From Geosiphon pyriformis uo1 (taxonomy: Eukaryota; Fungi; Glomeromycota): a DNA stretch of 64,000 nt. The notes beneath the pieces were generated by a model. That model saw only the letters and a program-made list of their open reading frames with translations. It was not told where the DNA came from and searched no databases. The first letter of the stretch is position 1, and each line of letters opens with the position of its first letter. The DNA lies in assembly GCA_016748015.1 (NCBI GenBank), contig JAAOMT010000276.1:186001-250000 (forward strand). The letters run 5' to 3'. Below, in pieces: positions 1-64,000 of this stretch. The position numbers and the translations under genes were made by a program.

Positions 1-250
1 TTTTTGGTTAAAATTTTTTTAAAATAAAATATTAAAATTAATTATAATATTATTACTATTATAATAAAAAGTTCCAAAATTTTTAACAATAAATTAGTAA
101 ATAAATTATTGTTTATAATTATTATTTTTATTACTATTTTTTAAATAATCAAGAAAAAGTAACTAAAACATTTAAAAAAAAATTTTAAAAACTTTAAATT
201 CTATTTTTTAAAAAATAAGAGAATTTTTTATTAATTTTACATATCATTAA

Positions 251-251
<1 letters not shown>

Positions 252-297
<46 letters not shown>

Positions 298-536
298 GTT
301 TAACGAGTGTGGTCCAGATGCTATCTAGTGTACATAAACAAGCTAAGTGTTTATAACTAAATGCGTATCACGTGTTTGCTACATATGACTAGCCACTCAA
401 GCCGGCCAAGGCTACACTATACACTTATATTGACACTAACTTCACCATCCAAACCTGAGAAAAATAAACATTTCGAGAACCGAAACGGATCGCAAAAGCT
501 TTATCAATACCTAATATACGGACAGTCTTATTGGAA
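252..536 (-). mobile_element. Short 5'-truncated LINE 3' end (ORF2 C-terminus, 3' UTR, (TAA)n tail)
   Basis: Aligns by eye with LINE 3' ends at ~7441-7690 (-) and ~6360-6600 (+). The (ATT)n run at ~254-293 is the tail. A 9-bp TSD ATCATTAAT lies at 243-251 and 537-545. Confidence 0.85.
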
Positions 537-998
537 ATCATTAATAATAATTATAATATTTTATAATTTATATAAGATTTATTTTTTGCATAATTATAAT
601 ATAAATATAGTTATATAATAATTATTTGAAATATTTAAAATTTTGTTATAAACTTAAAATATATGCTGTATATATGCTTTCAATTAATCAAACATTATTT
701 TTCATTATATATATTAATATTATGTCTTGTTACATTTATCATATGATATTACATTTGAGATTAAATGTAACCATTAAGTTCTGTTGATTAAACAAGTTTA
801 TTTGATGTTGCACAGGTATCGTGACTTAGTCAGGCCTACGATCCTATAATAAATAAAAAGTTGAGGATCAGCGACTTGTACCTTCAAATTGTTAATGATC
901 AGTTGACCACTTGAAACCAGAACCAAAATAAACTTCAAGTTTAATCACCACCGATTAACTTTGGTTTCATCTACCATTTTCATCTTATATTTTCCTTA

Positions 999-2726
999 AT
1001 GCCTCGCCACAGCAAAAATAATACCGCACTCTCTTTCTTTACCTATGCGGAAGGTCAAGCGCTCGATTATGGGACCAAAAAGGTACCTTCAGGTTTAGAT
1101 CGTGATTATCAACTCTTCGTTTAAGTTTTGAGGGCCAAGATTTTCAGTGATTTCTTGAATTATTTGGATTACCATTCTTACTAATAGTTATCGATCTTTA
1201 CTCGCAGCAACGCCTTGGTCGTGACTCCATGCGTGAATTTGACGCTTGCTATCTATGTCTACAACGTGCTCGGAGCCCAGTATGTTGCTCTCAAGGTCAT
1301 CTCTACTGTAAAGAGTGCATTTATGAAAACATTTTAGCACAGAAGAAAGAGATAAAACGACAACAGGTTTTGTTAGAGCAGCGGGAAAAAGACGAGTTAG
1401 AAGTGAAAAAACGTAAAGAAGAGCTCGCCAAGGAAGCCATTATCCATGATTTTGAACGACAACAATTGAGGATCGCTCCAAACTCGACCATTAAACGGCA
1501 AGAAAATTTTGGCGAAGGTTTCAAGAAGCGCGAAAAATTTAATGAGATTTCGGTTGAAGGTGCCGGAATCAAGGATGAGGATGTAATATCAAACAATTTT
1601 ACGATTAAAAGTAAAAACTCTGATGAATCAGAAAAAAATATTCAAGGCGTGAATGCTGAGGGCATTCTTGAGCATACTGAGAAGACTATCGAAGTTTCAT
1701 CTCAAGGTTTCTAGAGGTTTCTATTTGGAATCAATTTCTCAATTTTCAATTAAAAAAAAAAAGAATAGCTCAAAACTCAACAAACGTGATTTTTTAAATA
1801 TTTAAGTTGCTGGTCGAAAGCGAAACTTTCATCTTGACGAAGAAGAGCTTTCAGAAATATCCAAACGGGAACAGAAGGAAACTTTACAACGATTGGAGGC
1901 GGAAAGGGTAGTTGATTAAACTTTTTGATTATACTTTATTTCATTTTTTTATGACATATTTTTCATCTGTTTTATTTCCTATTATTAGATTGCAGCCTCA
2001 AAGCCAAAATTGCCTAACTTTTGGCTGGTGAGTTATCTTTTACAAGAATTATAGTGTTGATTTGAAATAATTGATAATTTTATTTGTGTTCCTATTTAGC
2101 CCTCACTTACTCCTTCCGCTGAACCTGACAAAATTCCTTCAGTAAAATTGCATACCATGTGTACTGCATCCGATCCCGAACATCCAATAAGGTAGTATAC
2201 TCATCAAAAGTGACATTAAATCGCCATGATTTATAACCGTTAATCCATTCTTTTGCACAGCGTTAAAAGTCTCGTTGAAACAAAGTTCACTGAAATTGTA
2301 GAGATAAATGGAAAAACAAAAAACTTTGTGTGTCCTTCATGTCGCAAAGGCTTAACAAATACCGTTAAGATTTCCTGTAAGTCGATTCTTTGATGATTTA
2401 TTATTCACTTATGACATTTCTTTTGAACTCTATAATCTAATTTTCTAATTAGTGCTCAAATCATGTGGGCATGTTATGTGCGGTGTTTGTGTTGATAAAT
2501 TTGTAAAGAAGGCTAAGCGGTGCTTTGTTTGTGAAGAGCGATGCAAAGACAAGGATATTGCCGATATGTCTGGTGAAGGCAAGTTATAATTTGACAAAGT
2601 ATCTGTTGTTTTTTCGAATTACCTTTAAATTTTGTTGAATCCGATTACTTTTTGATAATAGGCACTGGCTTCTCAAGTGGTGGCGGAAAAGTGGTGGCGC
2701 AAAAATTTGATGTAGCGTTCCAATAA
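999..2726 (+). CDS. NOSIP: Nitric oxide synthase-interacting protein (NOSIP)-like RING/U-box protein, 8 exons (approx. 999-1082, 1208-1706, 1807-1907, 1989-2027, 2100-2191, 2261-2376, 2452-2578, 2662-2726)
   Basis: Spliced translation gives MPRHSKNNTA...YG...RLGRDSMREFDACYLCLQRARSPVCC..GHLYCKECIYENIL, LPNFWLPSLTP, CPSC...CGHVMC..C...CFVC and C-terminal EGTGFSSGGG. Six GT-AG introns and one probable GC-AG intron keep the frame. Confidence 0.9.
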
Positions 2727-3785
2727 AATTTTTTTAATTTCACGTTAAGGTATTTCACCAACTGTAAAAAGGCTCTGATTTGATAAGTTTATAAGATTCC
2801 CGGAATTGCCCTATTTATATTCTCAATCTTTTCGATGCAAATGGAGAATGTAAATTTTGAAAAACCTGTTCATAAGCATAGAAAATAAAGGTCTTGCTGT
2901 TAACTTGACGGGAGCGACAATATTTTCTTACTTGGGTTTGATCTTTTTTAAGTTCAAGGCTTTTATTGGTGTAATCTTGAAAGGATGGTCAAACTGAAAT
3001 GATTTAGTTTTTATTGGTATGCCCAAGAAAACTGAATTTCCGAATTAGTTACAAGTAAAAAATTCACATCAAAAAAGATCGATTTAATCGCAATTTTAAA
3101 ATTATTTCTTTGCAATTCATGATGTGTCTGAAAAAATTAATCTGTAAAATCAGTTTTTTAGCATTTTGCAGTTAAATTTTGTTATGACATACATAAAACA
3201 GTTTAATATTTAATAAATCTTCATTTAAAACAAAAGCTTTTAAAAAAATATTGACACTCAACAAATGTTTAAGCTTATATATTGTCCAGTCAAAAAATAA
3301 GTTTTGTTATAATTTTATATATTTAAAATTTATGTATTTATAACAATTATATAATATTTATTTATTATACTTATAATTTATATTAATATAAAAGTTAAAA
3401 CCTCTTTTTCTTTTTTCTTTTTATGATTACATCCAAAGTAAAAATTAAAATAATTGTAACTTCTATTTTTAATATTATTTTTACTAGTTTTAATACTCAA
3501 AAAGTTTTTTTTAAGTAAAAGCAGTTAAACAATACTTTTTTAAATAATATAAATTTAAAATGGTTTTTAACTGCTATTAAAACACCATTTTTGGTTTTGA
3601 ATATTTTTTTTCTTCTATTTGTTTAAATAACTAAGAAAACCAAAAAAGCTAAAAAACAATTTCTCTTTTTTTTTATTCAAAACAACCAACTTTCTTTAAT
3701 ATACCAAAAAAATAAGATATTGGCTTTATTTGGGTTTTTTAATATTTATACTAGTTTTATAACAACTATATCGATTATAATATTT

Positions 3786-6606
3786 AGAAGAGTTTGGTCA
3801 AAATCAAAATATGCAGCAAGTTTATTCGATTCTTCAGTAGTATTCATAAGAATCGCATTAACAGAGTTATGACAAATTTCAGTTTGACAAATAGTTATCA
3901 TGTGCACAATAGTTTAGACCAAGGAGAAATGTTTTCTTTTCTCTTATGGCACATATTTTATGATCCTTTACTGTGTAAAGTCAAGCATCAAGAAAGTGTA
4001 TGTAGGTATAGGTTGAATTCTCATTTTATTTCCAAAAGTAGTCATACTAAGTCTCAGACTAGACTTTCTTCTTTTTTTGCTGCTGGTGCTTTCGTCAATG
4101 ATACAATTTGGGTTGGTAGCAGTCAGAGTGCTATTCAACATATTTTCAATGTTGCTGGCAAATTTTTTTGGATCAATAATATTTCAATTAATAATAACAA
4201 GATGGTGGCCTTTCCTATCAATAGCAGGACCAGTAATTTTTCTCTTTTTATTAGTGGATCACCAATCTCTATTGCCAAAAAGGGTGAATCTTATGAGTAT
4301 TTGGGTATTTTTCTTTCAACTAAGGGTCTCTCAAAGCCTAATTTGGCTAAGGCAAATTCAGATGTTTGTTTTTTTACCAATCTGGTTCTGAAAAAAACTA
4401 TCTCAGATAAGCAGCTCTTGTATTTAGTATTAGTGGTTCTTTATCCTATAGTCAGCTATAAAACACAATTCAGTTTTGTTCCTGTTGGTATGTACAACAA
4501 GTGAGATGCTCTAATTTATAGAGGCTTGAAACTTAAATCTAATCTACTGTTCAACTTTTTTAGTGACATAATTTATCACTTTTTCTTTTATGATTTGAAA
4601 TCTTTCTTACAAATTCAGTCTAAGAGTAAAGTTGCTTCCCTAATTAATTTTGTGAACTCTGATGGAGTCTTGAGTTGCTTGTTTTCTTATAGGTCACATG
4701 ACTTATAAGTTCTGTGTTGGTATCCTGTTTATCCATTGAGTTCTTTTTTTCATATGCATGTTAGTGCTTCAAATAACTTTCTGGCAGGCATGATTTGTAT
4801 TCTTTTTGATTGCAATTTGTCCTTGGGTGGCTTTTTGGCCAATTTTTTTCAGTTTTATGGTGGAATTCCCATGTCTGCTGTTTTGGATGAATCAAGATTT
4901 CTCAAGTTTCTTCACTTTTTCCATCAGTATGGTGTAGCTTTTGTGGATTAACTTTGAAATAGTCATGATGCTGTATTTAACTAGTGTACTTTTAGGCAAT
5001 GGAAGAGGCTAGACCCCCATGGTCTTGTTTCTAAGTGGTTTAAGATTTCTGTGATATTTTTCAATGATTTGGCTTTCTCTTCTGCTCATTTCTTGGTTTT
5101 GAGTAGGGTTGGTCCTTTAAATATTTTTAACTCTGGTAATTTTGTATCTATTTGTAACTATCTCTTTCAGATTAGTTCTGGTAGTTTATCTGTATATATG
5201 GATGGGTCTTTGAAGAATTTGGGCACAGTTGGCTATAAAGCTGATGCTGCTGCTTTTTTTGAGAACATTAATTTGGGTTTGGATATTGGTATATCAGATT
5301 TGATGTTGTCAACTATGGCAGAATTATAGGCTATTGTATTGGCCCTAAAGTATATTCTCATATCTAGTTTTGTTTACTTATTTTCGGATAGTCAATCTGC
5401 TTTGAATGCTTATAAGTTGGAATTGGGTCTGGTGTGTTCTGACTTTCACAATAAGTGCTAAGTTGAGCATCAACATATTGTTAATGTTATTTGTAGTAAG
5501 AATTTAAAGGTTAGTTGGCACAAGGTAAAGAATCACTCTGGCATTTCAAAAAATGAACATGCTAACATGATTGCTGATGCTGCCTTTCTTTTTAGTTGGT
5601 GTTTTTCTCTCCACTTGGATGAATGCTTCATAATGGCTGATGAAAATGTTATTTCTGGCAATTCTAGACATTTTGTACGTGATATTTATTGTTTTGTTTA
5701 TTATATATGCTGGGAAGTTGGTTTTGGTTCCAAGTTTTTGACAGGCAGTTTGATTTTTGAGGTTGATTGGCTTTGTTTGTCTTTGGTGTGACATCTTGAC
5801 TTGCATATGGCTGCAGGTTTCACCAGCAGACCCTCGGCTAATACATGCACTTATTATATAAAAGCTTTGCATCATTAACTACCAGTTACCATGCAGAAAT
5901 GCCTTTATAGTAAACTTTATCTTAATGTATTATGCTTATATTATGGTAACATTGAGATATTGGATTATGTGTTTTCTTGTAAAATCAATAAATCTGTTCA
6001 ATGTCAGATGTTGGAATCTTATGTAAATTTTTAGAAAGTGGTTTTCAGTTTTTTTCATTCTTCTTCAGGTGTATTGCAACTGCTGTCATCCTGTGTTTTT
6101 GATTCCACAGTGTTTATGGCTTTTTGTAAGAGTTTTGTTTTTAATAGTTGGTTTCATAAAGCTGTATCCATCTTTCATGATCCCAAAGTCACTGATTTGG
6201 AGATTGTTAAGTTTGTATGCTCTCTTGGTTTAGCTTTCAGAAAAGATGTTTGGTCAGTTCATGTTAAACATCAAGCTTATATGGAAAGAAATGGGTTGAT
6301 TTTACTTGATGGTTCAGCTCTTGTCTCAGTTTCTGGTTTGGTTTCAAGGTTTTCTGCTGGGGTGGTCAAATTGCTTGGCATTACTGATGCTTTTGGTATT
6401 CAGTTTGGCTTTCACAAATCTTGTTTATTTTTTTCAGGTATAAGTGATTTGGTTTTAATTCACATAGCTGTATAGTGTTGTTTTGATTGGCTCAAATGGC
6501 TGGTTACATATAGAAAGAGCATAATTTATGCTTAGTTTAGATTATTTTTTTGATGTATAGCACTAGGTAGTGTTTGAACCTCATTTGTTAAGCAAATAAA
6601 AAAAAA
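3786..6606 (+). mobile_element. 5'-truncated LINE (RT C-terminal half, RNase H, Zn finger, poly(A)), inactivated by stops
   Basis: Motifs LDQGE..S.LLW.IFYDPLL, AFVNDTIW (decayed F/YxDD), YLGIF, VYMDGSL..STMAEL. Poly(A) at ~6598-6606. 12-bp TSD ATTATAATATTT at 3774-3785 and 6607-6618. Confidence 0.92.
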
Positions 6607-9600
6607 ATTATAATATTTTATTTAAATTTGGTTGTAAACAATAATTTTTTTATTTATTTAAATAATAACAATAATAATTTATTTATTAATACATAGTTAA
6701 ATTAATTAATATATTAAATTTTGTGTGATTTTTACTAGTTTTAAAAGTTAAATAAATCATGTTTTTATATGTAATTTTAAATAAATTATATTAAGTTTGT
6801 ATTTTAATTTTTGTATAAATTTTTTTAATATAAAACTAGTTTTTAAAAATAATATCAAATTTTTTATATTAAGAATTTTTTAAATACTGTTATTAAAATT
6901 AAGCTTGTTAATTTTATTTATTTTTTCATTCTTAAAATTGTTAAATTTTTAGTAAATTCTAAATTCACATATTTTTTTATTGTTATTATTTTGCAAAATA
7001 TTTTTAAAAATATTTTAATTAATAATATTAAAAATATTTACAGTATTTTTAATAAAATTTTTTATATTAAATTAAAGTTTATTAGTATTTAATAATATGT
7101 TATTGTTTATTTCAAATTTTTAATATTATTACAATTGTTTATATTTGTTAATTAATTTTAATTAAAAAAATTTATTATTTTATATAATACTTTTAAGATC
7201 TAATTAATTGGTATTATAAAACTGTTATTTTAATATATTAATATCAAAAATTCTAGTTTAAATTATAATTAATTTTTATAAAATTTTTGATTTAGATTAT
7301 TTAATAATAATATTATTATAATATATGTTTTTTTTGATTTTTGTTTATATTGTATATGATATATTTTTTTTAAAGACTAATTTTAAATTCTATTTTTTAT
7401 TATTAAAATTTTTTCTGAAATTAATTAAATTTTTTTTTTCCCACTTTTATTGAGTAAAGTCCAACTGTTATCTAGTACATAGAGCCAAACTAAGTGATCC
7501 AAACTAAATGCAATTTACATACTTATGACATATGGCTAGCCACTTAGGCCAGCCAAGACAACACTACACACCTATATTAACACTAATAATATCACCTAAA
7601 CCAGAAAAAAAACAGCATGGCAAATGACAACCAAAACTGATAGTAAATGAATTGACTACACCTAGCATTCTTACCACTTTACCCAACAATATAGAAGAAA
7701 CATCACGAGACAGACCAGAAACAACACTACCATCAACAACTAAACCAGTCTTTTCCATCTGCACCCTGTGTTCAGACCTCACCAACCATGCCTTCACATG
7801 ATGTAAATCAGCTACAAATTTAATAAAATTGACAACCTTACCAATGGCCTGCTTCTTATCATCAAATACCCCCCGAGCTTCCTTGCATTATTCATTCAGC
7901 ATGAAGCCTTTATACACAATAGAATACAAACCAACATCCAAAGAACAGACAGACAATGTCTGCAAAACAGCTGAAGATGACAAGTTACAAAGATCTGCCA
8001 CTAAAACCCAATAAGCAGAAGCCTTAACCAGAACCTCATCATGAACAACAACATTCTGAGGGCATGTGAAGGCATAGTCAAAAAATTCTACTTCACCACA
8101 TAACAGGCACAATACACCAGAATAACCCTTATTATACAGCCTTTTCTGAACAGCTACTGGAAGACACCTGTGCACAGTCTTCATCAAATATGATCGCAAG
8201 TTCAAAGTTTTCTGACCAGTGAATTCAGTGAGCATATGAGAGTCCGGATGCCAAATCTTTGTGATAGAAATTCAGTCTACACAATCAACTAAGTCATCAG
8301 GTATCACACCCACACCAGACCCAGCCTCTCAGTGAGCATGATTAATAGATCAAAAAATGTCCCTTACAAAGTAGTGGACATTGCCAGAGATTGCCATGTT
8401 TTCAGCCACCAAATAATGTTCATGAACCTCTGCCAACAAAGAGAAGGGAGATCGAGCAGCTTCCTCAGTAGCCAAATCAGTCTTGACATTGCCTAAAATG
8501 CCAGAATGGCCTTTAACCTTAACCCAAACCACCTCGAAATCCTTTTTTTTAACCAAATTGAAAATATGGCATCTCTTCAACCAGCACCAATTATGAAAGT
8601 TAGGCATAGCACAAGACAATTCTGACAAACAGACATCGATAGCAGCTTGGCTATTAGTATGCAAAATCACTCAACAAGAGGAAGGTACACACTCAAGAAC
8701 CAATGCAACAGCCTGCAATTCAGCCAGAGTAGAGGATAACAGACCACCAATCACAACTCCAACACTCTCATCCAAAACCAGAAAATATGTAGCAGTGCTA
8801 CAAGCAGCATCAACTGAGCCAGCATTTCTCAAGGATTCATCAGTATATACCTCAAAGCAACTAGACCAGATATTATGCAACCCATCTTTCACCAGAGAAA
8901 ACACATTAGAATCTAAAATGTTCATATCAACAGACTGAACAAAACCAGCAGAACTGGAAGCAGAAAAGCCCTGAACCAACAGAAACTTGGATGTAACTAA
9001 AAACCAGTATGGCACAGGGCCCTGTGGGTCCAACTTCTTCCAACAACAAAAAGTTTTCCAATCTAGCACATGGCCTTTTTTATCCAAAAGTTGATCACCA
9101 AAAGCAACCCCAAAACGCTTCAGGGAGTGAACAAAATCAAATACTCGGAACTACCTAGAATTGACAAAAGTGGAAAACAATCTGGACTGCAAAAGGCATT
9201 GGAAAGATTGTTAGCCAAAGAAAGCTCATTACTCAAAAAAATCTTCACAATCCCAGCCAAAAAGTTGTTGACCAGACTAACATGCAACTTGACAGGAAAT
9301 TGCAAGGGATCCAAAGGAGCCCAGTCAAGAACCTGCAAGTCTAAAAACCTATAATCGAACAAATACCCAAGAACCCCAAAGACATTAGAAAAAGACACCA
9401 AAGCAGCAATCTTCCCTTCAGATTGCATTTGTTCAAAAGTTTTCAAGCCATACAAAAAAGGGTGATGTAAGGCAGTATCCAGAAAATTATGAGACAAACC
9501 AGCTTTGAACTTAAGACCCTTTCTAACCATAACATCCCATTTGCGACAAACACCAGATGAAACATAACTAAATTGAGTCCAATAACTAACAATAGGCTGC

Positions 9601-10154
9601 AAAACAGCTGAAACCAAATATGAGAACTGCTTATCTGTAATAGCCTTTCTGAGCATGACGTTAACAAAAAAACAAACATCAGAATGAGCTTTGGACACAC
9701 TAAGTTTAGACAAACCCTCCATAAACAAAAAAATACCCAGATAATGATGAGCTTCACTTTTTTTAACAATCAAGATTGGCCAACCACAAATACTCAGAGA
9801 GGCAACCTTAACACTCTGATTAATGGAAATAGCCACTGTCTTATCATTATTAATAGAAATATTATTGATTTCGAAGAACTTACTGGCAATGTTCAGAGCA
9901 TATTGAGTGGAGGCCTGACAATTCCCAATTCAAATCATATCATTGACCAACACACCAGCTGCCAAATAAGACGTCATCTCACCCACACCCTCAACCCTGC
10001 CTGTCTTTGCAACAAACTTAGAATCAACATGGTATCCACACAAATGCTTGTGTCTTTTTATTTTGCATAAGAGTGGATCATAGAAAATCCTTTATAAGAG
10101 AGGTAAAAAAACTTCACCCTGGTCCAATCCATCATGTACATTATAGCCATCTGA

Positions 10155-11135
10155 TGTTACCAGATGAAATTAGAAATATTGTTTAGCATGAAATTACTCT
10201 TATAAATCTTATTATTAATTAGCATATATTATCATTTCAAATTATCACTTATTATAGTAGCAAAATATATCCAAAATTATCATTTAATTAATAACCCAAT
10301 TTGTACATAACACAAATGTAATCTAATTGCAATGATCAATCATGCAATACCCCGAACTATGTAACATTCAAAAAGTTTGCCGAAATTTGTAAGAAATTCA
10401 CCGAAATAATTGATTATTAACCGAAATATCTAATAGTTTGCAGAAATAACTTGTAGTTCACCGAAATATATCTTTAGTTCAGCAAAATTATAGAAAATAG
10501 CAAAGTTCAAGTTCATAGAATAGTGTTATAACAAGTTGTATAAAAGAAAAGCTTCTCTCTTCGAAAAAATATATCTTACTTTAGATTTATTTCTTAAAAC
10601 TGTTTCTATACACACAAAAAGAAATAAACATTAAATAATTCGAAAAACCAAATTCTTTAATTATTGTACCTGGAAAATTCCCAAAACCCAACTAACATTT
10701 CGAAATTGATTAGCTACCAATTTCAGTAAACTGTTAGTAACTCCAGGCCTAGATAGAAAATATTTCCCTCAACAGAATTCTATTTCTTTTACATTTCTTT
10801 TATTTTTATTTTTTTTCTTATTATAATTATTAGGGTAGCCTACAGACAAGATTCCTGTAGAAGAGTTGACTTTTACAGCAAAGTAACTACACATTTTAAT
10901 GAGCTTTCAGATGAGCAATTCCTGGGAAAGAGTTGATGTTTACTACAACGTAATTACACAAAGTAACTGGCACGGAATTGGCTATTCCACTTATAAGCCC
11001 AGCAGTTCAAATTATAGGAGATAATTTGAAGATAAATTCAGTTACTGGAGGTTCAACCACATCCAGAAAACGTGAATTCACAGCAAACAGACATCAACAA
11101 CAATTAAGAAAAGAGACCAAAAACCTCTGGTAACA
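10155..11135 (+). repeat. 5' LTR of element A (981 bp)
   Basis: Terminal inverted repeats TGTTACCAG/CTGGTAACA; direct repeat of 19186-20147. Confidence 0.95.
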
Positions 11136-11150
11136 TTTGGTGCTCTCTTA
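11136..11150 (+). promoter_or_regulatory. Primer-binding site of element A (TTTGGTGCTCTCTTA)
   Basis: TGG begins 2 nt after the LTR end and is complementary to a tRNA 3' end ...GAGCACCA. The same core occurs in element B. tRNA identity (elongator Met or Ile-UAU-like) is not resolved. Confidence 0.75.
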
Positions 11151-11180
11151 TAAAAATAACACAGCAACAACAAATTCAAA

Positions 11181-14100
11181 GTGGTGACCACACCAAATAC
11201 AGCAACTCTAGAGTATTACCAGTCAATTTACACTCACTGCAAGCAAAGATTCAACATTCTAGACGGAATTGAAGTTGTCAAGAAATCAGTATACCAATAC
11301 ATTGAAAACCGCATCAACAATTATCTTTTTGGAAATTACAATATCTCAGAAGTTAGAAGCAATCTTTACAATAATTTAGCACACTATTCACAGTTGAGAA
11401 CTGAAGACCTTAACAGTGAAACATTTGCCACTTACTTTCAAGAACTTAATTTTAACATTATCAAGTACTGTGAAGAAACATATCTAGTGCAGTCTTAATA
11501 CTCTATTGATTTTGAATTGGAAACAGAAACAAGCAACAAAAGCAAACACAAATTGAAGCAATACTCAAAAACCACTCCAAATACTCCAATACTACTAAAA
11601 ACAACTGCCAAACACTTACAAACACCTGAACAAGAAACAAGTTCAAAACTTCCACTCACCATCACATCTTTTCTAGTTTTACTTACACAAGCACAAACAT
11701 CTAATTCATCCTTGAATCGATTTGTGAGACCAGAAGATTTTACATCACTCAGAAGTCCTACCAGACAGCAAGAACTCCTTCAAACTAGTTCCAATCTTCT
11801 TGATTTTCTAGCTGAAAATCAAAGTGAACACTCTGAGACAGCAGCAAATGAAAAAAACAACTCTAAAATAATTGAAGAAGAATCAATAGACAGTAAAAAC
11901 AAAAAAGACAAAATGACAGCATACATCACAAAAATCTCTGAATTTAATGAAGAAAACATTGAGACCAGTCCCCAAGAATAACTCAATTAAGTTACTAAAG
12001 CTGGAGATGCAAATGAATGGAATACTGCCAGAATGTTAAGAACAATTCCTTACTTTTTCAAAGGAACAGCAGGAGAATGGTTTGAAAACTTGGCTGCTCC
12101 ATTCAATGATTAGGATGCTTTCAAAGCAGTCTTCCTTGAACAGTTTACTGACAATAATACCTCCATCACCCTTCGAATACATTTTCACAATATTAAACAA
12201 GAACCCTCTGAATCTGTTATGACTTATATTGGGAAATTCAACAAACTTCTCAGATGAATTCGCCAACTTGAAACTAATGATTATTATTCTGATGCTCAAA
12301 TCTTGGATCAATTTATCGCTGATTTAAAGGATAAACTGATTAAAAAAGTTTGCCCACATGCCCTAGAAGATTTAAACTCTGCCATTCAGCATGCAAAGAG
12401 ATATGAAATGGCCATGGAAGAAGCCAATTGTACAAAACTTGTGAACTTAGCCATTGGAGAAACCAGCTTAGCAGCTGAAGAGAAAATTGACCAACTTGCA
12501 AAGAAAGTCGAAAACTATTTCACCAACCAACAACAACAGCAACCCCAAAGATATCAACCACCCCAAAGACGGAATCAAAACAACTTCACATTACTCTCTA
12601 ATAACCAGCCTCAAAGTNNNNNNNNNNNNNNNNNNNNTAAAAAGGTTCGCTCACATGCCCCAGAAGATTTAAACTCTGCCATTCAGCATGCAAAGAGATA
12701 TGAAATGGCCATGGAAGAAGCCAATTGTACAAAACTTGTGAACTTAGCCATTGGAGAAACCAGCTTAGCAGCTGAAGAGAAAATTGACCAACTTGCAAAG
12801 AAAGTCGAAAACTATTTCACCAACCAACAACAACAGCAACCCCAAAGATATCAACCACCCCAAAGACGGAATCAAAACAACTTCACATTACTCTCTAATA
12901 ACCAGCCTCAAAGTTGCCATTACTGTGGAATCCCTGGCCACTAGAAAAGATATTGCAGAAAGTTACAACGAGATCAACAAAATAGGAGTAATCAACATTA
13001 CCCTCCACCACAGCAATTTTATTATCAACCACCACTACCAGCTTACTATCCACCAAGATCCCAATACCCAAGTAACTATTATCAGTTCACCCCACAGCCA
13101 ATCCAACAGCAATACCAACAACTATCCACACAACATTATCAAGTACCTGCTCAAAGACTAATTACACAAAATCAATTCATACCACAAAACTGATACCAAG
13201 TAAACAACAATAGAATTAGTTCAAACAACCAATTGGTTCCTCAAAATTCTGCCCAACCAAGACCCAACCACTATCACACTCAACCCAGTTATTTAACAAT
13301 ACCTGAAGAACAGAATTTTCACCATACTGCACTCTCAGAAGATAGAGCTACAGCACAACAACAAAACCCTTCCTATACTCCTACCACAATCTCACCAGCC
13401 AGAATTGCTGAAAATGCCAATCTTTCAGATATATTCCCTTTTGAATTTGAAGCAAATGAATCACCATTCTTGTTTAGCAATGCAGCAGCTAATGAGCAAA
13501 AAGCCATCACTGCAATGTACACAGAAGCTAAAGTAGAAAGAAAGTCAATTTGCTTAATCTTAGACAATGGATCCACCGGAAGTATTATCACATATCAATT
13601 AATGCAGCAGCTAAAAAGAAATGTTGACTGACCAGCTCAGACAGTAATCATTACTGCTGATGGCATAAAAAAAACTCCAGTAGGAGAAATTGACAATTTT
13701 CCGTTCACTCTTGATGGAATTATCATTCCAGTCAAAGTTCTTGTAATAGATGCTCCCCAGTATTAAGCCCTTATTGGAAACAATTGGCTCCAAAAAGCCA
13801 ATGCAAAATTAGACTGGAAAACCCAAAAACTACAAATCTCTTACCAAGGACAACATGTCCAAGTACCTACCACTTGTGGTACATTTAACAAATGCTCTAA
13901 AAAAGCCCCGGCTTTTGAATTTAAACCAGAAGAAGAAAAACCAATAATCGAAACATTCATGACTTTTGGATCAACGTCCAATTGGGCCAATGAAACTGAA
14001 CAAGAACATTTTACACCACACTCCAAACCTGAAACCCCTGGATGGAATATCTCTTACTCAAAGCCTGAACCAAGGAAACAATGCCCCTACATTCCCCTTA

Positions 14101-16943
14101 AATATAAGGACTGCTGCAAGAAACTATTGTCAATGGGAGCCTGCATTTCACCTGAAGAAGAATATGAAAATCATACTTGTTATTACTACAAGGCTTGCCA
14201 CAGAAAACGATGAGGCCATCTAATAAAAAGAAGCGGAAAATGGGATAACACACCTTGTTTGACTTGTGGAGATATGCTACCAAAAGAATGCAATTGGATT
14301 GATGTAGCAATGGCTTTAATCAATGGAGCCACTCAAGAAAATGTTTGTCAAATGAAAGAATCAGAATACATTGCATATATTTTTGAAATCGCTGGATACA
14401 ACTATGAAGATGAAGTAGAAGTATATCACCAAATTGCCAGTCATACTTATCTGACCAAAAAAGCTCAAGCTCAACAGCTAGAGCAAATAAACGTTAAATT
14501 GTGTGAAAAATGCATAATGCCCTGTGATGAGCAATGGTGCCCTGAATGCTATGCTCTTAGCATTCCCTTACCCAGTGAAAACGATGAAAACAAAATTGAA
14601 TTTGGAGAACCTGAAGCAACAGAAGAAATTGAAACAATACCTATCTATCTTATCAAAAGTCAATCTGCCTTACAACTCAAATACTTCAACAACAACAGAC
14701 AAGGAATAAAACCCGAAAAAGCACATAAAATTGATGCTGGATATGACCTAAGATAACCAGACAAAAATATTCTCGTTCTCAAACCCAAATCTCTCACAAA
14801 AATCAACCTCAAAATTGCACTCAAAATTCTGCCAGGAGCAATGGTTCAAATTGCCTCCCGGTCCTCTCTGGCAAGCAAAGGAATCAATGTTAAAGGAGGA
14901 ATAATCAATGCTGGATATACTAGAGACATTACAGTGATGCTTCAAAATGAAACTGACAAACCATTCAAGATTGACCATGCTGAAAAAATTGCCCAAGCTA
15001 TTTACCTACCCCTAATCAACATTTTGAATTTGCAACTAGTTAATCAAAGAGAACAATTAGGAAAAAGCAATAGAAGAACCCAAGGTTTTGGTTCAACTGG
15101 ACAATTCACAGTTTCAGTTAATATAGCTCTTATCACACAGAATAAATTCCACCAGATTCTCAGACTTCCACAACCAATTACCATCTCACCCTTTGGAGAA
15201 CATCTGGAAATTTACACCTGCCCAAAGCCAACAACCATACAACAAATTTTTGAGTCCAATGACCAAGTCTGCTTGGAACATAATATTTCGATCTCAAACA
15301 TTTATATTCCAGAAGGAACAAAGAAAGTCTGAGTTACTTTTTACAATCCCAACAATTACCCCATAGTTCTATTAAATAACTTAGAAATTGGAGTCATTCA
15401 CAGTAACATCTTTCAACAAGAACTACCCCAGACAGTTCCCAATTTTTTGGAAATTATTGGACATTCACTACCAAAAATCAACCCAAATCCTAGCTCTGAA
15501 AACTACTATGTTGTCATGGAAAAATTATCTCGAATCAACATGGGACAATTTGAACCACAACAACGGAGCCAGCTCAAAGAGCTAATTGCAAAATTTGCCA
15601 ATATCTTTGCTGAAAACAACAATGACTTAGGAAGAACCAATTTGGTCCAACACCAAATTTATACAGGAGATGCCAAACCAAGAAGACAATAAACATATCA
15701 AGTTGCTCCAGAAAGCCACCAATTCATCCGAGAAAAAGTACAATAAATGCTTAACAATGAGTTCATCCAACCCTCCATGAGTCCTTGGGCTTCACCTGTA
15801 GTGCTAGTTAAAAAAAAAAATAGAAAGATATGATTTTGTGTTGACTATCAACAACTCAACAGTGTTACAATTGGAGATGCCTACCCTCTTCTCTGAATTG
15901 ATAACATGTTAAATGCCCTTGGAAAATCCAAATACTTTTCAACACTAGATTTAGAAAGCGGTTACTGGCAAGTTGCTATGGATCCCAAAGATCATCCCAA
16001 AACAGCATTTACCATCCAAGATAGAAATTACGAGTTCAATGTAATGTTTTTTGGATTATGCAATGCACCAGCAACGTTTCAGAGATTAATGGATGTTGTG
16101 TACCAAGAACTCCTTTGGAAGTCAGTAGTCATTTACCTTGATGATACTGATGTTTATTTTCTATTGTTCAAATTACACTTAAAACACCTGTGAGAAGTTT
16201 TTCAACGATTATGAAAAGCAGGACTAAAACTCAACATCGAAAAATGCTACTTTGAAAAAACAAGCTTGGCCTTCCTTGGTCATATCATTAGTAAAGATAG
16301 AATCAAACTGGACCCAGGAAAAATCAGTGCTGTCAAAAACTTCAAAACTCTTCGAAACACTACAGAACTAAGAGGATTTATAGGGTTAGCCTCCTACTAT
16401 CGGAAGTTTATCAAAAGATTCTCAGAAATCACAAAACCTCTCAACCAGCTTACCACCAAAAATGTCAAATACAAATGGACTACTGAATGCCAAAATGCAT
16501 TTGAAATCCTCAAAGAAAAACTAACAACAGCTCCAATTCTTGCCTGCTCAGATTTCAGCAATCGATTCCGATTAGCAACAGATGCCTCTTATACTGCCTT
16601 TGATGCTATCCTATCACAATTGGATGACAATGGAAATGAGTGAGTAATCGCCTATGCCAGCAGAACATTAAAACCAGCTGAGAAAAATTATCCTACCACA
16701 GAACCAGAAACAACAGCCGTAATCTGGGCCCTATACCACTTCAATCTTTATCTCAGGCCTAAAAAATTCGATATTATCACTGATAATATTGGACTCAAAT
16801 GGCTTCAGAACAAAAATACTTAGCTGAATGCAAAACAAATTCAATGGACAAGATTTCTAGCAAACTATCAATACATAGTACATCACAAACCAGGAAAACT
16901 CCACATCAATGTTGACTGTCTCTTTAGAATGAGACAAGATTAG
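11181..16943 (+). pseudogene. Element A Gag-PR-Cys-rich-dUTPase-RT-RNase H polyprotein, single frame with nonsense stops
   Basis: All ORF-track pieces fall in one frame. CHYCGIPGH..RYC knuckle; LILDNGS protease; dUTPase AGYDL/SRSS/GIINAGY/RRTQGFGSTG (~14680-15100); RT DLESGYWQ, FGLCNAPATFQR, YLDD; RH TDAS...NVDCLFR. Confidence 0.92.
12618..12637. other. Assembly gap (20 N) flanked by a ~280-bp duplicated gag segment
   Basis: About 12340-12617 is repeated at 12638-12914 on the other side of the N run. Confidence 0.9.
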
Positions 16944-16994
16944 AAAACACAAAAACCAACACTCAATTTAACCAACCAAAACAGCCAACAAACA

Positions 16995-18380
16995 ATGAAT
17001 TCAGAAAACTACAACAATTTCAAACAATATTTGAAAACATTAACCATCCCAACAGATTGGTCTCCAGATGAAAAACATTGACTACAACAACAAGCCAAAC
17101 AATATTTTCTACATAACAACATTATTTATTATTAAAATTTCAAAAACTCAGACAAACCACTCAGATTAATACAAGAACAGAAAAAAGAGACTATATTATA
17201 CAACATGCACTCAGATTCTTCATCAGCACACTTTGGAAAAGATAGCACCACCCAAAGAACACTAGAATACTACTTTTGGTCTTGAATGAGAAAAAACATT
17301 CACGAATATGTCAAATCTTGTGATAGTTGTCAAAAAAAAGAAGGAAAACGTCCTACTGAACTATTAAATCCAATCAAAGTTGGAAAACCCTTTGACCGAA
17401 TTGGTATCAATTTAGTCAGACCACTATCTATCACCATTCAAGGAAACCATTATATTGCAGTAGCTGTAGACTATCTTACTAAATGGCCTAAAGCCAGAGC
17501 CATTCAACGAGCAGATGCGAAATAAGTAGCAAATTTCATCTATGAAGACATCATTTGTAGACATGGATGTTCAATTAAACTTTTATCCGATCAGAGAACA
17601 TACTTTGTAAACAACCTGATACAAGAAATTTGCAAACAATTCAATGTCAAAAGACTGCTGTCTTTGCCCTACCATCCACAAACAAACGGACTTGTGAAAC
17701 GTTTTAACAGAACATTGTGTGAGTCATTAGCCAAAATCTCAACCAATTTTGAGCAAAAGTGAGATATCTTTATTCCATCAGTGTTACTAGCATATAGAAC
17801 ACTAAAACAAGATACCACAAAACACACACCATTTGATTTAACTTATGGAAGGACAGCAACATTACCAATTAGTTTTACAGTAGAAACATACCCAGCACAA
17901 CCAATCAATAAAAACTATTTCCAGAAAACACTACAACGAAGAGCCTACATTCTGCTTAGCACATTGAAAGGAAAACAACGAATAGCAGCAACTCATATTG
18001 AACATTCTCAAGCTCAACAAAAAGAAAGACATGACAACAAATTACCATCTATTACCAATAAATTTAAAGTTAGAAATAAAGTTTTCTTACACAAAACTAA
18101 AGCTGAAAAACAATGGAATGGAAAATTTGAAAATAAATGGGATGGACCATTCTTTATCCATGAAATTCTAGGCAACGGATCATACAAGCTAAGACTTGAT
18201 GACAAAATCCTAGCAAAAGTTGCACATAGAGATCGTTTGAAACACTATAATTCCAGAAACAATCCTGAACCATTAGTTCCACAAATTGGCATACATTCTC
18301 CTTTAATCAATCCTGAAGATATTCTCTGGAATTTAGAACCAATAATTGTCATTGAACAACCTCCCAACTTGAACACTTAA
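16995..18380 (+). pseudogene. Element A integrase (HHCC, DDE core, GPF/SH3-like C-terminus, no chromodomain)
   Basis: ATG MNSENYNNFKQYL; HSD...HFG...CDSC; RIGINLV, VDYLTKW, SDQ, YHPQTNGLV; KWDGPFFI; tail LEPIIVIE. Confidence 0.88.
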
Positions 18381-18497
18381 TTTAAATTTATCATTATAGT
18401 TATATCATTATAATTTAGAAACAATCTTACAAAAACAAAACAAAAATAACATAAAAACCCATACACCAAAAATAATTTTCTTTTCAAATCTCTTATA

Positions 18498-19174
18498 ATA
18501 ACTATTCCTCAAAACATTCAACAATTATCCCAAAAACTAATATTAGCTTTAAAAACAATACCCGAATTATCTATTACTGTTATTGAAAACCACATTAATT
18601 ATACCCAAACAGAAGTAGTCACAAATTTAGCCCCAAATTCACGAAAATATCACCCATATAAGAAGAACACAAGAAGTTATTCTGGAATTCACCTGCCAGA
18701 ACTTTTAAAGCTTGCTTTAAGAGAAAATTTAATGTTCACTCCTATTAGTATTCTACCAAATGCTACTATTCAACAAAAACTTCAACTGTGTCTTAATAAA
18801 GAGAACCATGACTATACTCCAATATATAGATATTTCTACATTGAAAAAACACTTCACGAATGAAAACAAAAGCTTACAGCAGCAAACCTCACAAAAGAAG
18901 CTATTCAAAAACAACTTCACAACAAATTTAAAACAACAGCTGGACCTACAAACAGTTGCTATAAACTAAGAGCTGCTTTTAGACTTTATGACCTATTCCA
19001 CACCTGTAAAAACGTCCTACAAAACCCAATTTTACAACCTTTGAAGATTCAATACATCAGAAAGCTTACAGAACTGAAATTTCAACAATTTTCAGACCAA
19101 ATTTCTTCAATAATTTTGGATTATTATCTGGAAATTACAGACAGTACTTGGACTTCAATGGAGTTCAGTCTTGA
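18498..19174 (+). pseudogene. Element A ORF3, unknown soluble protein in the env position
   Basis: Hand translation from ATA (probably a former ATG): TIPQNIQQLSQKL...YRYFYIEKTL...TKEAIQKQ...LRAAFRLYDLFHTCKNVL...IQYIRKLTELKF. One internal TGA. Homologous to element B ORF3. Confidence 0.75.
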
Positions 19175-19182
19175 GGAGAAGG
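19173..19182 (+). promoter_or_regulatory. Polypurine tract of element A
   Basis: GAGGAGAAGG ends 3 nt before the 3' LTR. Confidence 0.8.
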
Positions 19183-19185
19183 TTA

Positions 19186-20147
19186 TATTACCAGATAAAA
19201 TTAGAAATATTGTTTAGCATGAAATTACCCTTATAAATCTTATCATTAATTAGCATATATTATTGTTTCAAATTATCACTTATTACAGTAGCAAAATATA
19301 TCCAAAATTATCATTTAATTAATAACCCAATTTGTACATAACACAAATGTAACCTAATTGTGATGATCAATCATGCAATACCCCAAACTATGTAACATTT
19401 AAAAAGTTCGCCGAAATTTGTAAGAAATTCGCTGAAATAATTGATAGTTCGCAGAAATAACTTGTAGTTCACCGAAATGTATCTTTAGTTCAGCAAAATT
19501 ATAGAAAATAGCAAAGTTCAAGTTCATAGAATAGTGTTATGACAAGTTGTATAAAAGAAGAGCTTCTCTCTTCGAGAAAATATATCTTACTTTAGATTTA
19601 TCTCTTAAAACTATTCCTATACACACAAAAAGAAATAAACATCAAATAATTTGAAAAACCACATTTTTTAATTATTGTACCTGGAAAATTCCCAAAACCC
19701 AACTAACATTTCGAAATTGATTAGCTACCAATTTCAGTAAACTGTTAGTGACTCCAGGCCTGGATAGAAAACGTTTCCTTTGACAAAATTCTATTTCTTT
19801 TACATTTCTTTTATTTTTCTTTTATTTTCTTATTATAATCATTAGGGTAGCCTACAGACGAGATTCCTGTAGAAGAGTTGACTTTCACAGCAAAGTAACT
19901 ACACATTTTAGTGAGCTTTCAGATGAGCAATTCCTGGAAAAGAGTTGACATTTACTACAATGTAACTACACAAAGTAACTGGCATGGAATTGGCCATTTT
20001 ACTTATAAGTCCAGCAGTTCAAATTATAGGAGATAATTTGAAGATAAATTCAGTTACTGGAGGTTCAACCACATTCAGAAAACGTGAATTCACAGCAAAC
20101 AGATATCAACAACAATTAAAAAAAGAGACCAAAAACCTCCAGTAACA
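19186..20147 (+). repeat. 3' LTR of element A (962 bp)
   Basis: Direct repeat of 10155-11135, lacking one ~20-bp U3 repeat unit. Confidence 0.95.
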
Positions 20148-22246
20148 CTAACAAGCTGAAATCAATCATCACTCTGTTAACTCTATCTTTGTGAATGTTT
20201 CCAAAAAACCCAATAAACCTCTTACACATTTTGATGTGCCACAAACTAGCTCTCAGTAAGGCCAACCAACAGAATTATATGCCTTCCACATATTCTGCAA
20301 AACCAACCAAATTTCTCTATTTTTTTTAAGAGTATTCTCCACAACTGAACCAATCGCAAACACCAGAGATTGTGTAAAAGTATCTTGGAACACCAATAAA
20401 TTATCATCCTAGAGAACACCAAACTTATTACAAGCCAAAAAGATGCGATCAGACAAAATCTTAGACAAAATCTTCCTGGCAGTCTCAATTAGAGCAATAG
20501 GTCGAGTGTTTGTAAGAACCCTATTCTAATCATGAGGCTTAAGAATCATTAAGACCCACACCCTTTTCCACAAAGCAGGCACTATGCCAACAAATAAGCA
20601 TATATTCAGCAATACCAAAAGACATTCCAACATCTCACCACAACCATGTTTCCAAAATTCATTGGGAATGCCAGACAAGTCAGCAGCTTTGTCATCAGGC
20701 AGACCATTAGTAATTAAAAGTAATTCACCCATGCTAATCACACTTATCACACCAGAAAAAGCATCATCCCTAACATAGTTCAAAAGTGCATACTGATGAA
20801 TCCAGAGATCAGACAGCACCATAAGCATTACATGCTTTCATGTCCAACTCTTCATAATCTTGTCAACACTTGACCTGATCTCCTCTAGCTCCAATATCAA
20901 CTTATCATCAACCACCAAGTGATCCAACACCACCTTTCAAAATGGCCAATCCAGAACACTTCTAATTATACTCCCCTTGTTTGAGCAAAACCATTTCATA
21001 CACTTCTTAATAGCTTTTCTAATAGTAGTCTCTTGTAGCAACTTTGACTCATACATCTTGGATTTTCTGTACCCCTTTCTGACAAGCAACAAATAACTTA
21101 AAAGGTCCTTCACTTTTTGGCCACCACAAACTATGTCCTCTAGAATGAGAGCTTTACCAGCATCTAGAGCCGACCATTTCCTTATGAAACAATTGAAACC
21201 AGAAGCATTAGCAGAGGTCAGACATTTGATTATCTTGGCAGCCAGCAATTCCAAACCCAGGAACTTAGAAGAATGTTTATTTTTTGAGCACTGAAAATTA
21301 CAGAACCAATGTCTGGAAAATATCTTATCTGCAGAATCCACCACCATCTTTTTTAGCAAAGACTACATAGCATCCAAATTAAAACCAGCAGCAGTGCCAA
21401 GGAACCTTTCCTTTACCTCCAACATCTTAGCAGAGGAACATTCCTTAAAATAGGACTACCCAACACCATCAGCATCCTTGATCCTAAACTTCCAATGATC
21501 CCTGTTGGTCTGCTTATGCAGACCATTCAGCCAAACATCTAAGAGCCCATTCAGACCAACTAAAACCATGACAGATTTGTGATCCGTATCGAAAAAATCA
21601 GAAACAGAATTGACACAATGTTTTACAACAACAAAAGATAGAATCCCACTAACAAGAATAAAATCAATTATCTTTTCTACCTCCCTAGAATTGTTCCATG
21701 TAACTGCTTTGACCAAAGAGTGTTCAGCAAACAAATTAACTAAACTCAAACCCAAACAGAACTTAAAATTCACACTTCTCCCAGAATTATTCTTGTTGAA
21801 ATTACCATCCAGAACAACAAAAGTGCTGGAGTTAACAGCCTTAGCAATAAAAAAATTCACTGTAGAAGCCTGAGCAAACCTAGTTCCAGAAGAAATGCCA
21901 GCATACAAACCCAGAATTGTAACTGAAAGCTTGCCTTTAAACAAAAGCTGAATCAAAATCAAATAATCAGGAACCTTCTTGACCCTAAAAACATGGCAAG
22001 CCAGAGAGATGTTCATAATCACAGTAACACCAGCACCGAGATAACCAATATCCAACTCAGAAGTAAAAATCCAAATCTCATTAAATTTGTCTTTGATCTA
22101 TGATCTGGAAAAAGACCTCAATTTTGTCTCAGCAATAAAGAAAACCATATTCCCAGAACTCACATGCCAACAAACAATGTTTGCTTGTTTTGCAGAGACA
22201 TTGACACCCTGACCATTACACGTAGCAAATTTTTAGATCAGACCAC

Positions 22247-24115
22247 TTATTGGAATAATGGATTTAGGGACAAACTAGAACCAGAACACAAGAGATCTAA
22301 TCTCATTATGATTAAACCGAATAAAGCCTCCAGAGCAGACATTTTGGACTCCAAACTGCCCACCTTGGAAGTGAGAACCTTTGAACCACTCGAACTAAGA
22401 CCATTCGCAAACTTACCACCACTTAAAAAAAGGAGAGCAGGCGAAGCTAACATACTATCCAGAGCCATATTCAAATCCACAACCAGAGCCAAAGGCACAG
22501 AAACAGCCAAAGGAGAAGCACAAAGTGGAGATGCCAATGGCACCAGTTCAACAAAACTCAATTTTTTAAGAATGACAGAAACTTGATCTGATAGAATTTC
22601 CAAAGAGTGCTTTAAAACTGCCAAATGATCATCCAATCCATCGTCTTGAAAACCAAAAGAACCCAAAGAGAAAGGCAGACCACCAGAAAGCAAACTGGAA
22701 CCAAAAGAGAAGCCACCAGAAGAGGAGTCAAAAAACACTACTTGAGCTCATGATTTGCCACCAAAAGCAGCAGGGCGAGAGATAGGAACCCTTTTTTTTG
22801 CATACAACTTGGCCAAGCAAAAACAATTGAAACCAGAGACAGACTTTTTGAATAGACTTAAGAGTTCAAAAGACAATACTACCAACACATCACACTCCAG
22901 TGTCAAATGGCCAAAACACCCATATTTCTCACATTTAACCAAATCCAATCTGGCCCATGAGAGTCGCACACCACCAAAAATAGGCTCAGTATGAAAGGCA
23001 GTATCCAAATCCTCTTCAGACTTAAAGCTAACCACAGTACAATGAACCCTATTACCAGTATCCAAAAATTGATTAATGATACAGGTTTTTCCACCAGCCC
23101 CATTCAGAAGAGTACTAAGATCGTGTGCAGTCATTTCCACTGGCAAAGTAAACAAAAGTGCTCTAAACTGATTTCTCAATGCCCATGTATCACAATCTCT
23201 CACAGTCTTGGCCACATATACTGAATTTTTTCTGATCAGAAAAGATCATTTTGAGGCCAACAGATTGGCCTGCCTTGATTCATTGAATTCTATCACAGCC
23301 TTTTGCCATATCTCAATTAACTGAATTTTGATCAACTTAATTTGCCCAAACTTGGAAACTGCAGCGACGATCATATCTTTAGGCATGTCCATGAGAATTT
23401 TCTTAATTACCACAGCCTGATCTGAACGAATTTCTTGTTTCTTAAAATCGCTGTTTATGTTGATCTCATTTTCACCAGCCAATAAAACAGCCTTCTTCAT
23501 GCTATCCTTTGATATAAATGTTGATCTGATGATCCCCTTAAATTTTAAGAGAGTAGTGGCCCCCCCAAAATCATTGATTTTTGAAAAAATTTTTCTGATG
23601 AATTGAGTTTTTTGTCTAGCCAATTTTCCATTCACAGCCAAAAGATTGATGTCTAAAGCAAATGATTTCTTAACTGACACCTCTACAGGAGTTTTGATGA
23701 TCTTGGGATCAATCCAAATCTTATTCAAAGGAATCTTTTTCTTAAGAAGAGGCAGAAGGAGCTTCACCTTTTCATCTATTTCAAAGTCAGGAGAACCAAT
23801 AAGAAAACCGAAATTTGCTCTTGTATTCACTTATTTAGCCTTGGGAGTGTTAACAGCTAAATCCAAGAGAGAACCATCAAAACCACCAGACATACTAACA
23901 TCTTTATCATCACCAGATAAGCTCTTTACATCAAAATATACACAAGCACCAGAACCAGACTTCAAAGAAATATCCTTTTTATTATCAGAGTGTTTAACAT
24001 TTCCAAGAGAAGCCTTCTTTCTTTGTGAAAAAGAACCACCAGTAGGACCATAAAACACGTCCTTAGGAGCCTTCTTATTAGACATACTACCACTAGAGAC
24101 AGTCTCCAAATCCAC
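22247..24115 (-). pseudogene. LINE ORF1: two RRM-like domains and a CCHC knuckle, one frame with nonsense stops
   Basis: Four ORF-track pieces share one frame: VVIKKILMDMPKDMIVAAVSKFGQIKLIKIQL..WQKAVIEF (RRM), ALLFTLPVEMTAHDL (RRM2), CEKYGCFGHLTLEC (decayed CX2CX4HX4C). Confidence 0.8.
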
Positions 24116-27100
24116 GACAAAAGAGTTGTTAGTTAAAGAAATGTTGATATATTATTAACAAGAAAAAACAAAAAAACTTCTTTTCTCAATGTGCTATTTC
24201 AGGAATTTGGGATATAAGGAAGAAAGAAGTTATTTTGTTAATTTAATTTTGTAATTATTTAAAGTGTTTTTTTTAATTCAAAAATATAAAATACCAATAA
24301 TTTTAAGTATTTTTTTAAATAAAATAATATTTTTAATTAAGAATTATTTTTTTAATAAATTTAATTAACAAATTAATATTAATTACAAATAAGTTTTAAA
24401 ATAATTTTATTATAATAATTCAAGTATTTAATATTATTTTTATTATTTCTTAGATATTAAATATTTTTTATTAATAAAATCTCAAATTTCGAATTTATTT
24501 TTTTTTAATATTAAAACTATTATTTATATATATATTTGTAATTTTATAAAAAAATTTATTATAATATTTTATTTTTGTTATTTTAAAATAGTATTTATTA
24601 TTATTATAAAATTATAATTGTTATTATTAATTAATAATTGCTATTATATGAAATTTTATTAAAATTACTAGTGTATTAATTTATAATTGATTAATTTTTT
24701 ATGTTATTTATAATTTTTTTTAATTTTTAATTGATTAATATTTACTATATAGTTTTTAAAATTAGTGTATTAATTTTTTAAATAATTAATTAAACTTGTT
24801 TTATTTTTTATGTTATTAAATTTAAATAATATTTAAAATATACAATTATTATTTTTTAATTTAAAATTAATTTATATATAATTATTATTAAAATTAATAT
24901 TAAAAAGTATTATATCTAAAAAAAAATTCTGTATATTAGTTTTGTTTTAAATATTAAAATTTGTATTATTTGGTCTTTAATTACAAAATATTTTTTTTTA
25001 AATTTGTTGTTTATATTAAAAATTTTAAAATCTTGTTTTATTAAGATAATTTTTTATGTAAAAATTATTATTTCTTTAATTTTTTTATCTATAATTATTG
25101 TTTTTAATTTTATAATTAATTTTAATTTAATTTTTTTAAAATATAAGTTGGCTAAATTAGTTATGCCAATTAAATTTATTAGTTTTTAGTTTTTTAATTA
25201 TAAAGTTAATTAATGTTTTTTTTGTTAAATACTAAAATAAAAAAAATTTTTTATAATTAAAAAAAATAATTAATAATTTAAGCAAAAAAATAATTAATTT
25301 TAAAATAAAATAATATATAAATAATGTATTTAATATTAATATATATTAATAACAATTCGAATTTTATTTTAATAAATTTTTTTTGCTAAGATAATTATAT
25401 AATAAAAAATACAAATTTTTAATATTGAATTAAATATTAATAAAATTATAACATAATTAATTGGTTTAGTTTTTAATAATAAAAATTTAATTATAATTAT
25501 GCATAAAATAATTGTATTATATAAGTTTGTTTTAGTATATTTATTATAGTTTAATTTTGTATTATAATAAATAGTAAAAAAACTACTTATATTAAAATAA
25601 ATAGTAAAATATATTTTTATTTTTAACAAAAATTATTGATTAAATTTTTATTTTTAAAATAAATAAATAATTTAATATTTTATTTTATTTTATATTATGC
25701 ATTTAATAAGTATAATCCAACCACTATCTAAAATTATAAAATCATATAAGTTCTTATATTAAATATAACTTATACTTTTTTTATATATAACTAACTATTC
25801 AGGCCAATCAAAACAATACTATGTACTTAAACTACTTACAACTAAAAAGTCATGCAAAAAATCAAAACATATACTAAACAAACAAAGATGTAAACCAAAA
25901 CAAACATAAACACCTAATCTAATACCAAAATCATAAATTATTTTAAAAAATTACAAGAATATTAAACCAAATATAGCTAATATTATGAACTTATCATATG
26001 GTAAGAGATCATATTTTTTATAATGCATTTTTAGCTTAGTAGTTAGCAACTACATAATAAATTTGTGATCTTTAGCAAAGTTCTAAATTAAATTAATACT
26101 AATAATATATTATTAGAACTACTACCCAATAAATGCATCATATTAGCTACCTACTTTTTTATTATAAAATCTTTGACTAGTAACATATATATATAATTAG
26201 AAGACTTAGTCTTATGCAGAAATTAGATTATTACACTGGCAATAATACATGTACTTGACAAATCAGTCTATATTTTAATAGTTTTTAAAATTAAATTCTT
26301 TTTAATGCTATTATTATGGATACAAAAAAATATGTAGTCAGAGTCTTTAACCAACTTATATTTAATATACAATACACTAGAATAACTCAAAATATATAAT
26401 CTTTTTTTCTTGGCTATAAGTAAACAGTAATATATGGTCTTTATAAAATAAGACCAAAAAGCTGCAAAAACAGAGCTGGTAAAACCAGATTAAATCTGAT
26501 TATTAGAATGCTACATACCAAATGTCTTACTTATATTAATCATGTTTTATAGAACATTATCTACAGTATTATTAGCATATTTAAAATTCAATCAATAAAA
26601 CTAATAATTTCAAAAAAATGTCTAATAAAATAATAGGTGCTTTTAGAGACAAATCTGTTTTCAACAATTAAAAAACAGCATAGCATTTTAACAGGTAATA
26701 TAAGATTAAACATGGTGGCAGCATTGGCAAAAAAATTAACACACTTATTGCCAACAATCTTAAAATAATTTTTGACTTTAATAAATTAAAAAAATTTTTG
26801 ATGTAATAATCTGGTAAATTTGTTCTCTTTTTATCTAATATTTAACACAAAAATCAGAACTAACAATTTTTTCAATCAAAACACTCATATCTAATAATGT
26901 TTGACTATCTATAAACAAAATAACTGAGCTGGATACTAAAACACATTTCAAAACAAAAGCAATAGTTTGTAGTTTTATTAAAGTCAAAGAAAACAAGTCA
27001 CATATTTTAACTTTCATACTTATATTAATGTTCAGAAAATAAGCAACAATATTACTGTAAGCACAAACAGATCTCAAACTCTTAATTGAATTATCTATAT

Positions 27101-30100
27101 AAACAATTATATTATTTGACTCATTTTTTATAAGACACTCACTAACATAACCAAATTCACTAAAGCAGTAATCAAAAAAAAGATAAGAAGTCAAAATACT
27201 ATTATCAACCAAACTGCTGTTTTTAATAAACTTAGCCAGCAAACTAAACCAATTAGAAATCAAATTCTTGGAATCCAGTCTTTTTTATCTGCAAAAATTG
27301 CTTTATATAAAACATATGCTATAATAATCCAAAAGTTGGTTTGCAAAAATAATACCAAATCTTTTTAGCAAGCTTATTACATTTAAATACTATTCTAAAC
27401 CTAAAACATCTATAACAGTAATATTACTATTAACTCAAAAAACATTTGGCAGATTATTGCTCAAGAATAACCTACACATTGTCAGAGTGTTGGTTACATT
27501 AACCAGAAAGCAATTCATGGAATTAATTGACAATATGGTCAGAAAACACAGAAGTTGTTAAAGTATTTAGTTAACAATTTGCAAATTTATAGCTTTGTGT
27601 TTGAACAATCTGCCAAAAATACCATTTAAGTTGGCAAAGACTACCAAATTTGTTAAAAAATTTTCAGTTTACATCTGCTTGAATGTTTTAAAACTATACA
27701 ATTCAGAATAAAAAATGGCTTTATTGAAAAAATCTTTAAGTAAATTGGTCTTAAGCTTAAGCTTTTTCCTTAATATTTTGTTTTACTTTTTACATATATT
27801 TACTAAAACATGACTAAACTGTAATCTGTAACCAATTATTGGCTACAAAACAGCAAACACCAGATACAGAAACTGTTTATTAGATACAGCTTTCTATAAA
27901 ACCAGATTTGTGAAAAATTTGATATCTGAATAAGTTTTGATAAGATTTGGTTTAGAAAGACCATTAGTAAACAAAAAAATACCCCAGTATTTATGAGATT
28001 TATTCTTCTTAGCTATAAAAATATTCAAACTACTTATCAACAAATAAAAAACTCTTATTCTTTGATTAATAAGTATAATAATTGTTTTATCTATATTAAT
28101 AAAAATATTATTGATTTAAAAAAATTTATCAGTTATGTTCAGAATATACTAAGTAATAAACATGTTATTCTCAATCCAAATTGTATTATCTACAAAAATA
28201 TCTGCTACTAAAAAAAATGTTTTGTTACTCCAGAGATTTTGTTTGCCAGTTTATGTAAAAATTTTTAAATCTAATCTGTAGTTATATAAATTGTCATGTC
28301 TTTTAATTTCACAAAGCAAGAGATCATAAAAGATTCTTCACAGTAATAACAAGAAGACCTTATTCTGATCTAGCTTATTATGAACAGTATACCTTTTAGT
28401 GAATCCAAAATCTGTTATTACTTGGTTGGTTTGATTATTATATATACTCTTAAAAAACCCAATAAAACAGAAACACATCTTAATCTTAATTAAACTGTTT
28501 TTTAAATAATCTTATTAAATAGAATTGTATGTTTTATGTATATCCTAGAGAACTGGCTATAGCTTTTTGTTCTTTTCCAATGTATTTTTAATAACAAAAC
28601 CAACAGCAAAAATAGAGATCTGAGTGAACATGACTTTTAAAACTGAAAAATTTTTATCATATAAAACATCAAAATTACTATAAATCAGAAAAATCTTATT
28701 TAAAAGAATCTTAAATAAGATTTTTCAGATTGTTTTAATTAAAGTTATTGGTCTGGTATTTATAAAAAAATTTTTTTAATTATATAACTTTGGTATTATA
28801 GAAATTTAGACTCTTTTCTACTGTATGAAAACTGTACTTAACATTAAACACATATTGAAAATATTCAACAAACCACTTAGAATCTGTTTATTATCATGTT
28901 TTCAGAGCTCATTAGAGATATCAAAAAAACCAATGGCTTTTCCATCAAATAGATTTTTGACAACTTTTAAAAACTTATCAAATTTAATATTACACATTAT
29001 TTTTAAGAAAGCATTATCATTGATATGCTTTAGAAGCATATTGATTAAACTATTAATTAGATAAAACACTATGCATTACACATTTTTTCATCTATTTTTT
29101 TATAATTGTGTTAATTGTAGATTTAATTTTACATGGCTCTAGAATTAATTTATTATTAATTACCAAATAGTTGAATATTATTTTTTAAAATGGCCAATTC
29201 AAAACACTTTTAATCATTTTTTCTTTATTAGAACAAAAATTGTTTATATATCTGTTTATAAGCTTTTTAATAAGATTATCTTTGACAATCTTAAATTTAT
29301 AATACTTAGATTTATGATACTTTTTTTGATTTTTGACAAATAACATAGAATTTTCTCTAAATTTTTGCTCTTATTAATTATAATACACACTTTAAAGACT
29401 TTTTTTATTAATGATAATCCAGATATTAATGAGACAATTAGTTTTTAAATTTTGATATGATCCAAGCTTCTCATAATTTTGGCCACTAATAACTTTAACT
29501 TGAAAAACTTTAATAATTGCATATTTTTAAACATTCAAAATTACTAAACCAAAATTGAGAAAATACTTTATTAGTAGAGCTTACTACTACTTTTTTTATA
29601 ATTTTTTACATAATATTTAAATTACTACAACTTCTTGCACTATTGAATTCAGTTATTTTTTTCAAAAATCTGTTTAATGAACACACTCTGAACTATGATT
29701 ATTTATTGTTATCAGCATTTTTAATTCTGAACTTCTATTTATTTTTATTAGCCTATTTATGATCATTATTAAAATGAATATTTAAAAGACTGCTCAAGTC
29801 AATTGCAATTGAAACTGCTTTGTAATTGGTATTAAAAAACTCAAACACAATATTAACTTTATGATTACTATAAATATTAATTTTTGGTTTACAAAAATAA
29901 AATCAATGATTTTTTTGATGTCTTTGGAATTGCTTCAAGTAGAAGTCTTGAATAATAAATATTTACTAAAAGAGTTGATTAATCTTAAATCTACACAAAA
30001 TCTGAAATTTGCACTCTTTTTTAAACCATTTTTATTGAAATTTCTATCCAATATCACAAAAGTACTGAAGTTAACTATCTTGGTAATAAAAGAATTAACT

Positions 30101-30802
30101 TTCAATATTTGGCCAAATCTAATCTCAATAGAAACACCAGCATATAAACCCAAGATTATAACTAACAATTTACTCTTAAACAAAAGTTTTATTAAAATAA
30201 CTTAACCAGAAATTTTTTCTACTTTAAAAACATATTGAGCCAGCAAATTGTTCATAATAATAGCCACTCTAGCACCAAGAAAACTTTTATTTAAACCAGA
30301 CATAAAGATTCACACTTTATCAAATTTGCTTATAATCTATAGTTTGATATTAGACTTTAAATTTGTTTTTGTAATGATTAAAACCATATTATTCAAATTT
30401 ACATACTAACAAACAATGTTTTCTTGCTTAGCAGAGATATTAAAACTCCAAATATTACAAGTTAGAAACTTTCAAACTAGATTATTTATTGAAATAAAAA
30501 AAATATTAAAAAATCTGAGCTAGTGTACAACTGATCTAATTTCATTAAAACTGAGTCAACAGATGCTTTAAGGACTATTAATTTCGACTATAGACTGTTT
30601 ATCTTAGTGGTTAAAATTTTTGAACTATTTAGACCCAACACTGAGGTTTTAGCTTTAACCAGAAAAAAAAATAGAAGCAAAACCTGCAAATTATTCAAAA
30701 CCATATTTGAATTCAAATTCAGACTAAACTGATACATCTATTAGAATCTAAAAAAAAGAAAGAGAAATCATTGGAACCAAAATCATACTGCTGAGTTTAT
30801 GT

Positions 30803-31814
30803 TGTTACCAGTAGAATTTTAGCTATTAATTAGCATAAAATTACCCTTATAATTCCTATAATTAATTAGTATATTAATATTATTTCAAATTATTATTTAT
30901 TATTTAATCAATTATCACATATCACGATTCAATTAAAATAATCTAATTAGTATAACAGAAAGTAGGATGATCAAATTACACAATACCCTGAACTTTGTAA
31001 CATTCTAAAATTCGCCAAAATTTACAGAAATTCACTGAAATTTATAAGAAATTCGCCGAAATTTACAGAAATTCGCCGAAATTATGAATAGTTCACCCAA
31101 ATTAATCAATAGTTCAGCGAAATAACTTGTAGTTCATCAAAATGTATCTTTAGTTGCCGAAATTTGAGCAAAAAGAAAAAGTGCAAGTTCATAGACTAGT
31201 ATTACAACAAGTTGTATAAAAGAAGAGCTTTTCTCTTCAAGAAAATGTATCTTACTTTAGATTTATTTCTTAAAACCATTCCTATACACACAAAAAAAAA
31301 TAAATATCAAATAATTCGAAAAACCAAATTCTTTAATTATTGTACTTGAAAAATCCCCAAAACCCAACTAACATTTCGAAATTGATTAGCTACCAATTTC
31401 AGTAAACTGTTAGTGACTCCAGGCCTGGATAGAAAACGTTTCCCTTAACAGAATTCTATTTCTTTTACATTTCTTTTATTTTTCTTTTCTTTTCTTATTA
31501 CAATTATTAGGGTAGCCTACAGACAAGATTCCTGTAGAAGAGTTAACTTTCACAGCAAAGTAACTACACATTTTTAGTGAGCTTTTAGATGAGCAATTCC
31601 TGGGAAAAAGTTGACGTTTACTACAATGTAACTACATAAAGTAACTGGCAAGAAATTGGTCATTCCACTTATAAGCCCAGTAGTTCAAATTATAGGAGAT
31701 AATTTGAAGAGAAAATTCAGTTACTGGAGGTTCAACCACATTCAGAAAACGTGAATTCACAGCAAACAGATATCAACAACATTACAGAAAAGAGACCAAA
31801 AACTTCCAGTAACA
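30803..31814 (+). mobile_element. Solo LTR related to element A (1012 bp)
   Basis: TGTTACCAG...GTAACA ends; perfect 4-bp TSD ATGT (30799-30802 and 31815-31818). The 3' two-thirds is near-identical to the A LTRs, while the U3 portion is more diverged. Confidence 0.93.
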
Positions 31815-32446
31815 ATGTAAAACACTAAAAATTTAATTAGTTAGCAGTTCTAAAGAATATTCTAAAAAAGCCAAATAAGCATACATAGAAGAATTATTCA
31901 ACAAAACAAATAAAGCTTTTCTATTAGAATCTAAAACACTTAAAAAAAGAAAACCAAAATTAAAACCAGATAACAAAGTGCTAAAAACAAAAACCACCAA
32001 AACTACCAGAGTCTATAATTTGCCACTAAAAACAGCAAAACAAGAAATGAAAACATTTTCTTTAACATACAATTTGGCTAACTAAAGACAATTTTTATTT
32101 GAAACAACTTTCTTAAATACTTTTATAGACAAAAAAATAGAGGAGTTAAAAGTGTTACATTCTAAAGAAGAATGTCCAAAATGTCCACATTTTTTACAAC
32201 AAATCAAATTCAGTTTGACCCAAAAGAACTTAATATTACTAAAAATATACTCTGTGTAAAAAGCAGATTTTAATATTTTATTTAATTCAAAACCAATAAC
32301 AGCATAGTAATTCTATTGTTATTTTCAAATGATCAATTGATGACACATGTTTTTTTACCAGTCTTCTCAACAAAAGTACCAATATTATAAGCAATTGTTT
32401 TTACTGGCAAAGTAAACAAAAGTGCTTTGAATTAATTTTTAGATAT

Positions 32447-33510
32447 TGTTACAGGTAAACTTGGTGGGTATGAAAAATGGTAACATTTGGTGCTCTCAAT
32501 TATGGATGATGCATCTTCTGCGTAATTCTGTTGGCTTAGTCTTGATTATCAGTCTCTAAAAGTCTATTCTTGGATGTGAATTTACCCGTTGAGTTCTTTG
32601 GTTATAAGGCACAGAGTTTGTTTTTTGTCGATTACAACGTTTTTTGTAAATATGAGCTTTCTTCTCCGAGCTAACGAGCGCAGTCGTTAAGATCTGGTGT
32701 TGTCTTTTCACCCTTCTGGTAAGCTAACAAGATAATGTTAATATCCAAAACTTAGGAGGAGCTTCCCTCTTTTACCAGGCTATCACAAAGTTTATTCCCA
32801 GACAGTCGATTTTACTATATTGCCACTCCACAAAAATAAGACAGAAAAAGAAAGAAAAAGAGAAAAAAAAGATAAATTAGTATCATCAATTACCGTGATC
32901 AAGAGCGATTGGTCCAAATTGTTAATAGGTTCAAAGCGGTTATGCTAAGAGCATCTGTCCTAGAACGGAGGTACAAGACAAGGGTTAATTCATGTAAATT
33001 CCATGAAGTTCGAGAACATAAATTCATGATTCTGATTTTTTTTTAATAATTGGTTTATTTCAAAAGATGAAATAGGGAAGATAATAAAGAATGAAAATGT
33101 ATAGATATTTAATTCTTATTTAGAGATTTGTATTTATCTGTCTGTCTTTTCTCACTTCTATAACTACTTGCTTTTATACATTCTTTTGGTTTTACAGGAT
33201 TGCTTTCAATTGTTTTGCTATCGCTAGCTATTGCTTTGTTGTTTCTGTTATTGCTTCGTTTTTCTACATTATCACTAGTTATTCTATGTTATAACACATT
33301 ATCTGATGTTATTACATGTTATTCTGTGTTATCCTGCATTATAACATGTTATCCTACGTTATTGTGCACTATTCTGTGTTATCCTGCATTATAACACGTT
33401 ATCCTATATTATAATATATTATTCAATGTTATTGTGTGTTATTCTGTGTTATGTCATGTTTTGGTCACGTTTCTTCATAACTTTGGATCAGTTTTTCTAT
33501 TTGGGTAACA
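32447..33510 (-). repeat. 3' LTR of element B
   Basis: Direct repeat of 41518-42581, preceded on the - strand by the purine tract AAAAAGAGAGGGA. Confidence 0.95.
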
Positions 33511-33524
33511 TTATCCCTCTCTTT

Positions 33525-34259
33525 TTAAAATTGAGCTTCTGTAAAACTGTATGTATTTGTTATTGTGGCTTTGTTCATGTAATGTTCGATTGTTGCCTCG
33601 AGTATTGCCTTTTGTAGGTCTTTGAACTGTTGATTGGTTATTCGTCCTATGTTGTTAACTATTATGGTTTTCATAAATCCGTTCAGTAGTATGTTTGAGC
33701 AATGTTGAAAGATGGCATATAGTCAGTATGTTGCTTTGTAATATAGGGTCAGGTTGTTTTTCCTTATAAATTTTTCTACTTGTTGTATTGCTTCTTTGTT
33801 GAATGTTTTCTGGCTGAGGTCTTTGTATAGTGTTTTCAAGTCAAGCTGTTCTCCAATTTTGTAGAACCAATAAGCTGGAGAAAGTCTTTTTTTCCATTCC
33901 TGGGCATTGTCAGGTGTCCACTCCCCTGTTTTGGGGAGTTCGGTCCTACGAGCTAAAGCTTCTTTTATTTCTTTAAGCTCGGGGACCAAGTATCTTCTTT
34001 TGTAACCTTTTTCTTGTTCTTTGCCTCCTTCTTTTCTACCTTCCACTTGAAGGCAATTTTTCCTCCAACATTGTCTTTCGGGTGGTGGGTAGAGAAGGAA
34101 ATGTTTAGTTCTAATTGAACTCTTGTCCTCCCCTCTCCTGCTCTTATCTTTGTACCGTATCTCTTTTTTATCAATTGTTATTTCTATTTGAGATGTCAAT
34201 TTTTGAATTGTTTCAAATAATTGTTTAGATAATTTTAAAATTTGATCTGAAAGGTTCAT
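33525..34259 (-). pseudogene. Element B ORF3 (~244 aa, one internal TGA)
   Basis: MNLSDQILKLSKQL...YWFYKIGEQL...NKEAIQQV...YKATY*LYAIFQHCSNILLNGFMKTIIVNNIGRITNQQFKDL...SFTEAQF*. The stop abuts the PPT. Confidence 0.8.
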
Positions 34260-34339
34260 GTTGAAATTTCTATCGTTTTTTGCTGCTTTTTGGATGCTAT
34301 ATATATTTGAATTCTCCAATTTAATTTGCTGTCCATTGT

Positions 34340-35707
34340 CTACGTTTTGATAACAATGATTGGTTCCAGATCTTGTGGTATATCTTCTGGTCTGATTAAT
34401 GAAATTTGTGTTCCTAGTTGAGGTACTGATGACAATGATTCCTGTTTTTCATGATAAATTTTTAACCAATTTCCATGCACTACTTTCTTTAAAATCCTGT
34501 CTTCCAATCGTAATTTGTAAGCTCCATTTCCTAACACTTCATGTATGTGGAATGAACTGTCTCACTTTGGGTTGAACTTTCCACTCCATTGTTTCTCAGC
34601 TTTTGTACGATGTAACAGTACTTGGTCTTCAATCTTGAATTCCATTGGTTGTTCTGATAGGTGTTTATCATGTCTTTTTTTTTGTCGTTCTTGAGCATGA
34701 TTAATATTGTCAGCTGCTGTTCTTCGATTGTTTTTCAACGTTTCTATTAGCTGGTACGTTTTTTGGTGTAAAGTAGCTTCAAAATTCTCTTCATTGATTG
34801 TTTCTGTTGGGTATGACAGTATCACTTGTTCAATTGGTAACATAGCTTTTTTTCCATAGACTAGTTTAAACGGTGTAAACTGAGTCGTATTTTGTTTCAA
34901 TGTTTGGTATGCAAAGAGTACAGAAGGTATAAATAAGTCCTATTCTTGTTTGTTTTTATGACTTATTTTTGCTAGTGCTTCGCACAGTGTTCTGTTAAAT
35001 CGTTCTACCAGTCCGTTTGTTTGTGGATGATATGGTGACAATAAAGGTCTCTTTATTCTAAACCATTGGCTTAATTCAGTCAGCATATTATTAACGAAGT
35101 GTGTTCCTTGATCAGATAATAATTTTTTCGGACATTCATGTTGGCAAATTAAGTCTTGATGCACAAATTTGGCTACTGTTTTGGCATCAGCCACTTGGAT
35201 TGCTCTGGCTTCTGGCCATTTTGTAAGATAGTCTACAGCTATAGCGATATAGCGATTTCCTTGGGATGTAACTGAAAGAGGTTTAACCAAGTCAATCCTA
35301 ATTCTATCAAATGGATTTCCAACTGGAATGGGTCGAAGTGGTTCTGTTGATCTTGCTCCTCCTCTTCGCTGGCATGCGTCACAATTGAGCACATATTTGA
35401 AAATGTCTTTGTATATCATTGGCCAATAGTATAAGTTTAGTGTTCTTTCGAGAGTAGCATCTTTGTTAAAGTGTCCTGCAGTCAGATCTGAGTGCACACT
35501 ATATAATATAGTTTCTTTTTTACTGTTCTTGATTAGTTATTGTGGGTTGGGGTGGTTTTGGCATTCTCGTCAATATAGTTGGTTGTCTTGAATAAAATAA
35601 TTTCAGGCTTGTTTTTATATGGTACTTTGTTCCTGTTGAGATAATATTTCTTTGAAACATAGTGTTAATAGGTACTGATGTAGTCGTTGATAAGTGAGTG
35701 TGTTCAT
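34340..35707 (-). pseudogene. Element B integrase
   Basis: ATG MNTLTYQRLHQYL; HSD..GHF...CDAC; IDLV, VDYLTKWPEA, SDQGTHF, YHPQTNGLVERFNRTL; tail LEPIIVI. Confidence 0.9.
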
Positions 35708-35717
35708 GGGTCTGGGA

Positions 35718-38700
35718 TTAGGTTTGTGGCATCTTCAACAAACTGTCAGCATTGGTGTTCTTGGATCTTTCCTTGTAATGGACTTTGAGTGGGAATTGTT
35801 GTAAATAAGTACTCCATCTCGCATATTTTCCTTCTAGTTGTGGATTGTTAAGTAACCAAATAAGTCCTTTGTGGTCAGTATATAGGTCAAATGGTTGACT
35901 AAAGTAATGTTTCCAAGTCTGTATGGCCCAATAAATGGTGAGACATTCCAGATCTGTTGTGTTGTAATTTTTTTCTGTTGGGCTAGTACTGCGACTAGTG
36001 TAGACAAATGGATGTTCTCTATTGTCCAGTCCTATCTGTGATAAGACTGCTCCTAGAGCATTTTTTGAGGCCTCCGTAGTGACAATAAACTGTTTAGTGA
36101 AATCTGGGTAAATTAGGATTGGGAATGTGATCAATCACTGCTTGAAATAGTCAAATGCTTTCTGTTGATCTTCCTTCCACAAGTACAGTACGTATTTGGA
36201 CAACAATTGATGGAGTGGTTTTGCGATGTTTGAGAAACCTTTGACAAATTGATGATAATATCTTGCCAATCCTAGAAATTTTCATAATTCTCTGAGGTTA
36301 ATTGGGGCTAGAAAATCCTTGACTTTTTGTACTTTATCTGGATCGGGTTTAACTCCGTCTTTGCTGATTACATGTCCTAGGAATTTTAACTCAGTTTTTC
36401 CAAAAAAGCACTTCTCGGGATTGAGTTTCAATCTGGCACTACGAAGGTGTTCAAAGACTTGTTGCAGGTAAAGCAGATGGTCTTCGAATGTTTCGGAGAA
36501 CACATTTGTGTTGTCTAAGCAGACTACTACTGATTTCCAGAGAATTTCTTTGTATACTACATCCATCAGGCATTGAAACATGACAGGAGCATTACAAAGT
36601 CCAAAAGGCATTACGTTAAACTCAAAGTTTCCATTTCGAGTGGTAAACGCTGTTTTTTTTTGTCTTTGGGGTCTATTTCAACTTGCCAGTAACCACTTGC
36701 TAAATCTAATGATAAGAACCATTTCTTTTTCCCTAGATTGTTCAGAATTTCCTGGATGAGGGGAGTGGGATAACTATCTCCTCATGTGATGCTATTTAGT
36801 TTTCGATAATCTATGCAGAATCGCACTTTTCCATTTTTCTTGGTGACCAAGACTACTGGAAAAGACCAAGAGCTTAACAATTCTTTGATTAGGCCGTTAT
36901 CAAGCATCCGTTGCACTTCTTGCTTAATTAGATTATCGCCAGATGGGGGTACATGGTAAGTTCATTGCTTAATTGGTCAAGCATCTCCTGTATCAATCTG
37001 ATGCTTTACAATGTCGGTGCGTCTGAACTCATTTTTACTGGCAAAGACATTGGCATACTGATTCAGAAGGACTTTGAGTTGCATTTGTTGCAGGGTACTT
37101 AAATTTCCTAAATTCAATTTATTGATCTCTTCTGGTGTGAACAAGTAACTTTCTTTTGGCAAATTCCATACTTGTGAGGTAATGTCACAGAATAAGAATA
37201 ATTGTGTGAAATCTGGAATGGACTGGGGTTTTTCAGGATTCTGAATATCTGCGGATATGGAACTGACGAAGGTCCCTTCGGGGATTTCAATGACATCTTC
37301 TATCGGGTTGTGGATGGGGATTTTGAAGTGTTTATGGGCTTTGGCTGGTAGGTATAAATTAGCAACATCAGCTAAGGAACAGATTTCAGGACTGGCTTTG
37401 AATAACAGGGCTTGATCTTGGATTTTTTGATTCACCTTGAGGATGTATTGTCAGTATGAAGGAATGGAGATGACGGTGTCAGTGTTGATAAATTCTATCT
37501 GATCACTGTCTTCCTCCGTGAAATTAACTGGTATGTTTCCTCTTCCACTTGATCCAAACCCATTGATTTCTCAGGCAGTGAGGCCTAACTCTTCTCAGGT
37601 TGTTACCGGGGTTAATTGGGGTATTTTGACTAGAGGTAGGAAGATAGCTTGGGCAATCTTTTCTTGTGATTCTATTTTGTAGGATTTGTCCAAATTGTTC
37701 TGTAGCATTATGATGATGTTTCCCATGTAATCAGCATCAATGATTCCTCTTTTTATGTCGATTCCTTTCTTGGCTAGACTAGATCAAGAGGCAACTTGTA
37801 TCATTGTACTAATAGGAATTTCTAATACTATCTTAAGATCTATTTTTACAAAGGAATGTGGGGCTATAATGATGGGTAATTGTCCAGGGTATCATAAGTC
37901 AAAACTGGCATTGGTGTCATGTGCTCTTTCGGGGCAGATTCCTTCCTCGTTGTCACTGTACCATTTTAGCTCTAGTTCTTTGGATAGGTCAGAATATGTG
38001 AGATACTGTTCTGTTTCAGTATCCTCAGTTGGATCTTGAAATGACATGTCCTCGGTGATCAATACCTCTTCTTCGGGCTCAGGTAATTTAGTGATTGGAA
38101 ACAGTATTCTTGGAGGCAGATTGAACATGAGATCACATTCGTCGCAGTACTGGAAGTGACAGGGGATCAAACAGTAATCGCACAGTTTGGTATTCAAATC
38201 GGCCAACCTTTGCTTCTGTTCTTCGCAAGTTGGGACCAATTCCTGATATCAGTTTTGAAATGCATCTGGGTCATCTGTGAAGAAATCATCCTCGGGGTAG
38301 TTGGGTCCATTATATTTGGGCATCCAAGGGTTGTCTTTGATTTCTTGTATTTCTTCGGACATGGCACCTTTGGCCTTGGCGCTTGCCATTCTCCAGATTT
38401 TGTGGTCATCATATAGATAACTATCCAGCTTGTTGAGGGCTCATTTCCAAGCGTCCTTGATGGGGGTTTCCTTTCATACCCAATCGTTGATTAATATGGT
38501 GTATTGACAAGCCTTGTCGCATGTTCCTCTTCTGCCAGACACATTATTCTAAAGTCCTTTATCTGGCAGGATTTTGCCACATGCGAGGCATGGCATGTTG
38601 TTCTATTTGTCTCGTCGTTTTGGTCATCCAAATCTTTCTAGTAAACAAGGTCTGCAATAATATTTGGTGGCGGTAGGCCATTCTTCGTTGTCCCCAATAT

Positions 38701-41455
38701 ATGCACTCATAGTGGATAGTTTTTTTCCACAATTAACACATATTAGTCTTGGGGGTTGGTAAAATAAGTTTTTTTGGTCCGAGGTTACGTATTCTAGTGA
38801 TGACAATTGGGGTTCTTCTTCAGCTCTGCCTTTTCCTTTTTCTTCTCAAGTTGGTGGTGTGGGTAGTTCAGTTCGATAATCATCCACCCATGAAATTTGA
38901 TAGGTCTCGATGGTTGGTGGCATTGATGTGTCTTCAAATTCAATAAGGGGTTCCTTGGTACATTGGGTTTTAAAGTGTCCGCACATAGCTGGGACTTAGG
39001 CATGCTGTTCATTGAACATGAGTTAAAGTTCTTGGGTGTTCCAGTTGAGAGTAGTGTTGGCTTTTGACAATCAATTGTTTCCTACTAGAGCTTGATATTG
39101 AGTAGCTTCCATGATGAGTACTTTAGTAGGGATTTGGATTTTATTAATCTTGAAGGGGAAGTTGTCAATTTTTTCTATTGGGGTTTTTGTGTTTCCATCT
39201 GCTGTAATGATTTGAGCAGTAGCAGCATGGTCTACTCGGTGACCTAGTTGGTCCATGAGCTGCTTCATGATTATGCTACTGGCTGATCTGCTATCCAGGA
39301 TTAATTTAATGTCTATTCCTCCGACTCTGACATTGGTGTATAGGGCCATTATTGGTTTATCCTGATTGATGGCTGCTTCACTAAAAAGGCTATGGATGTT
39401 CAAATTATCAATGTTAAAAAGAAATATGGTGGCTAGGGTGGTGTCTTCAGTAATAGTGGCTGGTGAGATATTGCTTTTTGTTTGCTTGGAAGGTTAAAAG
39501 ATTTGTTCTATATCCCCCTCTTCCACAGGTGTAGATTTATAAAAACCCAGTTGGTATTGGTCAAGATTGGGCAGGACCACGAAGGATTAGTCGAGACAGT
39601 TCACTGTTGGTTTGCACCTGATTGTTGTTGGGATTCCTCCATCCCTGATTATAGTCTATAGCTCGAGGTCTGGATAAACTGTAAGGGGAAGTTTAATAGT
39701 GAGGGATTGCTTGTGTCATTGGTGGTGGTTGATAATAATTCTGGGGTGGTGGTTGAGTATACGGGACTTGTTGTGCATATAAGGGTGGTTGATTCTGAGG
39801 TATGGAATATTGGGGTACCATGTTTTGCTGATATCTGGGTTGCTGGTATGGGTTTCCTTGATTTTGGTTCATAATCTTCTTTTTGCAGTCACGGGCAATG
39901 TGTTCAGGTTTTTGGCAGTAGTAACAGTTGTGGAGATCAGATCTTCAAGGTTGTTGCTGTTGTTGACAGTTCTGTTGCTGTGGGTATCTGCTGTTGTTGT
40001 TATTTTCTCTCCATTGGGGTGGTTGGTAAGTTCCTGTAGTTCTGGCTAAGAATCTCTCAATTTCTGAGTTAGTTTCTCACTCAATTGGGTTATCTTTGTG
40101 TTGATGTCAGAGGTTCTATTAATGGCTAAATTAACAGCTTGGGTATGGTTCGCTTCTTATTTTACAGACTCAAAATCGTGAGCAAGAGCAATGGCATCTT
40201 GTAAACTGGTCGGATGGCGGGGTCTTATGGATCTTAGAATACTACTCCGCAATCCTTTAATGAATTGATTAAAAACTTGTGCTGTGGTGTAGTAGTCTCT
40301 TTCAATAGCTAATATTTGACGCAGGATTTGATTGAATCATCCGAGATAAGTAGTTACTGCTTCGTAATCTTTTTGTTTAATTATGCTGAATTGCAATTGG
40401 ATTAACATATTGGGGTCATAGAAGTATTGCAGAAATGCAAGTTTAAACTCAGTAAAGAAGGTAGGCTTCTTTGCCAGGCTCTGGTACCACGAATTGGCAG
40501 TTCTGGTTAAAAAGAACGGCAGTGCCTGAATTGTGCAGTCATTGTTCTAATCATTAGCGGTAATTGCTTTCTCGGCATTTGTGATCCAAGAATATGCATT
40601 ATCTTCTTCACCAGAGAATTTTTCCAATTTAGTAATATCCCAGTAAGCCATGATCCAGTTAATAGGTGAGATGTTACTGGTTATGTTTAAAGGGATTGGT
40701 GTTTACGTATTCAAGTGTTCTCCAGGTGCTAATGCTGGTTGCTTTCCTTTGTCGCTTAAACCAATAGGTTGTAAGATAGCTGTTTCTTCTATTAGGGGAG
40801 ATGCTGATTCTGTTAGGTTTTGTGCTAGTGGCTGTTCCCAAGTTGATGAGTTTTCTTCTGTTTGACCAGCTGCTGGAGTAAAATTTCCAAACAGTGATCC
40901 ATATTTTCCTAGTAATTTGGTCTAACTGTGTTGATTCCAAGGGTGTAGATTTCCAGGAGTTCATGATGTTTTTGACTGGGTTTCCGGGGGTGGGTTGAAT
41001 ACAATTCTACTTTGGAGTGTCTGATGATATGATGGAATTGTTGGGGAGAGGATTCTTGGTTTCTTATTGACTGTGAACTTGGCTTGGGCAGTTACGGGGT
41101 TGTTGGATTTGTTTTCATATTCCTTAGAATCGAATTCTACTGATTGTTGTACTTGAGGGAATTGTTGTGTCACATAATATTTAATGTCTGTATTGATTAT
41201 GCGCAGAGTTTCAGCAATTGTTCGGGTAGTCGTGGCTGTTGAGTACCCTAGTAAGCTTTGATGGATTTGTTTTCCAAGTCTTCCTGTATCAGTTGCGCAG
41301 CCTAACAAGCAGTCAATTTTTGCGTTGATATAGTTACAAAAATCACTTTCTGCATAAGTGGTTTCTGCTGGTATTCCTAGATCTTTTCGAAAGTATTGAA
41401 ATAGTGCTTTTCTGTATGAAGAGTGGTCCTTTCCTATTGTTCCAATAGTTGCCAC
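35718..41455 (-). pseudogene. Element B Gag-PR-Cys-rich-dUTPase-RT-RNase H polyprotein
   Basis: Zn knuckle at ~39885-39930; LILDSRS protease; dUTPase ASFDL, GIIDADY, GFGSSG (~37545-37960); RT MPFGLCNAP, CLDN (decayed YLDD); RH TEAS..YTDHKGL..NADSL. One slippage frameshift in the A-run at ~36655. Confidence 0.9.
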
Positions 41456-41498
41456 TTTTATGTATTTTTGGGGGTGCTCTATCTCTGTGGATTTATAA

Positions 41499-41515
41499 CC
41501 TCACAGGGAGCACCA
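41499..41515 (-). promoter_or_regulatory. Primer-binding site of element B (TGGTGCTCCCTGTGAGG)
   Basis: Starts 2 nt after the 5' LTR. Its complement CCTCACAGGGAGCACCA looks like a tRNA T-stem/acceptor 3' end (elongator Met- or Ile-UAU-like). Confidence 0.8.
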
Positions 41516-41517
41516 AA

Positions 41518-42581
41518 TGTTACAGGTAAACTTGGTGAGTATGGGAAATGGTAACGTTTGGTGCTCTCAATTATAGATGATGCATCTTTCGCATAATTTT
41601 GTTGGCTTAGTCTTGATTATCAGTCTTTGAAGATCTATTCCTGGATGTGAATTTACCCGTTGAGTTCTTTGGTTATAAGGCACAGAGTTTGTCTTTCGTC
41701 GATTGCAACATTTTTCATAAATGTGAGCTTTCTTCTCCGAGCTAACAAACGCAGTCGTTAAGGTCTGGTGTTGTTTTTTCACCCTTCTGGTAAGCTAACA
41801 AGATAATGTTAATATCCAAAACTTAGGGGGAGCTTCCTTCTTTTACCAGGCTATTACGAAGTCTATTCCCAGACAGTCAATTTTACTATGTTGCCAGTCC
41901 ACAAAAATAAGACAGAAAAAGAAAGAAAAAGAGAAAAAAAAGATAAATTAGTATCATCAATCACCATGATCAAGAGCAATTGGTCCAAATTGTTAATAGA
42001 TTTGAGGCAGTTATACTAAGAGCATCTGTCCTAGAATGGAGGTACAAGACAAGAGTTAATTCATGTAAATTCTATAAAGTTTGAGAACATAAATTTGTGA
42101 TTCTGATTTTTTTTTAATAATTGGTTTATTTCAGGAGATGAAATAGGGAAGATAATAAAGAATGAAGGGGTATGGATATTTAATTCTTGTTTAGAGATTC
42201 ATATCTATCTGTCTGTCTTTTCTTACTTCTACAACTACTTGCTTTTATACATTCTTTTGGTTTTACAGGATTGCTTTCAATTGTCTCACTATTGTTAGCT
42301 ATTGCTTTGTTGTTTTTGTTATTGCTTCGTTTTTCTACATTATCACTAGTTATCCTATGTTATAACATATTATCTGATGTTATTACATGTTATTCTGTAT
42401 TATCCTGTATTATAACACATTATCCTATGTTATTGTGTGCTATTCTGTGTTATCCTGCATTATAACACATTATCCTATGTTATAATGCATTATCTAATGT
42501 TATTGCACATTATTCTGTATTATGTCATGTTTTGGTCACGTTTCTTTATAACTTTGGATTGGTTTTTCTACTCAGGTAACA
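41518..42581 (-). repeat. 5' LTR of element B
   Basis: Direct repeat of 32447-33510. Confidence 0.95.
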
Positions 42582-44737
42582 ACATCCAAACTTTCTGATT
42601 TCTTACAGTTTTTGTTACATATATTGAATTTTTTCTGATTAAAAATAATTATTTTGAAGCCAATTAATCTGCCTAACTTAATTTAACAAACTCTATTACA
42701 ATTTTTTGTTATAGCATAATTAATTATAAGTGGATTAATACCACTTAACCAAATTTAAAAAAAACTGTAATAATTATTTTCTTTAATATATTTATAAGAA
42801 TTTTCTTAATAACTATGGTCCAATCTGACCTTATTTTTTGTTTTTTGAAATTGCTGTTTATTTTGATCTTTTTTTTAGCCAATAATACAGCCTTATTCAT
42901 ATATTTTTTTGAAGTAAATGTTAATCTAATAATTTTTTCAAATTTTAAGAGAGTAGTAGTCTCTTCAAAATCATTGATTGTTAAAAAAAAATTTTTAATT
43001 GCTTAAGTTTTTGCCATAACCAATTTGCTATTTACTGCAGATAGATTAATATTAAGAGCAAAAGACTTTTTAATAGGTATTTTAACCTAAGTTTTTATAA
43101 TTTTTGGATTAATTTATTTTTTGTTAAGATAAATATTAAGAAAAAAAAAGATTCTTTATTTTTATTCATGTTATAATTGATTGAGCCAATAGAAAAACTA
43201 CAAATCAGACTAGTATTTATTCTTTTAATTTTAAAGATATTTGCTGTTAAACCAAGAAAAAAACCACTACCAACATCTAATAAGATATTATTATTCCTAC
43301 TGTCACCAGATTTACTGTTTATATCTGAATATACACTATTACCAATATTAGATTTAATTAAAAAAATATTCTTTTCATTTTTAGAATACTTAATATTACC
43401 AATAAACACCTTTTTTTTTGAGGAAAAAAACCTCCAACAGAACTATGAAGAGCTTTCTTAGACACTTTTTTTAGATATAATGCTATCTGAGACAGTTATC
43501 AAATTTATGACAAAGAAATTATTTACTTGAAAAATGTTTAAAAGAAATAACAAAAAAAATAAAAAAAACTTCTTTTTTAAAATTATGCTTTTGAAAGAAT
43601 TTAGGATGTAAAAAAAAAATGTTTTAAATTATTTAATAATTTATTTGTAGAAAAACATATTTAAAATAAATAAGTTAAAAAATTATAATATTATTATTTT
43701 TAATTAATAAATTAATTATATTATTTACAATTTAATTTTTTCTTTTCAGAATTTTTGTTATTTAAAATTAATATCAATTTTAAAAATGTGATTTTATAAA
43801 TTTTAATTAGTGTAATGCTTAATTTTAACTTTAAATTATATAGATATAATTAATTAATCATTAATAAAATAAATTTATTAAACAAATAATAAGTTGATAG
43901 ATTTTTTAATTATATTAATAAATAAAAAATTTGGTTTTCGTAAATTGAATTTTTTAATAATAAATATTAAAAATATTAAAATTCATATGAAATAAAATTA
44001 ACTAAATTTGGTTTGAATAATATGTAACATATTTTTATTTTAACATTGATTAAATACAATATAAAAAACAAAAATAATTATACTTTTGTTAAATATTAAA
44101 ATTTATTTGTAAAATTCTAATAAAATATGTTCGTTTCATAATTTCATAAGTAAAAACTTTTTGTCTACATTAAAAATTGTACATTTAATTTTAAACATAT
44201 ATTTTTAATATTTACATTACAATAATTAAACCTTTAAATTTAATCGAAGATTTGGATTATGGGTATACAAATTAGCCAACTTAACTCAGAATCCCAGCCG
44301 GCTAGGTGGTGTGGTTGTTTGCCACAAAACTATATTTCTAAGAGCTTGTCAACTAAGAGTGGAAATAGATTGTTTCCTAAACTTTTATATCTATAAAATT
44401 TCCCATACTTATGTTTTTATTATTATTCAATTATACTATGTACATAAAAAAATGTATCATATCTATTCAGTATTAGTTACTTCGATATGTATGTGGGTTT
44501 AAAAAAGTAGTAATAAAGTGCAAAGGAGAAACGCAATAAAGCACAAATAGGTTTAGGTGGGGTATAAAGAAAGGGACGGTTATCCTTCTTCCTACCAGTT
44601 TATCTATGGTGTTACCCGGAACTACACAAGCAAACCTTATATACTACTATGTTGATATGCCTCAAGATTTTTATGGGCGAGTTTTTGGTATTTTATGCTG
44701 CAAAAGATTATTTTGCTGGGGTATATTTTCATTCCTT

Positions 44738-47700
44738 TCAGTTTAAAAATCCTCTACAGGTGGGAGCGCCGCATAGACATGGTATTTTTTCTTCTTCCAA
44801 AGGGAACTGCGGTTGAGAAAATGGTCAAAAGGTAAATATCGACTATTTACATCCAACCTCTTACTATAAATTAGGATACAAAGAACTGGGTCTCTTTACC
44901 TTATAATCATACGTAATTTCTTCATCAACTTGAATGTCTCTTTTTGCATAGATTGCGATTTTTTTCTGGCCTTCGAGTGTGATAACTTTGGCAGTACAAT
45001 TGGGCTTTATATATATTTAAAAATAACGTTCCATCAAAGTATTGAAAGACAAATCATGCAAGACGAATCATGCAAGACGACGAGGTGTCAGTAAATATAC
45101 AGAGTTCGCGATTTCGTTGTATTTACAGATGACAAAATTTCCATCAGACGAATTTTCTCAAAATACACATACCGCACAAGAATGGTTGATAAATCTTGCA
45201 ATATTTCCTTTCTTTGTGGCATCGATAAAAGTATCGTCATCAATCCGAAACAAATAGCTTCCACCGACACCTTCTTGGGCATACCTTCTTTCGCGATGGT
45301 CAGCAACCGACTGCCTAATAACTTCACCAACATATTCAATTACCATATCATTGGCATCAATTTTTTCATTTGCAAAAAGACCCCATTCATGAATGCCAGA
45401 TTTGGCGAATTTGAGTTGTTTTTTGCGCCCCTTAAGTTGATTAAATACAAGGACATCTTCAGCTTCTCCACGTGATGTATCTTGATTATATTGTTGCATT
45501 CCCACGAGGAGGCGCCGATTATTCGCACGATGCGTTCGGGAAGTAATTTTTGTTGAAGTCACAGATTTTTCATTTGGTGGAAGTCTATTTCCAGGAACGT
45601 ACTGGGTTTTTTGCTCATCTGGAATTACATAGTAACCCTCTGTTCTAGCACAGCCTGTCTTATTAATCCTAATGCTTCCTTCCGCGGTATTTTCTTCCTT
45701 TTTCTGTTGCAAATATTGGGCTATATCATTTTAAGTAATTGCATATCGAAATTTTGTATCAATATTTGAGTATCTGGCAATTTTGGCAAAAGTATTTCGA
45801 AATTTACCATATTCTCGCTGAATTTTATTCTTTTTCTTTTCCTCATCACTATTTGTTTCAGCCTTTTCTAATTCGACAGCTTCTTTTAAAAAATATAGGT
45901 CTTCATCATCCATCACCTGATCTGGAGAAAGAGCAGGAATTTGCTCACTTTCTGACATATCAATCTCGGACATTTCAACCGAGCTAATCCCTCCTTCAAC
46001 ACTGCTACTCTCATCCTTTATCTCTAAAGTTTTCTTTTCATGATCAAAAGAATCTTCAATCTCGGAGGAAGAAATTTCCCTTTCATTGTCTGTGACATTC
46101 ACGGAATCATCAGGAACGAGAATATCTTCATTCTCAACATTTTCTCGTTTCACTTTGATCGTTTCAGGTTGATCAATTTGCATCATTGAATTATTTTCCC
46201 GCATAAGTGAGTTTCTTCTGCTTTGACTTGTTCGCCGAGTATCTAAAGGCCTCGTATTGTTTGGTGGAAGGTACAAATCAATATCATTTTCAATATCCAT
46301 TGCTACAGGAGAAATGACATCTTTAAATTTATTTTCATTGACATTAGAAGTTGCATGTGTAAAGGATTGATTATCTTCACTCGAACTGTCACTGCTGCTA
46401 GTGAAGTCAATGTCCTTGGCAAACTTTCCCCTTTTACTATGGACTTTCAACTTTAAAGATTGTTTTTTCTTTGATTTGACAGGAGGATATATATTTTCAA
46501 TTGATCCATTTGCGTCTGGAATGTCATTTAAGTTGGTGCGTGCCTCTTCGACGTAGATATCGTACTCACGCTGTGTTTCATGCTTGTTAAATTCTTTGAG
46601 AAAGGCGTCGGCATCCGAGTTGTCATCTTCAGTACTTAAATAGTCACGTAGCCGTTGTTGCTTGAGTTTCTTTTCTTTTTCGGCTTGTTGCTTCACTGCT
46701 CGCGCATTTAGTTTTGGAGGCAGTTTTTTCGTTTGCGGAAACATATGCTCTTTTGGCACCAACTCGTCTTCTGTATGAATTTCACCTTCCTCCTCAGAGC
46801 TTGATGGGGCTTCTTTAAGGGAATGATGATCTCTTACATTCTTAGAATCTTGTTCCCCGGATTCCGAGTCAGTAAAATCAAAAGGTCGCCTCCTTGATGG
46901 GGAAAATTTACCATTAAGTATTCCTTTTGGTGGCCTCTCCTTTTTCTGTTCAGGTTTCATTCTTTTTCTAAACTTAGGAAGTTTGCTTCGGCTAGGTGGA
47001 TGATTTTGGCTAATGTTGTTTGTGATCTGCAAATCTTGCCTTTTTTCTTTATCTACTACCTTTTCACTTCCGACAATTGTGTTCTTGGAAATCTTTTTGG
47101 ATTGATCAATATTCCCATGCTCAGTATCATATGAAGTTACTTTTTGTTCATTTAACTGTAATTTATTGCGCAAATCATTTTTTGACGCATCTGTATCAGG
47201 CTCTTGAGTAACTTTGAAAAGACCTCCCGAAATCTTTTGCTTTTCCTCACTCTTTGACTTTGCTCTTGCTAATCTGGCTTGCTTTCGTATTTGAAGTCTT
47301 GGAGTGAGGAAGTCATAAATGCATTTACCCACGACTCTATTTTTAATATCTTTAAGGAAAACATCAGCTAATTCGCCAATCAAAATACGCGTTGATTGAT
47401 GTATCAATTGGGGAACTTTTATGGATTCGTCGTGCTGCTTTTCTTTGTGGGAATCATGGGGACAATGAGATTCCTTCGAGCTTTTGCTTGAAGGATGTTG
47501 TTGAATGGAGTTATGTTCATTGTTATCTTTGGTTGAATAGGAATCCTTGAGTTTATTGCCCTCATGAAAAGTAAGGCGAATTTGAAAGCCTAGCAATGAT
47601 TTTTGATCCATGTGTTTGACACATCTTCGAGCCTCAGATTCTGAAGAAAAAAATAAACACCATTCTTTCTCGGTTTGAGAGACCTAATGAGTTTGATATG

Positions 47701-49878
47701 CATAGTAAAAATAGGTTGAAAACCAGAAAAGAAAAATTCGTTGTTTGATTTGCTTATAACATACCTTTTCAGGTTGGTACAATACAAAATGATGTTTGAC
47801 ATCTTCTATCTTAACTTTGGAAAATGGTAGGCCAGAACGAGGAATAGTAACCAATGAAGGCATCTTTACGGTGTTTACAATTTTCTGTTGTTTCTATTTG
47901 GGAAATTAATAAAAAATGTAATGTGCATTTCATAATAATCAAAAACATAGAATCAAAAATTTTGGTGAACCTGTCTCTGTTCTTCATTTCCACCATTATG
48001 ATCCCGACCTTTCGAACGGCTGTGATTTGCTGAATCTTTTTGATCTCGTGTGCTGCCACTAACACGTGTTCCAGCGCGATTAATGGTTTCTTCTGATGAA
48101 TGATGGCTATGGGTCTTCGAAGAGGAGCGTTCCTTCCTTTCACGAGGCCGATCATTTTCTCCACCACGTGATGTAATATTCGGGTCATGGTCTCGATTTG
48201 ATGATAAACGATGCCGCTCAAGGTTTTCCTGAAACTCTTTGTTTGACCTTGATCGTCCAGATGTATTGTGTGGCGATCGATATTTATCGCCCCAATGTCC
48301 ACTATCATCTTCATGAGATTGATCTATTTCTCCTTCTTCCCTCTCATCATCTTTAATCTCCTCCTTTTCTTTATGTTCAGAATGTTTTATCTCTAGTTTC
48401 TTATCTGTTAATGTCGTTGACGATCTATGTGAAGATCCTTGGCGTGACTCCTTTAAAGATCGTTCGCTCGACTTATCTTTTACGGGAATTATATGATTAT
48501 TGACTTCTTGTCTTTTGATCTTGGTGGAAATTCTTATTTTATCACTGGAATCTTTCGTCGTTGAATGATTGTTTGTCAAGCTAGTTTTAGCAAATTTTAT
48601 CTTCAATGAATCAATAGACAAAACAGGAGGTGGTTCGGTAGGGGTTAAGATTGGAGCAGCGGCAGGCGGGGCGAAAGGAGTAGGAGGAAGTGGTGGTGAT
48701 ATCGGTGGCGGTGGCGGGTTCGCGGGAGGTGTTGGTGCTTCTCCGATTTCCATGTCGTCATTAGCTAAAGGAGGCGTGGTTTCCCGGTTTTCGTTAGCTA
48801 AGTTGAGAACTGATGATTTTTGTTTATTAATCATCTCTTCGACTGCCTTTTTCAATTCTTCCCCTACGAGATAACCGAGATCATTATTTAGCAACATTTT
48901 TGTAAATAGAAGATCAAAAAAAAATTAAACTCACCGTCAGGGTCAAATTCAACCATTACATTGTTATTTCCTATTCGTCTATTATTTCCTTCTTGTACAG
49001 CTAATCGAGCTGCTTTCCGGGCATCATTTCCACCATAAGTGATCCTTGCTAACCCTAAACTACCACCTGTTGACGGATGAGTTTCTAACTTTGTATGAAG
49101 GATTTCTCCATAAGTCATGAACATTGTTGTAATTTGTCGTTCTGTCGTTACAGGGGAAAGATTGGAGAGGAGTACTGAAGTAGGTGGGGGTGGCCCTCGT
49201 GAATGTTCGTCATACTATATTTGGGAAATTATGTAAAAAAAAATTTTTACAGAAAAAACAGCAAAACAAGAGACATGGGAACATTATATCCTATTTTGTG
49301 GATGGCAGTACGGCACGAGGGCAGCGTGTATTTTAAATTGTTACACGTGCATGGAAAAAAATTAAATAAAAGTACCTCAAATTCAACAGAAGCCAAAGTT
49401 TCCAAATATTGTTGTTTTCTTCGAGGTTTTCTTTGAGTTAGAGTTAGCCTTGGGTCAGTAAGAACAATTGGAGTTTCCTTTGAAAAACAACCGAGAGAAG
49501 CAAATAATATGGTTCATGTTAAAGGGGACGTTTTATATTGAAATAAACAAACAAGAGCATAAAACTAGAAGTACAAACATGTGGACCCACTCGGCCCTGA
49601 ATACGATAAATTGGCTTATTGCGATTGCTCACAAGGTTATTGACATCGAGAGCAGGATCGTATATCACCTTGTAGTCTTCACCAGGTTGCGGTATTGGGT
49701 TTGTGTGTCGAAGGGTTGGTGGCGGAAGGCTAGTAATGGGGGTGTTTGTAGAATTGGTTACGTTTAAGGTAGGACCAATATCCGGTACCGGAAAATAATC
49801 GGGTGCCTGTGAGGAAGTTGTTGAGGGCGATTCAGTAAGAGGATTGCTGGTTGATTGATCTCCGTTTATCGCAGACAT
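44738..49878 (-). CDS. SET1: Histone H3K4 methyltransferase Set1 (COMPASS), multi-exon
   Basis: RRM1 ([15 protein letters not shown]), RRM2, n-SET ([10 protein letters not shown]; RANNRR; [25 protein letters not shown]), SET ([26 protein letters not shown]), post-SET ([15 protein letters not shown]). GT-AG introns. Confidence 0.96.
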
Positions 49879-50848
49879 TTGTAACGCGTGTTTTAAGAAC
49901 AGGTCATGAAAAATTTCAAATAATGAACCAAAAAACTACTGATATTTGGAGACAATAAAAAATTAGTTGTGAAAATATTTTGGAGCAAATGTAAAATCCG
50001 ATATGAAGGCAGCTGCAAAGGAGAATTCATGAACCTTGGGCTATGCGCAATAGGCAAGGCTAAAAAGTTCAATTGCAATCAAGGGACAAATGGAGAGGAT
50101 GAAGCTCTTAGAGTGTGGTAGGTTTTTGGCAAGAGAGGTCGCGCTAGAGAAGTTAATAGGAAAGTTATATAATAATTTCTGCGAAGAGGTCGCGCTGCAA
50201 GAACGCGATCAAAAAGGTGGTGAAGAGTTTGAAATTTAGCGAGGTCGAAAGAAAAGAGCATAAAAAAAGAGGCCTCAAAAGAATTAAAGATTGGACGTTT
50301 TTGTCTGTGTAAGTGTGGAATGGAGAAACCTTTCGAAGTTAATTGATAAGGGTAACTTCCGAGGTAATGACACTTCTTCGAGGCGCAAATTTCAAGGCGC
50401 GGTACAATAGGCAAGGAAAGAAAACGAAGTTGAAAGAAATTCTATGTTATTCTCTACTAGGTGTTTGTTTGGGCAATTGGTTACCTTTGGGAACCCTGTA
50501 AACGTCATCAAATCCGAGTTAAAGTCAGGTGGTCACTGGGACTGCTCAAAAAATTCAATGGAGATCAGTTGCACGAACTTTCTTTTAATCAAATTGTTTT
50601 TATTCTGAATCACAAAGGATTAAATGGATATTTATTCGAGTTGCATTCTTACAGTACATTAGAATTATATTTTGTTTGAAAAATTTAATTAAATAAAGGA
50701 AATATGTAAAGCGATATCAAAGATGTACAAATTTATCTCAAATTAGAAAAAGCCCTAAAGTTTCAATCAATGCGAGACTTGACACATCGATTCCATCTTC
50801 AGGCCAAATTATTAAAAGAGAAAAAAGTCCTTTTTCCATAGAATTCTC

Positions 50849-51752
50849 TTAAACTTTATCGCTAACAAATCCACTTCCGACGTCAGTTTCAAGGAGGCAA
50901 GCATGACCAACAACTAATGTAGCAGAAGCGCCTAGAAATCGATTAAATAAATTAAATCCAAGGACCAGAAAGACCCACCACATTATATTAGGGTGGATAC
51001 TTATCTTCAATTCGCAAAGAAAATTTGATACTATGATGGCTTACCAACTATCCAGAATATTGCAGATCCAGCTGAAGATATCCATAATAGGATGATGGCA
51101 ATACCAAAAAATGCAGTATATAACTGTTTTTGCGTAATTACATAGTGTTGAAAAACCAAAGGTTCATCCGGTGGTAGTTTTGTGATGAAACTTAAGCCGA
51201 ACATCAAAAAGATGATAGTGAAAAGCAGGTAAAGGTTTGTTATCCTTTAAAAAAAATTCTGTTTAGTTTCGACTATGCAGACATTTCATTAGTTAATTTT
51301 GAACAGCAGACTCCATTAATTGAAAAAAGACTTACAAGCAATAAATCAATAATCCCATGACAATGAGAATGTAATTAGATTGAAAATATGTTAAGTTGTA
51401 GGATAAACGTTGAGTAATTGCTAAAGGATCGAAAGAATGACTTTAGATTCAAAAGTTTCAATAGAATGATGATCGGTGAGTTTAAGTTTCAAAACAAGGA
51501 TCATTTATAAAAAAAGACAAGGTAAAACAAGGAAGAGCAATATAACTAGAAATAACTGTTCTTTTACGAACCTGCGATGCCATTGGGCTTCGATAATCTG
51601 TTCTTGTCAAAAAACTCGCCCACAGGGCGCAAGTTGCCTAAGCGCTCATTCTTAAAACGGGTTAAAACTGACAAGCGTTCAGCAGAAATGGGTAAAGAGG
51701 AGGGAAAAGAAGCTGGAATATTTAAGGGAGTTGTCGTCTGAGTGGAAGTCAT
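50849..51752 (-). CDS. YIP3: PRA1-family prenylated Rab acceptor (Yip3-like), 4 exons (51752-51572, 51420-51336, 51244-51045, 50931-50849)
   Basis: LRPVGEFFDKNRLSKP..AITQRLSYNLTYFQSNY, hydrophobic hairpins, FWIVGASATLVVGHACL. Confidence 0.88.
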
Positions 51753-53590
51753 TTTGGAGAAAAGATGAATCTAATAAATCAAATTGGTTGATGATAAAAT
51801 AGGAGAATTCGGAAATTAGAGCTTCGAGTGCTTTTTATAAGGCTTTCAAAAATTAAAAGTCGCTGGCTTTTTGATTTCAGTAATACTATCTTGGTAGCAA
51901 TTTGGCCAGTTATTATTGGAAGGGCCTTGAAAATTGCTATCTTAATTTCGATTGCAATATATTGTGTAAATGAATATATTTAGTTCTGGCCAAGATTTGT
52001 TTAATAACAGAAAAATACAAAAGTATAAATTTTTTTTTGGCAAAATCATTTTTATCTCAAACCGGTTTATGTTTATATATATATATATATATATAATTCT
52101 TAATCTTTTTTGTTAAATAATAATATTTTAATTATAAAATTTTTCAGTATTTTGTTTTTTAATTTAAATAAATAAATGTTTTTTATATAGTTTTTTAATA
52201 AAAAGTGATGGGGGTAATGCACGTTAAAATAATAATAAAAAAATAAAATAAATAATAATAATTTTTTAAAAAATTGAATATAATATTTTTTTTTTTTGAA
52301 AATTAAAAATATCAAAAAATAAAAATAATTATTTCAGAAAAAAATTAATTTTTATTAATTATAGCTTAAATTACTAATTGAAAAAGTTTATATTATTTAT
52401 TATTTTTATTATTATAAAATAATAATTAAGAGGTTTTTTTATTATTGATAATATGAAGTATTGCATACACGGTGGAACGGTTCCTTACAGAATACACTAG
52501 TATCGTCTTATTTTTACGCAAATAATTCTATGGAAATTTCTCAACACCAAGCTTTCTTGGGATGTATTATACAATTTCAATAATAATTACACATTTTATA
52601 CATAGATATAAAGAATGGGAGACAAATTAATTTTAGCAACGAACTGAGCATTGCGGAAAAGCCATCATGAAAGCACGGGAAAGATCATTTGAATGGTGAG
52701 AAATGTGTATAGCTTTGAGTAACATTTGGAAAAGCTTGGTCGCGCTATCAAGGTTCGTATATCATATCGGAGATAATGTTTTTGCGGTGGCAAAATTGGA
52801 CATGTGTTCGAGGTAAACCCGCAAACGGCGTAATGACCAAGCAGAACACTCGGAAAGCACTCCTGTGAATAGTCTTGTGACTTGACATCACTGTTATTGA
52901 GTTCCTAGCTTGTAGTTTTAAATGATGTATAAGATTAGGGTTTGTAAAACTAATTTATATTAAACCCATTAGGGAACAGAATAAAATTAATTACATTTAT
53001 AAAACTTAAATATAAAAAATATTTCAATGTTTAAGTTTTTATAATATTTGATTAAGTAATAATTAAATGCTTCAATAAAACGAATAAAAATATTGAGGTC
53101 AAAATTTTGTTATAAAATTTATATTTTGACTTGGCGGTCGAAATTTCCTAACTTTAAAGCTCAGTCTTCTAAGAGTGCAGCAGATAACCAAAAGATCAAA
53201 AGGAGGCAGGGCAAAGTTCAAAGTTCAAAGGTGACAACGTCAAAAAGAGCCAATAAGGTAAACGGAAGCTGTAAAGGTAGGGAGGCGGGGGCGTTGAAAT
53301 ACAGTCAAACCTGAAATAACCCATACTGAGATAACCCATAACCTGTGATAAGCCATAGTATTTTGAATCTACCAATTTGGTAGTTAAAGAATTCTTATGT
53401 TTATAACCCATACCTGTGATACCCAATAACCCATAACTTTTTACTGTCAGTATGGGTTATCTCAGGTGCTAGATTTAGTTTAAATTCTGCTAATTCTGGT
53501 AAAATTGCAGTAAAGCAAACCAATATTTCCATGACTAAAAATGCTATATAATAATGTAACATCACTTATTTAACAGAATGATCATTAATC

Positions 53591-53895
53591 GTGTAAGTAA
53601 TCAAGTCGGAGTTTCGAATTGTCCCAAGTTCTAAATTATCATCAATTGTATGAGTAATCAAGTCAGAGTTTTGAATTGTCCCAAGTTTTAAATTATTACT
53701 AACCTTGTGAGTAATCAAGTCGGAATTTCAAATTGTCCCAAGTTCTAAATTATCATCGATTGTATAAGTAATCAAGTCGGAGTTTCGAATTGTCCCAAGT
53801 TCTAAATTATTATCGATTGTGTGAGTAATCAAATCAGAGTTTCGAATTGTTCCAAGTTTTAAATTATTATCAATTGTGTGAGTAATCAAGTCGGA
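53591..53895. repeat. 57-bp tandem repeat, ~5.3 copies, in the transposon 5' region
   Basis: Units start at 53591, 53648, 53705, 53762, 53819 and 53876 (partial); consensus GTGTGAGTAATCAAGTCGGAGTTTCGAATTGTCCCAAGTTCTAAATTATCATCGATT. Confidence 0.95.
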
Positions 53896-53949
53896 TTTTT
53901 GGATCAGCCCCATCCTAATCGTACTTTTCCTTTGCCTTTTGATTCCACC

Positions 53950-55606
53950 ATGTTTAATAGCAAAAAGCATGCTATCTCTTCAGCTTGCATTCCGCAAAGT
54001 CGTGAGAATACTACACTTCATGATAAGCTTATGGTGCTTGATTGGTATCATGCAAATGATAAAAACCAATCAAAAACTGCAAGGCACTTTAAGGAAAACG
54101 GTTTTCCATACATGAAACAGCCTCTAGTTTCGGCTTGGGTCAAAGATGAACCAAATCTTCGTGCACGAGCAAATACAATACGTGACTTGACTAGCAGCGT
54201 ATATGCACAGTATGTAATCCTGACTTTGATAAAGCACTTGTTATTTTTGTTCAAGAGGCAGAATTGCATGGAATGACACTTACTGGAGATGTATTCGAGC
54301 TGCTGGCATAAAGTTCTATGATCAATTGGATATTCCAGAAAATGAGCACCAAAAACTATCCAATGGCTGGCTTGAGAGCTTTAAAGACCGTGTTGGATTG
54401 CGTTCACTTCGCTTTCATGGTGATGCATCATCAGCCAATGTTGAGCACATTGAAGATGAGCGGGTGCGTGTAATGACACTTCTTGCTGATTGGAGGTTAT
54501 GCGATATTTTCAACATGGATGAAACTGCACTATTTTATGCCATATCACCAAATCGAGGTCTTGCTACAATACCACGTCATGGTACCAAACAATCAAAAGT
54601 GCGACTGACACTTGCCTTTACAACCAATGCTAATGGAACTGAGCGTTTGCCACCACTTATTATTGGTCATGCTAAACGTCCATGCTGTTTCCAAAAAAAA
54701 ACAGGAGAGCAACTTGGTTTCCAATATTATTCAAACACTCATGCTCGGATGACTGGTGATATTTTTTGACAGTGGCTTGTTGATTGGGACTATCAGCTGC
54801 GTAAAAAAAACCGAAACATATTGTTGTTAGTAGACAATTTTGCTGGTCACAACTATAATATGAGATCTATTACAAATATTCATGTAGAATGGTTTGCACC
54901 TAACTTGACAGCACATATTCAGCCTATGAATGCTGGAATTATTCATTGTTTTAAGGCACATTACTGTCACTATTTTCTTCGCCATGCATTGGATCTTTTT
55001 GATGATGGTGGCGATGATATTTATGCAATCAACCAACTTCAAGCAATGCGTCTAATTTATAGGGCATGGGAGAATGTTTCAAATGAAACAATCGCTCATT
55101 GCTGGCACAAAGTTGGCATTCTTCCAATTAATACAAATGACAACTTTCAGAATGAAACTACAAACTTGGAAATAATAGCTAATTATAATCAAGAGATAGT
55201 ATTAGAAAAGATTAAGGATTGCTACAAAGAGTTCAATTGCGTACAGCCAAATCGTACATACTTATCAATTGAAAAGTTGGTAAATCTATCTGAGGAAAAT
55301 GATACAATTACTTTGGAACATCTGGATGATGATGAGATTGCAAATTATATTATAACAAATCGTGAAACAAAGCATGATAGCTTTGATGAAGAACAAGAGG
55401 TACAGAAAGTAATGAGTATTAAGGATGCACTAACTGCTATTACAAATCTTGAACAGTTTATGGAGCTTGAAAATAGCAAGGAATTTTATGATGCAGTTAG
55501 TAAGCTTGCTCATGTTAAACGTATACTTCATAAGAGAATGCAAGATGAACAAAAACAAACAACTCTTACAAGTTTCTTTAATATTGCAAATAAATTTATT
55601 TTTTAA
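53950..55606 (+). pseudogene. CENP-B-like HTH plus DDE_1 transposase, inactivated
   Basis: SNGWLESFK, FNMDETALFY, LLVDNFAGH, PNLTAHIQPMNAGII (third Asp changed to Asn). Frameshifts near 54195 and 54295, stop at 54767. Confidence 0.9.
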
Positions 55607-56042
55607 TAATATTATATCTATTTTTATATATGTATACTATATATACTTAAACCTGAGAAAACCCATAACCTGTAATAACCCATAGCAATTTGTATCCACC
55701 AAGGGTATGGGTTATCTCAGGTTTGACTGTAATCGACAATCCAGGGAGATAATGATGGAATTACAAGGGGAATGGGCGAATAAAGTCCACATTAGAGACA
55801 AAACGACAGGCAAACTGTTGATGGTGGTGTTGTTCTAAACACAAATTCAAGGATTGGGTATGAAAAACGAAACTACAGAAGGCACAACCAGCTGGATCGG
55901 CGAATGATAATGTGGATCCTTGTTTTAATTAACGATATCCAAAGAATAAATACACAATGCCGCATATTTTATATCATTTGATTGCTCGGGTGACAATTAT
56001 GATATTTAAAGCCGTTTTTCATTGTAATTTGTCTCGGACCAA

Positions 56043-59000
56043 TTATAAGGTGTTTAAACACTCATTAATCCATATCCGAGTTTCAATACAAACGCCCAAC
56101 ACCATAGCTCTTGTCGTGACACCTATGAAGACGTCCTTTGTATGCTGATCATTGCTTACTATCATTTCAAAGAACATTCGTACTACTTCTCTATATACCC
56201 GGGAGGTATCCCCATCAAGTGAATAGAGAATATCGAGATTGTCTTCTAGTGAAGGATTTGAATAGTCAATGGATGTGGATTTTGCCAAGTCAAGTTCCTC
56301 GCCGGCGAAATGGATTTCACATCTTTTTAAAAATTCCATGGTTATCGATGCATGATCTGGTAAGAATATAGGGTCTGAAGAAATTAGGGTTAGATAATGG
56401 AAGATACGAAGTATCGCGTGAAGTAGATTGAGATTCCATTTAACCGTTGGTTTTTGTGTTGGAACATGCTCTAAAAAAAAAAAAATTTCAACATGAAGTA
56501 ATTCTGCAACAGTTTAAAATACTCGAAATGAAAACTATCAATCATACGCAAAATTTGAACTAAGCCAGTGGCAAACCCAGTTACTTGTACGATCCACACT
56601 TTGTGAAGTCTGTGATTCAACTTGAGTTTGTTGCACCCTTTCAAAACACGAAGTAACATTTTGGGACCAACTAATGCACTATCATTGTCTGGGCTGAAGG
56701 TTGTGGATAAGGATAAATAGTGTAACCAGGTCAAAAGTCCATTCCTAATTACTATATCAGTAATTACTTGAGGAATTGAAGAGGCGTAGAAGAGAATCTG
56801 AATTTTACGATTTAGATATGTAAGAGCTCCCTATAGATTTTAGACGTAAACTCGAGACTTTGGAAATTTTGTTCCTACCTCAATTATAAGTTTGCGAGTA
56901 AAATTATCCACAAGTAGCGAAGTATAATAAGCACTAATTATATGCCATACATGTCTTCTTTTGAAGATTTTATAATCCTACATGAATAAGGAAATTATAC
57001 GATTCATTTTGACCGTCATAACTTGACAAGATCAAAATCATTTTGCATTAGTGATGGTACCTCGAATGACTTTAATCCGGGAGACAAAAGGCGGAGAATC
57101 CACACTCTCTCCTTTTGATAAGTAAGTGTTGACGAATAGAAAAGATTGTAAAACATCGGCACATCCTATAAAAAGAAGAAACGAGAAGGATGAGTATGAG
57201 AAGAAATATATTTGCACTTAATAAATTCTACAATTCATTCACCTCTAAATCAAGTATAGGTCGTTGTAATGAAAACTTGTTTATCAGAGGATACATAAAA
57301 TGTGCCGGATTCAACAGGGCAATCAGAGAATGTGCAACAAAAACTGTAATCAATGTTGGGACTCGTTGAACAAAACCCCCAAAATCACGCTCTGTGAGGG
57401 AATTCTTAAAGGTGTCTAGAAGTAAAAGGATCTGTTTTTTTTCCCGGAAGTTGACGTGCTTAAAATACGAAAAAAAATTTAAGAATGATATTCCGATCTA
57501 TTAAATATGAAAAATAAAATGAAGATATTACCTCCAATAGCATATAAAACTCATCCATTAAAAAGTACCCAGCACGCCGCACATTTTCCACCAAAGAAGA
57601 TAATGAAACCACAATAAAGCCTAATGCATTCAATTCGATAAACTTCCGGCAATCCATGATGTTACCAAAGGACATCAAGTTGGCAAATAATGGTAAGAAA
57701 AATGACGGATCATAGCATAGAACCTTCTCTTCTGGATCTTCACATGTGCTTTCGATTTTTGCAAAAAGTTTACTATCGACACGAATTTCCAATTCTTTTT
57801 CAAGTGGGAAACTCCCCAAGCTATTTAGCATAACCATGGGTTCAATCAAGCCCAAAGATTCAGCCACAACATTATGACCTATCAAATTACGATTACCGGA
57901 TTTTGATCCTGTTGGACCCCAAGTAATCACATGCGTCATTATTGATTTCTTGGTTGTTTGTTCGTAAGAAAGAAGTATACCAAGGATCAGTTGGTCAGCC
58001 AGCGCTGTCGATGCACCATAAATATTTATCAAGGATTCCACAAAAGCGGGTTTACTGCATAGGTTCGGTGAAATTTGAAATATCGTGTATATTAGGTGAC
58101 ATATTGACAGTCGTGTAACGCAATTGGGAGAGGCGGTGGTTGGTCTTTTATTTAATTGAGGGGGTTGTGCAAGTATTTCGAATTGAGGATTTTTAAATAT
58201 AGCTTCCAAGACTTTATCCAAAGGTGGTCCAAGAATTTGCTGAATATAATTGATCTCATTTTTAGAGATGATCAACTTCAATGTTTGACTGGTGAACTTA
58301 TTCTTACCTTTTGTTGATAAGCACAAGATATCAAGGACGTCACGCATTTTAGAACAGATGGCTCTTCGAATTTTTTTTCCAAGAGAACGAAGATAAACTC
58401 TCCTATTATATTGGCCTCTAAAATTTGAGCCTTGGGAACGACCATTTTAATCAACGAATCTAAAATCAGGGAGGTTAAAATAATTAATATCCTTTTGCGT
58501 AAATGTTAGGAAACAAATTAATAAAAGTATAGGTACCAATCCTGAAGAAAATGGCATCGATTGCCTTGCGTGAAGTATTAATTGCATCTTTTTCCATCAA
58601 TAGGCTCGTATGATGCAGACAATTTGAAATAAAATCCTTGAGTCTCTTGGAATTGTTTTGTTCACGAACAGCAAGATAACATTCCATGACATTCAAAAAA
58701 TCGACACCAAAGTTTGTAGAAACAAAATCAGGAATTCCGATCATTTCATCCAATTCATTAATTATTTGAGCAGCAGGTAATATCTTGAGCATTTTACAAA
58801 TAACCTTTCCCAACTCTGACAAAGATATTTGCGCTAAGGATGGATTCAAATTCTGGAAAATTCGAAGGAAATACCGTTCTGTTAAAATGTGGAAAGCTCT
58901 TTTATCGTCATCCGTAGCAATATGAGACCACTTGACCCCATTATTTTGGGTGGGAATCGTGACTGCCTCAAGATATGATTCTAAAATGCTAGCCATATCA

Positions 59001-62000
59001 ACCACCGAATCTAATAAGCCATCAAGAGGGTTTTTTTGATTACCGAGGACTTTTTCAACAAATAAACGACGTGTTCTCGAGCTGACGCGAATAAGTTTCT
59101 CAAAGAGTTTGGCACGAGTTGTATTCAAATCATCACAAATAGCTCTTGCGATTTCCTCATCAAAATTATCCGGGAATACTGCGAACAACTTCTTTTGATA
59201 GGAATCAATTAGAAGCAACCAATTATCACAACCGTTATCACTGAATAAATGATCGATAACTTCAGTGGGAATGTTATCAACAACTTTCCGAGTCAAAGCA
59301 AATTCAAGCTCTTTCAACGGCTGATTCTCCCATAACGTTAATAACTCGCCAAGATTCAAATGATCCAAATCCGCATCCAGAGATGTATCCTTTCGCTTAC
59401 TAATTTCTCTTATAAATTTAGTGCAATATATTTCCAGTTCCGCATCAAGCAAGTCCAATTGCTTTTCCACGGCATTTTTTCCTCTGATGGTATTACCCTT
59501 GATCTGCAGGTTTCCGTGAATTTCCCTGTTTAATTTCAACTTCCTGATGCATGCTTGTAAGAAATGCGGAAGCCTATTACTCTTGAGAAAGTTTTTAATT
59601 AAGGTAGAAATGAAAGACATTATGACACCCTTTTGATTATCCGGTATGTGTCGGTATTCTTCAATGACCGTAAGTAATAACGGAGCGGGTATTCCGGGGA
59701 GTTCTTCGATATTATTTTTAAAACTGACAAGTCCACAATTTTTGAAATGTGAACTAACTTCTTGAGTTATTTTAAGAGATTCGTCAAAGTATCGATATGG
59801 GGATTGAAGACATTGAGTAATACTACTTTCGAGGAATTTTATTACGGCAGCCTGATCCCCAACATTTCTGCCATCTGAGGAACCATAGGATGATAAAGAT
59901 TCAAGCCAAAGAGCGATTTCTTGAGTGTGATATTCAAAAACGGTTGAATCTGCCAGGTGATTCAGAATAACCTTTTCAGTCATAATTCTAATCTGTGGAT
60001 GTGAAGCGTTGAGATAGAGTTGAAAGAGTGTAAAAATGTGACTGGGAGATGAATCAGCTATAAATAATCCAATATATTAGAAATTTAATAAGATTTGGTT
60101 TCCTTCCAAACGTTTAAGTAAAAAGGTAAAAAAATGATAAACTTACAAGATTTTTTAAACCACTTAAAATCGGCAACAGTCATTAGAATTTCCAGTAGAT
60201 GCACTTGAATATTCATTGGGATTATGCCCAAGTCGTCCGGTATTAATTTCCCAATATCAAAATTAGACTTTGATATGGAATCCGGTAGATATTTTTGATA
60301 ATAGTTTAGCAATCTCATTACGATTTCATACAGTAGACCATGCCTGACGAACTCTTCGTATGTTCCCAATGAAATTTGCTTAGCATTGGCAAGAATGGAG
60401 GAATGTAGGGAAATAATGACCTGTACATCGGGAACTCGTCGTTGCATTTCTTCACGCATTTTTTCAATTACTCGGTTCCAAGTGCTTTCAAATGTGTTAG
60501 AATCATGCTCCTCAATTATTTTTGGGGTTTTCGATGAAGGATGATTATCAGAATCTTTTAACACATAATTAAAAGCTTGCAAAACCATGTCAAATTTTTG
60601 GAAGGCCGACCCAAGAACTATCAGAGCTTTGTATTTAACTAATGAACTTTGGTGCTGAATACTTTTGCTGAGGACCAAGCGATTAGCTACAAGAGGCATT
60701 ATATTGTTAAGAATTGTCGATATAGGAGGTGGCTCAGGTGAGTAGGTTGATGTTTTGCTAAGGATAAATGTGGGTATTGGAAGTGACAAGATCTTTTGGA
60801 GGAGTGTCATACTGGCTAGCCATTGATGGGAAAGACGAGGGTCAAACGATATGCGCGTAGATTGCCAGTACCTGTTAAGGAAGAATATGAATATCGTTTA
60901 GGCTAAACCAGTGAAAAATGCTTTTAACCCAAAATGAGCTCTGAAAGGAGGCTTACTGACGGTTGAACTAATTCGGGACAATTGGCGAGAATTCTTAGTA
61001 AGAGTTCTTGTTGCCTAAGGTCATCGATCGGACTCAAATTCGAAATAAATCTTAGCAATATAATGTTATGGACTCGATTATAACTTTTTTTTTCCTCATT
61101 TGAATTATTCATATTCGAGTCTTTAATAGAGCCGGGAGGGTACCATCCTTTATCATGAAAACAGATCCCTACACCTGGAGAACAGCAAATGGATATTAGA
61201 AAGCGATGGACGCGATCTGCAACAACCTGTCCAGTTTCCGATTGTTCCTTTTCTCGACGATGATAAAGTTTTTGAAGCTGCAAATATATAGTGTATAAGT
61301 TAGATCGACGTAAGGTGACTAGCTAGAAATCATTATGATCACAAGGTGGGGAATCGTAAAAAAATCTTTAAAAATACCTGATCTAAAACCCAATTATTGA
61401 AAAACGATACTTTGGCCGATCTTTCTATACCAGTGTCAATAATCACAGTGTCATAGAGTGTCGTCAGAACTTCGTCCACAACCTAATAATGATGGGGGTT
61501 GTGAATCAAATTTTAATTAAACTCACTCCAGTTGCTTAATTATAAGTAGGGCAGTTCTTACTTGATACGAATCTTGAGAGAGCCCGGGAAAAATTCCACT
61601 AACGAAATTTTTGATTCCTAGAACATCTTGTTTTAGTTTGCTGTCACCGTGTGTCAAAAAAGATAAGATAAAGCGGATATACAATCCACGGACATCTGAA
61701 ACCAATAATTACTATAAGTAATTTTCAATGTATCGCAAAAGAAATGGATATCGCTTTAGCCCTTACCAGTTTTTTTTGATTTCGGGGTCTCATTGGTTTC
61801 CTGTCTCCGTCTAATATTGAAAAATTTTCCAAGGGCCTAATCAATTTGTACAAAATCAAGGTAGTGCTTAAAACAGCTTTGAATAAATCTCAAGAATACT
61901 CAAAAGGAAGATTTTTTGGAATAATCAAGTAAAAAATCAAAATTTTAAAAGCGATCTAACGAACCTTCATCCCAAAGTAGAAATTTGGATATATTTCACG

Positions 62001-62679
62001 TATCATCGTCACCCCAAATGAATTAATGGAGATTAGAAGCCGGAGTGTTGCCTGACATAAAGGTGTATTCCCAGAGGATAAATTTTGATGTATTATCTTC
62101 ATATATTGTCGCGTGATATTGCGAGCGATGAGAGTACCAGTCGGCCGGCTCTTGGAATTTTTTAATGAATCCAATAACTTGCTCAATAGATCAGGAATAG
62201 CAACTTGTAGTCGCGTGATAAAATGCTAGGGTTCGATTGACCAATTAAAAAACTAGGTTTTTATATTTATTCAGGAACTAAGTCCCATTTAATGGAAAAA
62301 AATTATATTCCAATCTTAAATATACCCACTGCTTGCTGAAGGTCCCATATCTTGAAAACTTCCGTGCATTCTGGCGAAATTTGAAGGTAATCATAAAAAA
62401 TTTGAAGTCTTTTTTCTACTTCTTTATTGAAAGTTGAATCTTTGTTGGAAGGGAAGTTAAAATGTTGTCTAAAACGGGATACTCCTGTAGTAATTAGTGT
62501 AGGAAATTATAAAAGCTCAGGTGGTTCCAGTCATCTGGGTGCTTATTAGTATCACCCATACCTTCCACTATTGTTTCTATGTCTGTAGAATCAAGAAATT
62601 TCTGTAATTCTCGGGCACTAGTAAAAGGTTGCCAATTGGCGCGATTTTGAAAGTAGTGAATTTGCGACTCAGGCTCCAT
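56043..62679 (-). CDS. URB1: Nucleolar pre-ribosome-associated protein Urb1/Npa1, multi-exon
   Basis: N-terminal Npa1-like segments (DVRGLYIRFILSFL; ICCSPGVGICF; DDLRQQELLLRILANCPELV) and C-terminal NopRA1-like segment (YGASTALADQLIL..YE; YDPSFFLPLF; FIELNALGFIVVSLSS). Long helical exons joined by GT-AG introns. Confidence 0.85.
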
Positions 62680-62959
62680 TTTAAAATTTGGTTGGTAACG
62701 AGTTCAAAAGTGTACAAAAGATTGACTCCATCAGATTTTTCACTTGATAATCCAATGATTATGACTCGTTGAGATCTTTATAAATGTCAATAATTTTAAA
62801 ACTTGAGATAATAAAATCCTCGAAAAATCGCCCTATTCGCGGAATAATTATGTTGGAATAATAATTAAAATTCCCAAGCTCGAAATTTCGAAAATAAACT
62901 AGAATCCTAAATAAAGACGTTTTTACACCACCTATCTTGTTTCGATAATTGATAATATA
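62680..62959. promoter_or_regulatory. Probable bidirectional promoter between URB1 and YTH1
   Basis: The two ATGs are head-to-head and only 280 bp apart. Confidence 0.6.
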
Positions 62960-63904
62960 ATGCCTAGCGCTAACCTTTTAATAAAGCCTGATAATAGCAC
63001 GCTTTCGTTTGATTTCGAAGAATTTGTGAAAGTGGAACTTGGTCTTGGCCTGACTAGTAATAAAGGTAGGTAAAATTGAAAAAAAAAGGGAGAAAACACA
63101 TAAAAAAAACAATCTTTGTTAATGCTCATTTTATTTTTTAGCACACAAAATTTGTCAAAACTACCTGAAAGGTCAATGTTATAAAGGTCCAAGATGTGAA
63201 TACAAACATGCACCAAATAGACGAGACAAAGCGGTGGTGTGTAAACATTGGTTGCGTGGTTTATGCAAAAAGGGAGATCAATGCGAGTTTCTTCACGAGT
63301 TTAATGAACGCAAGATGCCCGAATGTTGGTTTTATACACGATTTGGGGAATGCAGCAATGAAGATTGTTTATATTTGCATATTGATCCAGAGAGTTTAAT
63401 GAAAGAATGCCCATGGTATGCCAGAGGGTTTTGTAAGCACGGTGAGTGCAGAAGGTGAACAAGCAAGCGAGTCAAAAATAGGCTGATTGTTTAACATGCA
63501 AGTGTACTGAATTTCTCTTTATGTTTGAGGACCGGATTGTCGCGACAAACACGTGCGTAAAGTTCTCTGCCCATTATACATGACCGGGTTCTGCCCACAA
63601 GGAGAAAATTGTCCCAATGGACAGTAAGTTTTGTATTTTGTTATATTTCATTTCGTTTTCTCAATACATCAACAAAAGTTTGTTTGATCCCATAGTCCAA
63701 AATATGAATTATCGAGCGTGCAACGTGTACACAATACTGCATTAGAATACGATGCCAAAACTCATCACGAAGTTGATGAGGTAAGTAAACTGCTAGCTAT
63801 TTTATTAAAAGTGGATTGTTTCAAAAATGAATGCTTCTATCGAAAAACAGCATAACACAAAGTATGGTGGCTATCGACCACTTTCGGAAGTTACCTGTTT
63901 TAAG
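62960..63904 (+). CDS. YTH1: CPSF30/Yth1 CCCH zinc-finger 3'-end processing factor (3' part beyond window); exons approx. 62960-63065, 63142-63441, 63530-63623, 63696-63780, 63851-63904
   Basis: FDFEEFV; five CCCH fingers incl. [53 protein letters not shown]; start of a zinc knuckle (EVTCFK). Confidence 0.95.
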
Positions 63905-64000
63905 GTATGTTATATATTATTGGGCCAATAACATTTATTTTCGATTTCTCGCCTGCAGAAAAGACATTTATCAATTTACTTTTAAAAGTGTAATCAAAAG

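Follow-up and report, generated by a model that had tools for sequence, protein, structure and literature searches.

A stand-alone integrase gene in a fungal Ty3/Gypsy retrotransposon lineage that includes Glomeromycota

We describe a lineage-wide variant of the Ty3/Gypsy layout, from a large fungal lineage, in which integrase is encoded by a gene of its own; comparison with related loci shows that the split is not a product of decay. Ty3/Gypsy integrase is normally cleaved from the Pol polyprotein, and it is as part of a polyprotein that the integrase of LTR retrotransposons, and of most retroviruses, enters the particle. The window analysed here, a stretch of 64,000 nucleotides from Geosiphon pyriformis uo1 (GCA_016748015.1 JAAOMT010000276.1:186001-250000), holds two full-length LTR elements, A (10155-20147) and B (42581-32447), for which an earlier note had proposed a separate integrase cistron. 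This proposal was upheld, as none of 46 related loci is fused, and 92 of 120 relatives, among the matches listed, begin with a Met of their own at the Met column of A and B. Integrase is likely made by ribosomes that terminate at the end of Pol and then restart at the nearest AUG on the genomic RNA.

Both elements carry Pfam domains in the Gypsy order, that is Gag (in A), protease (PR), dUTPase, reverse transcriptase (RT), RNase H (RH) and integrase (IN), and the layout Gag-PR-dUTPase-RT-RH / IN / ORF3 suggested earlier was borne out (Table 1). The structural marks of Ty3/Gypsy elements are present, namely TG...CA LTRs, a primer-binding site, a polypurine tract and a target duplication, with one 3′ LTR start decayed, and the RT of this lineage is of Ty3/Gypsy type. 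The integrase is likewise of Ty3/Gypsy type (HHCC, D-D35-E), and the best solved relative of its profile is the Ty3-G Gag-Pol (E 3e-53). In A it has its own Met, an HHCC zinc finger, an rve core and an SH3-like end; B keeps the D-D-E residues, two of which have decayed in A. There are 31 stops in 2460 codons of the ORF frame of A and several frameshifts in B, the LTR pairs are 94% (A) and 91% (B) identical with differences that are almost solely transitions, and A and B are dead copies.

Table 1. Features of elements A and B, in positions of the window
Feature	Position	Strand	Remarks
A 5′ LTR, TG...CA	10155..11135	+	4-bp target duplication CTGA / CTAA, one G/A change
A primer-binding site	11138..11149	+	2 nt past LTR; first 8 nt common with B
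A ORF1, one decayed frame, start approximate	11160..16943	+	Gag to RNase H
A ORF1 domains: Gag capsid; protease; then Cys-rich insert	~12045-12320; ~13527-13787	+	Pfam
A ORF1 domains: dUTPase; RT; RNase H	~14712-15101; ~15810-16289; ~16551-16868	+	Pfam
A Pol stop TAG	16941..16943	+	no alternative letter among family-contig changes listed
A spacer, 51 nt, A/C-rich	16944..16994	+	without ATG
A stand-alone integrase ORF	16995..18380	+	461 codons, 5 decay stops
A ORF3, decayed, extends into 3′ LTR	18450..19217	+	homologous to L006 ORF3, E 5e-15
A polypurine tract	19173..19182	+	
A 3′ LTR	19186..20147	+	
B 5′ LTR	41518..42581	-	4-bp target duplication ATGT / ATAT, one G/A change
B primer-binding site	begins 41515, after 5′ LTR	-	
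B ORF1, decayed with frameshifts, start approximate	35718..41500	-	ends TAA 35720-35718
B ORF1 domains: Gag, protease, dUTPase, RT, RNase H	protease ~39334-39065; dUTPase ~37942-37544	-	
B spacer, 10 nt, +1 frame offset	35708..35717	-	
B stand-alone integrase ORF	34340..35707	-	455 codons, 6 decay stops; HHCC and D-D-E kept
B ORF3, decayed, start uncertain	33528..34336	-	ATG 3 nt past integrase stop; L006 ORF3 homologue, E 6e-10
B 3′ LTR	32447..33510	-	

At the junction of A, RNase H ends in ...DCLFRMRQD directly before the TAG, the spacer holds 1 G in 51 nt, and the ATG at 16995 opens MNSENYNNFKQYL; since the spacer equals 17 codons, this ATG is in frame with Pol. In B, RNase H ends in ...DSLLKMPQT before the TAA, and the ATG at 35707 opens MNTLTYQRLHQYL in another frame. 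Re-reading of the sequence confirmed the coordinates of both junctions, from stop through spacer to ATG. Two of the comparisons drawn earlier between A and B stood in part. Their LTRs had been called unrelated, and the LTR bodies indeed gave no blastn match at E 1e-8, but the termini and the primer-binding site are common to both. The stop had been placed at the same offset, and it does lie 4 residues past the D-x-L-S-R position in both elements, but this offset varies across the lineage (1-31 residues in 36 of 44 loci, with long tails in 8 of 44). The two elements share ~66% DNA identity over RT and IN, and they are relatives and not independent cases. Given that A and B are kin and both decayed, these two copies alone prove little and do not exclude chance, which is excluded by the family data. 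The predicted folds at the junctions are unremarkable (A, z -0.94 for 16900-17030; B, z -0.37).

The conservation of the stop in the family of A was assessed with 1490 contigs of one run (X1, possibly the window's own source) that were aligned to A 16780-17200 at a likeness of at least 80%. Decay stops near the junction revert to sense at 16821 (84% of depth), 17079 (42%) and 17133 (69%), and no change was found at the stop (16941-43) or the ATG (16995-97) among the 40 changes listed for these contigs, the weakest of which reach ~10-15% of depth. There are 13 further, weaker changes, by subtraction including eight C>T and one T>C; the eight C>T changes are irrelevant here because C>T cannot touch the stop or the ATG. 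Five contigs diverge inside the stop itself and continue as TAA followed by a different A/C-rich spacer. The earlier note had taken a sense codon at this place in the consensus as the sign of decay; for A, no sense codon appears among the family-contig changes listed. For B, the case for a genuine split rests on its relatives.

A search with the integrase of A gave 279 matches among 674 candidates. Those relatives among the matches listed that do not open at the shared Met column mostly begin at a later Met. The integrase Met of the shared column is invariant in 72 aligned proteins. Among longer proteins, 3 of 302 candidates match integrase at 29-39% identity, which is weak evidence. The 14 best long RT-RH relatives found by blastp are all without integrase, and 23 of 120 RT-RH relatives, among the matches listed, end 1-6 residues past D-x-L-S-R. 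The lineage thus includes Glomeromycota, its named holders being Rhizophagus irregularis, R. clarus and Entrophospora candida; most matches are metagenome proteins.

The genomic layout was read from the best 80 of 511 metagenome stretches, fetched with an integrase alignment; since they were fetched with stand-alone integrases, these loci define the lineage and do not gauge its frequency. In 46 of the 80, the end of RNase H and the start of integrase are both visible. A fusion of the two was sought as a refutation, and in none of the 46 does RNase H run into integrase, so that the canonical Ty3-type cleavage of integrase from Pol does not apply. In all 46, RT-RH stands directly upstream of integrase, as in A and B, and the Pol stop lies before, or at most 14 nt past, the integrase start; the integrase ATG is present in 44. 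Among these 44 loci, Pol ends in TAA (25), TGA (13) or TAG (6), and integrase occurs in all three frames relative to Pol (11/21/12), in keeping with the earlier expectation that the frame of the spacer is not conserved; it is in frame with Pol in 11 of them, and also in A. Overlaps are found in 17 of the 44 (-1 and -4 twice each, -8 six times, -10 once, -11 four times, -14 twice), and gaps of at least 24 nt in 27, with a range of 24-365 nt in the non-overlap loci. Two of the longest gaps are due to premature stops in the tail (L029 and L031, true gaps 62 and 61 nt). Nineteen loci are intact on both sides, with no fewer than 200 codons open upstream and an open integrase of 400 codons or more, and one element, L032, is both complete and intact (Gag / PR-RT-RH TAATG IN / further ORFs). 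Terminal repeats were found in A, B, L018, L031, L032, L073 and L074. An integrase of Ginger or Polinton type was rejected on account of the terminal repeats and of the RT-RH directly upstream in A, B and the 46 loci.

In an RT-RH tree of 127 rows, a single branch (SH-like 94) holds 51 of 52 fused polyproteins and none of the 22 split loci. A single origin of the split was not rejected (p-AU 0.71, for 18 split and 18 fused rows chosen from the 127), and the free tree of these rows needs 2 changes. The integrase Met maps near a conserved helix that several fused elements have within their RH-IN linker. In viral contigs, 1 distant integrase locus was found.

How the downstream gene might be translated was approached through junction statistics, which leave out the near-duplicates L037, L051, L066 and L007 and the long apparent spacers of L029, L031 and L073 (727 nt), and which concern loci that are kin and hence not independent. 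The overlaps are at most 14 nt in 15 of 15 non-redundant overlap loci. As a control, non-overlap loci were read out of frame from the integrase ATG onwards; the first stop comes within 14 nt in 11 of 48 frames (median 28), and a stop comes within 14 nt in the unused frame of 7 of the 15 overlap loci. ATG is depleted in the spacers (11 against 24.7 expected, with 7 of the 11 in L027), and over the 60 nt that precede the stop it is not (24 against 19.7 expected); the AUG-poor zone starts at the Pol stop. In 20 of 24 non-overlap loci, A and B among them, no other ATG comes between the stop and that of integrase; 4 of 24 spacers contain an ATG, which counts against restart. A purine stands at -3 of 32 of 39 integrase ATGs, compared with 142 of 217 internal ATGs. 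We saw no excess of splice acceptors before the ATG, neither as a branch point plus YAG within 80 nt (11 against 9.5 expected) nor as YAG within 40 nt (32 against 35.2 expected). A TURBS-type UGGGA upstream of the stop gave no signal (4 of 39 loci, 1.7 expected), and no shared k-mers or cis-element were found at short-tail junctions, those of A and B included. Taken together, the tight overlaps, the depletion of ATG from the stop onwards and the lack of an excess of splice sites or UGGGA fit ribosomes that restart nearby. In such a scheme, post-termination 40S subunits would stay on the RNA and either slip back by at most 14 nt or scan forward through the AUG-poor spacer, over 51 nt in A, 10 nt in B and up to ~160 nt in relatives.

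Termination-reinitiation is listed for victoriviruses, hypoviruses, SART1 and LINE-1 (63-nt spacer) in the available part of a review (PMC5972666), with restart at an overlap in SART1 and fungal viruses, and no LTR element using it was found in that part. The TAATG, ATGA and -8 to -14 overlaps in 17 of 44 relatives are like those of victoriviruses, hypoviruses, caliciviruses, influenza B and SART1, and the AUG-poor spacers of most other relatives, including A, are of LINE-1 size (PMC5972666, same part). Such overlap or few-nt spacing is roughly matched by B (10 nt) and not by A (51 nt). Unlike the known cases, the present one concerns an LTR element with an upstream ORF of 800 to more than 1600 codons and without UGGGA; within this single lineage both the gap and the frame differ widely, and the coupling is putative. 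As a separate observation that speaks against restart, viral gaps are tolerated up to 29 nt according to the available part of the review (PMC5972666), while 26 of 44 loci have at least 24 nt. Selection for a short Pol tail could also shorten the overlaps.

One sub-clade carries a further element at the junction. A motif of ~40 nt lies between stop and ATG in 20 of 81 loci. It is built from an outer and an inner stem, a purine-rich internal loop and an 8-nt loop, both loops being conserved. Of 14 proposed pairs, 8 show two-sided changes across 18 aligned copies, with 5 of 6 in the inner stem among them, and RNAalifold recovers the same two stems. In this structure, which was itself derived from these copies, 93% of cells are paired, compared with 79% in shuffles. 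From loop start to ATG the distance is 17-28 nt in 19 of 20 loci (20 nt in 10), and the stop lies 61-190 nt away where it can be placed; given that the distance to the ATG is near-fixed while that to the stop varies, the motif is registered to the integrase start. It occurs in 7 of 8 long-tail loci and in 0 of 36 short-tail loci. A search with the RNA model gave no match in A or B, and found 2 loci beyond the 18 training rows, both near-copies. Rfam 15 gave 0 matches at E 10 on L030 4380-4560 and 6 weak matches elsewhere, spread over 5 loci, of which none touches the motif core or approaches a gathering score; the motif pattern had 0 matches in viral contigs, and a lone copy is not unusually stable (z -0.65). 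Two 2-bp pseudoknot helices proposed in the motif were discarded as unsupported, since they show no two-sided changes. The covarying structure before the integrase AUG of this sub-clade is new here, and it may serve ribosome delivery, as a processing site or as an integrase-binding site. Within a restart scheme, it would help to deliver the ribosome or to hold integrase.

Other routes to a separate integrase have to be weighed against restart. Integrase could be made from a subgenomic RNA of its own, arising by an internal promoter, splicing or RNA cleavage. The free spacer length of the non-overlap loci and the good start context would suit this route, ORF3 likewise needs a route of expression, and foamy virus Pol is translated from a spliced mRNA (available part of PMC3705302). 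On the other side stand the missing excess of branch points and YAG, and overlaps of at most 14 nt and a depletion of ATG from the stop that it leaves unexplained; moreover, a further ATG precedes integrase by 7-87 nt in the overlap loci, so that a subgenomic leader could only be very short or leaky. We consider this route rather unlikely, and reinitiation is favoured over it, by sequence statistics only. Internal ribosome entry at the integrase AUG, guided by RNA and independent of upstream translation, would be clearest in the long-tail sub-clade, where the ~40-nt motif with its two-sided changes in 8 of 14 pairs keeps a near-fixed distance to the ATG. Neither A nor B nor any of the 36 short-tail loci has that motif, which may equally bind integrase or Gag, and the tight overlaps of other loci point to coupling, which makes internal entry improbable.

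Two further explanations would do away with the separate gene. RNase H and integrase might be rejoined by a small intron, readthrough or a frameshift, as in the Rhizophagus clarus gene model P0245, which joins the two while skipping the RNase H end and the integrase Met, and an in-frame junction is found in 11 of 44 loci and in A. However, all three frames, all three stop codons and overlaps occur, the Met is invariant in the 72 aligned proteins, there is no excess of splice sites, and P0245 is also without the integrase core, as expected of a prediction artefact; we regard rejoining as very improbable. Least credible of all is that the stops and the frame offset of B are copy-specific decay. 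Transition-derived stops abound in A and B, and B is frameshifted elsewhere too, but no change at the stop of A is among those listed while neighbouring stops revert, and all 19 relatives that are intact on both sides show the split. With the family contigs of A and these 19 relatives, copy-specific decay was rejected for A and for the lineage.

If the restart reading is true, a stand-alone integrase would force the virus-like particle to recruit integrase separately. The free enzyme would then enter the particle without a covalent link, most likely captured in cis by binding its own template RNA or a neighbouring Gag-Pol chain; capture in cis would be favoured because integrase would be translated from the genomic RNA itself. 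Foamy virus offers a likeness, as a replication enzyme made apart from Gag and without a covalent link to it needs its own route into the particle and is packaged by another route; there, the whole Pol is split off and made from a spliced mRNA, whereas here only integrase is separate and no splice acceptor was seen (available part of PMC3705302). Downstream of integrase, many relatives carry a helical ORF3 family of ~145 residues, with a short gap or a -4 or -8 overlap at the integrase-ORF3 junction in several of them. The predicted ORF3 model is helical (pLDDT 90.7), and its best match in a protein atlas is an unnamed Mucoromycota cluster (0.94; recognition under threshold). No Pfam family is common to 14 ORF3 members, and a fold search gave no clear match (best Z 5.6), with no viral match under E 0.001. 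We tentatively suggest, as a possibility, that in an old fungal Gypsy lineage a polycistronic Gag-Pol / integrase / ORF3 RNA is read by successive stop-restarts after very long ORFs, and that an undescribed ~40-nt structured RNA arose in one branch, where it either brings the ribosome to the integrase AUG or binds free integrase for packaging.

These elements resemble Ty3/Gypsy elements such as yeast Ty3 in their LTRs, primer-binding site, polypurine tract, target duplication and PR-RT-RH-IN order, and differ from them in that integrase lies outside Pol, with its own ORF and Met, and is followed by a conserved ORF3. DIRS/Ngaro, Ginger and Polinton elements also encode the integration enzyme in its own ORF; DIRS/Ngaro use a tyrosine recombinase, and Ginger and Polinton are DNA elements that lack both RT and LTRs, whereas a DDE integrase at the usual Gypsy position inside an LTR element is found here. 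The dUTPase between PR and RT recalls PosPlaTy3-5, and the available part of that paper describes elements with one or two ORFs, and dUTPase elements (PMC2864245). The supplementary element table of the same paper may record such layouts. No description of a separately encoded Gypsy integrase was found in the full-text literature, a scope outside which most subscription papers, Repbase and GyDB lie. The available part of bioRxiv 10.1101/2023.09.13.557621 makes no mention of integrase, and that of PMC6875170 is unrelated to a separately encoded Gypsy integrase.

A widespread lineage that has dropped the polyprotein link shows this link to be dispensable. With overlaps of 1-14 nt, spacers up to ~160 nt, and junctions with and without RNA structure, it offers a natural series for the study of restart after a very long ORF, and the same series serves the question of how integrase can be packaged alone. 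The layout also bears on annotation: databases file such integrases as solitary 'DDE transposases', and an intact element may be taken for a broken one.

In the long-tail sub-clade, the relatives whose Pol runs far past RNase H, a covarying RNA structure of about 40 nt was found immediately 5′ of the integrase ATG, at positions 4464-4503 of the metagenome locus L030 and at 19 other loci. This structure had no match in Rfam. A U- or A-rich tract often lies 5′ of it. In L014, L030, L033, L043 and L049, the motif co-occurs with a Pol extension of 216-315 residues beyond RNase H, which is acidic and carries Cys/His clusters.

We also found that the ORF following integrase begins at or adjoining the integrase stop in three related loci, L016, L019 and L048 (-8, -4 and -1), and in element B the gap between the integrase stop and the next ORF is 3 nt (window 34340-34336). 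The placement of the next ORF on or beside this stop hints at a second restart, which would occur at the junction downstream of integrase. In L032, an intact relative, Gag (478-3147) and PR-RT-RH (3216-5711) are likewise separate ORFs, so that a single strand carries four or more cistrons. Two relatives have outlier spacers: a 365-nt gap with several ATGs in L027, and a 727-nt gap of decayed coding-like sequence in L073. In the Rhizophagus clarus gene model P0245, RNase H is joined to part of integrase, a join that is probably a gene-prediction artefact due to the split.

Further features of elements A and B and of the surrounding window
Feature	Window position	Strand	Remarks
Solo LTR, A's family	30803-31814	+	82% identical; exact 4-bp target duplication
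Run of N inside A's Gag	12341-12914		277-nt duplication (99%) on both sides
Cys-rich insert, protease/dUTPase interval	A ~14000-14700; B ~38800-38100		in both elements
Tandem repeats of 10 bp in B's LTRs, close to one end	33229-33462; 42300-42543
Host Set1-type gene	45095-50441	-	SET, N-SET (Pfam)
DDE_1 transposase remnant	54233-55606	+	Pfam
Long multi-exon host gene	56043-61322	-
Decayed repeats	3788-4504; 9120-9929; 20526-24489

Pfam gave no match for the Cys-rich insert, the scanned pieces of the multi-exon host gene or the decayed repeats, the last of which we take to resemble pieces of non-LTR retroelements. The N run and its flanking duplication probably represent an assembly gap. Arrays of 10- and 20-bp repeats resembling the tandem repeats of B's LTRs were observed in the related loci L073 and L074.

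Follow-up and report, generated by a model that had tools for sequence, protein, structure and literature searches.

A non-Env third open reading frame between integrase and the polypurine tract in Ty3/gypsy retrotransposons of Geosiphon pyriformis, a candidate regulator of its own LTR

LTR retrotransposons are known to carry conserved extra open reading frames (ORFs), few of them with an established function. Those in sense orientation have been described as env-like or as enzymes, and the only fungal example found in print is antisense. As far as the consulted part of a fungal survey describes them, gag and pol are the usual ORFs (PMC3248453). Sense ORFs that follow pol and precede the 3' LTR (aORF-3S) occur in Athila, Bagy2, SIRE and the errantiviruses, where most copies of a family retain them (PMC7264820), and match the position and strand of the ORF considered here, ORF3. 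However, in the accessible text of that paper they are env-like, whereas ORF3 is fungal, lacks a transmembrane segment and in some lineages crosses the polypurine tract (PPT) into U3. The brtn ORF of the Botrytis elements Boty and BcGypsy1 likewise lies between pol and the 3' LTR of a fungal Ty3/gypsy element (PMC7264820; 10.1101/2021.04.13.439636). In the available descriptions the Boty ORF is antisense and ascomycete, whereas ORF3 is sense and has no ascomycete among the homologues looked up. The ORF3s of bdelloid rotifers, a GDSL esterase and a DEDDy exonuclease, are also non-Env and also belong to dUTPase-bearing Ty3/gypsy lineages, in the part of the source consulted (PMC5408684). They are described there as enzymatic, whereas searches with the present ORF3 showed neither an enzyme family nor a catalytic motif.

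Foamy virus Tas and Bet, HTLV Tax, HIV Nef and MMTV Sag are products of 3'-end accessory genes downstream of env; Nef and Sag overlap the PPT and U3, and Tas and Tax activate the LTR. ORF3 is a 3'-end accessory gene like these, but no homology was detected, and theirs follow env in true retroviruses. VANDALs are plant DNA transposons. In Arabidopsis VANDAL, VANC is a fast-evolving, element-encoded factor that goes with family-specific tandem target repeats and, as far as the source could be consulted, offers a works-like model for ORF3 (PMC5735166). No sequence likeness between VANC and ORF3 was detected, and a demethylating role of ORF3 would be by analogy.

Additional ORFs in the interval from pol to the 3' LTR are already known, and in plants they include antisense ones as well as sense env-like ones (PMC7264820), but this sense, soluble, non-Env fungal family is undescribed. 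A literature search within one library found no description of the ORF3 family and no published account of Ty3 elements with dUTPase in Glomeromycotina, and the accessible portions of the G. pyriformis Gypsy/LTR retrotransposon literature describe no ORF3.

The window, the whole 64,000-nucleotide stretch analysed, holds two full-length but decayed Ty3/gypsy LTR retrotransposons, A on the forward and B on the reverse strand (Table 1). Both have paired TG...CA LTRs (termini TGTTAC...GTAACA), a primer-binding site (PBS), a PPT and a target-site duplication, the 4-bp flanks of each element being near-matching with a single G/A difference. The domain order is that of Ty3/gypsy (gag-PR-RT-RH-IN), with a dUTPase between protease and reverse transcriptase (Pfam, on A with X at the stops, and on the metagenome contig L001).

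Table 1. Coordinates of elements A and B and of their ORF3s in the window.
Feature	Position	Strand	Remarks
A 5' LTR	10155..11135	+	92% identical to A 3' LTR; followed by PBS-like TGGTGCTC; 4-bp flanks CTGA/CTAA
A gag-pol	11136..18380	+	gag, protease, dUTPase, RT, RNase H, integrase; single frame; 28 stops/2426 codons
A spacer, integrase stop to ORF3 start	18381..18497	+	117 nt
A ORF3	18498..19217	+	239 codons; ATA start; one internal TGA (codon 122); TAG at 19215-19217
Conserved DNA motif just 5' of PPT	19160..19172	+	common to A, B, L001, L002; read in different frames
A polypurine tract	19173..19185	+	within ORF3; encodes EEK/EEE motif
A 3' LTR	19186..20147	+	U3 with 20-bp x2.5 repeat at 19428-19478
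B 3' LTR (TGTTAC...GTAACA)	32447..33510	-	U3 array 10-bp x17.5 / 50-bp x2.9 at 33278-33452
B polypurine tract	33511..33524	-	from sequence
B ORF3	33525..34259	-	244 codons; ATG to TAA; one internal TGA (codon 179); stop immediately before PPT
B A-rich spacer, integrase stop to ORF3 ATG	34260..34339	-	80 nt
B gag-pol	34340..41517	-	Ty3 capsid, protease, dUTPase, RT/RH, integrase with SH3_Tf2-1; stops and frameshifts
B 5' LTR	41518..42581	-	91% identical to B 3' LTR; followed by PBS-like TGGTGCTC; flanks ATGT/ATAT

Several other features were observed. In both elements a Cys-rich insert of about 300 aa, for which Pfam has no match, lies in front of the dUTPase (14700-15100, +; 37550-37940, -). 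A 277-bp direct repeat (99%) around an N run inside A gag (12341-12914) is probably a scaffolding duplication. An LTR at 30800-31814 (+), 82% like that of A and lacking an upstream ORF3, has a 20-bp x3.8 repeat in its U3 and is likely a solo LTR of subfamily A2, because its start translates as the ending of an A2-subfamily ORF3. Outside the elements there are five long stop-free frames, all on the reverse strand (45731-47683, 47953-48924, 57460-58446, 58484-60076 and 60085-60897; 650, 323, 328, 530 and 270 aa), none of which matches a Pfam family at E <= 1e-4; a DDE_1 transposase fragment (E 1e-18) with a 57-bp tandem array upstream (54770-55606, +, and 53577-53956); and dispersed repeats, 67-68% identical (21652-22258/29891-30497 and 4070-4480/9561-9971).

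The initial annotation had placed the A copy of ORF3 at 18498-19174, ending at DFNGVQS* in a shifted frame. The start stands, but the frame is unbroken by any shift and extends to 19217, reading through the PPT and covering the first 32 nt of the 3' LTR. Full-length relatives do likewise, terminating in LSLEEEVMLP..., a translation of the PPT and the beginning of the LTR, and they have ATG where the window copy has ATA. The B ORF3 does end in SFTEAQF* directly before the PPT, as the annotation had it. The likeness between DFNGVQS* and TEAQF* is due to the conserved DNA motif just before the PPT, for which A and L001 use one frame and B another. A relative of the B ORF3, P0004, is intact, with 244 aa and 83% identity. 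A six-frame scan of the window with the family HMM gave ORF3 matches at the A and B loci only.

All the motifs that the annotation had quoted for the two ORF3s are present, and the proteins align as it claimed (BLASTP core 28/110, E 3e-6), with a Smith-Waterman score of 87 against a maximum of 75 among 2000 shuffles. Profile alignment of the family A and family B cores is significant (hhalign 95.8%, E 7.1e-9, 101 columns). The N-terminal modules, which BLASTP missed, align at 60% (E 8.6e-5), a level reached by 0/547 shuffles.

Protein searches gave 39 matches for the B ORF3 and 195 for the A ORF3, 120 of the latter being listed; all listed matches of both searches are from G. pyriformis, and 29 of the 120 are full-length from the true start (235-245 aa). 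Among the matches listed, gene models of G. pyriformis are the closest named relatives of both ORF3s, with identities reaching 83-88%. A family profile run against 1.84 billion representatives yielded 74 matches, 56 of them new; the 20 most divergent of the new ones comprise 17 from G. pyriformis, which bring in lineages C, D, E and B2, plus three metagenome proteins, and no non-TE host homologue was identified among them. No named fungus other than Geosiphon was found among the homologues whose names were looked up. Lineage representatives are mostly 14-42% identical in pairs, the exceptions being A/A2 (67%) and X1/X2 (64%). In a tree, B, C, D and E fall on one side (support 99/99), while the lineages that cross the PPT form one group with a support of only 42/0. 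No relative of ORF3 or integrase was found in viral_contigs or genome_contigs, nor any in phages and plasmids by tblastn, and the ESM Atlas returned nothing for P0004. The DNA sequencing run X1 gave 11,097 (B) and 12,009 (A) short matching contigs, too fragmented for dN/dS, and the run may stem from the source sample itself. Many "hypothetical proteins" of G. pyriformis are chimeric models that join ORF3 with integrase, gag or unrelated neighbouring sequence, and one, P0015, fuses an A-type with a B-type ORF3.

A further search added four metagenome proteins, two of which head clusters of 30 and 6 members; this subgroup is homologous to ORF3 over 182 columns (97.7%, profile comparison). Its members (P0218, P0221, P0222 and P0223, with clusters of 30, 6 and 2) come from short metagenome contigs only (745-2228 bp where listed) and lack the PPT read-through tail. 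They may represent a stand-alone gene, another element or an RNA segment. In an Atlas search 25 of 30 matches belong to unnamed clusters; most of the best ones are Mucoromycota, at 0.90, and a wider range of ORF3 is a lead from these matches, not evidence. One Atlas match is to a filamentous RNA-virus coat protein (0.91, with 138/256 features). ORF3 could accordingly be seen as an RNA-binding or structural accessory, either a captured coat- or nucleocapsid-like protein or an RNA export or packaging factor, which would coat the element RNA or help particles move through the coenocytic hypha. This is unlikely: true family matches mostly share 170 or more features, recognition of the coat protein was below threshold, a Pfam coat match is absent in 19 members at E <= 1, and the fold searches list no coat protein either. 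Furthermore, short contigs are general in that metagenome collection, and P0221 is absent from viral_contigs.

The linkage to integrase was seen in an independent metagenome element, L001, whose 3713-bp contig encodes reverse transcriptase, RNase H and integrase (two stops), followed by a 316-nt spacer and an intact ORF3 of 230 codons that crosses the PPT into the LTR. Its integrase is 55-58% identical to those of A and B and its ORF3 28%; the divergence of ORF3 is about twice that of integrase. ORF3 adjoins integrase in all three elements for which there is DNA, and 18 of the 39 B-type gene models include C-terminal integrase motifs. P0188 and P0220 also terminate in the read-through peptide and so presumably occupy the same position. 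The adjacency to integrase would also suit an integration-targeting factor or integrase cofactor that ties the intasome to chromatin, doing the work of a chromodomain. The integrases of these elements have an SH3_Tf2-1-like domain at their C-terminus and no chromodomain was detected in them, whereas in the part of the survey consulted most fungal Gypsy elements carry one (PMC3248453). However, ORF3 is a separate frame after a non-coding spacer, outside Pol, and diverges further than its supposed partner, so that a targeting role is quite improbable.

Selection on ORF3, which the annotation had proposed, is borne out by a frame of 220-245 codons kept open across lineages that are only 16-37% identical, with 0-1 stops, compared with 11-27 for the other five frames. 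Differences fixed between A and A2 are rarer in columns conserved in outgroups (11/65 vs 23/66, p 0.028), and 40/52 are conservative. Codon third positions are saturated in two of three pairs and protein scores exceed all nulls, in a codon-position test that carries an alignment bias (null pos2 0.49-0.51) and was used for excess and third-position saturation alone. The elements themselves live under cytosine-driven decay: LTR-pair differences are almost all transitions (53:2 and 92:3), CpG o/e is 0.19-0.40, and 11/42 and 16/60 CpG positions carry transitions, a rate above that of other contexts. Since the genomic copies are dead and decaying by C-to-T transitions, dN/dS among them is confounded, and a value near 1 is no refutation of selection.

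The contrary case is that ORF3 is a passenger, a once-captured host gene or a neutral frame kept open by hitch-hiking and by overlap with the cis signals of the PPT and U3. In its favour, neither window copy is intact, a DNA-level motif coincides with the final codons, and family A has a flat copy-level mismatch across columns (0.10, 0.10, 0.11), which points to neutral decay after insertion. Nevertheless, the long-persisting frame, the placing of the fixed differences, a fold that is predicted with confidence and the lack of a non-TE host homologue among the 20 divergent matches largely refute this reading, which is very unlikely.

Its location after pol might suggest that ORF3 is a divergent Env or env-like membrane protein, and the B sequence alone matched HIV gp120 in a PDB sequence search (E 0.0031, residues 115-177). 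This match vanishes with family profiles, and family searches yielded no Env and no known TE domain, in agreement with the non-Env assignment of the annotation. The nine intact homologues have no R-x-[KR]-R furin motif (0/9) and 0-3 Cys. By hydropathy, the highest 19-residue Kyte-Doolittle mean is 1.04-1.07 in the window copies and 0.44-1.33 in the homologues, so that, as claimed, no transmembrane segment is apparent. The gp120 protein is beta-rich, unlike the soluble helical domain modelled for ORF3, and an Env origin is extremely unlikely.

The AF2 model predicts a confident fold, a soluble helical domain in which the N-terminus forms a conserved amphipathic helix and a beta-hairpin, bearing out the helical protein that had been proposed. 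The proposed basic character applies to the window copies (pI 9.4 and 9.6) but does not extend to the family, since the nine intact homologues span pI 5.2-9.7. The predicted layout comprises a small N-terminal module of helix and beta-hairpin at about residues 5-40 and a compact core of helices at about 80-205, joined by a variable linker. As modelled, ORF3 is a soluble helical protein with no match to library families or folds. Pfam has no convincing family for the two window copies or 19 members (E <= 1), matches that also include no GDSL or DEDDy family or catalytic motif, and a PDB sequence search with profile A1 gave 0 matches. A match of profile A9 to a ryanodine-receptor chimera (PDB, E 0.0015, N-terminal half) is not supported by fold searches, and one to NCBIfam FtsQ (6/25 members, all family A, best E 5e-4) was dropped because it is not family-wide. 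In PHROGs, phrog_23683 matches 7/25 members (best E 4e-4).

The leads towards a helix-turn-helix (HTH) are weak. The N-terminal domain of YhcG/DUF1016, a hand-picked target with no Pfam match at gathering score, gave 20-22% in profile-profile comparison (E about 1e-3), with 1/477 shuffles as high, and a 7-sequence ParB/KorB alignment gave 0.1-0.2%. The motif order Y-x2-IG-x2-L ... G-K ... R-L-Y-x2-F of YhcG/DUF1016 and ParB/KorB aligns with ORF3 over 53-61 columns, and fold searches give weak matches over the core. A conserved core helix, N-x3-[RK]-x5-R-L-Y-x2-F, could serve as the recognition helix of an HTH-like unit.

ORF3 may be a sequence-specific DNA-binding regulator of its own LTR, transactivating or de-silencing it, a reading that is preferred although its chance is somewhat short of even. 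The protein would be translated separately, from a subgenomic or re-initiated message, across the A/T-rich spacer of 80-316 nt. It would bind the repeats in the U3 of its own element and thereby switch on or de-silence the LTR promoter, keeping the element active. The U3 repeat differs in each lineage, which for the anti-silencing model is a correlate only; protein and repeats would co-diverge fast, as in VANC and VANDAL, under host cytosine methylation. AM fungi methylate their TEs and produce small RNAs from them, according to the part of the study consulted (10.1101/2021.03.30.436303). The data do not distinguish transactivation from anti-silencing.

ORF3 might instead act in counter-defence at the protein level, suppressing RNA silencing or another host restriction by binding proteins or small RNAs rather than U3 DNA. 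Its fast divergence relative to integrase, its position across the PPT and U3, which resembles that of HIV nef, and the small RNAs at Rhizophagus TE loci, in what was available of the same study (10.1101/2021.03.30.436303), would fit. However, family and fold searches found no likeness to characterised suppressors, and the HTH-like leads would be left unexplained, so that counter-defence has a low probability.

Taken together, the sequence comparisons argue for ORF3 as a real, selected and undescribed non-Env family of dUTPase-bearing fungal Ty3/gypsy elements, and many of the "hypothetical genes" of G. pyriformis turn out to be copies of it (39 + 195 matches). Regulation of the LTR by ORF3 would extend this to a "complex" fungal Ty3/gypsy clade, in which each lineage has its own transactivator or anti-silencer with a new HTH-like fold that reads lineage-specific LTR repeats; this is conceivable but rather doubtful. 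Intact members exist in several lineages whose U3 repeats all differ, which makes a swap of cognate and non-cognate pairs feasible, and the comparison bears on the question of transactivators or anti-silencers encoded by LTR retrotransposons themselves. If ORF3 is such a factor, a self-regulator like Tas, Tax or VANC would have arisen independently in an Env-less LTR retrotransposon, and self-regulation could account for the LTR expansion that has been reported for Geosiphonaceae, as far as the consulted part of that report describes it (PMC11952901).
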